NCBI RefSeq assembly: GCF_006345805.1
Contig: NW_021832392.1
Coordinates: 3,815-67,814, forward strand
DNA length: 64,000 nt
Direction of reading: 5' to 3'
DNA from: Octopus sinensis
Taxonomy: Eukaryota
A program made the position numbers and the translations under genes. A model generated the notes under the pieces. It had not been told where the DNA came from and searched no databases. It saw only the letters and a program-made list of their open reading frames with translations. Below, in pieces: positions 1 to 64,000 of the stretch. How positions within the stretch are numbered: position 1 is the stretch's first letter; each line of letters starts with the position of its first letter.

Positions 1-61
1 TATATATATATATATATATACACACACACATACGTAAATACATATCTATATGTATGTATAT

Positions 62-274
62 ATTACTCTTTTACTCTTTTACTTGTTTCAGTCATTTGAC
101 TACGGCCAAGCTGGAGCACCGCCTTTAGTCGAGCAACTCGACCCCGGGACTTATTCTTTGTAAGCTTAGTACTTATTCTATCGGTATCTTTTGCCGAACC
201 GCTAAGTGACGGGGACGTAAACACACCAGCATCGGTCGTCGAGCAATGTTAGGGGGACAAACACAGACACACAA

Positions 275-311
<37 letters not shown>

Positions 312-482
312 CATATATACGACAGGCTTCTTTCAGTTTCCGTCTACCAAATCCACTCACAAGACATTGGTCGGCCCGGGGCTATAGCAGAAGACACTTG
401 CCCAAGATGCCACGCAGTGGGACTGAACCCGGAACCATGTGGCTGGTTAGCAAGCTACTTACCACACAGCCACTCCTGCGAC
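62..482 (-). mobile_element. tRNA-derived SINE, dominant family of the window, full length with internal (CA)n(TA)n tract
   Basis: The minus strand begins CGCAGGAGTGGCTGTGTGGT (A-box-like) ... GGTTCAGTCCC (B-box-like). It ends GGCGGTGCTCCAGCTTGGCCGTAGTCAAATGACTGAAACAAGTAAAAGAGTAAAAGAG. More than 20 whole or partial copies recur in the window. Confidence 0.9.
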
Positions 483-606
483 TATATTCATTTTTCTGCA
501 TTTAACACAGCTGAGACGCCGTACACTCACACATGTATGTGCATATATACACATAAATATATATGTTTATATATGCAATAGAAATATGCACGCATATGTA
601 TGTATA

Positions 607-688
<82 letters not shown>

Positions 689-794
689 GATATGTATGAA
701 CGTATGTGTGTACATATATATAAACGTGTGTGTATATGTAACATATTTCTAAGAATAGATACATTCATACATACATCTACATATATATATATAT

Positions 795-1172
795 GTAGAC
801 GGAGAACCCGGGGAAGAGGTAGAGGGAGGAAGAAGAACTAAAAGAAGGACTGAAAGAGCTAAAGGAAGAGCTCAAGCAGGACCAAAGGGTGAAACAACCA
901 GGAATGGAAGTGGAACTGCAAAGGATGGAAACAAACAGCGCCGACGGGTGTGTAGGTTCTACCTGAGAGGTACCTGCTGGCATGGAAAGGAAGGTGCAGG
1001 CTGCCGCTTTGCACATCGGGGACCCTGCCGCAGAGACACGAGGCAGATGGACAAGCCATCAACACAAGGAAAAGGGAAGGTCCACGCACCACCTGCCTCA
1101 AAGCGGAGGTACGCAGATGTTGTGCGTGCCACAAACCGCAAACATGATGTTGTTAAAAAGGGCAGCTGCTGA
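795..1172 (+). pseudogene. LINE ORF1 C-terminal remnant with Cx7Cx8Cx3H (CCCH) zinc finger
   Basis: The frame is open from the 5' junction at 795 (VDGEPGEE...) through CRFYLRGTCWHGKEGAGCRFAH to TGA at 1170-1172. Confidence 0.7.
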
Positions 1173-1299
1173 GCAGCAATCTTTTTTGTGCATGGCACAA
1201 AAGATTGTACAGCAGCTGACCTGGCTTCATCAAACCCAAGCCCGCAGGTGGGACTACCCACTATATACAAGACCACCACAGCAAACAGACCCAGGATGG

Positions 1300-4287
1300 A
1301 CACCGCCGGCAACAACATACACCTCACCTCGATGCTCCTACTGAACATCAGAGGGCTGCAAACACTCAGTAACAGGACAAAGATCCCGTTCTTGAGAGAC
1401 TTTGTTGCATGCAATCAAGTTTATGCATAGCACTTGCAGAAACGCACCTGAAACCGGACATAGCAGATGCGGAGTTACACATACCACAGTATGTTGTACT
1501 ACGGACCGACAGAAAAGAAAGGAGTCATGGAGGAGTTGCTATGTACATCCGTGAGGACCTCACACCCCAGGTCCTCTTGTCATACTCAAACTCGGTGTGT
1601 GACACACTAATTGTACATATAAGGCAACTTGATGTAGTTGTGTTGCTACATATCGCCCTCCAGATGCCCCAAGCCATGTGGGCAAGTTTGAAGACTGCCT
1701 TATAAAAATAGAAGTTCTAATCACATTAGAACAACACATAAGTGTACTTCTTATGGGAGACTTCAATCTACCCAATGTCAGATGGCCCGAGGGCCTTTCT
1801 CTCCCAGGAATGACAAGATGTGAACGAGGACAGGCGAGGTCCCTCCTGAACCTCATCAACACCCTGTACATGGAGCAAGTAATACTCCAACCAACCAGGG
1901 CAGGTAACACACTGGATCTCTACTTCACAAATAATATGGATCTCATCCATAATGTGAAAGTGACACCGACACTACTCTCGGATCACAACATGGTAGAGCT
2001 GACCATGTACGGGCCAAAAGAAAGCACGGACATGCAGCCTACAAGAAACCCTCAGAATCTTTCCAGCTTGAACTACCATAAGGCAAACTGGAAACAAATT
2101 GAGAAAGAGATCCTCAAACAAAACTGGCCTAAATGTCTCTCCTCGCCAGACATCGACGTGAAACTTCAACAATTCATGTCTGTGACGCAAGCCATATGCT
2201 ACAAATGTGTCCCAGAGAGAAAGGCCACTGTACACAAGAACAAAATCCCCAGAGAGAGGAAAATCTTAATGAGACGGCGTACAAAAATTTCAAATCGCCT
2301 AAACAAACAGATTGAAAGCAGTGAAAAGTCCCGCCTGAAAATAAAACTGTTGGAAATTGAAAAATGTCTGCAACTCTCCCATGAAAAGGAAAGAGCAGAC
2401 AAAGAAGCCTGGACTATAGACAACATAAAATCTAACCCCAGAGCTTTCTACAGGTATGCCAAAGAAACAGCTACGGTGCACTGTAGGATAGGGCCACTCC
2501 TTGAAGAGGATGGTACACTCACAGGAAAACCAATGAGGGTAAGTGAAATACTGAATGAGCAATTCAAGAGTGTTTTCATTCCACCCCTCGGGCATTTCCA
2601 AATCACCAATCCAACTGACTTCTTTACCACTGCAGATATAAAATCAGAGGCGGCGACGATAAATTACATCGATATAAAGGAAGACGATGTAATAAAGGCC
2701 ATAGATGAAATGAAAACAGAATCAGCTATTGGCCCCGATGGATTCCCGGCAATCCTCCTAAAAGTATGTAAGAGAGTCCTAGCAAGACCACTGCAGATCC
2801 TCTTTCAGAGCTTCCTAGCAGCTGGCAAACTTCCAAAAAAACTGAAGGAAGGTAAAATATGTCCTATTCATAAAGGTGGTAGCAGAGCAGAGGCCAAGAA
2901 CTACAGACCTATCTCTCTCACCTCACACATCAGCAAGGTCATGGAACGAATAGTCAGAAGGAAACTAATCACCTTCCTTGAAGAAAATGACTTGCTGCCT
3001 GACACCCAACATGGTTTCCGACCAGGAAGAAGCTGTTTAGCTCAGCTCCTACAACACTATGACTGGGTGCTGAAACAACTGCTCAACCACTCAAATGTGG
3101 AAGTCATATATCTCGACTTTGCAAAGGCCTTTGATAAAGTCGATCATGGAATGATATGTCACAAACTGCGTGATCTTGGCATAGTTGGAAAATTGGGAGA
3201 ATGGCTTCATGACTTTCTGAAGAATAGAAGTCAGGTGGTAGCAGCCAATGAGGCCACTTCCATTAACACACAAATAGTGAGCGGTGTTCCGCAGGGCACT
3301 GTTTTGGGACCACTACTGTTCATAATGGCCCTCTCAGACATGCCCTCAGCCACGCAGAGAGCCACGATCACAAGTTATGCAGATGATACAAAAGTTTCAC
3401 AGGCAATACAGAACCCTGAAGACGCTAAGCACCTGCAATGTGAGCTGGACGAAATATACAAGTGGGCTGAAAAGAATAGCATGCAGTTCAATGCTGAAAA
3501 GTTTCAAGCTTTATACTATCAGCATGCAAAACTAAATGCAATACCCAATGAATACACTGGACCCGGAGGAATAGCAATCCCAGAGGCACAATCAGTGCGT
3601 GACCTGGGTATTTACGTGAGTGATGACGCAACCTTTCGTGTTCATGTTGCTAAATTGGCAATGAAATGTAGACGGCTGGCCGGATGGATTCTCAGAACCT
3701 TTAGAACAAGAGAACAAGAAACCATGATGGTCCTCTGGAGGACACTTGTCCTAAGCCACTTTGACTATTGCTCTTAGTTATTATCAACATCCAGTGTCAA
3801 GTTGATCACAGAGCTCGAGGCGATCCAGCGTAGCTACACGAAGAAGATAGCCTCTATGCAGAATGTAAGCTACTGGGAAAGACTCAAGAGATTAAAACTA
3901 TATTCCTTGGAGCGTAGGCGGGGAAGATATGCCATAATATACATCTGGAAGATCCTGGAGGGACGTGTCCCAAACTTTGGCATCGAGAGTTACACAAATG
4001 CCAGAACTGGGCGCCACTACGTGGTGCCTAGGACTCCAAATTTGCCATCAAGATGTAGGACACGATACTGTGATAGCCCGAGCTTCCGTGGCCCACAGCT
4101 CTTCAATATCCTCCCGAAGAACCTGAGAGACCTGCATGGGGTGGATGCAGATGTCTTTAAAATGGAACTGGATTTCTTCCTGTCAGGTGTCCCAGATGAA
4201 CCAACTTCACGGCAGGAGGTGCAGATGAGGGCAGCTGCATCGAACTCTCTCATGCACCAAATGGCAGTTGCTAAAAAGCTTTCGTGA
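1300..4287 (+). pseudogene. LINE ORF2 (AP endonuclease + reverse transcriptase), disrupted
   Basis: Pieces 1188-1430, 1409-1705, 1678-3777 and 3778-4287 are joined by frameshifts near 1420 and 1660 and an in-frame TAG at 3775-3777. YADD lies at ~3376-3387. Confidence 0.92.
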
Positions 4288-4372
4288 AGTAAAACCAAGT
4301 AGCAACACCAAATGGCGGTGCCCCAGCATGGCCACAGCTCATGAGCTGAAACTAGAATCAATCAATCAATCA

Positions 4373-4432
<60 letters not shown>

Positions 4433-4531
4433 TATGTATATGTAGATGTATGTATGAATGTATCTATTCTTAGAAGTATGTTACATATACACACACGTTT
4501 ATATATATGTACACACATACGTTCATACATA

Positions 4532-4598
<67 letters not shown>

Positions 4599-4627
4599 GT
4601 AAATACATATCTATATGTATGTATATA

Positions 4628-4835
4628 TTACTCTTTTACTCTTTTACTTGTTTCAGTCATTTTGACTGCGGCCAAGCTGGAGCACCGCCTTTAGTCGATC
4701 AAATCGACCCCGGGACTTATTCTTTGTAAGCTTAGTACTCATTCTATCGGTCTACTTTGCCGAACCGCTAAGTGACGTAAACACACTAGCATCGGTTGTC
4801 AAGCAATGCTAGGAGGACAAACACAGACACAACAA

Positions 4836-4886
<51 letters not shown>

Positions 4887-5068
4887 TATATATATATATA
4901 TATATACGACAGGCTTCTTTCAGTTTCCGTCTACCAAATCCACTCACAAGGCATTGGTCGGCCCGGGGCTATAGCGGAAGACACTTGCCCAAGATGCCAC
5001 GCAGTGGGACTGAACCCGGAGCCATGTGGTTGGTTAGCAAGCTACTTACCACACAGCTACTCCTGCGC
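4628..5068 (-). mobile_element. tRNA-derived SINE, dominant family
   Basis: Same head, internal microsatellite and tail as 62-482. Confidence 0.88.
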
Positions 5069-5069
5069 C

Positions 5070-5121
<52 letters not shown>

Positions 5122-5140
5122 ACATATACATATATATACA

Positions 5141-5536
5141 CTAGCAGTATCGCCCGGCGTTGCTCGGGTTTGTAAGGGAAATAATTATATAAGCATTTTT
5201 AGAGATGTAAAGTATAATAGCCATCTCAATATGGCTAACCACAAAGGGGGCGGTGTTTACTGTTTCTTTTTAGACGTTCTGAGATTTAATAATAAATTTT
5301 AGAGAGTTACTTCCCTTATATATGTCAAAAATGGATTAAAAATAGGAAAAATTGATGGTAAATTTTTTTTTAAATCGTAGACTCATCGTAGACGCGCGCT
5401 ATTTCCCAGACGGGCTCGATATGAATCACGACTATAAGATACCCGGTTTTGGTTAAACTGCACCGCAAAATGTGGGAGTAGTTAGGAATCTAAATCGTAG
5501 GAGACAGACACACAACCTCACTTTTATATATAAAGA
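5141..5536 (-). mobile_element. Non-autonomous Helitron
   Basis: The minus strand reads A|TCTTTATATATAAAAG ... CCCGAGCAACGCCGGG (hairpin) CGATACTGCTAG|T. It has a 5'-TC, 3'-CTAG, a subterminal hairpin, insertion between A and T, and no TSD. Confidence 0.88.
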
Positions 5537-5694
5537 TTTCCTCTATTTACATAATATTGAGGTCTCTTTCTTTCTTTTGTTATCTTACTGTTTTTACCAA
5601 TATACATATATATATATAAATATATATATAGTTACAGAGATGTACTTGCATAGCAAGTGACTTGATCTGAGATCGTGTGCTGGAGCGAAAACAG

Positions 5695-5953
5695 TTGCAG
5701 CGTTGAAGGTGTTTATAAGCCATTTAAGAAACACACAAAAACCGTTAGATTCACTTCAACATTTAAATTTAATTTGTCAAAATATTATCGTCGCTTTGAG
5801 ACCGCGACCTGTTAGCACGATATTTTTTTCAGTGAACAGGTCGCGGTCTCAAAGCGAGGAAAATATTTTGGCAAATTAAATTTAAATGTTGAAGTGAATC
5901 TAACGGTTTTTGTGTGTTTCTTAAATGGCTTACAAACACCTTCCACGCTGCAA
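5695..5953. repeat. Fold-back / MITE-like inverted repeat (~119-bp arms, ~21-bp loop)
   Basis: TTGCAGCGTTGAAGGTGTTT...GACCGCGACCTGTT at 5695-5813 is the near-perfect reverse complement of 5835-5953. Confidence 0.9.
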
Positions 5954-5971
5954 TATATATATACACACAAA

Positions 5972-6007
<36 letters not shown>

Positions 6008-6084
6008 TGTATGTATGTATGTATGTATGTATGTATGTATGTATGTGTGTATATGTGTATGCATGTATGTGTGTGTGTGTGCGT

Positions 6085-6300
6085 GTCTGTGCTTGTGATT
6101 GTCCTCCACCACTGCTTGACAACGAATGTTGGTTTGTTTACATCCCTGTCACCTAGTGGTTTGACAAAGGAAACAGATAGAATAAGTACAATGCTTACAA
6201 AAATAAAACTGGAGTTGATTCATTAAACTACAATTCTTTAAGGCATTGCCCCATCATGGCCACAGACCAATGGCTTGAAAAAGCAGAAGAATAAAAGAAT
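6085..6300 (+). mobile_element. Diverged SINE 3' half (older subfamily); second copy at ~46885-47100
   Basis: Contains CTTGACAAC...GATAGAATAAGTAC and GCCCCATCATGGCCACAG...GAATAAAAGAAT, homologous to the dominant SINE tail. Confidence 0.7.
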
Positions 6301-6349
6301 ACATTCTCTGCTTTGGTCTTATGTTCAAGGCATGAGAAAGCTTGAGTTT

Positions 6350-6630
6350 ACATGAGAAGGCCTAACAGACCTGGTATAAACAGCAGCCAAATCTCCCTCA
6401 AATCACACCTCATTGTCTTATGTATGTATATATATATGAGCCAATGAGGGGGACCTCTACATGGTAGCTAGACCTGGTAGAAATAGCAGCCAAATTTCCC
6501 CCAAATCACACCTTACTGTCTTATCTATGTATATATGTATGTATGAGCCTATGAGGGAGACCCCTACATGGCAGCTAGACATGGTAGAAATAGCAGCCAA
6601 ATCTCCCTCAAATCACTCAAATCACATTAC
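6350..6630 (+). repeat. Three tandem ~100-bp units built on GTAGAAATAGCAGCCAAAT...CAAATCAC
   Basis: The motif occurs at ~6375, 6475 and 6582 and again at 47145-47290. The shorter TGCTAGAAATAGCAGC motif recurs throughout the window. Confidence 0.75.
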
Positions 6631-6642
6631 TTATGTCTTATG

Positions 6643-6674
<32 letters not shown>

Positions 6675-6919
6675 CAAGCCACTACGGTTATTTAATGTAA
6701 AGTCTTCCTCAAATCACACTCTCGCTATTTACTCTCTTCCAAGAACATTTTCACTCACTCTTATCTGTTAGCTTCCCATACATTTTACTCATGTATCTAT
6801 CAGCGTCATAGACAGAAACAAATATTACATCGCCATCGCATTCTATTGTCTACCTGTCAACACACAGTGAATTAGTTTCAGTTTATTCGTTACACACTGT
6901 GTGTGTGTGTTTGCGTGTG

Positions 6920-7138
6920 CTGTAACCCAAATTAAGAAAAGCATTTGACATATACACCAGAATGTGAGTTTTCTCTAAATTTTGCTTAATTGGGGTTGAA
7001 ATTTTAAAAACCGGACCTGGCAAATACCGATGCATTCTACTCTTAAAAATGCTAGGTAAATTGTAATTGAAGAAATCCTATTGTAGATTTTATAACTGAC
7101 AAAGGAGGCAGATAAAATCTACCTTTTATAATAAGAGA
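6920..7138 (-). mobile_element. 5' part of a second Helitron-like non-autonomous family
   Basis: The minus strand starts A|TCTCTTATTATAAAAGGTAGATTTTATCTGCC and is homologous to 63405-63617. No 3' CTAG end was found. Confidence 0.55.
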
Positions 7139-7346
7139 TAATATATACATATAATATATATACATATATACGACAGGCTTCTTTCAGTTTCCGTCTACAA
7201 AATCCACTCACAAGGCATTGGTCGGCCCGGGGCTATAGCAGAAGACACTTGCCCAAGATGCCACGCAGTGGGACTGAACCCGGAGCCATGTGGCTGGTTA
7301 GCAAGCTACTTACCACACAGCCACCCCTAAGTCTATATATATATAC

Positions 7347-7390
<44 letters not shown>

Positions 7391-7449
7391 ATATATATAG
7401 ATATATATATATATAATATATATATATATAATATATATATAATATAATC

Positions 7450-7489
<40 letters not shown>

Positions 7490-7539
7490 GTAAACATATA
7501 CATATATATATACATAAACATATACATATATATATATAT

Positions 7540-8568
7540 ATATATGTTTTTATTTTCCTTGTTTCAGTCATCTGACTGTGGCCATGCTGGAGCACCGCCT
7601 TTAGTCGAGCAAATCGATCCCAAGACTTATTCTTTTCAAGCCTAGCGTTTCTTACCAAGCGGCTAATTGACGGGGATGTAAACACGCCAGCATCGGTTGT
7701 CAAGCGATGTTGAAGGGGGACAAACAGACACACACACTCACACACACACATATATGTATACATTTATATACGATGGGCTTCTTTCAGTTTCCATCTACAA
7801 AATCTATTCATAAATACACACACACACACACACACACACATATGTGTGCTTTCCTTTCTGTGTCTGCGTGCGCGCGTTTCCAGTTCATTGCTTGTGCGTG
7901 TGCGTGTGTGTGTGCGCTCTAGTGTGTGCGTGTGAGTGTGTAACTGTGTATTTTCATTTGTGTGTGTGTGTGTGTGTGTGTGGTGTTTGTCTGTATGTAT
8001 GTATGTGTGCGTGTGTGAGTGTGAGTGTGCGTGTGTATTTTCGTTTCTGTGTGCGAGTGTTTGAGTGTGTAACTGTGTTTTTTCAATTTTGTGCGTTTAT
8101 GTTTGTGGAGGTTTGTGTGTGTATCGTTACGCACGCACGCACTGGTGTCGAAAGGCACAAACGCACACATACACACACACAATTGAAAACACAATCACAC
8201 ACGCACACACCTTTTCCCTGAGTTGCTTAGCAACGGGTAATAATAGAGAAGAATAGTTTTATATTGAGAGGGAGAGAGAAACTTATATGTTGTATAGTGA
8301 GTTAAATACAGACAGACAGACAGACAGAGAGAGGTAGACAGAGAGAGAGGGGTAGACAGAGAGAGAGAAGAAGGCCTTAAGTACTGATGAAATTAAATGG
8401 CGTGAGTGGGTGGGTCAGCAAAAGATACAGAAAATTCAGGTATCCTGTCAACAGAAACTTTGCATTTCCAATTCTGTCTCAGATACAATCTAACTTTACA
8501 ATGGCAAACGAAATGAAATGTATATTTCAAGTCAGCGATAATCGGAAGATTTTAAAAATACACGCAGA

Positions 8569-8608
<40 letters not shown>

Positions 8609-8625
8609 CACACACACGCACGCAC

Positions 8626-8657
<32 letters not shown>

Positions 8658-8808
8658 TGTTGAAAATACAGTCACACACGCACACACCTTTTCCCTGAGT
8701 TGCTTAGCAACGGGTAATAATAGAGAAAAATAGTTTTATATTCATAGAGAGAGAAACTCATATGTTAGATAGTGAGTTAAATACAGACAGAGAGAGAGCG
8801 TAAAAGAC

Positions 8809-8843
<35 letters not shown>

Positions 8844-9343
8844 GAGAAGAAGATCTTAAGTAACTTTCTGATGAAATTAAATGGAGTCGTTCAGTTTGTC
8901 TGCAAAAGATACAATCGAACGCTACAGTAGCTAAACCTCTTTCGCTTCATTTTTCGGTTACAAAACCAAATGTCTATTTCATATGTCACCAAAAATCGGA
9001 AGATTTTAAAGATACACGCAGACAAACACACACACAGACACACACACGCACGCGCACACGCACACGCACACACACACACAACACCACACACATACATATA
9101 CATACATACATACATACATACATACACATACATCATACATACATATGTATATATATTTCAAATAGAAAATTACCCTTTAACATGCAATTTAACATGCTAG
9201 AAATAGCAGCAAAGATTGCTACGATCCATTATTTTCTGGCAAATTTTGAAGTCCATGAAAAATAAAGACCTTTATCTTTTTATATATGTATATATATATA
9301 CATCTACATATATATACACACACACACATATGTATAGATATAT

Positions 9344-9406
<63 letters not shown>

Positions 9407-9426
9407 TATATATATATAATATATAT

Positions 9427-9478
<52 letters not shown>

Positions 9479-10060
9479 AATATCTATATATATATATATA
9501 TATATATATCTATATATATAATAATACATATATATAGGGCGCAGAGTGGCTGTGTGGTAAGTAGCTTGTCTACCAACCACATGGTTGCGGGTTCAGTCCC
9601 ACTGAGTGTGTATTTGTGTGTCTGTGTTTGTCCCCTAGCATTGCTTGACAACCGATGCTGGTGTGCTTATGTCCCCGATCGGCAAGAGAGACCGATAGAA
9701 TAAGTACTGGGATTGCAAAAGAATAAGTCCCGGGGTCAAGTTGCTCGACTAATGGCGGTGCTCCAGCATGGCCGCAGTCAAATGACTGAAACAAGTAAAA
9801 GAAAAGAATAAAAGAATATATATATGTACCAGTTTCGCACTTGGGTCGATGTAATCGACTTAATCCCTTTGTCTGTCCTTGTTTGTCCCCTCTATGTTTA
9901 GCCCCTTGTGGGTAGTAAATATATAGATATATAGATATTTCAAAATAGAAAATTACGCTTTAACAGGTAATTTCTACATGCTAGAAGTAGCAGCAAAATC
10001 TTGGCACGATCCATTATTTTCTGGCAAATTATGAAGTCCCGCAGAGATGTATGTATATGT
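7540..10060. repeat. Composite ~2.5-kb macro-unit (SINE tail, TG/CA tracts, duplicated GTTGCTTAGCAACGGG subunit, SINE); other copies at ~20165-21790, 23870-25560, 27640-28500 (partial), 33715-36240
   Basis: Shared unique strings such as GAAATTAAATGGCGTGAGTGG...ACAATGGCAAACGAAATG and CGAACGCTACAGTAGCTAAACC occur in the same order in several copies; individual copies lack some of them. Confidence 0.85.
9537..9806 (+). mobile_element. Dominant SINE, plus strand, with internal deletion; paralogue at 35728-36004
   Basis: The head GGCGCAGAGTGGCTGTGTGGT...GGTTCAGTCCC joins directly to the tail, which ends GACTGAAACAAGTAAAAGAAAAGAATA. Confidence 0.85.
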
Positions 10061-10177
10061 GCATGTACTAGTATTAATACATACATTTTTATACTTATTT
10101 ACGTGTATATATACACGTGTTAGCATATATGTATATCTATCTATATACACACACACACACACCACACACACACACAC

Positions 10178-10240
<63 letters not shown>

Positions 10241-10679
10241 AGTCTGTATATATGTATGAATGTGTGTATGTATGCATGTATCTATCTATCTAACTATCTA
10301 TCAATCTATCCATATATATATATATATGCAGATATATTGTACGTGCATGTATTTGTGTGTAAGCATATATCTATGCACATATATATATATATACATTTAT
10401 ACATACATACAAACATATATACATGCATACATACATATGTGCATACACATACACATACACACACACACATATATATTTACAATACACACACATGTATAAA
10501 TGCACATTTAGAAACACATTCATACACACGGCGTATGTAGATGTATGTATGAATGTATGTATTCTTAGAAATATGTTACATATACACACACGTTTATATA
10601 TATGTACACACATACGTACATACATATCTATAGTATATATATATATATATATAATATATATATATATGATATATATATA

Positions 10680-10719
<40 letters not shown>

Positions 10720-10744
10720 TACGTAATTATCTATAGTATGTATA

Positions 10745-11146
10745 TATTACTCTTTTCTCTTTACTGTTCAGTCATTTGACTACGGCCAAGCTGGAGCACC
10801 GCCTTTAGTCGATCAAATCGACCCCGGGACTTATTCTTTGTAAGCTTAGTACTTATTCTATCGGTATCTTTTGCCGAACCGCTAAGTGACGAGGACGTAA
10901 ACACACGAGCATCGGTCGTCGAGCAATGTTAGGGGCACAAACACAGACACAAACACACACACACACATATATATATACATATATACGACAGGCTTCTTTC
11001 AGTTTCCGTCTACCAAATCCACTGACAAGGCATTGGTCGGCCCGGGGCTATAGCAGAAGACACTTGCCCAAGATGCCACGCAGTGGGACTGAACCCGGAG
11101 CCATGTGGCTGGTTAGCAAGCTACTTACTACAGAGCCACTCCTGCG
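10745..11146 (-). mobile_element. Dominant SINE, full length
   Basis: Near-identical to 62-482, including the downstream flank CTATATTCATTTTTCTGC. Confidence 0.85.
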
Positions 11147-11302
11147 ACTATATTCATTTTTCTGCATTTAACACAGCTGAGACGCCGTACACTCACACAT
11201 GTATGTGCATGTATACACATAAATATATATGTTTATATATGCAATAGAAATATGCACGCATATGTATGTATAAGTTTATATATATATAAGTTTAATATAA
11301 TA

Positions 11303-11335
<33 letters not shown>

Positions 11336-11513
11336 ATATATATATACATCATACATATATACCTACATATAGATATGTATTTACGTATGTGTGTATATAT
11401 ATATATAATATATATATATATGTAGATGTATGTATGAATGTATCTATTCTTAGAAATATGTTACATATACACACACGTTTATATATATGTACACACATAC
11501 GTTCATACATATC

Positions 11514-11570
<57 letters not shown>

Positions 11571-11819
11571 GTAAATACATATCTATATGTATGTATATAT
11601 TACTCTTTTACTCTTTTACTTGTTTCAGTCATTTTGACTGCGGCCATGCTGGAGCACCGCCTTTAGTCGATCAAATCGACCCCGGGACTTATTCTTTGTA
11701 AGCTTAGTACTCATTCTATCGGTCTACTTTGCCGAACCGCTAAGTGACGTAAACACACTAGCATCGGTTGTCAAGCAATGCTAGGGGGACAAACACAGAC
11801 ACACAAACACACACACACG

Positions 11820-11872
<53 letters not shown>

Positions 11873-11993
11873 TAGCAGCATAGCCCGGCGTTGCCCGGGT
11901 ATGTAAGAGCCCCTAATAGGCAACGACTAATCCCAATGTAGTCCTTTCCCTCCAGGGAACGAAGGTGCATGTGGACGTTGCAATGTCTTGTCT

Positions 11994-14229
11994 TCACTGG
12001 AATACTTCTGTATATACGATGTTCCTAGCTATCCGTTTGGGCGAAAACATGAAAACATCATTGCGCCTCCCAACGCGTGAACAGCCCACGTAGAGTTGAC
12101 CGTGGGCGAAGCACTGTTCGCCCAAATGTAACCCAGCGACTTGTAGCGTTTGGCCTTGGGATTTATTGATGGACATTGCGAAGCAGAGTTTAACAGGAAA
12201 CTGAGAACGCCTGAAGTGGATTGAAGGTGCATCCGTGGAATGAAGACGTCCTCTCCATTCCCACAACCGGTAAGTATTGTGGCCGTTATTAAATGTGGTG
12301 CCAATGTTTCACACACCAAACGTGTGCCGTTGCACTGTTTAGGTGGAACCAAATTCCTGATGAGCATAATGGCGCACCGACTTTTAACTTCAGGATGTGT
12401 GGTGGCAGGCCTGGCGGTTCAAGTGAATTCAGGAATTCAACAGGATAATCGGCAAGCTGGGCGGGGTCTGCTGTCCTATCTATAGATTTGTAACGTGGAC
12501 ATCACCAGGAATAGCTTCAAGTAGCTGGACATTGATGAGGTGACGGTTGTATTTTTGGGTGCGAGAATAGCTCTGCCTGCCAGCCATTTTAGGTCGCGTA
12601 AATTGTTTTGTAGGTCGTGGAAGACAGCGTCCCGGAGGCTAACAGGGGTGTCGACAATGGTGCAAAGTGAGTCCAATTGAACGTAGCCATCCGCATCAGA
12701 CAGCATCCTATTTTCACCGAGCGATAAGAGGTCCCTGGAGAATGCAGCGGATCCGCTGTCACCAATTAACTGCGCGCGCATGTTAGTTTGGAGGTGCAAG
12801 GGCCGCACATGTGCCCAAAGAGCTGACGACTTAAGGCACGCGAACACGGCATCGGCACGGGTTCCTTTTGGAATAACAGTTAGAGTCTGCCTGAAGTCTC
12901 CTGAAAGAAGTAAAGTTAATCCTCCCATGGGGGCCGTAGAGTCTCTGATGTCTTGCAGGGACCTGTCCAGTGCCTCAAGGGCGCCTTTGTGTGCCATAGT
13001 GCACTCGTCCCATACGATGAGTTTGCATCTGCGCAGAATGTCGGCATGTTCTGAGTTCTTGGCGATGTTGCAGATAGGTGACTCGGACTTTGCCAGATCG
13101 AGCGGGAGTCTGAAGGCAGAGTGGGCGGTTCTGGCACCGGAAGCAACGTGCCGCGATACCAGAGGAAGCTACAGCCAGGGCAATGTCCGTGTTGCGTCTG
13201 ACCTCTGCCAATTAGTTTAGTGACGAAGGTTTTGCCAGTGCCGCCGGGTGCATCAAGGAAGAAAATCCCTCCACGTTGCTGTCTGACAGAGTCTACGATG
13301 GTGTTGTAGGCTATGCGCTGGTCTGGAAGCAGCCGTGGTTCATTATCTTGGACGTACTGGTGCAGTTCCTCAATGCAGTAGGAAGTTTCGCGTAACAATT
13401 CAGCAGACATAACATTGGCGTGTTCACGTGTGGGTGGTGGAAGGCCGTACTCTGTTAAAGCAGACCCACCCATATCGATGACAGCGTCTTCGAGTTGAAT
13501 TAGCGCAAAATTGTAAATGAAGTTGGTGAACGTGATCTCGGCGGAAGGGCAGTGTTGCAGAGCCGTACGTAAGAAGTCGTGCGACATGTCATCCCTGTAT
13601 TTCATCCAGAGACTTAGTGGATCACTAAGCTGACATTTTTGAAGAAGGATTGCGAAAAGATGTCGTAGGGCCGAATGCGTTTGCAGTAAAGCGCCCTCTG
13701 CCATCGTGGCGTCCCACTGGGAGTCATCCTCTAGAAGGTCAAGTCTCATACATGCTTCCCTGAAGGTGTCGCACAGAACCCCATTGATGGTACGTATATT
13801 GGCGAAACCTGTTGGACCATTGACCTCATGTAGAAGGAGACGGAGGTAGAAGCACTCTTGCTGGTTTGGCGGGATGTTGTAAACTCGACCCAGGCAGAAG
13901 TCAAACTTGACGCCTGGGAAGCCTTCGACGTTTTTGCCGGATTTCCGTCGAACCCAGTGTTTTTTTTAGACCACACGAAGTACGATGGGACCTGTGGGTA
14001 CAAAAGCGTTCGAGCGAAGTCATCACGTTGGCATAATTTGAAGAAACCAGTCAACGTTGTGTCTTTAGGGCTGGTGGCTATCTGCACAGCACTTTGCTCT
14101 GTGAAGTAAATCCGCTGTCCATTTTCCAAGTGTACAGCAAGCTGCACCACAGCCGGGTGTCTCTGATGGAGCGGGAAGCCGTAAATGCGCCAAAACGCTT
14201 CGTTGCTGCTGAGGTACCGGCCAGCCAAG
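11994..14229 (-). pseudogene. Helitron RepHel C-terminal part: Pif1-family SF1 helicase, frameshifted
   Basis: Motifs include LAGRYLSSNEAFWRI, FFLDAPGGTGKT (Walker A), LLLSGDFRQ, NGTRL, QFPVKLCFAMSINKSQGQT and HGQLYVGCSRV, spread over several frames. Confidence 0.92.
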
Positions 14230-14234
<5 letters not shown>

Positions 14235-14275
<41 letters not shown>

Positions 14276-15893
14276 ATTTGGCTCAAAAGCAAATAGCAAG
14301 GCCATGTAGGGGGACATGGAGTTAAGTACAGGGTGGTGTTCATGTAAAGAGTTCAGGCCACTTGAGGTCCAGGGAGGCTCTGAACAAAGCGGTCGTCGGC
14401 ATCTTCACCATCTCGTCTGGCAGCTTGTTCCACGGATCCGCAACCCGGACGGAGAAAGCTCCTCTCCTTCGATTGAGATGAAATCGTCGCAGGTAGAGCT
14501 TTTCGGAATGACCCCGCAGCCGACGCTCCGGAGCAGGAGTGAAGAACAGCTCTTTCGAGAGGTTACACTTCCCGCTTATGATGTTGTGGGCGAGAATGAG
14601 ATCACCACGGCGGCGGCGGCGTTTTTCAAGAGAATAAAGGTCGAGCGTCCTCCTCAGCCTTTCTTCGTAGGACAAATTTTTGAGACCATGAACCATGCGG
14701 GTAGCCAGCCTCTGGACTCTTTCGAGATGCTGTATGTCTTTGAGAAGATAAGGAGAAGAGGCTTGAATCCCATACTCCAATATGGGTCTCACCAGCGTGA
14801 CATAGAGTGGCAGGAATATGGCTGCTGTGAGCATTCCGAATGACCGTCGAATCAAAAACAGAATTCCGCGCGCTTTGTTGGCAGCATGGAAGGCACTGGG
14901 CCGAAGGCGATAAGGAGGAATCCACCAAGATACCCAGGTCCTTTACCTGATCGGTCCTCTCCAGCAGCAGACGACCCGGCTCGAAATCAAGTTGAGTTGC
15001 AGGAGTAGAGCCGACAGGCAGATGACAGCACTTTGACACGTTCAGACACAGGTCCCAATCGTTAGACCACTTCCAAATTTGGTGGAGGCATCGACGAAGA
15101 TCCTATATACTACCGCGAGGAGCGACCAGTTTGATATCGTCGGCAAATAGAAGGGTGTGTTGCGTGAGGTCGTCGGGCAAGTCATTTATGAAGACTAAGA
15201 ACAACAAGAGCCCAAGCACTGAACCTTGAGGCACGCCACTGCTCGCACTGGAGACGTCGGACCGCGAACCATTAACTTGAACTTGGAAGGAGTGATCTGA
15301 GAGGAAGGCACCAACCCATCGTACAATATCCGGATGGAAACTATATGCTCGGTGGTTTACCGAGTCAAAAGCTTTGGCAAAGTCCAATAAAACGATGTCA
15401 ACAGCATCACTATCATCGAGGATGCACGTCACCAATTCTTCCATTACTAGTAAGTTGGTCAAGCATGATCTCTTCGGCACGAAGCCGTGTTGGGAATCAG
15501 TGATCGAGGCTGTGTTTAGGAGGTGGAGCATCATACTTTTCTTAAGGATGGTTTCGAACATCTTGCTGATTATTGATGTAAGGGAAACCGGTCGGTAGTT
15601 AAGCGGGTCTTCGCGGCTCCCTTTCTTGAAAATTGGCAGATTATCGCTGTTCTCCAGTCTGCAGGTATAACACCCGTCGCCAATGACATATTGAATAGTC
15701 GTGTTAAGGGCTCGCAGATGACCGGAGCCAACGCTTTGATAACCGTGGGTGTATGCCATAAGGGCCGTGACCCTTGTTGACATCGATGCCTTGGATAACA
15801 CGTTTGACTTCGTCCGCGTGATGATCAATCGAAGCATTGGAGGTACCGATCTATCAAATGGAGGGGGTTCACGACCATCATCTTGTTTGAAAA
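14235..15893 (-). mobile_element. 5'-truncated CR1-type LINE inserted into the Helitron
   Basis: RT motifs NYRPVSLTS, LDFAKAFDSV, GVPQGSVLG and FADD; CR1-type C-terminus LYSLEKRR..RGDLI and WNKLP; (CTAA)n tail at 14231-14276. Confidence 0.9.
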
Positions 15894-15898
15894 TAGTT

Positions 15899-18514
15899 GG
15901 ACACTTCGTCGCGACTGGTGGTCCTCTGGATGCTGAACATGGCAACATCGCTGCCTTTGTTGATATATTTGCAGACATATTGTATTGACCTGATGGAGCT
16001 GCAGAACTCAACGTTGACGTGGGCTTTGAATATCTTCGACAGGAGAGGACAGTAGGGGACAATGTAGCTGTTGTCCACTTGATGTCGCCCAACCGTAATC
16101 GTGCGGCCTCCATTGGCTCGACTCCTTCGTTTGTACAGCGGATACCCATCGCCGCCTGTTTGAGTCTCCAAAGTGAACCGTTTAGGGAATCCCTCCTTTG
16201 AGCAGGCTAATCCGTTTTTGTAGCATGGTGTGTTGGCGTAATTTGGTCCACAGGGCCCGTGTACCATGGTAGTGCGGACAATTTCGTAGAGTCCGGGGTC
16301 CTCATCGGGGTCAGGAATCTCGGCGGAAATGAATTTGTCAATGTCATTAGTCTCGATTTTATGAGTGAGCCAAATTAAGACGTGAGCATGTGGCAAGCCC
16401 CTCTTTTGCCACTCGACCGAAAACGTGGCACCTGACATGCCCGAAAATCTGACCCTTAACTATCAAATCCTTAATTTTGCCCAAATTCAGACGGAAAACC
16501 CTAGCAACGATGTCGTGTCGATGGGTGTGAGATTGACCCGGGAGGAGTTCGCGAGTGATTTCGTCGCAGCTGGGATTGCACGTGTAGGTGATAAAGAGGT
16601 CCGGCCGGCCGTAAATGCGCACGTAGGTCAAGGCGTCTTGGGTCCTTTCACGCATATATCGCGGTCGTCCCGTGAAGGTGGAGGGTAGAATGCATGGCTT
16701 GCCGATGTTGCGAGGGTCATTTTCTTGTTGCAAACCGTCACGGAGATGAATGTAGGAGTCGGAGCGAAGTTTGGTCTGATTAAGTTTAATGTATAGCAGC
16801 CTTTCCGATTCCATTTTTGCGGCCATGTCGACGGCGAACTGGTTGAATAGCTGACGACAACGGGGCAATAAGCTGAACTCACCCTCCCTGACCATGAACC
16901 GATATGAGTAGAACGCCCTGCAGGAAACCGTCTTTGATGCCGCAGTAGTTTGATTGGAGGGCTGCCGTAAAGGAATTCCGAAGTGGTAGCCGTCTTCACC
17001 ATAAGGGAAAAGCAATGGATACTGAAGCGCGTCATAAGATCTGTGAGTCTCGCTGATCCTGTGTAGGTTGTTACCACGGGAGGAGATGATTATGTCACGG
17101 CTGTTGTGCCGCTCTCCGTGTATGACTGCGGCAATTTCGTTGCACGCAGGTGCGTTGAAACGGCGTTCGTGCTCCCCGTGGGGTCGTTTATCAGCATCAA
17201 TGACAACGGTGAAGTTTGGAGATGGAACACTGTCCAAGACATATCTGAAGCTGCAGACGTAGCTGTTGATATCATGAAGCATGGTTTGGAGACGGAGAAG
17301 AATGTCTTTGCGGCGGGGAACATAGCTTGTACCCGGTATTATTCCAAGGCGTGCATCAACCTGGTGGTTGTAGTCGGCAATGAAGTATATTTGGAGGAAA
17401 GAAGACTGCTGGATCTCGTCTGGCAGAAGTGACCCAATAAGATGGTAGACCTGTCCCTGCACTTTGAAAGTAGGCATCCAGCCTTCTCTGGGAGGAATTT
17501 TGGCCCCGAAAGAGGTCATTTGGAATGAGCAGTTGTACTTTCGAATTATTTCAAGGAATTGTGACGATTCGGGGGTTAAACCCGCCGCGAGATCCTTCAG
17601 TGGTTGAGGTGGTTCCCGTAGGGGTGGCAGGTCCACTTTGCCACCAGAGCAGCAGCACAAACCAGGTGGCTCTCCGGGCCATTTCTTGGCTTTGCAAAAC
17701 TGGCATACAATTCTCATTGACCCTATCTTGATGTCGTCACGCAAGGAGAAGTTAATTGTGGCGTCGTAGTTGAATGCTATAGTGACAACCAGAAAGCGGG
17801 GGAAGGGGTACGTACACCAAGAATGATATCCCGACGTTTGTTGATACTCTCAAGTCGAGTGCACCGTGCCTCAGCAGATTCAGATGCACGTGCGACAGCG
17901 GTAGCAGTGGCATCCCTTGAAAGCCTTTCAGCTCTCGCCTCAGCACCCTCTGAAGCCCTAGCAGAAGCAGTGTTAATGGCCTGTCTGGATGTCCGAATAT
18001 TTCGTTGGTGCGGAGTTTCGGCAGATCGAGCCCTGGCTGTGTTTGCGGCGTTAGCAGCTTGGCGAGCTCTCCTCTGTTGAGGTGTTTCGGCAGCTTGGGC
18101 TATGGCTTTGTTTGCGGCGTCAGCATCTTGGCGAGTTCTCCTCTGCTGTGAGGTTTCGACAGATCGTGTCCTGGCGGTGCTAGTGGCGTTAGCCGCATTC
18201 CGAATGGCCCTTCTTTGTTCGGGGTTCTCGCGAGCTCTGCGGATGGAAGCACAGTAAGAAGCCCGCATGTTTTGGCTGGACTGTTGCTCTTTCGTCAACC
18301 TCGAGCGGAGGGAAGATCTGTACGCTGCGACCCTTGCAAGTCGGGTAGAACGGTCGCTAGTAGTTTCAGATGCCTGAGCAGCGGCATAACGGGAAGCTGT
18401 TTGCGAGAAGCGCAAGGCGGTTTCCTCGTGGGTCTCGCGTGCCCTTCTAGCCCTAGCAGCCGATGCCTTGGCCGTCCGAGGGCTGAGGAGGGTCCTTCTC
18501 TTCTTGGGTGGCAT
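15899..18514 (-). pseudogene. Helitron RepHel N-terminal part: MPPKKRR start, 23-aa repeats, Cys-rich finger, HUH Rep domain
   Basis: ATG at 18514, then CQFCKAKKW...CCCSGGKV, Rep motifs VEWQKRGLPHAH and YVCKYINKG. Frameshifts lie near 17790 and 16430. Confidence 0.9.
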
Positions 18515-18634
18515 TTTGGTGGATAGCAATGTGTTTGGCAAAGGTGTAATAAAAAGGAACACGTGGGGTAAGTATTTTGGTGGATAGCAATGTGTTTGGT
18601 AAAGGTGTAATAAAAAGGAGCTCGTGGGGTAAGT
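18513..18634. repeat. Two 61-bp direct repeats just upstream of the Helitron ATG
   Basis: ATTTTGGTGGATAGCAATGTGTTTGG(C/T)AAAGGTGTAATAAAAAGGA occurs at 18513 and 18574. Confidence 0.85.
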
Positions 18635-19736
18635 ATCCGAAAATGTATAAAAATGTACAAAAACGGCCAAAAAGCGGGTAGCAATGTGAGTGACAACAAC
18701 GAAAAAGTCAAAAGTGATCAAACTGAACAAACGAAAGGAAAAGTTTTTTTGATGCACACGACAAAAGTGGTTTATAATAAACCAAGAGTTTGCAAGTAGC
18801 GTCCGAGGACCGTTAGGGTACGTCAAAAATTGAAGGTAAAACGTTTGGGGTGGTAGTTATAAAGAAAGTTTAAACAAAAAAAGTATTCGAATAACTTGCG
18901 GCTGCAGCAGCTATTAGCAGAAGTGGCGGTGTTGGGGGTAAAGTCTCGAATGTAATTTCTTCCTGGTAGGAATTGGTTGGATCGAATTATCGATAGCTAA
19001 CAAGGTCAAGTTGCGTCCCCTAGGCAGTCTGGTTTGTGTTTAATACACAAATTTGTTTGCTATGTGTGCCACATATGATTAAATTAACCGATTTTTTCCA
19101 ATAATGTATCCTATTGGAATAAAAAGGGCTATATAGCTCCTTGGAGCAGACATGATGCTCGTTGTGAAAAAAAAAAAAAAATTCCTGCCAATTTGCGAAA
19201 GATATTGTCGAAAATATGTCATCTTGAATTTGAACGCGATTTCCCAAAATGGCATGATTTTATCGACTGTTTCTGATGGTAGGGTATTGCATGGAAAACT
19301 AACTTCAGAATTGAGTTTCTTAGGGTAACATTAAGCTTCACCATGAGTTTGGTGAAAATCGATTGCAAGTTGTGAAAACTACCATAGATAATGCGTTGCA
19401 TAAAAAAAGGTTAGATTCTCGAGTTGCGTCCCCTAGATAGTCTGTGGTTCGTGTTTCTGATTCTCGACCCCATGTCGAATTTATCAATTTTTTTCAGAAC
19501 TGGGGGAACTTTTCAAAATTTTCGCTACGTTAGTTTTGAATTATGACATTGGGCTATGTGTGTGTCAAGTTTCATCAGAATCGGTTGAAAGCCGTGGTCA
19601 GAGTGAGGGTACGAGAAAACAGACACACAGAAACACGCACAGACAAACTGCCGTTTATATATATTATATATATAATTATATATATATAATATATATATAT
19701 ATATTATATTATATATATATATATATATACATATAT

Positions 19737-20420
19737 ACGACAGGCTTCTTTCAGTTTCAGTCTACCAAATCCACTCACAAGGCATTGGTCGGCCCTGGGC
19801 TATAGCAGAAGACACTTGCCCAAGATGCCACGCAGTGGGACTGAACCCGGAGCCATGTGGTTGGTTAGCAAACTACTTACCACACAGCCACCCCTAAGTC
19901 TATATACATATATACGACAGGCTTCTTTCAGTTTCCGTCCACCAAATCCACTCACAAGGCATTGGTCGGCCCGGGGCTATAGCAGAAAACACTTGCCCAA
20001 GATGCCACGCAGTGGGACTGAACCCGGAGCCAAGTGGTTGGTTAGCAAGCTACTTACCACACAGCCACTCCTGCGCCTATATATATATACATATATATAT
20101 ATATACGTAAACATATACATATACATACATAAACATATACATATATATATATATATGTTTTTATTTTCCTTGTTTCAGTCATCTAACTGTGGCCATGCTG
20201 GAGCATCGCCTTTAGTCGAGCAAATCGATCCCAAGACTTATTCTTTTCAAGCCTAGCGTTTCTTACCAAGCGGCTAATTGACGGGGATGTAAACACCCCA
20301 GCATCGGTTGTCAAGCGATGTTGAAGGGGGACAAACAGACACAAACACTCACACACACACATATATGTATACATTTATATACGATGGGCTTCTTTCAGTT
20401 TCTATCTACAAAATCTATTC
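19737..20420 (-). mobile_element. Two tandem SINE heads plus a SINE tail
   Basis: Heads at 19737-19890 and 19913-20076, tail at ~20165-20340; the arrangement parallels 7170-7810. Confidence 0.8.
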
Positions 20421-21181
20421 ATAAATACACACACACACACACACACCACACACACACATATGTGTGTTTTCCTTTCTGTGTCTGCGTGCGCGCGTTTCCA
20501 GTTTATTGCTTGTGCGTGTGTGTGTGTGTGTGTGTGTGCGCTCTAGTGTGTGCGTGTGTGTGTGCGTGTGAGTGTGTAACTGAGTATTTTCATTTTTGTG
20601 TGTGTGTGTGTTGTGTTTGTCCGTATGTATGTGTGCGTGTGTGAGTGTGAGTGTGCGTGTGTATTTTCGTTTCTGTGTGTGAGTGTTTGAGTGTGTAACT
20701 GTGCATTTTCAATTTTGTGTGTGTATGCTTGTGGGCGTTTGTGTGTGTGTCGTTACGCACGCACTGGTGTCGAAAGGCACAAACGCACACATACACACAC
20801 ACAATTGAAAATACAGTCACACACGTACACACCTTTTCCCTGAGTTGCTTAGCAACGGGTTATAATAGAGAAGAATAGTTTTATATTGAGAGGGAGAGAG
20901 AAACTTATATGTTGTATAGTGAGTTAAATACAGACAGACAGACAGACAGACAGAGAGAGAGGGGTAGACAGAGAGAGAGAAGAAGGCCTTAAGTACTGAT
21001 GAAATTAAATGGCGTGAGTGGGGTGGGTCAGCAAAAGATACAGAAAATTCAGGTATCCTGTCAACAGAAACTTTGCATTTCCAATTCTGTCTCAGATACA
21101 ATCTAACTTTACAATGGCAAACGAAATGAAATGTATATTTCAAGTCAGCGATAATCGGAAGATTTTAAAAATACACGCAGA

Positions 21182-21216
<35 letters not shown>

Positions 21217-21865
21217 TTGAAAATACAGTCACACACGCACACACCTTTTCCCTGAGTTGCTTAGCAACGGGTAATAATAGAGAAAAATAGTTTTATATTG
21301 AGAGAGAGAGAAACTCATATGTTAGATAGTGAGTTAAATACAGACAGAGAGAGAGCGTAAAAGACAGAGAGAGAGAGACAGACAGAGAGAAGAAGATCTT
21401 AAGTAACTTTCTGATGAAATTAAATGGAGTCGTTCAGTTTGTCTGCAAAAGATACAATCGAACGCTACAGTAGCTAAACCTCTTTCGCTTCATTTTTCGG
21501 TTACAAAACCAAATGTCTATTTCATATGTCACCAAAAATCGGAAGATTTTAAAGATACACGCAGACAAACACACACACAGACACACACACGCACGCGCAC
21601 GCGCACACGCACACGCACACACACACACACACATACATACATACATACATATGTATATATATTTCAAAATAGAAAATTACCCTTTAACATGCAATTTTAA
21701 CATGCTAGAAATAGCAGCAAAGATTGCTACGATCCATTATTTTCTGGCAAATTTTGAAGTCCATGAAAAATAAAGACCTTTATCTTTTTATATATGTATA
21801 TATATATACATCTACATATATATATATACACACACACACATATGTATAGATATATAGATATATAG

Positions 21866-21896
<31 letters not shown>

Positions 21897-21939
21897 ATAT
21901 ACATAAATATATAACTATATAAATATATATATATAAATA

Positions 21940-22312
<373 letters not shown>

Positions 22313-22354
22313 CTTATTTTATCGAACTTTCGTTAGCTTTGGCTGCCATTTCTC

Positions 22355-23340
22355 AAATCGTCAATGAAGAAGCAGACCGAACTGAACTCCAGTCTGATCT
22401 ATATGCTGTGAGTCAATGGGCAGACAGAAACAAAATGCAACTGAACGAGGGAAAATTTGAGCTGATGCATTTTGGAAGAAACTCCTCACTAAAACAGCCA
22501 TACTCTCTTCCTTCAGGGGAACCGCTCACAGCCTCTGACAATATCAGAGACCTGGGTGTAATTGTTGATGACGATCTCAGTTGGAGTGCACACATCAACA
22601 AGAAGGTCGATATAGCTCGTAGGATGAGTTCCTGGATCTTAAGAACTTTCCGGTCCAGAGAACAAGGTGTCATCATATCACTTTTTTCCTCCTTTGTACG
22701 GCCACACCTTGAATACTGCTGCCCACTGTGGTCTCCTCACACAAGACAAAACATCTCCAGAATTGAGTCACCCCAGAGGGCACTCACTAAACGCATTGAA
22801 GGCATGGCTGCTCTCGATTATTGGGATCGCCTTAAAGCCTTGAAACTTTACTCCCTCCAGCGTCGCCGTGAGCGGTACATCATTTGTACGATGTGGAAAA
22901 TATACCGTCAACTTTGCCCAAACGACCTAAACATTAGCTTCAAGTTCATCCAAGACTTGGACCACGGGCTATACGTCCCCTGCCCAATTCAAGATCACAA
23001 CATACATGTACACTGCAGCACAATTTCTTTTCCTCAACAGGCCCTGCCCTATTTAACATTGTCCCGAGAGAGATCAAAGAGGAAAAGGATCCCATCAACT
23101 TTAAACAGAGTCTGGATAGATTCCTTCAAAGAATACCAGATAAGCCACCCATAATTGGATATAACTCACCCAACAAGAACTCACTACTTGAACAAAACTG
23201 GATACAACTCACCCAACAAGAACTCACTACTTGAACAAAACTTGACTTAAACAAAACTTGACTTAAACAGGATTCGAATAATCCTATCAGGTGGTGCTAT
23301 TAAGTTAGACATGGCCTGGACCAATCTTTGTTCGAAACAT
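22355..23340 (+). mobile_element. 3' fragment of a second Proto2/CR1-group LINE
   Basis: Reads LQSDLYAVSQWADRNKMQL...IRDLGVIVDDDL...LYSLQRRRERYIICTMWKI; after a frameshift near 22940 it continues LDRFLQRIPDKPPIIGYNSPNKNSLL. The tail is (ATCTAAGTTT)2 followed by (AT)n. Confidence 0.88.
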
Positions 23341-23355
23341 ATCTAAGTTTATCTA

Positions 23356-23443
<88 letters not shown>

Positions 23444-23529
23444 CATATACAACATGAGAAAATGGAGAAATACATCTAAATCATTAATCAATTATCAGAT
23501 AATACTTTATTAAACCCTGTCTCAATTTG

Positions 23530-23572
<43 letters not shown>

Positions 23573-24946
23573 CAGTTACGCAATGGCGTCGATATAATCG
23601 CCTTAATCCGTATGTCTGTCTTTGTTTGTCCCCTCTGTGTTTAGCCTCTTATGGGTAGTAAAGAAATAGGTATTTCGGCTGCCGCTACGCTCTGAGTTCA
23701 AATTCCGCCGAGGTCGACTTTGGCTGCCATTTCTAGCATATGGATATCCTTCTTGAAGGCCTGATCGATTTGCTTGACTAAATGCGGTGCTCCAGCATGG
23801 CCACAATTAAATGACTGAAACAAGTAAAATAAAAGAACATATATATATATATATATATGTTTTGATTTTCCTTGTTTCAGTCATTTGACTGTGGCCATGC
23901 TGGAGCACCGCATTTAGTCGAGCAAATCAATCCCAAGACATTATCTTTAAGCCTAGCCGTTCTTGTCAAGCGATGTTGGAGGGTGAGGGGAAACAGACAC
24001 ACACACTCACACACACATATATGTATACATTTATATACGATGGGCTTCTTTCAGTTTCCATCTACCAAATCTATTCATACATACACACACACAAACACAG
24101 ACACACATGTGTGTTTTCATTTCTGTGTCTGCGTGCGCGCGAGTTTCCAGTTCATTGTTTGTGCGTGTGTGTGTGTGTGTGCGCGCGCGCTAGTGTATGC
24201 GTGTGGGCGTGTGTGTGTGGGTGTGTAACTGTGTATTTTCATTTGTGTGTGTGTGTGTTTGTCCGTATGTGTGTGTGCGTGTGTGAGTGTGAGTGTGTCT
24301 GAGTATTTTCATTTCTGTGTGTGTTTATGACTGGTTTTAATTATGTGTGCGTGTGTATTTTCGTTTCTGTGTGTGAGTGTTTCAGTGTGTAACTGTGCAT
24401 TTTCAATTTTGTGTGTGTATGCTTGTGGGCGTTTGTGTGTGTGTCGTTACGCACGCACTGGTGTCGAAAGGCACAAACGCACACATACACACACACAATT
24501 GAAAATACAGTCACACACGTACACACCTTTTCCCTGAGTTGCTTAGCAACGGGTTATAATAGAGAAGAATAGTTTTATATTGAGAGAGAGAGAGAAACTT
24601 ATATGTTGTATAGTGAGTTAAATACAGACAGACAGACAGACAGAGAGAGGTAGACAGAGAGAGAGGGGTAGACAGAGAGAGAGAAGAAGGCCTTAAGTAC
24701 TGATGAAATTAAATGGCGTGAGTGGGGTGGGTCAGCAAAAGATACAGAAAATTCAGGTATCCTGTCAACAGAAACTTTGCATTTCCAATTCTGTCTCAGA
24801 TACAATCTAACTTTACAATGGCAAACGAAATGAAATGTATATTTCAAGTCAGCGATAATCGGAAGATTTTAAAAATACACGCAGACAAACACACACACAC
24901 ACACGCACACACACACACACGCACACACACACACACGCACACACAC

Positions 24947-24986
<40 letters not shown>

Positions 24987-25400
24987 TTGAAAATACAGTC
25001 ACACACGCACACACCTTTTCCCTGAGTTGCTTAGCAACGGGTAATAATAGAGAAAAATAGTTTTATATTGAGAGAGAGAGAAACTCATATGTTAGATAGT
25101 GAGTTAAATACAGACAGAGAGAGAGCGTAAAAGACAGAGAGAGAGAGACAGACAGAGAGAAGATCTTAAGTAACTTTCTGATGAAATTAAATGGAGTCGT
25201 TCAGTTTGTCTGCAAAAGATACAATCGAACGCTACAGTAGCTAAACCTCTTTCGCTTCATTTTTCGGTTACAAAACCAAATGTCTATTTCATATGTCACC
25301 AAAAATCGGAAGATTTTAAAGATACACGCAGACAAACACACACACAGACACACACACGCACGCGCACGCGCACACGCACACGCACACACACACACACACA

Positions 25401-25431
<31 letters not shown>

Positions 25432-25642
25432 GTATATATATTTCAAAATAGAAAATTACCCTTTAACATGCAATTTTAACATGCTAGAAATAGCAGCAAA
25501 GATTGCTACGATCCATTATTTTCTGGCAAATTTTGAAGTCCATGAAAAATAAAGACCTTTATCTTTTTATATATGTATATATATATACATCTACATATAT
25601 ATATATACACACACACACATATGTATAGATATATAGATATAT

Positions 25643-25696
<54 letters not shown>

Positions 25697-25739
25697 TATA
25701 TATATAATATACATAAATATATAAATATATATATAAATA

Positions 25740-25789
<50 letters not shown>

Positions 25790-25790
25790 T

Positions 25791-25842
<52 letters not shown>

Positions 25843-25854
25843 GAGGGAGAGAGA

Positions 25855-25928
<74 letters not shown>

Positions 25929-26022
25929 GAGAGAGAGAGAGAGGGAGAGAGAGAGAGAGAGATAGAGTGAGAGAGAGAGATAGAGTGAGAGAGAGAGAGA
26001 GATAGAGTGAGAGAGAGAGAGA

Positions 26023-26074
<52 letters not shown>

Positions 26075-26144
26075 GGAGAGAGAGATAGAGAGAGAGAGAG
26101 AGACTTATTTTATCGAACTTTCGTTAGCTTTGGCTGCCATTTCT

Positions 26145-27135
26145 CAAATCGTCAATGAAGAAGCAGACCGAACTGAACTCCAGTCTGATCTATATGCTGT
26201 GAGTCAATGGGCAGACAGAAACAAAATGCAACTGAACGAGGGAAAATTTGAGCTGATGCATTTTGGAAGAAACTCCTCACTAAAACAGCCATACTCTCTT
26301 CCTTCAGGGGAACCGCTCACAGCCTCTGACAATATCAGAGACCTGGGTGTAATTGTTGATGACGATCTCAGTTGGAGTGCACACATCAACAAGAAGGTCG
26401 ATATAGCTCGTAGGATGAGTTCCTGGATCTTAAGAACTTTCCGGTCCAGAGAACAAGGTGTCATCATATCACTTTTTTCCTCCTTTGTACGGCCACACCT
26501 TGAATACTGCTGCCCACTGTGGTCTCCTCACACAAGACAAAACATCTCCAGAATTGAGTCACCCCAGAGGGCACTCACTAAACGCATTGAAGGCATGGCT
26601 GCTCTCGATTATTGGGATCGCCTTAAAGCCTTGAAACTTTACTCCCTCCAGCGTCGCCGTGAGCGGTACATCATTTGTACGATGTGGAAAATATACCGTC
26701 AACTTTGCCCAAACGACCTAAACATTAGCTTCAAGTTCATCCAAGACTTGGACCACGGGCTATACGTCCCCTGCCCAATTCAAGATCACAACATACATGT
26801 ACACTGCAGCACAATTTCTTTTCCTCAACAGGCCCTGCCCTATTTAACATTGTCCCGAGAGAGATCAAAGAGGAAAAGGATCCCATCAACTTTAAACAGA
26901 GTCTGGATAGATTCCTTCAAAGAATACCAGATAAGCCACCCATAATTGGATATAACTCACCCAACAAGAACTCACTACTTGAACAAAACTGGATACAACT
27001 CACCCAACAAGAACTCACTACTTGAACAAAACTTGACTTAAACAGGATTCGAATAATCCTATCAGGTGGTGCTATTAAGTTAGACATGGCCTGGACCAAT
27101 CTTTGTTCGAAACATATCTAAGTTTATCTAAGTTT
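26145..27135 (+). mobile_element. Duplicate of the LINE fragment at 22355-23340
   Basis: Same translation and junctions; it lacks one 16-bp 3'-UTR duplication present in the first copy. Confidence 0.88.
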
Positions 27136-27170
27136 ATATATATATATATATTATATATATATATATATAT

Positions 27171-27212
<42 letters not shown>

Positions 27213-27299
27213 ATACATATACAACATGAGAAAATGGAGAAATACATCTAATCATTAATCATTATCAGATAATACTTTATTAAACCCTGTCTCAATTTG

Positions 27300-27342
<43 letters not shown>

Positions 27343-28383
27343 CAGTTACGCAATGGCGTCGATATAATCGCCTTAATCCGTATGTCTGTCTTTGTTTGTC
27401 CCCTCTGTGTTTAGCCTCTTATGGGTAGTAAAGAAATAGGTATTTCGGCTGCCGCTACGCTCTGAGTTCAAATTCCGCCGAGGTCGACTTTGCCTGCTAT
27501 TTCTAGCATATGGATATCCTTCTTGAAGGCCTGATCGATTTGCTTGACTAAATGCGGTGCTCCAGCATGGCCACAATTAAATGACTGAAACAAGTAAAAT
27601 AAAAGAACATATATATATATATATATATGTTTTGATTTTCCTTGTTTCAGTCATTTGACTGTGGCCATGCTGGAGCACCGCATTTAGTCGAGCAAATCAA
27701 TCCCAAGACATTATCTTTAAGCCTAGCGGTTCTTGTCAAGCGATGTTGGAGGGTGAGGGGAAACAGACACACACACTCACACACACATATATGTATACAT
27801 TTATATACGATGGGCTTCTTTCAGTTTCCATCTACCAAATCTATTCATACATACACACACACAAACACAGACACACATGTGTGTTTTCATTTCTGTGTCT
27901 GCGTGCGCGCGAATTTCCAGTTCATTGTTTGTGCGTGTGTGTGTGTGTGTGCGCGCGCGCTAGTGTATGCGTGTGGGCGTGTGTGTGTGGGTGTGTAACT
28001 GTGTATTTTCATTTGTGTGTGTGTGTGTTTGTCCGTATGTGTGTGTGCGTGTGTGAGTGTGAGTGTGTCTGAGTATTTTCATTTCTGTGTGTGTTTATGA
28101 CTGGTTTTAATTATGTGTGCGTGTGTATTTTCGTTTCTGTGTGTGAGTGTTTCAGTGTGTAACTGTGCATTTTCAATTTTGTGCATGAATGTGTGTGAGT
28201 GTTTGTGTGTGTGTCGTTACGCACGCACGCACTGGTGTCGAAAGGCACAAACGCACACATACACACACGCAATTGAAAATACAGTCACACACGCACAGAC
28301 ACGCACACACACACACACACAACACACACACACACGCGCACACACACACACAAACACACACACACACACACACAAAAACACAC

Positions 28384-28421
<38 letters not shown>

Positions 28422-28728
28422 ACACATATATATACATTTCAAAATAGAAAATTGCCCATTAACAGGTAATTTTTACATGCTAGAAATAGCAGCCAAACTT
28501 TGCCACGATCCTTCATTTTCTAGCAAATTTTCAAGTCCATGAAAAATAAAAACCTTTATCTAGTTAAATATCTTGTTAAATATATACAACTACATATATA
28601 TATATACACACACACACAATATATATATATATATATACATACTTATGGAGAAATACATCTAAATCAAATATCAATTATCAGATAATACTTTATTAAACCC
28701 TATATCAATTTGTATATATATATACATA

Positions 28729-28782
<54 letters not shown>

Positions 28783-28880
28783 GGGCAAAGGAAAATCCTT
28801 CATTTTCTAGCAAATTTTCAAGTCCATGAAAAATAAAAACCTTTATCTAGTTAAATATCTTGTTAAATATATACAACTAC

Positions 28881-28917
<37 letters not shown>

Positions 28918-28939
28918 AGTATATATATATATACATACT

Positions 28940-28977
<38 letters not shown>

Positions 28978-29066
28978 CAAGATGAGAAAATGGAGAAATA
29001 CATCTAAATCAAATATCAATTATCAGATAATACTTTATTAAACCCTATATCAATTTGTATATATAT

Positions 29067-29111
<45 letters not shown>

Positions 29112-29114
<3 letters not shown>

Positions 29115-29291
29115 GGGCAAAGGAAAATGATTGCGTCTCTCATAGCCTCTCCTCTCCAGGTGTAATGATCGCTGCAGAACTTCTACCTGGCTGCGCCTTG
29201 CGGAAAGTTCTTGCTTATGGCCTCTCCTGCACTACTGTGTCCACAGCAGCACCTTCACGCGGTACCCCCTGTTCTCACTGAGCCTGCTGTG
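29112..29291 (+). ncRNA. Putative HDV-like (CPEB3-type) self-cleaving ribozyme at the RTE 5' end
   Basis: P1 GGGGGGC 29112-18 / ACCCCCT 29264-70; P2 CACAGCAG(C) 29242-50 / (G)(C)CTGCTGTG 29282-91; P3 ACC/GGT; L3 TTCACGC; GT after P1; J4/2 CTGA 29278-81. Confidence 0.75.
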
Positions 29292-29852
29292 TGGCGCGAC
29301 CGGGTGCTTGGCGGTATAACCGGGTGGGCAGACTGGGCTCGTTAGCCTTGGTTGACAGCCAGTCTAGGAGAAGGAAAACTCTGACTCCAAACCCTCGCTC
29401 CGCTGCCTTGCGGATGCTCTTGGGAGAGGGAAAGGCTATGGGAGTAAACCCAGACAGAAAATCCGGAGTGGAGCCCTGAAGGCGGTAGGGTGTCGAATCT
29501 CGACCCTTTTCCGGCAACTCCTGCAGCCAACCAGACTCCAAACGTACTGCACTGCATTCCTTTGGATTATGTCTGGGGGCCCGAGAGGGAGATTCTGGTG
29601 TCTGGGCAGCCCAGTGTCTTCGTTCCTACCGCCCAGGCTTGCGCCATGGAGAAACTACTCCATCGATGGAACAAGCTGAGATGGCAGTTACGAGTTTTAA
29701 GCCAGGGTGAATTGGCGTAATCCCGGGCGCTACGGGTCTCTAACGGTGGGAGGGATCATTGAAGTCCCACTGGTCAGCTACCGCCCGCCGTAAGCTGGGC
29801 AGCCCCCGGCCAATAATGGTGCTAAGCCGCCACAGACTGCCCGCTTCAATGG

Positions 29853-32800
29853 GTGCTTGGAGCTAGGACAAAATCTGAAAAGCAGACTGAAAACCCTGCA
29901 CCAGCAAACAAAGGAAAAACAAATACCCAGTCTCCAGTCTTGCGACTGGCCACCTGGAATGTCAGGACCATGTGCCCTGGCATCATTGACGATCTACGAC
30001 AGATGAACGACAGTAGGAAGACAGCAGTCATCAACACCGAATTGAAAAGGCTGAACATCGACATAGCGGCGCTGCAAGAGACCAGGCTCGCCGCAGACGG
30101 CATGCTACGGGAGAAGGACTACACCTTCTACTGGCAGGGGAGACCCGTCGAGGAGGCCCGCCAGCATGGCGTGGGGTTTGCCGTGAGGAACAGCTTGCTC
30201 CCCATGGCGATCCCTCCTTCAAATGGCTCAGAGCGCATCCTCACTCTTGGCCTTGCAACATCAACGGGGAAGGTAAACATAATTAGTGCTTATGCCCCAA
30301 CACTCCACTCTCCTCAGAAAATAAAAGACCGGGTCTATGAGGAGCTCGGCGCCACCATCAGCCAGATACCAGGGTCGGAGCCCATCTTCCTTCTGGGCGA
30401 CTTCAACGCAAGGGTGGGATGATTCGATCATGGGGCATGGCCAGACTGCCTTGGACGCTTTGGCGTGGGGAAGATGAATGAGAATGGCCAGAGACTGTTG
30501 GAGCTTTGCTCTTACCGGAAACTCTGCGTTACCAACACATTCTTCACGACTAAGCCACAACACCGGGTCTCATGGAGGCACCCAAGGTCCGGACACTGGC
30601 ACCAACTGGACATGGTCATCACCCGGCGAGCCCACCTCGGCAGTGTGCTTCTCACACGCAGCTACCATGGTGCTGACTGTGATACAGACCACTCTCTGGT
30701 GTGCAGTAGGGTCCGATTGGCCCCAAAGAAAATCCGCCGTCCCGTAGGGAAAAGCCGCCCACGCATCAACACCGCCAGGACAACCAACCCCGACCTCCGC
30801 TCGGAATTCACCAACCGCATGGAGGAGGCCCTTAAAGATCACGCAGCCACGTCCATCGAGGAGAGATGGCAGCTTATTCGCGACACCACTTGCAGAATAG
30901 TCATGTCATCCCTAGGAAAGAGGGAGCGGAGAAATCAAGACTGGTTTGAGGCTCACCTGCCTGAGATGGAGCCTGTCATTGCTGCCAAGAGGGAAGCACT
31001 GGTCAACTATAAGCGCGACCCATCAGAAAAGAACCTGGCTACTCTAAGAACAGCCAGAAGTGACGCCCAGAGGACGGCCAGACGTTGCGCCAACATCTAC
31101 TGGCAGAACCTATGCCAGAACATCCAGTGCTGTGCTGACAGTGGTAACGTGAAAGGGATGTACGAGGGGATGAAGAAAGCATTCAGGCCCACTGTCAGCA
31201 AGGTTGCTTTACTGAAGGACCAAGCGAAGCAGATAGAGAGGTGGGTCGAGCATTACCAGAACCTCTACTCCACTGAGAATGTGGTCACCAGGTCTGCCCT
31301 CGCCGGCATTCCTGCTCTGCCTGTCATGGAGGAGCTTGACCTGCCTCCAACAAAGGAAGAACTGAGCAAAGCAATTGACTCACTCGCTCGGGGCAAGGCA
31401 CCAGGGCAAGACGGCATCCCCGCAGAAGTCATCCAGTGCGGGAAGCCAGCCCTTCTGGGCCATCTCCACGAGCTGCTCTGTCAGTGCTGGGCGGAGGGCT
31501 CTGTCCCTAAGGATATGCGTGACGCAAACATCATCACACTGTATAAAAACAAAGGGGACAGAAGCGACTGTAATAATTACAAGGGCATATCCCTGCTCAG
31601 CACTGTCGGTAAGGCATTTGCCAGGGTGGTCCTGAAGAGGTTGCAAATGCTTGCAGAGCGTGTGTACCCCGAGTCTCAGTCTGGCTTTAGGGCAGAGAGG
31701 TCTACAATCGACATGATCTTCTCACTCAGGCAGCTTCAAGAAAAGAGTCGAGAACAGAGACAGCCCCTATACGTGGCCTTCATCGACCTGGCTAAGGCGT
31801 TCGACTCAGTCAGCAGGGAGGGGCTGTTTGCGCTCCTGGGTAGGATATGTTGCCCTCCCAGACTGCTGAAACTCATCACCTCCTTTCACGATACGGTATG
31901 CAGGGAACAGTGCAGTTTGACGGATTGCCCTCGGAGTCGTTCGCCATCCAGAGTGGAGTGAAACAGGGTTGCCTTCTGGCGCCGACGCTCTTCGGAATTT
32001 TCTTCTCCCTTGTCCTGTCCTATGCCTTCAGAACGTCCGACGACGGAGTGTTCCTCCACACCAGGGCTGATGGTGGGTTGTTCAATCTTGCGCGCCTCAG
32101 AGCTAAGACCAAAGTCCGTCAGGTGCTGATCAGAGAGATCCTCTTTGCTGACGATGCCGCCCTAACATCACACAACCAGCCGGGTCTCCAGAGGCTGTTC
32201 AGCTCCCTGGCGGATGCCTGCCAAGAGTTCGGCCTTACCATCGGCCTGAAAAAGACAGAGATCATGGGCCAGGACGTCGGAGGGGTCCCCAGCATCAGTG
32301 TCGGCGACCACAGCTTGCAGGTGGTGAACGAGTTCACTTACCTGGGATCGACGGTCTCCAGCAGCCTGTCCCTCGAGCCGGAGCTGAACAGACGGATTGG
32401 GAGGGCTGCTGCTGCTGCCATGGCTAAGCTCTCCAGGAGAGTGTGGGAAAACAACATGCTCACAATAACCACCAAGATCGCAGTGTACCGAGCCTGCGTG
32501 CTGAGCACCCTACTCTACGGCAGCGAGAGCTGGACAACATACACCCGGCAGGAATGCCGCCTCAGCGGCTTCCACATGCGGTGTCTTCGACGGATCCTTG
32601 GCATCTCCTGGAAGGACCGAGTACCAAACGGAGTCATCCTGGAACAGACTAATATGCCAAGCATGCATGCCCTCCTCGTGCGGAGACGACTGCGCTGGCT
32701 CGGACACGTCTGCCGCATGCAGGACGGTCGCATGCCTAAAGACATCCTGTACAGCAAACTCACCACGGGATCCCGACCCAAGGGACGTCCACAGCTACGA

Positions 32801-33079
32801 TACAGGGATGTGTGCAAGCGCGACCTGAGGACTGCCAACATCTGTGTGGACACGTGGGAGGTAACAGCTGCTGACCGCTCTGCCTGGCATCGGACAGTGA
32901 GGAAAGGCGTTTCCATGGCTGAGGAAAGGAGAGCACAGCCGTGGTCGGACAGGCGGAGGACAACTGCAGCAACACCCCACACGTACCCATCGATGTTCGT
33001 GTGCAGCAACTGTACCAGGGACTGCCACTCTAGAATTGGACTGTTCAGTCACAGCAGACGCAGCACATCATCAAAGTAG
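29853..33079 (+). pseudogene. RTE polyprotein (AP endonuclease, reverse transcriptase, C-terminal Cys/His finger)
   Basis: Motifs are ATWNVRT, ALQETR, LGDFNARVG, DTDH, FIDLAKAFDSV, KQGCLLAPTLF, LFADD and CSNCTRDCHSRIGLFSH. Lesions are an in-frame TGA at 30420-30422 and a 2-nt insertion at ~31893. Confidence 0.93.
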
Positions 33080-33265
33080 GCCCCACACTTGGCGCAACCC
33101 ATTGTCTATCAAGACAGACGGGGAGAAGAGAAGAGATATATATACATACATATACAACATGAGAAAATGGAGAAATACTTTATTACACCCTATATCAATT
33201 TGTATATATATACATATTATATATATATATATTATAATTTATTTATATATATATATATATTATAT

Positions 33266-33296
<31 letters not shown>

Positions 33297-33366
33297 TTAT
33301 TTATAATATATATATATATATATATATATTATTTATATATTATATATATATATATATTTATTTATA

Positions 33367-33428
<62 letters not shown>

Positions 33429-34820
33429 CAGTTACGCAATGGGGTCGATATAATCGCCTTAATCCGTATGTCTGTCTTTGTTTGTCCCCTCTGTTTTTAG
33501 CCTCTTGTGGGTAGTAAAGAAATAGCTATTTCATCTGCCGCTACGCTCTGAGTTCAAATTCCGCCGAGGTCGACTTTGCCTGCTATTTCTAGCATATGGA
33601 CAGCCTTCTTGAAGGCCTGATCGATTTGCTTGACTAAATGCGGTGCTCCAGCATGGCCACAGTCAAATGACTGAAACAAGTAAAATAAAAGAACATATAT
33701 ATATATATATGTTTTGATTTTCCTTGTTTCAGTCATTTGACTGTGGCCATGCTGGAGCACCGCATTTAGTCGAGCAAATCAATCCCAAGACATTATTTTT
33801 AACCCTAGCGGTTCTTGTCAAGCGATGTTGGAGGGGGGAGGGGGGTAAACAGACACACACACTCACACACACATATATGTATACATTTATATACGATGGG
33901 CTTCTTTCAGTTTCCATCAACTAAATCTATTCATACATACACACACACAAACACACACACATATGTGTGTTTTCATTTCTGTGTCTGCGTGCGCGCGTGT
34001 TTCCAGTTCATTACTTGTACGTGTGTGTGTGTGTGTGTGTGTGTGTGTTGTGTGTGTGCGCGCGCTAGTGTATGCGTGTGAGCGTGTGTGTGTGAGTGTG
34101 TAACTGTGTATTTTCCTTTTTTTTGTGTGTGTGTGTGGTGTTTGTCCGTATGCATGTGTGCATGTGTGAGTGTGAGTGTGTGTGAGTATTTTCATTTCAG
34201 TGTGTATGTGTGACTGTTTTTATTTATGTGTGCGTGTGTATTTTCGTTTCTGTGTGTGAGTGTTTGAGTGTGTAACTGTGCATTTTCAATTTTGTGTGTG
34301 TATGCTTGTGGGCGTTTGTGTGTGTGTCGTTACGCACGCACTGGTGTCGAAAGGCACAAACGCACACATACACACACACAATTGAAAATACAGTCACACA
34401 CGCACACACCTTTTCCCTGAGTTGCTTAGCAACGGGTAATAATAGAGAAGAATAGTTTTATATTGAGAGAGAGAGAGAAACTTATATGTTGTATAGTGAG
34501 TTAAATACAGACAGACAGACAGACAGAGAGAGGTAGACAGAGAGAGAGGGGTAGACAGAGAGAGAGAAGAAGGCCTTAAGTACTGATGAAATTAAATGGC
34601 GTGAGTGGGGTGGGTCAGCAAAAGATACAGAAAATTCAGGTATCCTGTCAACAGAAACTTTGCATTTCCAATTCTGTCTCAGATACAATCTAACTTTACA
34701 ATGGCAAACGAAATGAAATGTATATTTCAAGTCAGCGATAATCGGAAGATTTTAAAAATACACGCAGACAAACACACACACACACACACACACGCACACA
34801 CACACACACACACGCACACA

Positions 34821-34853
<33 letters not shown>

Positions 34854-35333
34854 TTGAAAATACAGTCACACACGCACACACCTTTTCCCTGAGTTGCTTA
34901 GCAACGGGTAATAATAGAGAAAAATAGTTTTATATTGAGAGAGAGAGAAACTTATGTTAGATAGTGAGTTAAATACAGACAGAGAGAGAGTTTAAAAGAC
35001 AGAGAGAGAGAGAGAGAGAGAGACATACATATGTACATAGATACATATATATATATATATATTTATATATATAGATATATAGATATATAGATATATTTAT
35101 ATATATTTAAATATATATATATATATATATGTATGTATATTTCAAAATAGAAAATTACCCTTTAACAGGCAATTTTTACATGCTAGAAATAGCAGCAAAG
35201 ATTGCTACGATCCATTATTTTCTGGCAAATTTTGAAGTACATGAAAAATAAAGACCTTTATTTTTTTATATATGTATATATATATACATCTACATATATA
35301 TATATACACACACACACATATGTATAGATATAT

Positions 35334-35401
<68 letters not shown>

Positions 35402-35478
35402 CATAATATATAAATATATATATATAAATATAATATATATATATAATATATATATATATATAAATACATAATATATAA

Positions 35479-35511
<33 letters not shown>

Positions 35512-35534
35512 ATATATAATATACATAAATTATA

Positions 35535-35587
<53 letters not shown>

Positions 35588-35600
35588 CATAAATATATAA

Positions 35601-35652
<52 letters not shown>

Positions 35653-35672
35653 CATAAATATATAATATATAT

Positions 35673-35720
<48 letters not shown>

Positions 35721-36300
35721 TATATATAGGCGCAGGAGTGGCTGTGTGGTAAGTAGCTTGTCTACCAACCACATGGTTGCGGGTTCAGTCCCACTGAGTG
35801 TGTATTTGTGTGTCTGTGTTTGTCCCCTAGCATTGCTTGACAACCGATGCTGGTGTGCTTATGTCCCCGATCGGCAAGAGAGACCGATAGAATAAGTACT
35901 GGGATTGCAAAAGAATAAGTCCCGGGGTCGAGTTGTTCGACTAATGGCGGTGCTCCAGCATGGCCGCAGTCAAATGACTGAAACAAGTAAAAGAAAAGAA
36001 TAAAAGAATATATATATGTACCAGTTTCGCACTAGGGTCGATGTAATCGACTTAATCCCTTTGTCTGTCCTTGTTTGTCCCCTCTATGTTTAGCCCCTTG
36101 TGGGTAGTAAATATATAGATATATAGATATTTCAAAATAGAAAATTACGCTTTAACAGGTAATCTCTACATGCTAGAAGTAGCAACAAAATCTTGGCACG
36201 ATCCATTATTTTCTGGCAAATTTTGAAGTCCATGAAAAATAAAAATCTTTATCTTGTTTTATATATATATATATATATATATACATCTACATATATATAT

Positions 36301-36352
<52 letters not shown>

Positions 36353-36354
36353 GT

Positions 36355-38265
36355 ACCAGTTACGCACTGGAGTCGATATAATCGCCGTATGTCTGTCCTT
36401 GTTTGTCCCCTCTGTGTTTAGCCTCTTGTGAGTAGTAAAGAAATAGGTATTTTGTCTGCCGCTACGTTCTGTGTTCAAATTCCCCCGAGGTCGACCTTGC
36501 TTTTCATTCTTTCGGGGTCGATTAAATAAGTACCAGTTACGCACTGCGGTCAATATAATCGACTTAATACTTATGTCTGTCGTTGCTTGTCTTCTCGGTG
36601 TTTAGCCCCTTGCGGGTAGTAAAGAAATTGGTATGTTGTCTGCCACTACGGTCTGAGTTCAAATTCCGCCGAGGTCGACTTTGACTTCCATCCTTCGGGG
36701 TCGATAAATTAAGTACCAGTTACTACGCACTGGGGTCATTATAATCGATTTAATCCGTTTGTCTGTCCTTGTTTTTCCCCCCTGTGTTTAGCCCCTTGTG
36801 GGTAGTAAAGAAATAGGTATTTCGTCTGCCGCTACCCTACCCACACGCACACACACCACACACACACACACCACACACACACACACATATATATATATAT
36901 AAATAAATAAGTACGGTGTTTAGCCCATTGTCGCTACTGTCTGAGTTCAAATTCCGCCGAGGTCGACTTTGCCTTTCATCCTTCGGGGTCGATAAATTAA
37001 CATATACACAAAGACAGACAGACACACACACACACGCACATACATACATACATACATACATAGAAACATACATACATACATACATACATACTTACATACA
37101 TACATAAGTCAGAGAGAGAGTGCCGCTACATTGTTGCTCAGTATCCTAGAAATAGCAACCAAATCACCCTGTGATTACCTAACCCTTGTACATAGATGAT
37201 AGTTGTGATTATCCCAGTCGTATTACCTGCTCATTTACGGCTGTCAGAGTTAGACAATAATTAATTTACTACACAGCTGTAATCGATGTAATCGACTTAA
37301 TCCCTTTGTCTGTCCTTGTTTGTCCCCTCTGTGTGTAGCCCCTTGTGGTAGTAAAGAAATAGGTATTTCGTCTGCTGTTATGTTCTGAGTTCAAATTTCG
37401 CCGAGGTCGACTTTACCTAGTCATTGCAGGGTCGATAAATAAAGTACCAGTTGCGCACTGGAGTCGATGTAATCGACTTAATCCCTTTGTCTGTCCTTGT
37501 TTGTCCCCTCTGTGTGTAGCCCCTTGTGGGTAGTAAAGAAATAGTTATTTCGTCTGCTATTACGTTCTGAGTTCAAGTTCCACCGAGGTCGACTTTGCCG
37601 TTCATCATTTCAGGGTCGATAAATAAAGTACCAGTTTCGCACTGGAGTCGATGTAATCGACTTAATCCCTTTGTCTGTCCTTGTTTGTCCCCTCTGTGTT
37701 TAGCCACTTGTGGGTAGTAAAGAAATAGGTATTTCGTCTGTCGTTCCGTTCTGAGTTCAAATTCCGCCGAGGTCGACTTTACCTTTCATCATTTCAGGGT
37801 CGATAATTTGGGTACCAGTTACGCACTGGGGTCGATGTAATCGACTTAATCCGTTTGTCTGTCCCCTCTGTGTTTAGCCCCTTGTGGGTAGTAAAGAAAT
37901 AGGTATATTACGTCTGCGGTTACGTCCTGAGTTCAAATTCCGCCGACGTCGACTTTGCCTCTCATCATTTCAGGGTCGATAAATAAAGTACCAGTTACGC
38001 ACTGGGGTCGATATAATCGCCTTAATCAGTATGTCTGTCATTGTTTGTCCCCTGTGCGTTTAGCCCCTTGTGGGTAGTTAAGAAATAGGTATTTTGTCTG
38101 CCGCTCCGCTCTGAGTTCAAATTCCGCCGAGGTCGGCCTTGCTTTTCATTCGTTCGGGGTCGATTATAAAAGTACCAGTTACGCACTGGGGTCAATATAA
38201 TCGACTTAATACCTTTGTCTGTCTTTGTTTGTCTTCTGGGTGTTTAGCTCATTGTGGGTGATAAA
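36355..38265 (+). repeat. Head-to-tail arrays of a ~180-bp 5'-truncated SINE with a Meta-domain-like core (36355-36835; 37285-38265)
   Basis: The unit is GGTATTTCGTCTGCCGCTACGTTCTGAGTTCAAATTCC (B-box) GCCGAGGTCGACTTTGCCTTTCATCCTTCGGGGTCGATAAATTAAGTACCAG...GTAGTAAAGAAATA. TACCAG recurs at ~37446, 37629, 37813, 37989 and 38173. Confidence 0.85.
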
Positions 38266-38425
38266 GCCGCTACTGTCTGAGTTCAAATTCCGCCGAGGTC
38301 GACTTTGCCTTTCATCCTTCGGGGTCGATAAATTAACATATACACAAAGACAGACAGACACACACACACACACGCACATACATACATACACACATACATA
38401 GAAACATACATACATACATACATAC

Positions 38426-38456
<31 letters not shown>

Positions 38457-38630
38457 AGTCAGAGAGAGAGTGCCGCTACATTGTTGCTCAGTATCCTAGA
38501 AATAGCAACCAAATCACCCTGTGATTACCTAACCCTTGTACATAGATGATAGTTGTGATTATCCCAGTCGTATTACCTGCTCATTTACGGCTGTCAGAGT
38601 TAGACAATAATTCATTTGCTACACAGCTAA
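36930..38630. repeat. ~360-bp direct duplication (36930-37275 / 38265-38630) bracketing the second SINE array
   Basis: Both contain AACATATACACAAAGACAGACAG...GTGCCGCTACATTGTTGCTCAG...GAGTTAGACAATAA. Confidence 0.85.
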
Positions 38631-38830
38631 TCGAGTGAACTAATGTTAAAAATCTTAACCAAGAATAAAAATTACAACCATTGTTGGACTTATTTTATCG
38701 TACTTTCGTTAGCTTTGGCTGCTATTTCTAGCATATGGATAGCCTTCTTGACGGCCTGATCGATTTGCTCGACTAAAGGCGGTGCTCCAGCATGGCCACT
38801 TCCAAATGACTGAAACAAGTAAAATAAAAT

Positions 38831-38878
<48 letters not shown>

Positions 38879-38908
38879 AACATATATATATATATATATA
38901 TATACATA

Positions 38909-38955
<47 letters not shown>

Positions 38956-39094
38956 TAACACAACTATTCACATATATACATATAAATTAACACAACTATT
39001 ATCTAAGTTGTCAAGCGATGTTCGGGGGGAGGGACAAACAGACACACACATATATATATATATATTTATTTATATACGACGGGCTTATTTCAGT

Positions 39095-42000
39095 CGAAAA
39101 ATAACAAGTTAAATGATTTTATTTTTCACGTAAAATCGAAATTGCTAATATCGAAATTACGACCGCTACATTACGAACAAAACTACAGGGACGTCGTGGT
39201 TTCTTTAATCGTAAAGAAAACAAAAAGTGCCACCGTGGGGCCGCCAGCTACGCCTTTGGCCCGCGTGCTCGTATAGCAAAACGTAAACATCCGGTGAATT
39301 TATGCTTCAAGTTACGGTACGAAGCAATGTCAACAAAACTCTAGCGTGGTGGCTATCGGGAAGATAATACAAAGTTTCGCATACGATCACCGCGTCACGC
39401 CGCGTTGTCGTATATCAAAACGTAAACATCCGGTAAATTTATCCTTCACCTTACGATATGCACCGGGAAAATACACATACGTGGACTGACCCGTAATTAA
39501 AAAAAATCAGACCCGTAAGCTTACGGATCGGCCCACGCTGGATAGTCACGCTCTAGGTGACCGTCGCACGCCGGTCGCCTGCGTCTCCGCCGCCGTACTG
39601 TGCGTGAAATCGAAAGCACGAAACTAAACGCGCGATATCGTCCACGTATTGGGTAAAAACAGCGACGTGGTCCGACCCGTAAGTCGTAGGAGGTGCTCAG
39701 ACCGCAAGGAAACGGATCGGCCCCGGCTGGATAGTCACGCTCTAGGTGACCGTCGCACCCCAAGGGGGCCCAGACAATATTAGGGGATGAACATCAGGCA
39801 AAAATTAGCCAGCCGGCAAGATTCGTATTCTCAGTTAATTTCTGGACGCCTTGCTATACTGTTCCCAGTTCGATATCGTCCTACAACGGTTTGCCTTGCC
39901 AAAAATTGTCCGCACTTGCCCGCGTACGGTAGTTTTTCGCTGTGGTTCGCTCATTCTCTCGCGTTCGTGAGTTCGATATCAGCCAGGACGTCGCGGCCCG
40001 TGGCTTTGCGTTTTTATTTATTTATTTTATTGTTCGTTCGTTCGGTAGCGTTGCTGTGTTCAGTGATGTTATGTTGGTAAAGTAAACGTCACGAGTTCGA
40101 TATCAGGCAGGGCCTCGCGGCCCGAAGCGTGAAACTTTTTTTTTTTTGTTCGCTCGTTCGGTAGCGTTGCGTTGTTCAGTGATGTTATGTTGGTAAAGTA
40201 AACGTCACGAGTTCGATATCAGGCAGGGCCTCGCGGCCCGAAGCGTGTGAGATTTTTTTTTTTTAGTTCGCTCGTTCGGTAGCGTTGCGGTGTTTAGTGA
40301 TGTTTTGTTGGTAAAGTAAACGTCACGAGTTCGATATCAGGCAGGGCCTCGCGGCCCGAAGTGTGAAATTTTTTTTTTTTAGTTCGCTCGTTCGGTAGCG
40401 TTGCGTTGTTCAGTGATGTTATGTTGGTAAAGTAAACGTCACGAGTTCGATATCAGGCAGGGCCTCGCGGCCCGAAGCGTGAGATTTTTTTTTTTTAGTT
40501 CGCTCGTTCGGTAGCGTGGCGGTGTTCAGTGATGTCTTGTTGGTAAAGTAAACGTCACGAGTTCGATATCAGGCAGGGCCTCGCGGCCCGAAGTGTTAGA
40601 TTTTTTTTTTTTTAGTTCGCTCGTTCGGTAGCGTTGCGGTGTTTAGTGATGTTATGTTGGTAAAGTAAACGTCACGAGTTCGATATCAGGCAGGGCCTCG
40701 CGGCCCGAAGCGTAACATTTTTTTTTTTTTTTTGCTCGCTCGTTCGGTAGCGTTGCTGTGTTCAGTGATGTTATGTTGGTAAAGTAAACGTCACGAGTTC
40801 GATATCAGGCAGGTCCTCGCGGCCCGAAGCGTAATATTATTTTTTTTTTTTGTTCGCTCGTTCGGTAGCGTTGCTGTGTTCAGTGATGTTATGTTGGTAA
40901 AGTAAACGTCACGAGTTCGATATCAGGCAGGGCCTCGCGGCCCGAAGCGTGAACTTTTTTTTTTTTGTTCGCTCGTTCGGTAGCGTTGCGTTGTTCAGTG
41001 ATGTTATGTTGGTAAAGTAAACGTCACGAGTTCGATATCAGGCAGGGCCTCGCGGCCCGAAGCGTGAGATTTTTTTTTTTTAGTTCGCTCGTTCGGTAGC
41101 GTTGCGGTGTTTAGTGATGTTTTGTTGGTAAAGAAAACGTCACGAGTTCGATATCAGGCAGGGCCTCGCGGCCCGAAGCGTAACATTTTTTTTTTTTTTG
41201 CTCGCTCGTTCGGTAGCGTTGCTGTGTTCAGTGATGTTATGTTGGTAAAGTAAACGTCACGAGTTCGATATCAGGCAGGTCCTCGCGGCTCGAAGCGTAA
41301 TATTATATTTTTTTTTTGTTCGCTCGTTCGGTAGCGTTGCTGTGTTCAGTGATGTTATGTTGGTAAAGTAAACGTCACGAGTTCGATATCAGGCAGGGCC
41401 TCGCGGCCCGAAGCGTGAAGTTTTTTATTTTTTAGTTCGCTCGTTCGGTAGAGTTGCGGTGTTTAGTGATGTTTTGTTGGTAAAGTAAACGTCACGAGTT
41501 CGATATCAGGCAGGGCCTCGCGGCCCGAAGCGTGAAATTTTTTTTTTTTTTTAGTTCGCTCGTTCGGTAGCGTTGCGGTGTTTAGTGATGTTTTGTTGGT
41601 AAAGTAAACGTCACGAGTTCGATATCAGGCAGGGCCTCGCGGCCCGAAGCGTAAAATTTTTTTTTTTTTTTGCTCGCTCGTTCGGTAGCGTTGCTGTGTT
41701 CAGTGATGTTATGTTGGTAAAGTAAACGTCACGAGTTCGATATCAGTCAGGGCCTCGCGGCCCGAAGCGTAAAACTTTTTTTTTTTTGTTCGCTCGTTCG
41801 GTAGCGATGCGTTGTTCAGTGATGTTATGTTGGTAAAGTAAACGTCACGAGTTCGATATCAGCCAGGGCCTCGCGGCCCGAAGCGTAAAACTTTTTTTTT
41901 TTTGTTCGCTCGTTCGGTAGCGATGCGTTGTTCAGTGATGTTATGTTGGTAAAGTAAACGTCACGAGTTCGATATCAGGCAGGGCCTCGCGGCCCGAAGC

Positions 42001-45000
42001 GCAAGGTTTTTTTTTTTTTTCTGTTCGCTCGTTCGGTAGCGTTGCTGTGTTCAGTGATGTTATGTTGGTAAAGTAAACGTCACGAGTTCGATATCAGGCA
42101 GGGCCTCGCGGCCCGAAGCGTGAAATTTTTTTTTTTTTAGTTCGCTCGTTCGGTAGCGTTGCGGTGTTTAGTGATGTTTTGTTGGTAAAGTAAACGTCAC
42201 GAGTTCGATATCAGGCAGGGCCTCGCGGCCCGAAGCGTAACAAATTTTTTTTTTTTTTTGTTCGCTCGTTCGGTAGCTAGCGTGTTCGTTGTCAGTGATG
42301 TTTTGTTGGTAAAGTAAACGTCACGAGTTCGATATCAGGCAGGGCCTCGCGGCCCGAAGCGTAATATTATTTTTTTTTGTTCGCTCGTTCGGTAGCGTTG
42401 CTGTGTTCAGTGATGTTTTGTTGGTAAAGTAAACGTCACGAGTTCGATATCAGCGAGGGCCTCGCGGCCCGAAGCGTAACACTTTTTTTTTTTGTTCGCT
42501 CGTTCGGTAGCGTTGCTGTGTTCAGTGATGTTTTGTTGGTAAAGTAAACGTCACGAGTTCGATATCAGACAGGGCCTCGCGGCCCGAAGCGTAACATTTT
42601 TTTTTTTTTTTTGCTTCGCTCGTTCGGTAGCGTTGCTGTGTTCAGTGATGTTATGTTGGTAAAGTAAACGTCACGAGTTCGATATCAGCCAGGGCCTCGC
42701 GGCCCGAAGCGTAAAACTTTTTTTTTTTTTTGTTCGCTCGTTCGGTAGCGTTGCGTTGTTCAGTGATGTTATGTTGGTAAAGTAAACGTCACGAGTTCGA
42801 TATCAGGCAGGGCCTCGCGGCCCGAAGCGTAAAACTTTTTTTTTTTGTTCGCTCGTTCGGTAGCGTTGCGTTGTTCAGTGATGTTTTGTTGGTAAAGTAA
42901 ACGTCACGAGTTCGATATCAGGCAGGGCCTCGCGGCCCGAAGCGTGAAATTTTTTTTTTTTAGTTCGCTCGTTCGGTAGCGTTGCGGTGTTTAGTGATGT
43001 TTTGTTGGTAAAGTAAACGTCACGAGTTCGATATCAGGCAGGGCCTCGCGGCCCGAAGCGTAATATATTTTTTTTTTGTTCGCTCGTTCGGTAGCGTTGC
43101 TGTGTTCAGTGATGTTTTGTTGGTAAAGTAAACGTCACGAGTTCGATATCAGCCAGGGCCTCGCGGCCCGAAGCGTAAAACTTTTTTTTTTTGTTCGCTC
43201 GTTCGGTAGCGTTGCTGTGTTCAGTGATGTTTTGTTGGTAAAGTAAACGTCACGAGTTCGATATCAGGCAGGGCCTCGCGGCCCGAAGCGTAAAACTTTT
43301 TTTTTTTTTTTTGCTCGCTCGTTCGGTAGCGTTGCTGTGTTCAGTGATGTTATGTTGGTAAAGTAAACGTCACGAGTTCGATATCAGCCAGGGCCTCGCG
43401 GCCCGAAGCGTAAAACTTTTTTTTTTTTGTTCGCTCGTTCGGTAGCGATGCGTTGTTCAGTGATGTTATGTTGGTAAAGTAAACGTCACGAGTTCGATAT
43501 CAGCAGGGCCTCGCGGCCCGAAGCGTAAAACTTTTTTTTTTTGTTCGCTCGTTCGGTAGCGATGCGTTGTTCAGTGATGTTTTGTTGGTAAAGTAAACGT
43601 CACGAGTTCGATATCAGGCAGGGCCTCGCGGCCCGAAGCGTGAAATTTTTTTTTTTTTAGTTCGCTCGTTCGGTAGCGTTGCGGTGTTTAGTGATGTTTT
43701 GTTGGTAAAGTAAACGTCACGAGTTCGATATCAGGCAGGGCCTCGCGGCCCGAAGCGTAATATTATTTTTTTTTGTTCGCTCGTTCGGTAGCGTTGCTGT
43801 GTTCAGTGATGTTTTAAAGTAAACGTCACGAGTTCGATATCAGGCAGGGCCTCGCGGCCCGAAGCGTAAGATTTCTTTCTTATTTTTGTTCGCTCGTTCG
43901 GTAGCGTTGCTGTGTTTAATGATGTTATGTTGGTGAAGTAGCCTTCGCGAGTTCGATATATGAGCTAGGGCCTCGCGGCACGTAGCATTAAGTGGTTTTC
44001 ATACGAAGCTGGTCGTACAAAAGTCTCTAAACCGGTGGGTGGTCCTCTAGCGGCGGTGTTGCCAATAACTGAAAAATGCAGCGGCGACTACGACCGACGC
44101 ATGAGTATATGTGTCCGTGTGATATGGACGAGGCACGAATCGGCAACTCCTGGGGTGAGTTCTCGGTATCGAGCACGACTGGGGCCGGCGTGTCGGCGGA
44201 CGAATCCCAAAGCACGACAAAAGCCCAGCCAAACGGCGGCGGGAGAATCTCGGAGAAAGATCGCAGTGCTTAAGTAGCAGGTGATTTAGGTCGGCCGATA
44301 AGTCAAACTTATAGTCGACGTGAAGCACGAGAGTGTCAGTATGTGATCGACGAGGCAGGAAGCGGCGATTTCTGAGGTGAGTTCTCGGTATCGAGCACGA
44401 GTGGGGCCGCTGTGCCGGAGGACGACACCGGACTTTCTCGAAACTAATGGTGTCCTCACCCACGTACACGTGGACGTACCCACGACCAATGCTGGAAGGA
44501 TGCCACGAGATACACGTGGTTGGTACTGCGACGTGGTCCGTCCCGTAAATTCCCGAAAGATGGAAACTGCGGCGAGTATAAAGTAGGGGCCGCCAGTAGA
44601 AGGGTTGCGCTAGCTGCCCGTTGCTCCGCCGCCCTACCGTGCCCGAAATCGCCACGTAAACCTGGACGTACACGCGACCGATGCCGGAAGGATGTCACGA
44701 GATACACGCTGTCGATACAGAGACGTAGTCCGCCCCGTAAAATCCCGAAAGATAGCAACTGCGGCGAGTATAAAGTAGAGGCCACCAGCGGCAGGGTTGC
44801 GCCAGGCCTGCGCCAATCGCCTGGAGCTCCGCCGCGTTACCGTGCCCGAAATCGAAAGAACGAACCTAAGCTCGGGGTATCGCCACGTAAACCTGGACGT
44901 ACACGCGACCGATGCCGAAAGGATGTGATGAGATACACGCTGTCGATACAGAGACGTGGTCCTTCCCGTAAAGTCCCGAAAGATGGAAACTGCGGCTAGA

Positions 45001-45534
45001 ATAAGGTGGGGGGCCGCCATCGGCAGGCCTGCGGCAGCCTCTCGGAGCTCTGCCGCCCTAATGTCCCCGTTAGAACGAACAGAAGCTCGCGATGTCGTCC
45101 ACGTACGCGTGGACGTAATGCGACCGTGTACCAGAGTTATCGACGAGGCACGAAGCGGCGAGTTCTGGGGTGAGTTCTCGGTATCGAGCTCGAGTGAGGC
45201 CGCTGTGTCGGCGGACGACACCGGACATTCTCGAAGCTAATGGTGTGACCCACGTAAACGTGGACGTACCCGCGACCAATGCTGGAAGGATATCACGAGA
45301 TACACGCTGTCGATACAGCAACGTGGTCCGTTCCGTAAATTCCCGAAAGATGGAAACTGCGGCTAGTATAAAGTAGGGGCCGCCAGCGGCAGGGTTGCGC
45401 AAGGCCTGCACCAGTCGCCCGTTGCTCCGCCGCGCTACCGTGCCCGAAATCGAAAGAACGAATCTAAGCTCGCGGTATCGCCCGAGTACACGTGGACGTA
45501 CCCGCGACCGATGCCGGAAAAGTATCACGAGATA
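39095..45534. other. CpG-rich non-coding block of unknown origin with sub-repeats (spacer-like)
   Basis: There is an abrupt compositional shift with no (AT)n tracts and no SINEs. Left and right flanks share motifs (GAAATCGAAAG.ACGAA.CTAA, ACGTGGTCCG..CCGTAA, GGGGCCGCCAG). No credible ORF. Confidence 0.8.
39962..43985. repeat. Satellite array, ~34 copies of a ~117-bp unit
   Basis: The unit is GTTCGATATCAGGCAGGGCCTCGCGGCCCGAAGCGT[variable](T)n GTTCGCTCGTTCGGTAGCGTTGC.GTGTT.AGTGATGTT.TGTTGGTAAAGTAAACGTCACGA, with degenerate edge units. Confidence 0.97.
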
Positions 45535-45813
45535 TACCACACAGCCACTCCTGTGCCTATATTCATTTTTCTGCATTTAACACAGCTGAGACGCCGTACA
45601 CTCACACATGTATGTGCATGTATACACATAAATATATATGTTTATATATGCAATAGAAATATGCACGCATATGTATGTATAAGTTTATATATATATATAT
45701 ATATACACACACATTATATTAATACATACATTTTTATACTTATTTACGTGTATATATACACATGTTAGCATATATGTATATCTATCTATACACACACACA
45801 CAGATATAGATAT

Positions 45814-45916
<103 letters not shown>

Positions 45917-46005
45917 AGTCTGTATATATGTATGTATGCATGTATCTATATATATATGCGGATATATTGTATGTGTAAACATATGTATATGCATTTATAC
46001 ACATA

Positions 46006-46387
46006 CTAGCAGTATCGCCCGGCGTTACTCGGGTTTGTAAGGGAAATAATTATATAAGCATTTTTAGAGATGCCATCTCAATATGGCTAACCACAAAGGG
46101 GGAGGGGTGTTACTGTAGCTTTTTACGTTCTGAGATTTAATAATAAATTTTAGAGAGTTACTTCCCTTATATATGTCAAAAATGGATTAAAAATGGCAAA
46201 AATTGATGGTAAATTTTTTTTTTAATCGTAGACTCATCGTAGACGCGCGCTAATACCCAGACGGTCTGGATATGAATCACGACTATAAGATACCCGGTTT
46301 TGGTTAAACTGCACCGCAAAATGTGGGAGTAGTTAAGAATCTAAATCGTAGGAGACAGACACACAACCTCACTTTTATATATAAAGA
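46006..46387 (-). mobile_element. Non-autonomous Helitron, paralogue of 5141-5536
   Basis: Same A|TC...CTAG|T termini and hairpin, and the same right flank. Confidence 0.88.
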
Positions 46388-46545
46388 TTTCCTCTATTTA
46401 CATAATATTGAGGTCTCTTTCTTTCTTTTGTTATCTTACTGTTTTTACCAATATACATATATATATATAAATATATATATAGTTACAGAGATGTACTTGC
46501 ATAGCAAGTGACTTGATCTGAGATCGTGTGCTGGAACGAAAACAG

Positions 46546-46804
46546 TTGCAGCGTTGAAGGTGCTTATAAGCCATTTAAGAAACACACAAAAACCGTTAGA
46601 TTCACTTCAACATTTAAATTTAATTTGTCAAAATATTCTCGTCGCTTTGAGACCGCGACCTGTTAGCACGATATTTTTGTCAGTGAACAGGTCGCGGTCT
46701 CAAAGCGAGGAAAATATTTTGGAAACTTAAATTTAAATGTTGAAGTGAATCTAACGGTTTTTGTGTGTTTCTTAAATGGCTTACAAACACCTTCCACGCT
46801 GCAA
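46546..46804. repeat. Second copy of the fold-back element
   Basis: Same arms as 5695-5953, within a segmental duplication (5140-6520 vs 46005-47300). Confidence 0.9.
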
Positions 46805-47829
46805 TATATATATACACACATATATATATATATATGTATGTATGTATGTGTGTATATGTGTATGCATGTATGTGTGTGTGTGCGTGTCTGTGCTTGTGAT
46901 TGTCCTCCACCACTGCTTGACAACGAATGTTGGTTTGTTTACATCCCTGTCACCTAGTGATTTGACAAAGGAAACAGATAGAATAAGTACAATGCTTACA
47001 AAAATAAAACTGGAGTTGATTCATTAAACTACAATTCTTCAAGGCATTGCCCCAGCATGGCCACAGACCAATGGCTGGAAAAAGCAGAAGAATAAAAGAA
47101 TACAGGCATGAGAAAGCTTGAGTTTACATGAGAAGGCCTAACAGACCTGGTAGAAACAGCAGCCAAATCTCCCTCAAATCACACCTTACTGTCTTATGTA
47201 TGTATATATATATGAGCCAATGAGGGGGACCTCTACATGGTAGCTAGACCTGGTAGAAATAGCAGCCAAATTTCCCCCAAATCACACCTTACTGTCTTTA
47301 GAAACACATACATACACACGGCGTATGTTGATGCATGTATGAATGTATGTATTCTTAGAAATATGTTACATATACACACACGTTTATATATATGTACACA
47401 CATACTTACATACATATCTATATGTATATATATATATATATATAATATATATACACATACGTAAATACATATCTATATGTATGTATATATTACTCTTTTA
47501 CTCTTTTACTTGTTTCAGTCATTTGCCTGTGGCCATGCTGGAGCACTGCCTTTAGTCGAGGAAATCGACAACAGGACTTATATTTTGTAAGCCTATTGCT
47601 AATTCTATCGTTCTCTATTTGCCGAACCGCTAAGTACGTTATGTTATCGTAGTTTTGTTAGCTTTGGCTGCTATTTCTAGCATATAGCTGGCCTGCTTGA
47701 AGGCCTATATGTCGAGAATTATCTCCGCTTACTTGCCATCGAACAGAAAATTTGAAATTAATTGGGTCCCCGGATACGTTGCTACGGTTTCAAACTAAAC
47801 TGAGGTATATATATATATATATATATATT

Positions 47830-47901
<72 letters not shown>

Positions 47902-48356
47902 TATATATATACATACATATATATATATATATATATAATATATATATACATATATATATATATATACCTACTATATACTATATATAGCATACATATTATA
48001 TATATATATATCTATATCTAATATATATATATATATATATATAATTATACTACTATATATATATATATATATTATATAATAATATATATATATATAATAT
48101 ATATATATATATATGTATATATAATATATATATGTATATATGTATATATATTCTAGAAAATTACCCTTTACAGTAATTTTTACATGCTAGAAATAGCAGC
48201 CATAAACCCCAATTTTATGTTTGGCTGCTATTTCTAGCATGTAAAAATTACCTGTTAAAGAGTAATTTTCTATTCTGAAATACGAATATGTTGTCTATTG
48301 ACTTTTTATACGTGCTAGGCCATTGGTGGTGATATATATATATATATATATATATA

Positions 48357-48421
<65 letters not shown>

Positions 48422-48994
48422 TATTTACGACGGGTCTTCCTTTAGTTTCCGTCTACCAGATCCACTAAAAAGGCTTTGGTCGGCCGAGGTTATAGTAGAA
48501 GACACTCGCCCAAAGTGCCACGCAGTGGGACTGAACCCGGAACCATGTGCTTGGCAGAGACTTATCTCCGCTTACTCGCCATCGCACTTAAATCCGGCAA
48601 CAGAAAATTTGAAATTAATTGGGTCCCCGGATACGTTGCTACGGTTTCAAACTAAACTGAGGTAAGGCATTTGAATTTCATTTGGGCCCATTTGACGAAT
48701 AAGTCCTGGGGTCGATTTGCTCGACTAAAAAAAAAAAAAGGCTGGTGCTCCAGCATGGCCGCTGTGGAAATGAGTGAAACAAGTAAAAGAGTAAAGGGTA
48801 TACTGTATAGGTTTAAGAGCCATGGTAATATTTATATGTGATGAAATGTTGACCATAAGTAAAATTTACATCCAGTCTCGGACTAATTTTATCTTTGGCT
48901 GCTATTTCTAGCATATAGATAGCCTGCTTGAAGGCATGAAGGGTATGTATATATATATATATATATTATATATATATATGTTCTTTTATTTAAC

Positions 48995-49195
48995 TTGTTT
49001 CAGTCATTTGTCTGTGGCCATGCTGGAGCACTGCCTTTAGTCGAGCAAATCGACACCAGGACTTATATTTTGTAAGCCTATTGCTTATTCTATCGTTCTC
49101 TATTTGCCGAACCGCTAATTAAGTTATGTTATCGTAGTTTTGTTAACTTTGGCTGCTGTTTCTAGCATATAGATAGCCTGCTTGAAGGCCTGAAT

Positions 49196-49244
<49 letters not shown>

Positions 49245-49620
49245 TTATATATATGTTCTTTTATTTAACTTGTTTCAGTCATTTGTCTGTGGCCATGCTG
49301 GAGCACTGCCTTTAGTCGAGCAAATCGACCCCAAGACTTATTCTTTTTAAGCCTATCGTTTCTTGCCGAGCCGCTAATTGACGGGGATGTAAACACCCCA
49401 GCATCGGTTGTCAAGTGATGTGGGGGGGGGACAAACAGACACACACACTCACACACATATATATATGTATATATATTTATATACGATGGGCTTCTTTCAG
49501 TTTCCATCTACTAAATCTATTCATACACACACACACATATATATATGTATGTATATGTATATATATATATATGTATGTATATGTATATATATATATATAT
49601 ATGTATGTATATGTATATAT

Positions 49621-49652
<32 letters not shown>

Positions 49653-49668
49653 GTATGTATATGTATAT

Positions 49669-49700
<32 letters not shown>

Positions 49701-50422
49701 GTATGTATATGTATATATATATATGTATGTATATGTATATATATATATATGTATATGTATGTATATGTATATGTATGTATATGTATATATATGTATATGT
49801 ATATATATGTATATGTATGTATATGTATATGTATGTATATGTATGTATATGTATATGTACGAACACATTTGCGAACACACACTGACGCTCGACTTTCCAT
49901 CACTCAACAGATAAGGTAAATTGATTTTGTAATTTACTTTTTGTCGCTAAATTTTGGTAGCGTACGTTCTTGAAAAATGGAAATTTTACACAATTTTTCC
50001 TGAATCCTCATCTTTCACTTAACTGAAAAAAAAAAACAAAATCCGCATTTTTTCATCACTTTTCCAGAATTATCTCTTCTTACTATTTCTTTATTTTCTA
50101 TTAATTCTTATTCTTTTTTTGGGTGTGGGCCAAATACGTAAAATATACAAAGATTTGAACTCTGATAGAAATTTCCGAGGTGGCACCTCGGGTAAGTGAT
50201 TTGTTTCAGTCATTTGCCTGTGCCATGCTGGAGCACTGCCTTTAGTCGAGCAAATCGACACCAGGACTTATATTTTGTAAGCCTATTGCTTATTCTATCG
50301 TTCTCTATTTGCCGAACCGGTAATTAAGTTATGTTATCGTATTTTGTTAACTTTGGCTGCTATTTCTAGCATATAGATAGCCTGCTTGAAGGCCTGAATG
50401 GTAAATATATATATATAATATC

Positions 50423-50466
<44 letters not shown>

Positions 50467-50709
50467 TAATATTTATATTTTATATATATGTTCTTTTATT
50501 TACATTGTTTCAGTCATTTGTGTGTGGCCATGCTGGAGCACTGCCTTTAGTCGAGCAAATCGACCCCAAGACTTATTCTTTTTAAGCCTATCGTTTCTTG
50601 CCGAGCCGCTAATTGACGGGGATGTAAACACCCCAGCATCGGTTGTCAAGTGATGTGGGGGGGGAGGACAAATAGACACACACACTCACACACATATATA
50701 TATGTATAT

Positions 50710-50741
<32 letters not shown>

Positions 50742-53699
50742 GTATGTATATGTATATATGTATGTATATGTATATATATATATGTATGTATATGTATATA
50801 TATATATGTATATGTATGTATATGTATATGTATGTATATGTATATATATGTATATGTATATATATGTATATGTATGTATATGTATGTATATGTATATGTA
50901 TGTATATGTACGAACACATTTGCGAACACACACTGACGCTCGACTTTCCATCACTCAACAGATAAGGTAAATTGATTTTGTAATTTACTTTTTGTCGCTA
51001 AATTTTGGTAGCGTACGTTCTTGAAAAATGGAAATTTTACACAATTTTTCCTGAATCCTCATCTTTCACTTAACTGAAAAAAAAAAACAAAATCCGCATT
51101 TTTTCACTTTTTCCAGAATTATCTCTTCTTACTATTTCTTTATTTTCTATTTAATTCTTATTATTTTTTTGGGTGTGGGCCAAATACGTAAAATATACAA
51201 AGATTTGAACTCTGATAGAAATTTCCGAGGTGGCACCTCGGGTAAGTGATTTGTTTCAGTCATTTGCCTGTGGCCATGCTGGAGCACTGCCTTTAGTCGA
51301 GCAAATCGACACCAGGACTTATATTTTGTAAGCCTATTGCTTATTCTATCGTTCTCTATTTGCCGAACCGCTAATTAAGTTATGTTATCGTAGTTTTGTT
51401 AACTTTGGCTGCTATTTCTAGCATATAGATAGCCTGCTTGAAGGCCTGAATGGTATATATATATATATATATATAATATATATATATATATTTATATATT
51501 TATATATATGTTCTTTTATTTAACTTGTTTCAGTCATTTGTCTGTGGCCATGCTGGAGCACTGCCTTTAGTCGAGCAAATCGATCCCAAGACATTCTTTT
51601 TAAGCCTATCGTTTCTTGCCGATCCGCTAATTGACGGGGATGTAAACACCCCAGCATCGGTTGTCAAGCGATGTGGGGTGGGGGGACAAACACACACTCA
51701 CACATATATATATGTATATATATATATTTATATACGATTGGCTTCTTTAAGTTTCCATCTACTAAATCTATTCATACACACACACACACACACACATATA
51801 TATATGTATGTATATGTATATATATATATATGTATGTATATATATATATGTATGTATATGTATATATATATATATGTATGTATATGTATATATATATATG
51901 TATGTATATGTATATATATATATATATGTATGTATATGTATATATATATGTATGTATATGTATATATATATATATGTATGTATATGTATATATATATATG
52001 TATGTATATGTATATATATATATATGTATGTATATGTATATATATATGTATGTATATGTATATATATATGTATGTATATGTATATATATATATGTATGTA
52101 TATGTATATATATGTATGTATATGTATGTATGTATATGTATATATATGTATATGTATGTATATGTATATATATGTATATGTATGTATATGTATATATATA
52201 TATGTATGTATATGTATATATATATATGTATGTATATGTATATATATGTATATGTATGTATATGTATGTATATGTATGTATATGTATGTATGTATGTATA
52301 TATATGTATATGTATGTATATGTATGTATATGTATGTATATGTATGTATGGTATGTGTATGTATATATATGTATATATATGTATATATATATGTATGTAT
52401 ATGTATGTATATGTATATATATGTATATGTATATATATGTATGTGTATATATATGTGTGTGTATATATATGTGTGTATATATATATACATATATAATATA
52501 TATATATATATATCTATCTTATGATAAAAGGCCCACACAGGAAGTGTGGTTGTAAGTGAAGTGCTTTTGTTAGTGTGTGTAAAGAGCCAGAGAAAGTAAT
52601 GTTGTGCTGTGTGTGTATGTGTGAAAGACAGACATCACTTTTTTTATTCACTGTTTGTAGTGTGTGACTGAGAGAGAAAAGAAGAGAGAGAGGTTATGTA
52701 TGTATGGCTTTAGCGACACACACACAAAAACTCATACCAACGTTACACCGAAAGCGCGCGCACACAAACGTAACGGGCTCTATCTGTCTGGTTTGCCATT
52801 CCTCACACACACACATACACACGCAAACATGTGTGTATTTGTTATTAGTATAAAAGGCGCCAAACAATATTCAGTTTCTCATTCGAACACATTTGCGAAC
52901 ACACACTGACGCTCGACTTTCCATCACTCAACAGATAAGGTAAATTGATTTTGTAATTTACTTTTTGTCGCTAAATTTTGGTAGCGTACGTTCTTGAAAA
53001 ATGGAAATTTTACACAATTTTTCCTGAATCCTCATCTTTCACTTAACTGAAAAAAAAAAACAAAATCCGCATTTTTTCACTTTTTCCAGAATTATCTCTT
53101 CTTAATTATTTCTTTACTTTCTATTTAATTCTTATTATTTTTTTGGGTGTGGGCCAAATACGTAAAATATACAAAGATTTGAACTCTGATAGAAATTTCC
53201 GAGGTGGCACCTCGGGTAAGTGATTTGTTTCAGTCATTTGCCTGTGGCCATGCTGGAGCACTGCCTTTAGTCGAGCAAATCGACACCAGGACTTATATTT
53301 TGTAAGCCTATTGCTTATTCTATCGTTCTTTATTTGCCGAACCGCTAATTAAGTTATGTTATCGTAGTTTTGTTAACTTTGGCTGCTATTTCTAGCATAT
53401 AGATAGCCTGCTTGAAGGCCTGAATGGTAAATATATATATATATATATCTATATATATATTTATATATTTATATATATGTTCTTTTATTTACATTGTTTC
53501 AGTCATTTGTGTGTGGCCATGCTGGAGCACTGCCTTTAGTCGAGCAAATCGACCCCAAGACTTATTCTTTTTAAGCCTATCGTTTCTTGCCGAGCCGCTA
53601 ATTGACGGGGATGTAAACACCCCAGCATCGGTTGTCAAGTGATGGGGGGGGGGGAGGACAAATAGACACACACACTCACACACATATATATATGTATAT

Positions 53700-53731
<32 letters not shown>

Positions 53732-54442
53732 GTATGTATATGTATATATGTATGTATATGTATATATATATATGTATGTATATGTATATATATATATGTA
53801 TATGTATGTATATGTATATGTATGTATATGTATATATATGTATATGTATATATATGTATATGTATGTATATGTATGTATATGTATATGTATGTATATGTA
53901 CGAACACATTTGCGAACACACACTGACGCTCGACTTTCCATCACTCAACAGATAAGGTAAATTGATTTTGTAATTTACTTTTTGTCGCTAAATTTTGGTA
54001 GCGTACGTTCTTGAAAAATGGAAATTTTACACAATTTTTCCTGAATCCTCATCTTTCACTTAACTGAAAACAAAAAACAAAATCCGCATTTTTTCACTTT
54101 TTCCAGAATTATCTCTTCTTAATTATTTCTTTACTTTCTATTTAATTCTTCTTATTTTTTTGGGTGTGGGCCAAATACGTAAAATATACAAAGATTTGAA
54201 CTCTGATAGAAATTTCCGAGGTGGCACCTCGGGTAAGTGATTTGTTTCAGTCATTTGCCTGTGGCCATGCTGGAGCACTGCCTTTAGTCGAGCAAATCGA
54301 CACCAGGACTTATATTTTGTAAGCCTATTGCTTATTCTATCGTTCTTTATTTGCCGAACCGCTAATTAAGTTATGTTATCGTAGTTTTGTTAACTTTGGC
54401 TGCTATTTCTAGCATATAGATAGCCTGCTTGAAGGCCTGAAT

Positions 54443-54508
<66 letters not shown>

Positions 54509-54858
54509 TATATATATTTATATATTTATATATATGTTCTTTTATTTAACTTGTTTCAGTCATTTGTCTGTGGCCATACTGGAGCACTGCCTTTAGTCGA
54601 GCAAATCGACCCCAAGACTTATTCTTTTTAAGCCTTTCGTTTCTTGCCGAGCCGCTAATTGACGGGGATGTAAACACCCCAGCATCGGTTGTCAAGTGAT
54701 GTGGGGGGGGGGGACAAACAGACACACACACTCACACACATATATATATGTATATATATTTATATACGATGGGCTTCTTTCAGTTTCCATCTACTAAATC
54801 TATTCATACACATACACACATATATGTGTGTATATGTATATATATATGTATGTATATG

Positions 54859-54889
<31 letters not shown>

Positions 54890-54968
54890 ATGTATATATA
54901 TATATGTATATGTATATATATATATGTATGTATGTATATATATATATATGTATGTATTGTATATATAT

Positions 54969-55002
<34 letters not shown>

Positions 55003-55398
55003 GTATATTATATATATATATATAATGTATATATATATGTAATGTATATATATGTAATGTATATATATATGTAATGTATATATATATATGTATATGTATA
55101 TATTATATATGTATATATATATTGTATATATATATAATATGTATATGTATATTATATATATGTATATGTATATATATATATGTATTGTATATATATATAT
55201 ATGTATGTATATATATATGTATGTATATATATATATATATGTATGTATATGTATATATATATATGTATGTATATGTATATATATATGTATGTATATGTAT
55301 ATATATATATGTATGTATATGTATATATATATATGTATGATATATATATATATGTATATATATATGTATGTATAGTATATATATATATATAATGTATG

Positions 55399-55429
<31 letters not shown>

Positions 55430-55496
55430 GTATGTATATGTATATATTATATATATGTATGTTATGTATATGTATATATATATATATATATGTATG

Positions 55497-55528
<32 letters not shown>

Positions 55529-56632
55529 TATGTATATATATATATATATGTATGTTATGTATATATATATATATGTATGTTATGTATATATATATATATG
55601 TATGTTATGTATATTATATATATATGTAATGTATATATATATATATTGTATGTATATGTATATATATATATATATGTATGTATATGTATATATATATATA
55701 TATGTATGTATGTTATATATATATATATATATGTATGTATATGTATATATATATATATGTATGTATATGTATATATATATATATATGTATGTATATGTTA
55801 TATATATATATGTATGTATATGTATATTATATATATATGTATGTATATGTATATATATATATATATGTATGTATGTATATATATATATAGTATGTATATA
55901 TATATTATGTATGTATATGATATATATATATATATATGTATGTATAATGTATATATATATGTATGTATATATATATATATGTATGTATATATAATATATA
56001 TATATATATATGTATATATATGTATATGTATATATATATGTATATGTATTATATATGTATATGTTATATATATGTATGTATATGTATATAATATGTATAT
56101 GTATATATATATATATATATATATGTAATGTATATATATATATATATATATGTATGTATATGTATATATATATATATGTATGATATGTATATATATATAT
56201 ATATTATGTATATATGTATATATAATATATGTATGTATATATATATATGTATGTATATGTATATATATATATATGTATGTATATATATATATATATGTAT
56301 GTATATATATTATATATATATATGTATGTATATAATATATATATTATATATATATATGTTATATATGTATATGTATGTATATGTATATTATATATATGTA
56401 TATGTAATATATGTATATGTATATATGTATGTATATGTATATATAGTATATATATGTATATATATTATATATGTATATATAATATATATATATGTATATA
56501 TGTATATATATATGTATTATGTATATATATATATATGTATAATGTATATATATGTATATATATATATATATGTATATGTATATATATATATGTATATATG
56601 TATATGTATATATATGTATATGTATGTATATG

Positions 56633-56681
<49 letters not shown>

Positions 56682-57368
56682 GTATGTATATGTATATATA
56701 TATATATATGTATATATGTATATGTATATGTATGTATATGTATATATATGTATATGTATATATATGTATATGTATATATATGTATATGTATGTATATGTA
56801 TGTATATGTATATGTATGTATATGTACGAACACATTTGCGAACACACACTGACGCTCGACTTTCCATCACTCAACAGATAAGGTAAATTGATTTTGTAAT
56901 TTACTTTTTGTCGCTAAATTTTGGTAGCGTACGTTCTTGAAAAATGGAAATTTTACACAATTTTTCCTGAATCCTCATCTTTCACTTAACTGAAAAAAAA
57001 AAACAAAATCTGCATTTTTTCACTTTTTCCAGAATTTTCTCTTCTTACTTATTTCTTTATTTTCTATTTAATTCTTATTATTTTTTTGGGTGTGGGCCAA
57101 ATACGTAAAATATACAAAGATTTGAACTCTGATAGAAATTTCCGAGGTGGCACCTCGGGTAAGTGATTTGTTTCAGTCATTTGCCTGTGGCCATGCTGGA
57201 GCACTGCCTTTAGTCGAGCAAATCGACACCAGGACTTATATTTTGTAAGCCTATTGCTTATTCTATCGTTCTTTATTTGCCGAACCGCTAATTAAGTTAT
57301 GTTATCGTAGTTTTGTTAACTTTGGCTGCTATTTCTAGCATATAGATAGCCTGCTTGAAGGCCTGAAT

Positions 57369-57410
<42 letters not shown>

Positions 57411-57777
57411 ATATGATATATATATATATATATTATATATATTATATATATATGTTCTTTTATTTAACTTGTTTCAGTCATTTGTCTGTGGCCATACTGG
57501 AGCACTGCCTTTAGTCGAGCAAATCGACCCCAAGACTTATTCTTTTTAAGCCTTTCGTTTCTTGCCGAGCCGCTAATTGACGGGGATGTAAACACCCCAG
57601 CATCGGTTGTCAAGTGATGTGGGGGGGGGGACAAACAGACACACACACTCACACACATATATATATGTATATATATTTATATACGATGGGCTTCTTTCAG
57701 TTTCCATCTACTAAATCTATTCATACACATACACACATATATGTGTGTATATGTATATATATATATGTATGTATATG

Positions 57778-57808
<31 letters not shown>

Positions 57809-57894
57809 ATGTATATATATATATGTATATGTATATATATATATGATGTATATATATATATATATGTATGTATATATATATATATATGTATATG

Positions 57895-57925
<31 letters not shown>

Positions 57926-57965
57926 GTATGTATATATATATATGTAATGTATATATATGTATATG

Positions 57966-57996
<31 letters not shown>

Positions 57997-58042
57997 GTAT
58001 ATATATTATATATATGTATATATATATATATATATGTATATG

Positions 58043-58102
<60 letters not shown>

Positions 58103-58147
58103 TATGTAATGTATATATATGTATATGTATATATATATATGTATATG

Positions 58148-58180
<33 letters not shown>

Positions 58181-59616
58181 GTATATAATATGTATGTATA
58201 TATGTATATGTATATATATATATGTATATATATGTATGTATATATATATATATGTATGTATATATATATGTATGTATATTATATATATATGTATGTATAT
58301 GTATATATATATATGTATGTATATGTATATATATTATGTATGTATATGTATTATATATATGTATGTATATGTATATATATATATGTATGTATATTATATA
58401 TATATATATATGTATGTATATATATATATATATATATGTATATGTATATATATATATATGTTATGTATATGTATATATATATATATATGTATGTATATGT
58501 TATATATATATATATGTATGTATATATGTATATATATATATATATATGTATGTATATGATATATATATATATATATTATGTATATGTATATATATATATA
58601 TATGTATGTATATGTATAATATATATATATATGTATGTATATGTATATATATATATATGTATGTATATGTATATATAATATATATATGTATGTATATGTA
58701 TATATATTATATATGTATGTATATGTATATATATTATATGTATGTATATGTATATATATATATATATGTATGTATATGTATATATATTATATGTATGTAT
58801 ATATGTATATATATATATATGTATGTAATGTATATATATATATATGTATGTATATGTATATATATTATATATATGTATGTATATGTATATATATATATAT
58901 ATGTATGTATATGTATATATATATATATATATATGTATGTATATATATATATATGTATGTATATATATATATATATGTATGTATATGTATATATATATAT
59001 GTATGTATATGTATATATATATGTATGTATATGTATATGTATATATATATATGTATGTATATGTATATATATATATATATATGTATGTATATGTATATAT
59101 ATATATATATGTATGTATATGTATATATATATATATATGTATGTATATGTATATATATATATATGTATGTATATGTATATATATATATATATATGTATAT
59201 GTATATATATATATATGTATGTATATGTATATATATATATATGTATGTATATGTATGTATATATATATATATGTATATTATATATATGTATATATATATA
59301 TATGTATGTAATATATATATATATGTATTATATATATATATGTATATATATATATTATTATATATATATATATATGTATATGTATATATATATGTATATG
59401 TATATATATGTATGTATATATATATATATTATGTATATGTATATATATATATATGTATGTATATATATATGTTATGTATATATATATATATATGTATGTA
59501 TATGTATATATATATATATATGTATGTATATATATATATATATATATGTATGTATATGTATATATATATATGTATGTATATGTATATATATATATGTTGT
59601 ATATATATATATGTTG

Positions 59617-59649
<33 letters not shown>

Positions 59650-59790
59650 ATTATATATATATATGTATTATATGTATATATATATATATGTATGTATATA
59701 TATATATGTAGTATATGTATATATATATATATATATGTATGTTATATATATATGTATATATATGTATGTATATATATATATATATGTATG

Positions 59791-59821
<31 letters not shown>

Positions 59822-60020
59822 ATATATATATATATGTATGTATAATATATATATATGTATGTATATATATATATATAGTATGTATGTATATATATTGTAT
59901 GTATATATATATATATATTATGTATATATATATATATATGTATGTATATATATATATATATGTATGTATATGTATATATATATGTATGTATATGTATATA
60001 TATATATATGTATGTATATG

Positions 60021-60067
<47 letters not shown>

Positions 60068-60250
60068 GTATATATATGTATATGTATGTATATGTATATA
60101 TATATATGTATATATATGTATATGTATGTATATGTATATATATATATATGTATATATATATATGTATGTATATGTATATATATATATGTATGTATATATA
60201 TATGTATGTATATATATATATGTATGTATATGTATATATGTATGTATATG

Positions 60251-60283
<33 letters not shown>

Positions 60284-60293
60284 GTATGTATAT

Positions 60294-60324
<31 letters not shown>

Positions 60325-60353
60325 ATGTATATATATGTATATGTATGTATATG

Positions 60354-60425
<72 letters not shown>

Positions 60426-61164
60426 ATATATGTATATGTATATGTATGTATATGTATATATATGTATATGTATATATATGTATATGTATATATATGTATA
60501 TGTATGTATATGTATGTATATGTATATGTATGTATATGTATATATATGTATATGTATATATATGTATATGTATATATATGTATATGTATGTATATGTATG
60601 TATATGTATATGTATGTATATGTACGAACACATTTGCGAACACACACTGACGCTCGACTTTCCATCACTCAACAGATAAGGTAAATTGATTTTGTAATTT
60701 ACTTTTTGTCGCTAAATTTTGGTAGCGTACGTTCTTGAAAAATGGAAATTTTACACAATTTTTCCTGAATCCTCATCTTTCACTTAACTGAAAAAAAAAA
60801 ACAAAATCTGCATTTTTTCACTTTTTCCAGAATTTTCTCTTCTTACTTATTTCTTTATTTTCTATTTAATTCTTATTATTTTTTTGGGTGTGGGCCAAAT
60901 ACGTAAAATATACAAAGATTTGAACTCTGATAGAAATTTCCGATGTGGCACCTCGGGTAAGTGATTTGTTTCAGTCATTTGCCTGTGGCCATGCTGGAGC
61001 ACTGCCTTTAGTCGAGCAAATCGACACCAGGACTTATATTTTGTAAGCCTATTGCTTATTCTATCGTTCTCTATTTGCCGAACCGCTAATTAAGTTATGT
61101 TATCGTAGTTTTGTTAACTTTGGCTGCTATTTCTAGCATATAGCCTGCTTGAAGGCCTGAATGG

Positions 61165-61198
<34 letters not shown>

Positions 61199-61490
61199 TT
61201 ATATATATGTTCTTTTATTTAACTTGTTTCAGTCATTTGTCTGTGGCCATACTGGAGCACTGCCTTTAGTCGAGCAAATCGACCCCAAGACTTATTCTTT
61301 TTAAGCCTATCGTTTCTTGCCGAGCCGCTAATTGACGGGGATGTAAACACCCCAGCATCGGTTGTCAAGTGATGTGGGGGGGGGGACAAACAGACACACA
61401 CACTCACACATATATATATGTATATATATTTATATACGATGGGCTTCTTTCAGTTTCCATCTACTAAATCTATTCATACACACACGCACA
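48995..61490. repeat. Tandem array of six complete units plus one partial (two SINE tails + hypervariable TA/TG microsatellite + ~330-bp unique segment)
   Basis: Unit starts lie near 48995, 50203, 51253, 53227, 54243, 57168 and 60967. The unique segment CGAACACATTTGCG...CCTCGGGTAAGTGAT occurs six times. Confidence 0.92.
52849..52945 (+). promoter_or_regulatory. Candidate Pol II core promoter (TATA + Inr) with a short first exon and 5' splice site
   Basis: TATAAAAG at 52849-52856; TCATTC (TCAKTY) with A at 52881, placing the TATA at -32; AAG|GTAAAT at 52939/52940. Confidence 0.4.
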
Positions 61491-61495
61491 CACAC

Positions 61496-61580
<85 letters not shown>

Positions 61581-61583
<3 letters not shown>

Positions 61584-61859
61584 CAGTATCGCCCGGCGTT
61601 GCTCGGGTTTGTAAGGGAAATAACTATATAAGCATTTTTAGAGAGTTATAGCCAAAAAATAGCAAAAAAATGCATTAAAAATTGAAAAAAAATTAAGGTA
61701 AATTTTTCTTTAAATCGTTGACACATCGTAGATATTTTTAGAGAGTTACTTCCCTTATATAAAAGCGAAAAAAATGCATTAAAATGGAAAAATATGATGG
61801 TAATTTTTTTTTTAATCGTAGACTCATCGTAGACGCGCGCTAATACCCAGAAGGGCTCG
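61581..61859 (-). mobile_element. 3' portion of the non-autonomous Helitron family, with an internal ~105-bp duplication
   Basis: TAGCAGTATCGCCCGGCGTTGCTCGGGTTTGTAAGGG matches the ends at 5141 and 46006; the terminal C is lost. Confidence 0.75.
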
Positions 61860-61860
61860 T

Positions 61861-63030
61861 TTGTTATTCTGGGTAACTTTCTGTAAAATTATTAAAATTT
61901 TGTTCAAACATCGCTATAGAAAATGGGTTATTAGCTAATATTCAATTGGGTATACAACAAAATTTTACGATAGAATTTGTTTTCTGGGTAACATCTGTAA
62001 ATATTAAAATTTTGTTCAAACATCGCTATAGAAAATGGGTATTAGCTAATATTCAATGGGGTATACATCAAAATTTTACGATAGAATTGTTATTCTGGGT
62101 AACATTCTGTAAAATTATTAAAATTTTGTTCAAACATCGCTATAGAAAATGGGTATTAGCTAATATTCAATTGGGTATACAACAAAATTTTACGATAGAA
62201 TTTGTTATTCTGGGTAACATTCTGTAAAATTATTAAAATTTTGTTCAAACATCGCTATAGAAAATGGGTATTAGCTAATATTCAATTGGGTATACAACAA
62301 AATTTTACGATAGAATTTGTTATTCTGGGTAACATTCTGTAAAATTATTAAAATTTTGTTCAAACATCGCTATAGAAAATGGGTTATTAGCTAATATTCA
62401 ATTGGGTATACAACAAAATTTTACGATAGAATTTGTTATTCTGGGTAACATTCTGTAAAATTATTAAAATTTTGTTCAAACATCGCTATAGAAAATGGGT
62501 ATTAGCTAATATTCAATGGGTATACAACAAAATTTTACGATTAGAAATTTGTAGTCTGGGTAACATCTGTAAAATTATTAAAATTTTGTCCAAACATCGC
62601 TATAGAAAATGGGTTATTAGCTAATATTCATTGGGTATACAACAAAATTTTACGATAGAATTTGTTATTCTGGGTAACATTCTGTAAAATTATTAAAATT
62701 TTGTTCAAACATCGCTATAGAAAATGGGTTATTAGCTAATATTCAATTGGGTATCAAACAAAATTTTACGATAGAATTTGTTATTCTGGGTAACATTCTG
62801 TAAAATTATTAAAATTTTGTTCAAACATCGCTATAGAAAATGGGTTATTAGCTAATATTCAATTGGGTATACAACAAAATTTTACGATAGAATTTGTTAT
62901 TCTGGGTAACATTCTGTAAAATTATTAAAATTTTGTTCAAACATCGCCTATAGAAAATGGGTTATAGCTAATATTCAATTGGGTATAACAACAAAATTTT
63001 ACGATAGAATTTGTTATTGGGGTAACTTTT
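61861..63030. repeat. AT-rich satellite, 10 copies of a ~116-bp unit plus the start of an 11th
   Basis: The unit is TTGTTATTCTGGGTAACATTCTGTAAAATTATTAAAATTTTGTTCAAACATCGCTATAGAAAATGGG...TTTTACGATAGAAT. Confidence 0.96.
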
Positions 63031-63109
63031 GATACCCATATAATATTTATGCAAAATAGGCCTAAATTAATTTAAGGTTGGGGAAATAACAAACTATCGT
63101 TTCTTTCGG

Positions 63110-63312
63110 TTTGTTTACGTTTAGCGTAATGATTTCAAATAGGCTCATTCGAAAAGTAAATAGAATAGTCTAAGGCTTACTCTTCTGGGAAAGTCTGTGG
63201 CTTGGTCCAGTTTCTTCAGAAAACTCCCGAAAGAAAACAGCTTTTTAATTTTCACTCCATTCAGGTGCCAATTCGTTTTCTTTATCGCTGTCGGATTCAC
63301 TGTTTTCACTTT
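63110..63312 (-). pseudogene. Relic resembling the N-terminus of a piggyBac-type transposase
   Basis: Manual minus-strand translation gives SESDSDKENELAPEWSEN*KAVFFREFSEETGPSHRLSQKSKP, then frameshifted LDY..YLLF / MSLFEIIT. This fits the acidic tract + W..F..GP..P.DYF.LF pattern recalled for PGBD proteins. Confidence 0.5.
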
Positions 63313-63404
63313 AATAGCTGCCACTTGCAAAGACAAAGGAAGAGAAGGGTGATAGCGTCAGTGAAACATTCGCTCCCTTTGTGTGTGTGTGGTTTGCGGT
63401 GGTG

Positions 63405-63617
63405 TAAACCAGACTAAGAAAAGCATTTGCCACACACACCAGAATGTGGTTTTCTGTAAAATTTGCTTAATTGGATTTAAATTTTAAAAAACGGACCTGG
63501 CGTGACGCGATGCATTGTACTCTTAAATTGCTAGGTAAATTGTAATTGAAGAAATCCTATATTGTAGATTTCTATAACTCCCAAAGGGAGGCAGATAAAA
63601 TCTGCCTTTATAATAGA
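63405..63617 (-). mobile_element. Helitron-like 5' end, same family as 6920-7138
   Basis: The minus strand begins TCTATTATAAAGGCAGATTTTATCTGCCTCCC and aligns by eye with 6920-7138. Confidence 0.55.
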
Positions 63618-63622
63618 ATATA

Positions 63623-63653
<31 letters not shown>

Positions 63654-63654
63654 A

Positions 63655-63962
63655 AGAACCCCTTCGGTCATGAGTGACCCCTGGGTTGCACCTAGAGAGT
63701 ACCATCTGAGGCACAAGTTGGGTAAGGTTGTTTTAGAAGACCAGCAGTCACCCATGCATACCGGCCTCACCTCTCCACGCCACCAGGTTATACAAGGGGT
63801 AAGACAAGGTCGAACAGCTTGGCACCTGTGACGTCGCAACTCATTTCTACAGCTGAGTGAACTGGAGCAACGTGAAATAAAGTGTCTTGCCCTCAAGAAC
63901 ACAACACGCAGCCCGGTCCGGGATTCGAGCTCACAACCTCACGATCGTAAGCTCGATGCTCT
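63655..63962 (-). mobile_element. tRNA-derived SINE of a third family (Nin/Deu-like core)
   Basis: The minus strand reads TAGAGCATCGAGCTTACGATCGTGAGGTTGTGAGCTCGAATCCCGG (tRNA-like), then GGCAAGACACTTTATTTCACGTTGCTCCAGTTCACTCAGCTGTAGAAATGAG. It is flanked by (AT)n. Confidence 0.7.
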
Positions 63963-64000
63963 AATATATATATATATGTATATGTATATGTATATATATA

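Follow-up and report, generated by a model that had tools for sequence, protein, structure and literature searches.

That LINEs and SINEs can share their 3' tails is textbook knowledge, and several such pairs have been analyzed in detail. The tail common to the LINE UnaL2 and its SINE contains an irregular stem and is required for retrotransposition (PMC1636434). In ZfL2-1 and ZfL2-2 the ORF2 region between endonuclease (EN) and reverse transcriptase (RT) binds the cognate 3' stem-loop, an interaction needed for retrotransposition in which recognition is general for the stem and specific for the loop (PMC4176376). SINEs mobilised by CR1 elements, including TguSINE1 and PittSINE, have tRNA heads and tails that copy the CR1 3' end. 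The CR1/TguSINE1 tail has a hairpin to which the reverse transcriptase binds and, at its end, a microsatellite that serves in priming, and in the amniote CR1 pairs a few diagnostic substitutions set the SINE tail apart from the LINE tail (PMC5729268). Among molluscs, cases of LINE/SINE tail sharing were published for bivalves and gastropods (PMC4758252, PMC11481361). The bivalve HCD-SINEs are tRNA-related and their tails are homologous to the 3' ends of LINEs, with CR1-Zenon, Nimb, CR1 and others as partners; a single SINE superfamily can be served by several of them, and different SINEs have tails that are related to each other (PMC11481361).

Among repeats, the hallmark expansion in octopus genomes is that of SINEs. 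These account for 11.6% of the Octopus vulgaris genome and, within its transposable elements, for about 40% of the content (PMC13282606, PMC8967140); in octopus they are also enriched in brain transcripts (PMC9115989). The repeat landscape of O. vulgaris shows a joint expansion of SINEs and LINEs with recently active CR1 families (PMC13282606), and one octopus LINE of the RTE clade, RTE-2_OV, is intact, transcribed and proposed to be active (PMC9115989). In the full-text literature that we searched, literal tail strings included, no LINE partner is named for octopus SINEs, an older report being possible. Here, we show a candidate in a 64-kb stretch of Octopus sinensis DNA, the whole of which is called the window below. 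Since a dead LINE copy in the window and ten related LINEs share the two-hairpin tail of the dominant SINE, a CR1/L2-like LINE family is the likely partner copying this SINE, which it would mobilise in trans.

A common 3' tail in a LINE and the dominant SINE

The LINE reads AATGGCGGTGCCCCAGCATGGCCACAGCTCATGAGCTGAAAC at positions 4311-4352 and the SINE reads AATGGCGGTGCTCCAGCATGGCCGCAGTCAAATGACTGAAAC at 9751-9792 (all features are listed in Table 1). Both tails had been quoted correctly to the base in the original prediction, which was also right in stating that there are two differences within their first 27 nt (C/T at 12, A/G at 24) and that CTGAAAC is common to both. Aligned without gaps the two stretches are identical at 33 of 42 positions, and blastn extends the match to 45-46 nt with 84.8% identity (E 3.5e-7 with the 64-kb window as search space). 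In either element the matching stretch is the last unique sequence before simple repeats. The two 3' ends, which reside in the same genome, are homologous as had been proposed, according to blastn, to alignment A1 and to a covariance model that gives 63-65 bits for both. The true common block begins at G4314, where homology sets in abruptly (column 25 of alignment A1); the preceding AAT fits only some SINE copies, and most have TAAAGG.

Table 1. Features in the window and sources of the related LINE 3' ends (L001 to L011). Identities are amino acid identities to the window copy unless stated otherwise.
Feature	Position or source	Strand	Remarks
APE+RT LINE, CR1/L2-like, dead copy	798..4375	+	~3.58 kb; 5' limit approximate
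ORF2 remnant: endonuclease, reverse transcriptase, CR1-type C-terminal domain	1188..4287	+	tblastn, Pfam on homologues
Variable 3' UTR spacer	4288..4313	+	differs among LINE subfamilies, absent from SINE
Hairpin SL1, GGCGGUGC-CCCA-GCAUGGCC	4314..4333	+	7 bp, G.G mismatch, 4-nt loop
Hairpin SL2, CAGCU-CAUG-AGCUG	4335..4348	+	5 bp
AAAC after SL2	4349..4352	+	invariant, 14/14 aligned tails
Terminal TAG + (AATC)5	4353..4375	+	runs into (AT)n
Empty site: paralogue of both LINE flanks without LINE	10689..11871	+	
Dominant SINE, full-length: tRNA-like head, body, LINE-type tail	9537..9817	+	paralogous duplicate 35729-36009
SINE tail module	9754..9792	+	SL1 UCCA loop, linker G, SL2 CAGUC-AAAU-GACUG, AAAC; 65.4 bits
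SINE terminal repeats AAGTAAAAGAAAAGAATAAAAGAAT	9793..9817	+	unit also on LINE tails L007, L009, L010, L011
Dominant SINE, body + tail	11619..11817	-	
Dominant SINE, body + tail	7558..7748	-	
Older SINE subfamily	46875..47105	+	tail 47041-47081; paralogous duplicate 6074-6300, tail 6240-6281
Locally duplicated region, many intermediate SINE tails	47509..61410	-	SL2 CAG[G/A]C-AAAU-GACUG, pair 4 unpaired
Distant LINE 3' end	23288..23338	+	duplicate 27063-27113; 39% identity to P0001
L001	Logan SRR20902413		88%
L002	ENA ERZ23499442		63%
L003	ENA ERZ4233750		61%
L004	Argonauta hians GCA_054771915.1		56%
L006	ENA ERZ16768396		65% (C-terminal query)
L007	ENA ERZ23499302		62% (C-terminal query)
L008	ENA ERZ23499275		68% (C-terminal query)
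L009	NCBI GCA_024449705.1		72% (C-terminal query)
L010	Octopus vulgaris OX597824.1; assembly GCA_951406725.2		59% (C-terminal query); decayed copy
L011	Logan SRR32601320		60% (C-terminal query)

Two adjacent hairpins

The divergent middle of the tail was said to pair in both elements, and it does: CAGCTCATGAGCTG (4335-4348) in the LINE and CAGTCAAATGACTG (9775-9788) in the SINE form 5-bp stems with 4-nt loops. Compensatory change has preserved this variable part as a stem-loop, but the complete module comprises two hairpins instead of the single one that had been described. The upstream hairpin SL1 has the consensus GGYGGUGC-NCCA-GCAUGRCC, i.e. 7 bp with a G.G mismatch and the 4-nt loop NCCA, and is near-invariant. 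In 14 LINE and SINE tails 18 of its 20 positions are invariant or nearly so, and the variation is confined to the first loop base and to C-G, U-G or U-A at one wobble-tolerant pair. The downstream hairpin SL2 follows the scheme CAGCY-loop-RGCUG, in which the 5-bp stem is constant and the loop of 3-8 nt is variable. Its stem is retained in every intact LINE tail sampled, with 4 bp and a C.C mismatch at pair 5 in L002 and L003, and part of SL2 is lost in the decayed tails of L010 and L011.

RNAalifold applied to alignment A1 returned the two adjacent hairpins unguided. In this structure 97.6% of the alignment cells pair; sliding the 3' partners by 1-3 columns brings this down to 22-41%. Such cell counts overstate the number of events because the alignments include paralogues (eleven LINE tails were sampled, and the SINEs contribute about nine independent insertions). 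Neither the pairing nor the covariation score was equalled in any of 500 shuffles. Changes on both sides of a pair are found at pair 3 of SL1, which goes from C-G to U-G (L003, L006) and to U-A (L008), at pair 5 of SL2, where most LINEs have C-G but the window copy and L001 have U-A, and at pair 4 of SL2, where C-G in all LINEs contrasts with U-A in the young SINE. Folded as single sequences, all intact LINE tails and the young SINE tail form both of these hairpins, with energies of -16.5 to -24.7 kcal/mol (z -1.5 to -3.5). With few independent evolutionary events the covariation evidence can be considered good but not overwhelming.

A search of the whole window against Rfam gave no match at the gathering threshold, and at permissive E-values the LINE tail and the SINE produced only noise; neither an UnaL2-like family nor a tRNA was recognized in the window, the LINE tail or the SINE. 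The SL1 motif (GGTGCNCCAGCATGGCCNCAG) was met at 15 loci of JGI metagenome contigs, which were rejected as chance matches, all being GC-rich bacterial coding sequence without hairpin 2 and AAAC.

The tail in related LINEs

DNA around homologous ORF2 proteins was taken from other public assemblies and the tail was sought behind the stop codon. The module is present at the 3' end of 10/10 related LINEs from ten other assemblies, which share 56-88% amino acid identity with the window copy. In all of them the layout is GGYGGTGC-NCCA-GCATGRCC, one base, CAGCY-(3 to 8 nt)-RGCTG, AAAC and short tandem repeats, and where the ORF2 stop is intact the module starts within ~30 nt of it. Upstream of the first GG the LINE subfamilies are mutually unrelated in alignment A1, and the block that is conserved among them has exactly the same limits as the block common to LINE and SINE. 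With the module on ten further related 3' ends, the tail is a trait of the LINE lineage and was not added to one copy by fusion with a SINE, a point for which the original prediction had called for a LINE consensus. Judged from these alignments the tail is ancestral to the LINE lineage. Intact ORF2s are found in other assemblies as well, namely P0001 (1033 aa), P0002 (1041 aa) and P0003 (984 aa). At the P0177 loci L012 and L013 no tail was found within the contig.

The window also harbors a more distant LINE at 22312-23340 that is duplicated at 26103-27113. Its end shows the same layout in another sequence, with a GGTGGTGC (GGUGGUGC as RNA)...CATGGCC hairpin, a second stem, GAAAC and (ATCTAAGTTT)2, and reaches 12 bits (E 0.058) with the covariance model. 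For the other LINE fragments in the window this model yields no tail match above 12 bits.

The LINE copy and its affiliation

The intact relative P0001 aligns with positions 1188-4269 in three frames with 69-88% amino acid identity (tblastn), and at the nucleotide level the window LINE is 89% identical to L001. Ahead of the natural stop codon (4285-4287) its ORF2 is shifted in frame twice, near 1380-1418 and near 1642-1645, and interrupted by an in-frame stop at 3775-3777, and therefore this copy is dead. When its flanks 400-797 and 4376-4750 are joined, they can be aligned over their full length with 10689-11871, the junction being blurred by (TA)n. Since this paralogue has the joined flanks without the LINE, the element was inserted into (TA)n after a local duplication. 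An exact target-site duplication is not readable as both junctions lie inside (TA)n.

The C-terminal part of ORF2 (3802-4287) reads LEAIQRSYTK...SYWERLKRLKLYSLERRR...FRGPQLFNILP, a motif seen by eye. We take the pattern LExxQRxxTK...SYxERLxxLxLxSLExRRxRxDxI...F..R....WNxLP to be the C-terminal motif of the CR1/L2 group, and the form SYxERLxxLxLYSLExRR...F...LFNxLP in ORF2 is presumably a motif of the same group. The same C-terminal motif is found in a clearly CR1-like fragment at 14325-15785 on the minus strand (SYEERL..LDLYSLEKRRRRRGDLI...WNKLP). In full-length homologues Pfam detects PF03372/PF14529 (Exo_endo_phos) and PF00078 (RVT_1) only, with no RNase H and no REL endonuclease. A PDB sequence search with the intact ORF2 gave generic matches only, to L1 ORF2p (EN + RT) and R2, and is uninformative on the clade. 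In the 3' UTR of the LINE, hairpin structure is followed by a microsatellite and there is no poly(A), as in the CR1/L2 group (compare PMC5729268). Thus, by its APE and RT domains, its motif and its 3' UTR the window LINE looks like a member of the CR1/L2 group, an assignment to which we lean. The label Proto2-like given to it in the original prediction is probably wrong because the C-terminal motif is of CR1 type and Proto2 is missing from cephalopod annotations: Proto2 is recorded essentially in bivalves (PMC10294476), and the curated annotation of O. vulgaris comprises RTE, Dong-R4, CR1, L1-Tx1, Hero and R2 but no Proto2 (PMC13282606).

SINE copies and subfamilies

A covariance model built from the module (R1, cut-off E<=1e-4) finds 34 tail matches in the 64-kb window, of which only 4312-4352 belongs to a LINE. 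Several downstream flanks are identical, and the 34 tails represent about nine independent SINE insertions and one LINE. By eye the SINE head contains TGGCTGTGTGG, which agrees with box A at 10 of 11 positions, and GGTTCAGTCCC, which agrees with box B at 9 of 11; neither the window nor the consensus built from eight SINE heads yields a tRNA with ARAGORN or Rfam, and a forced low-threshold ARAGORN call is not credible. The SINE ends in AAGTAAAAGA(G/A)TAAAAGA with (RTAAAAGA)n as terminal repeat. Copies of LINE and SINE alike are adjoined by (TA)n, at 21 of 34 tails vs a background of 24% that is to be read with few independent events in mind, and the SINE heads are preceded by ATATATAG; both observations fit one endonuclease or one priming preference.

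The SINE tails occur in distinct states. Old tails have the CCCA loop, an SL2 with a LINE-type stem, CAG(A)CC-AAT-GGCTG (CAG(A)CC-AAU-GGCUG as RNA), and AGAATAAAAGAAT repeats. In the intermediate tails of the copies at 47.5-61.4 kb pair 4 is unpaired and SL2 is down to 3 bp, and the young tails (9537, 11817, 7748 and others) have the perfect 5-bp stem CAGTC-AAAT-GACTG. An older subfamily closer to the LINE had been reported at 6255 and 47045; these copies indeed keep GCCCCA(G/T)CATGGCCACAG, but their flanks are shared, so that they are two paralogues of one insertion and do not count as independent. From similarity we infer the order old, intermediate, young. If this order is correct, the pairing of SL2 would have been restored by compensatory change within the SINE lineage.

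Terminal repeats and alternative explanations

Compared over the core module, the LINE subfamilies are all at a similar distance from the SINE, with 31-36 of ~40 identical positions and 35/40 in the window LINE. Differences emerge when the full tail including the terminal repeat is compared with the SINE, where L007 and L009 score 37-38 vs 27 for the window copy. The sister subfamilies L007, L009, L010 and L011 end in (AAAAGAAT)n like the SINE: L007 in GGTTAAAAGAATAAAAGAATAT, L009 in CAGTAAAAGAATAAAAGAATAT, the O. vulgaris copy in L010 in TGTATAAAAGAATAT and L011 in TAGTAAAAGAAGGAAAAGAATA. L007 has also exactly the UCCA loop of the SINE. The window copy ends in TAG(AATC)5 and L001 in TAGATAAAATGAAAA. 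The exact SL2 of the young SINE, with U-A at pair 4, is present in none of the eleven LINE tails sampled, and the true master LINE partner may lie outside this sample. No other clade matches the SINE tail better, but sister subfamilies of the same family match the full tail better than the window copy does. The proposal that this LINE family drives the SINE stands at the level of the family, while the window copy or its sub-lineage is not the best match. The actual driver would probably be a sister subfamily ending in (AAAAGAAT)n and not the window's (AATC)n copy.

That the sub-lineage of the window copy, with its own tail, drives the dominant SINE is unlikely. Its core module is as near to the SINE as that of any LINE, SL2 has the same length of 14 nt in both, and L001 combines an intact 1033-aa ORF2 with an end that is nearer to the A-rich repeat of the SINE than (AATC)n; but the full-tail scores favor L007 and L009, L007 has the UCCA loop, and the (AATC)5 end is unlike every SINE copy. 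We consider it more improbable still that the tail is a relic taken once and that most SINE copies are due to a second LINE whose recognition is relaxed or of another kind, e.g. one of the RTE elements reported to be transcribed in octopus brain. RTE/BovB and Dong-R4 are abundant in octopus and RTE-2_OV is intact and transcribed (PMC9115989), whereas in RTE-2_OV the microsatellite starts at the ORF end with no such 3' UTR and the tail matches of other LINE fragments in the window rise no higher than the 12 bits given above. SL1 is near-invariant across SINE subfamilies and the SL2 pairing appears restored by a second-site change in the youngest of them, which argues for continuing selection on the module.

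The remaining readings have next to no probability. One holds that the window LINE took over the tail of a SINE through gene conversion, a nested insertion or chimeric fusion; the tail would then be peculiar to this copy. SINEs are dense around this LINE and the region is rich in local duplications, but the ten further LINE 3' ends from other assemblies or species have the module at the same place past the stop codon and refute such a one-copy fusion, and the CCCA loop and C-G at pair 4 of SL2 are LINE-specific and missing from young SINEs. The other, negligible to the same degree, is a chance likeness of two short GC-rich stretches, as which the SL1 motif alone does turn up in GC-rich bacterial contigs; it is refuted by the E-value of the match in the window, by its location at the extreme 3' end of both elements and by the conservation of the module across LINE subfamilies. 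The partnership of the SINE with a CR1/L2-like LINE family is the explanation that we prefer to all of these.

Proposed mechanism and its significance

In this CR1/L2-like family the LINE RNA ends, a few to ~30 nt past the ORF2 stop, in a module of 39-45 nt. Its order is SL1 with conserved sequence, one linker base, SL2 with conserved shape and free loop, AAAC, and short tandem repeats. The mechanism that we consider most likely is the one established for stringent LINEs. By analogy, the ORF2 protein would bind the 3' hairpin(s) SL1/SL2 of its own RNA, and the terminal repeats would pair with the target at the nick, where target-primed reverse transcription would begin. The dominant tRNA-like SINE has the same module at its own 3' end, and its Pol III transcript would be taken as template in trans. 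In this view the tail went from LINE to SINE. The LINE-type tail of the old SINE would have passed through intermediates with weakened SL2 to the young form, where SL2 is restored by a U-A pair in place of the C-G of all LINEs. The assignment of a LINE subfamily to a given burst is likewise putative.

To a more specific version we give about even weight. According to it the two-hairpin module of CR1-like LINEs would predate the split between Argonauta and Octopus, with SL1 being read by sequence and SL2 by shape, and would have served as signal for an octopus-specific SINE expansion. The SL2 series in the SINE, i.e. LINE-type, weakened and second-site-restored in the most successful subfamily with SL1 fixed throughout, would be its trace.

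If the reading of the module as recognition signal is true, the octopus SINEs, whose expansion makes up ~12% of the O. vulgaris genome, would for the first time have a named autonomous partner. The hallmark expansion of octopus genomes would be connected with a defined LINE family and a 39-nt signal. This opens to test which LINE subfamily belongs to each SINE wave, whether the LINEs are active at present and whether SINEs are mobilised in octopus tissues. The covariance model R1 can in addition be used as a specific probe for SINE copies that pipelines leave as "unclassified SINE".

Comparison with known systems

Among molluscs the survey of HCD-SINEs covers bivalves only, with neither octopus nor any cephalopod in its text (PMC11481361). 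RTE-2_OV belongs to the RTE clade, and in its description neither a two-hairpin module nor a SINE partnership is given (PMC9115989). The octopus module resembles the stringent eel pair UnaL2/UnaSINE1 of the L2 clade in the internal G.G mismatch of its SL1. It differs in having two adjacent hairpins where UnaL2 has one, in the mollusc host and in the absence of any sequence similarity or Rfam match. With amniote CR1 elements the octopus LINE apparently has in common the CR1-type C-terminal motif of ORF2, whereas the hairpin sequence differs and the terminal repeat is AUUCURUG in the former but (RTAAAAGA)n or another unit in octopus. The zebrafish element ZfL2-2, with a single ORF and ~4.2 kb, is comparable to the octopus element of ~3.6 kb. 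In contrast with ZfL2, the octopus SL2 loop is free in length and sequence while SL1 is fixed, which suggests that specificity may lie in SL1. In view of these systems we rate the octopus pair as a new example of stringent LINE/SINE tail sharing that follows an established principle and adds no new one.

Integration site and 5' region of the main LINE

Both flanks of the main LINE, a dead CR1/L2-like copy, are segmentally duplicated within the window: positions 1-797 and 4376-4902 recur together at 10689-11871, where the LINE is missing. This paralogous segment acts as an internal "empty site" and means that the LINE was inserted after the duplication and that its target was a (TA)n tract. At the 5' junction, approximately 90 bp of the adjoining sequence (700-797) are an inverted copy of 4425-4510, a segment located just past the LINE 3' end. 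No counterpart of this inverted arm is found at the matching place in the empty-site paralogue. It could be the product of a rearrangement during integration or could reflect a palindromic TA-rich target.

Upstream of ORF2 a short ORF (948-1172) shows a CCCH-like cysteine/histidine pattern (CRFYLRGTCWHGKEGAGCRFAH) and could be a remnant of ORF1 or a zinc knuckle of this element. In the contigs L002 and L003, which come from other assemblies and carry related LINE copies, only 200-310 nt are present 5' of ORF2.

Further LINE fragments and tandem repeats

Additional LINE fragments and tandem arrays of the window are listed in the table. The second LINE fragment is clearly CR1-like; its own 3' UTR leads into a tail of (AACT)n/(TAAC)n (approximately 14225-14280), and there is no match to the tail of the dominant SINE. 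The third fragment has a different sequence at its 3' end and retains the arrangement seen in the main LINE: two stems, then GAAAC, then a tandem repeat. This suggests that the arrangement is an ancient one in this group of LINEs.

LINE fragments and tandem repeats in the window (aa identities refer to P0001, an intact 1033-aa ORF2 relative of the main LINE)
Feature	Position	Strand	Properties
Second LINE fragment	14225-15785	minus	CR1-like; 35% aa identity
Third LINE fragment	22312-23340, duplicate 26103-27113		39% aa identity
Fourth LINE-like fragment	30069-32563		30% aa identity over RT
Tandem repeat	6367-6616		107-bp unit, 2.4 copies; just downstream of a copy of the older SINE subfamily
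Satellite array 1	40021-43986		116-bp unit, 34 copies at 92%
Satellite array 2	61860-63026		116-bp unit, 10 copies at 95%

The two satellite arrays have units of equal length and are unrelated; in array 1 each unit starts with a run of T and includes inverted repeats rich in GC. The sequence of the 107-bp repeat is also found after the paralogous copy of the older SINE subfamily, from 47105 onward.

Arrangement of the SINE copies

Most SINE tails counted in the window originate from a complex array (47500-61600) of duplicated blocks of approximately 0.3-3 kb, each with one or two SINE 3' halves, interspersed with very long (AT)n stretches (TRF row 54820-60621). Elsewhere SINE tails are paired tail to tail across a short (AT)n (23770-23950, 27540-27720 and 33626-33800), which fits two insertions on opposite strands into one TA microsatellite. 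Numerous copies (82-480, 4647-5069, 10767-11146 and others) carry 100-220 bp of (TG)n or (TA)n between head and body, where no more than a short GT-rich segment is present in the full-length SINE at 9537; this internal site appears to seed microsatellite growth.

A distinct short repeat (accagtt.cgca..gggtcgatgtaatcgacttaatcc...tttgtcccctct) adjoins SINE copies at 9820-9900 and 23570-23660 and, in the unrelated contig L003 (3232-3285), also borders the LINE. It probably represents a further SINE family of octopus, whose core resembles Deu/Nin.

What the first reader, a model, noticed from the sequence alone, without database searches (positions are those of the whole stretch)
29112..29291. CPEB3/HDV-like ribozyme fold beginning at the exact first base of the RTE retrotransposon
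Seen in sequence: all elements of the nested double pseudoknot occur in the right order. P1 is GGGGGGC/ACCCCCT with a G1.U wobble and a top C.A mismatch. P2 is CACAGCAGC with GC(C)TGCTGTG, carrying one bulge. P3 is ACC/GGT, L3 is TTCACGC, GT follows P1, and J4/2 is CTGA with the candidate catalytic C at 29278. J1/2 is long (~123 nt) and P4 is reduced to TCTCA. G1 coincides with the junction between genomic (AT)n and the element. Established: HDV-like ribozymes process the 5' ends of R2 and RTE elements, and human CPEB3 has L3 UUCACGU, the same C.A mismatch and GU after P1. Inference: this octopod-type RTE self-cleaves to define its 5' end, using an unusual nearly P4-less, long-J1/2 variant.
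Basis: partly seen in the sequence, partly recalled or inferred. Interest (0 to 1): 0.82.

Follow-up and report, generated by a model that had tools for sequence, protein, structure and literature searches.

The report
HDV-like ribozyme heading an octopus RTE
The first 180 bases of an Octopus sinensis RTE jumping gene fold into a stripped-down HDV-type self-cutting RNA whose cut site is the element's first base; this is a good new example of a known device, and cutting itself is untested.

Summary
The window is Octopus sinensis scaffold VCDQ01005821.1. Four independent insertions of this RTE family have different flanks and their own target-site duplications, and all begin at the G-run (GGGGGGC, window 29112), give or take 1-2 nt.

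Related RTEs from marine metagenomes carry a homologous 5' module:
- P1, P2 and P3 are kept through compensatory changes: 92% of cells are paired, against 34-47% when the partners are slid, and 13 of 22 pairs change on both sides.
- The L3 loop keeps the HDV-type pattern YYCNCGN.
- A C lies 6 nt before the 3' strand of P2 in 6 of 7 sequences.
- P4 is replaced by 4-6 nt.
- J1/2 runs from about 24 to 280 nt.

Other RTE lineages in the same set carry HDV-like folds with a P4 stem upstream of the ORF.

So the fold is real and HDV-like. Cleavage itself is inferred, not shown.

The design is not unprecedented:
- HDV-like ribozymes in RTEs were reported in 2011.
- Silkmoth R2 ribozymes have no P4 and a J1/2 of 216-498 nt, and they cleave at 1-25%.
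- An abalone ribozyme has 5 nt in place of P4.

The likeness to CPEB3 is resemblance only, not membership. Rfam finds nothing here, but it also misses the P4-bearing relatives. Verdict: a new member of a known kind, of moderate interest.

The parts
29112..29118 (+). P1 5' strand GGGGGGC. The predicted cleavage site is immediately 5' of G29112, which is also the first base of the RTE.
   Evidence: The 5' ends of independent copies and their TSDs are. P1 covaries in relatives.
29119..29241 (+). J1/2, 123 nt. Its length varies among relatives from about 24 to 280 nt. It contains the conserved AAGG motif after P1 and the GCCTCTCC motif before P2.
   Evidence: Folded alone it is not unusually stable (z = +0.24).
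29242..29249 (+). P2 5' strand CACAGCAG.
29250..29250 (+). Single C between P2 and P3.
   Evidence: Relatives do not keep this pair.
29251..29253 (+). P3 5' strand ACC.
29254..29260 (+). L3 TTCACGC. T1 and G6 are the candidate metal-binding wobble. C3 pairs with G29271 to form P1.1.
   Evidence: One search shows the YYCNCGN pattern across RTE relatives. The CPEB3 positions U20.G25 and C22 are described in PMC4836649.
29261..29263 (+). P3 3' strand GGT.
29264..29270 (+). P1 3' strand ACCCCCT.
29271..29272 (+). GT, the 3' half of P1.1 (G-C plus U.U, as described for CPEB3).
   Evidence: The C-G pair is invariant in 7 of 7 sequences.
29273..29277 (+). TCTCA, a 5-nt linker where P4 normally sits.
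   Evidence: Relatives have 4-6 nt here.
29278..29278 (+). Candidate catalytic cytosine.
   Evidence: A C lies 6 nt before P2' in 6 of 7 aligned sequences, and 5 nt before it in L036 (alignment A3, column 51).
29279..29283 (+). Rest of J4/2 (TGAGC).
29284..29291 (+). P2 3' strand CTGCTGTG.
29112..33135 (+). Whole RTE-type non-LTR retrotransposon copy, about 4.0 kb, ending in a GA-rich tail.
29853..33079 (+). APE endonuclease plus reverse transcriptase coding region, broken into three frames (29853-30422, 30465-31961, 31847-33079). This copy is not protein-competent.
   Evidence: Exo_endo_phos, RVT_1.
28780..28796 (+). Stray copy of the first 17 nt of the RTE, carried upstream by a host tandem duplication (28497-28796 / 28797-29128).

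Best explanation
Window 29112-29291 encodes an HDV-like (nested double-pseudoknot) self-cleaving ribozyme. It forms the 5' end of an Octopus sinensis RTE-type retrotransposon family.

Proposed mechanism:
1. The element is transcribed as part of a longer read-through RNA (inferred).
2. Once P2' (29284-29291) has been made, P1 (29112-18 with 29264-70), P2, P3 and P1.1 can form (shown by covariation).
3. C29278 in J4/2 and a Mg2+ ion held by the L3 U.G pair cleave the backbone just 5' of G29112 (inferred from the HDV and CPEB3 mechanism).
4. The released RNA starts with a 5'-OH at exactly the element's first base. It is the template for target-primed reverse transcription.

This would explain why full-length copies all start at the G-run. 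The ribozyme is a minimal form: 5 nt stand in place of P4, J1/2 is a 123-nt insert, and a C.A mismatch tops P1. By analogy with silkmoth R2 it is likely to be a slow or partial cleaver in vitro.
For: Sequence elements are present in the right order.

The 5' end is fixed. Four independent insertions start at the G-run: window/L001, L003, L004 and L089. For L003, L004 and L089 a TSD abuts it within 0-2 nt; the window copy lies in (AT)n, so its TSD cannot be delimited.

A homologous 5' module exists in related RTEs L007, L036, L037 and L022/L079.
- P2 changes from CACAGCAG/CTGCTGTG to CATAGCAG/CTGCTATG, GGATAGCT/AGCTATCC, CCACCACAC/GTGTGGTGG and CTGTGC/GCACAG.
- P1 changes from GGGGGGC/ACCCCCT to GGGGGGT/ACCCCCT, GGGTGT/ACACCT and GTGGCGT/ACGCCAC.
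- P3 changes from ACC/GGT to GCC/GGC.

Pair counts: 91.9% of cells are paired, against 34-47% with slid partners. 13 of 22 pairs change on both sides. 0 of 500 shuffles reach the observed values.

Conserved core positions:
- The P1.1 C-G pair is invariant.
- A C lies 6 nt before P2' in 6 of 7 sequences.
- P2' lies 12-14 nt after P1' in every lineage.
- In L007 the G-run sits at the switch from AT-rich flank to GC-rich element. In L036 it abuts a (TGTA)n array.

Other RTE lineages in the same set (L017, L018, L023, L038, L071, L008, L074) show HDV-like folds with a P4 stem, the same L3 pattern and a GCUAA-type J4/2, upstream of the ORF.

Anchored shuffle test: 28 of 3000 for structure alone, 0 of 3000 with the L3 pattern added.

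P2 and P3 form in the unconstrained minimum-energy fold of the window copy.

Literature:
- HDV-like ribozymes sit in RTE and Baggins elements (PMC6765202).
- Cleavage at the element junction is reported for RTE (PMC3774820).
- P4-less, long-J1/2 R2 ribozymes cleave in vitro (PMC3774820).
Against: - There is no direct evidence of cleavage.
- No Rfam family is hit at gathering or E-value thresholds. However, Rfam also missed the P4-bearing relatives.
- J1/2 folded alone is no more stable than shuffles (z = +0.24). Published work (PMC4908430) finds that long linkers without a stable closing domain cleave slowly.
- P1 has a C.A mismatch.
- The G-run can instead pair with the conserved GCCUCUC at 29219-29225, and that pairing wins in the pseudoknot-free minimum-energy fold.
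- Octopus copies are about 96% identical, so they add no covariation. L003 carries A29243C, which breaks one P2 pair.
- The covariation alignment was registered by hand around the conserved L3 hairpin, which biases it towards the structure. It has only 7 rows from about 5 lineages.
- Some close protein relatives (L087, L088, L054) do not keep a convincing P1'.
- This particular copy has a broken ORF.
Confidence: 0.72

Rival explanations
1. Relic fold. The module descends from an HDV-like ribozyme but no longer cleaves in this octopus family, because P4 is lost, P1 has a C.A mismatch and J1/2 is long and weakly structured. On this view the uniform 5' end comes from an internal promoter or transcription start at G1. 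The conserved pairings would then serve another role, such as translation initiation or protein binding.
For: - J1/2 is not unusually stable.
- A competing pairing exists between the G-run and GCCUCUC.
- The B. mori P4-less R2 ribozyme cleaves only about 1% in vitro (PMC3774820).
- Any full-length LINE family has a uniform 5' end, whatever the mechanism.
Against: - P1 is a long-range pairing of the terminal 7 nt with the strand next to P3. It is kept by compensatory change across lineages. That is hard to explain unless the HDV fold itself is under selection.
- The catalytic-position C and the L3 pattern are conserved.
- Other P4-less R2 ribozymes reach 25% cleavage.
Confidence: 0.2
2. Chance resemblance. 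A G-run that happens to begin the element, and a C-run downstream, mimic P1. The other helices are short and arise easily in a GC-rich UTR.
For: A loose descriptor finds dozens of pseudo-HDV arrangements in 900 nt. The anchored structure-only test still gives about 1% of shuffles.
Against: - 0 of 3000 shuffles match once the L3 pattern is required.
- Homologous modules in at least 4 other RTE lineages keep the pairings with different sequences.
- P2' sits at a fixed distance in all lineages.
Confidence: 0.03
3. The G-run is host DNA and the RTE really starts at 29129. This was suggested by the second copy of GGGGGGCAAAGGAAAAT at 28780-28796, which is followed by host sequence.
For: One search finds two exact copies of the 17-mer. 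The upstream copy continues into the host repeat unit.
Against: - Independent copies on three other chromosomes start with the same G-run directly after their TSDs.
- Paralogous host units lack the 17-mer.
- The join at 28796/28797 is not the native host sequence, because 'ccttcatttt' is normally preceded by 'ttgccacgat'.
Confidence: 0.01

Closest known systems
HDV-like ribozymes at the 5' ends of RTE and Baggins non-LTR retrotransposons (Ruminski, Webb, Riccitelli and Luptak 2011, as summarised in PMC6765202 and PMC3774820; drz-Agam-2 family, PMC4908430)
   Same: - The same element clade and the same position, with P1 starting at the element's first base.
- The same proposed role: freeing the element RNA from a read-through transcript.
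- A large J1/2 insert, as in drz-Agam-2-1.
   Different: - No P4 stem here.
- J1/2 shows no clearly stable closing domain.
- The host is a cephalopod.
- I could not read the primary 2011 paper, so I cannot say whether a mollusc RTE ribozyme of this exact type is already listed there.
Silkmoth (Bombycoidea) R2 ribozymes (Eickbush and Eickbush 2013, PMC3774820)
   Same: - No P4 stem and a very long J1/2 (216-498 nt there, 123 nt here and 280 nt in L007).
- Conserved P1.1/P3/L3 block.
- Only a C, and little else, is conserved between P1.1 and P2'.
- Measured self-cleavage of 1-25%.
   Different: - R2 is a different clade and is specific to 28S rDNA.
- Its P1 5' strand lies in the 28S gene upstream of the element. 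Here P1 starts at the element's own first base.
Abalone (Haliotis discus) HDV-like ribozyme with 5 nt in place of P4 (Webb and Luptak 2011, cited in PMC3774820)
   Same: A mollusc ribozyme with exactly 5 nt replacing P4, like TCTCA here.
   Different: Its sequence and genomic context were not available to me, so any relation to this RTE lineage is untested.
Mammalian CPEB3 ribozyme (Rfam RF00622; PMC4836649)
   Same: - G1.U wobble at the cleavage site.
- A C.A mismatch at the top of P1 in the human allele (A30).
- L3 UUCACG.
- P1.1 made of one G-C pair plus U.U, with GU after P1.
   Different: - CPEB3 has an 18-nt P4 hairpin, almost no J1/2 and a 4-nt J4/2.
- It lies in an intron of a mammalian gene.
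- The Rfam model does not hit here.
- Relatives of the octopus module vary at the 'CPEB3-like' positions, so the likeness is convergence within the HDV-like consensus.

Membership tests
HDV-like self-cleaving ribozymes | Nested double pseudoknot in the order P1-5', J1/2, P2-5', P3-5', L3, P3-3', P1-3', P1.1, (P4), J4/2, P2-3' | tested here: met
   One search gives the coordinates. An anchored descriptor hit is found.
HDV-like self-cleaving ribozymes | Helices supported by compensatory changes in homologues | tested here: met
   91.9% of cells paired against 34-47% when slid. Pairs with changes on both sides: P1 4 of 7, P2 8 of 10, P3 1 of 3. The alignment was registered by hand and has 7 rows.
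HDV-like self-cleaving ribozymes | L3 with a 5' pyrimidine and a G at position 6 (metal-binding wobble), and a C that pairs with the G after P1 (P1.1) | tested here: met
   L3 is TTCACGC followed by GT. The YYCNCGN pattern is shared with the relatives, and the P1.1 C-G pair is kept in 7 of 7 sequences. Roles of the positions are taken from PMC4836649.
HDV-like self-cleaving ribozymes | Catalytic cytosine in J4/2 | tested here: inconclusive
   C29278 aligns with a C in 6 of 7 homologues. Its catalytic role cannot be shown from sequence.
HDV-like self-cleaving ribozymes | P4 helix stacking under P1/P1.1 | tested here: not met
   Only TCTCA lies between P1.1 and C29278. An alternative 3-bp mini-stem CTC/GAG is not kept in L007 or L036. 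P4 is stabilising but not required (PMC3774820), so this does not exclude membership.
HDV-like self-cleaving ribozymes | Mg2+-dependent site-specific self-scission 5' of P1, giving a 2',3'-cyclic phosphate and a 5'-OH | not testable with these tools
   This needs transcription and cleavage assays.
HDV-like self-cleaving ribozymes | Match to a curated Rfam HDV-like model | tested here: not met
   No hit. The test is weak, because the same models missed the P4-bearing ribozyme-like folds in relatives L017, L023, L038 and others.
CPEB3 ribozyme family (RF00622) | Sequence and structure match to the family model, and location in a CPEB3 intron | tested here: not met
   No RF00622 hit at E <= 10 on 29000-29400. 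The context here is the 5' end of a retrotransposon.
RTE-clade non-LTR retrotransposon | Single ORF with an N-terminal APE endonuclease and a reverse transcriptase, target-site duplications, and a short repeat tail rather than poly(A) | tested here: met
   - Exo_endo_phos and RVT_1 domains.
- TSDs of 10-11 bp in L003, L004 and L089.
- GA-rich tail.
- Formal phylogenetic placement in the RTE clade was not done.

The most novel reading that the evidence does not exclude
This P4-less, long-J1/2 module may be the 5' processing device of the RTE lineage reported as transcribed in octopus brain neurons (RTE-2_OV in O. vulgaris, PMC9115989). That element has a similar size, a UTR of about 600 nt, a zinc finger and a microsatellite tail. 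If so, much of the 'LINE expression' seen in the octopus brain would be host read-through transcription trimmed by a ribozyme rather than promoter-driven transcription. The same minimal ribozyme type would also be shared by RTEs across several marine animal phyla.
Probability: 0.25. Interest if true: 0.55.

Novelty: new member of a known kind. Interest (0 to 1): 0.4.

Why it matters
- It appears to be the first described case in a cephalopod. A search of the held literature for octopus, ribozyme and retrotransposon found no paper reporting a ribozyme in an octopus RTE.
- It shows that the minimal architecture (no P4, long J1/2) occurs in RTEs as well as in silkmoth R2. Several marine RTE lineages in the metagenome set carry it.
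- If the ribozyme is active, these elements need no promoter of their own. That changes how transcription of RTEs in octopus tissues should be read.
- It also provides a compact, naturally P4-less HDV-like core (50 nt from P2 to P2', plus a remote 7-nt P1 strand) for studying how distant P1 strands are recruited.

Tried and rejected
- **Rfam scans.** The window at gathering threshold, 29000-29400 at E <= 10, and 13 relatives' loci at E <= 1 gave no HDV-family hit. This is uninformative, because P4-bearing relatives are also missed.
- **Loose descriptor.** Allowing J1/2 up to 250 nt and one P1 mismatch gave far too many chance hits. I replaced it with an anchored test.
- **G-run as host DNA.** The idea that the element starts at 29129 is rejected by independent copies and by the paralogous host units.
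- **Alternative mini-P4.** CTC 29274-76 / GAG 29280-82 with C29283 or C29284 as the catalytic base is rejected. The stem and that C are not kept in L007 or L036, whereas C29278 is.
- **Alternative far P2' or P4.** A pairing of TGAGCC 29279-84 with GGCTCG 29336-41 has no support from relatives.
- **A stable J1/2 closing domain.** None was found (z = +0.24). Only a weak AGGA/UCCU pairing between the conserved AAGG and CCUCUCC motifs is possible.
- **Closest protein relatives.** The oyster locus L087 and ENA contig L088 have disrupted or different 5' modules and gave nothing usable. L054 is similar, with no upstream complement to its P1'.
- **Covariance model of the P2-P3 core (R1).** It found no further strong members among 87 sources and only one hit in the window.
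- **Octopus transcript contigs.** A search with the N-terminal ORF, meant to map RNA 5' ends, found only another genomic copy.
- **Primary papers.** Ruminski 2011, Webb 2009 and Webb and Luptak 2011 are not held in the library.

Full report
**1. What is in the sequence**

- P1: GGGGGGC (29112-29118) can pair with ACCCCCT (29264-29270). This gives a G.T wobble at the first pair, five G-C pairs and a C.A mismatch at the top.
- P2: CACAGCAG (29242-29249) pairs with CTGCTGTG (29284-29291).
- P3 and L3: ACC/GGT (29251-53 / 29261-63) enclose the 7-nt loop TTCACGC.
- GT follows P1'. Five bases, TCTCA, stand where P4 would be.
- C29278 is followed by TGAGC and then P2'.
- J1/2 is 123 nt.

Downstream lie an APE endonuclease and reverse transcriptase coding region in three broken frames (29853-30422, 30465-31961, 31847-33079). 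The element ends in a GA-rich tail at 33135.

**2. Is G29112 really the element's first base?**

This was not obvious. The 17-mer GGGGGGCAAAGGAAAAT occurs twice: at 29112, followed by RTE sequence, and at 28780, followed by host sequence. The host DNA here is a nest of repeats.

The paralogous host units at 27204-27340, 35129-35518 and 36119-36360 lack the 17-mer. In them, 'ccttcatttt' is natively preceded by 'ttgccacgat'. The join at 28796/28797 is therefore secondary.

Other copies gave the decisive evidence. A protein search and look-ups gave three results.
- The window is Octopus sinensis scaffold VCDQ01005821.1 (L006, 100% identical).
- A near-identical duplicate locus, L001, shares the flanks and is not independent.
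- Full-length copies lie on other chromosomes.

L003, L004 and L089 have unrelated 5' flanks and start at the same G-run. Their target-site duplications abut it:
- L004: ATATAAATAT, plus one extra t.
- L003: TATGTATATAT, plus one or two A's, with the first G read as A.
- L089: ATATACATAT.

L002 and L005 are 5'-truncated copies.

The upstream 17-mer is a host tandem duplication (28497-28796 / 28797-29128) that took in the first 17 nt of the element.

**3. Is the fold more than chance?**

Order of elements alone is weak evidence. A permissive descriptor finds dozens of pseudo-HDV arrangements in 900 nt.

With P1 fixed to the element's first seven bases, I required an adjacent P3 hairpin with a 7-nt loop and a Watson-Crick P2 of at least 8 bp. 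This appears in 28 of 3000 dinucleotide shuffles. Adding the L3 pattern YYCNCGN leaves 0 of 3000.

Rfam gives no HDV-family hit. It also gives none on relatives that have textbook-looking P4-bearing HDV-like folds. The negative result therefore carries little weight.

**4. Comparative evidence**

A scan of metagenome contigs with an alignment of the closest RT proteins returned 80 RTE-like loci. Searching them for the P3-L3-P3' motif, for homology to the octopus UTR and with a refined descriptor gave two groups.

(a) Homologues of the octopus module that also lack P4:
- **L007.** P1 is GGGGGGT, at the switch from AT-rich flank to GC-rich element. J1/2 is 280 nt and includes a closed stem insertion. 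P2 is CCATAGCAG/CTGCTATGG. L3 is TTCCCGT.
- **L036.** P1 is GGGTGT/ACACCT, next to a (TGTA)n array. J1/2 is a 41-nt hairpin. P2 is GGATAGCT/AGCTATCC. L3 is TTCACGT.
- **L037.** P2 is CCACCACAC/GTGTGGTGG. P3 is GCC/GGC. P1 is shortened.
- **L022/L079.** P1 is GTGGCGT/ACGCCAC. P2 is CTGTGC/GCACAG. P3 is GCC/GGC. GG follows P1 and pairs with CC in L3.

(b) Lineages with an ordinary P4 stem and a GCUAA-type J4/2 upstream of the ORF: L017, L018, L023, L038, L071, L008 and L074.

In group (a), P2' always starts 12-14 nt after P1', and 4-6 nt replace P4.

I placed seven sequences in register by padding and counted pairs for the full double pseudoknot.
- 91.9% of cells are standard pairs, against 34-47% when the 3' partners are slid by 1-3 columns.
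- 13 of 22 pairs show changes on both sides: P1 4 of 7, P2 8 of 10, P3 1 of 3.
- No shuffle out of 500 reaches the observed values.
- The P1.1 C-G pair is invariant.
- The C aligned with C29278 is present in 6 of 7 rows (column 51). In L036 it is one position later.

Caveats: the register was set by hand around the conserved L3 hairpin, there are only about five lineages, and the octopus copies themselves are too similar (about 96%) to add information. L003 even carries A29243C, which breaks one P2 pair.

A covariance model of the P2-P3 core found exactly one site in the window (29238-29294). It found no further strong members.

**5. Points against strong activity**

- J1/2 folded alone is no more stable than shuffled sequence (z = +0.24).
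- Published work on drz-Agam-2-1 shows that a stable J1/2 domain and short linkers speed cleavage nearly 1000-fold by 'pinching' P1 and P2 together, and that long floppy linkers are slow (PMC4908430).
- In pseudoknot-free minimum-energy folds of the octopus and L007 RNAs, the G-run pairs with a conserved GCCUCUC just upstream of P2. This is a possible competing helix.
- P1 has a C.A mismatch.
- Some of the closest protein relatives (L087, L088, L054) have disrupted modules or lack a complement to P1'.
- This copy's ORF is broken, so at best it is a passenger that keeps an intact ribozyme sequence identical to L004 and L089.

**6. Mechanism proposed**

- Shown: the pairings, their conservation, and the coincidence of P1's first base with the insertion boundary.
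- Inferred: the element is transcribed within longer host RNAs. The double pseudoknot forms once P2' is made. C29278 and a Mg2+ ion positioned by the L3 U.G pair cleave 5' of G29112. The 5'-OH RNA is then reverse-transcribed to its end, giving uniform full-length 5' junctions.

The main rival is that the fold is a no-longer-catalytic descendant and the 5' end is set by transcription initiation. Compensatory maintenance of the long-range P1 argues against this but does not exclude it.

**7. Comparison with what is known**

- HDV-like ribozymes in RTE and Baggins elements, and cleavage at the element junction, are established (PMC6765202; PMC3774820).
[quoted passage not shown] An abalone HDV-like ribozyme has 'only 5 nucleotides instead of a P4 stem' (PMC3774820).
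- The CPEB3 likeness is accurate as a description, checked against PMC4836649: G1.U36, A30 in the human allele, U20.G25, C22 in P1.1, and U.U. It does not make this a CPEB3-family member.
- No paper in the held library links an octopus RTE to a ribozyme.
- The paper on the brain-expressed O. vulgaris RTE-2_OV does not contain the word 'ribozyme'. That element has an ORF of 3327 nt, UTRs of about 600 nt, a zinc finger and a microsatellite tail. This is similar to the element here, but identity could not be tested.

**8. Verdict**

Catalysis is untested. The finding is a new member of a known kind: an HDV-like ribozyme at an RTE 5' end, of the minimal type with no P4 and a long J1/2. Interest is moderate.

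Noticed in passing
window 28497-29128 (17-mer at 28780-28796): A host tandem duplication of about 300-330 bp has its right edge 17 nt inside the RTE. A stray copy of the element's first 17 bases (GGGGGGCAAAGGAAAAT) therefore sits 332 bp upstream, followed by host sequence. The duplication happened after the insertion.
   Followed up: yes
L001 (CM016873.1, 67882235-67901367) against window 29046-33300: A second locus at the very end of a chromosome-scale scaffold matches the window copy and its flanks at about 98%. It is probably a haplotig or a recent segmental duplicate of the unplaced scaffold the window comes from.
   Followed up: partly
window 29396-29860: The 3' two-thirds of the 740-nt 5' UTR has no ORF of 80 aa or more. 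Yet it is conserved at the nucleotide level with RTEs whose proteins are only about 55-70% identical by tblastn (L007, L008, L074, L080, L088, L087). Long identical blocks include CCAAACGTACTGCACTGCATTCCTTTGGAT and GGTCAGCTACCGCCCGCC. This suggests a second conserved RNA element, possibly for translation or protein binding.
   Followed up: partly
window 29141-29150 and 29218-29226; also in L007, L008, L070, L087, L037: The motif AGCCTCTCC recurs 15-25 nt upstream of P2 in many RTE lineages, including those with a P4-bearing ribozyme. It can pair with the terminal G-run (a possible alternative P1) or with the AAGG that follows P1.
   Followed up: partly
window 33136-33420 against 28950-29111 and 27204-27338: The 3' flank of the RTE begins with another copy of the host unit that ends in (AT)n just before the 5' junction. 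The surrounding host DNA is a roughly 2-kb tandem array (27135-28297 matches 33224-34406 at 89%). The TSD of this copy therefore cannot be delimited within (AT)n.
   Followed up: partly
L028, L029, L030, L031, L083 (minus strand of each locus): A conserved motif TGG TCCGCGR CTG CTTATTC GT, with the look of a P3-L3-P3'-P1' block, lies in antisense orientation upstream of the RTE ORF in several related metagenome contigs. It may belong to a neighbouring element or be chance.
   Followed up: no
L036 4-52 and 4325-4372: This metagenome RTE contig is bounded on both sides by (TGTA)n. That fits either insertion into a microsatellite or generation of one by the element.
   Followed up: no
window 1678-3777 (+), 12916-18826 (-), 54820-60621: Other repeats in the window:
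- A second APE/RT LINE ORF at 1678-3777.
- Helitron-like (Helitron_like_N, PIF1) fragments with a nested RT ORF on the minus strand at 12916-18826.
- A 5.8-kb AT-rich low-complexity array at 54820-60621, with GC about 0.10 and GC skew 1.0 in the windows inside it.
   Followed up: partly
window 32990-33079: The C-terminus of the RTE protein carries a CxxC...HxxxxxxH zinc-finger-like motif (FVCSNCTRDCHSRIGLFSHSRR). This is reminiscent of the C2H2 finger reported for O. vulgaris RTE-2_OV.
   Followed up: no
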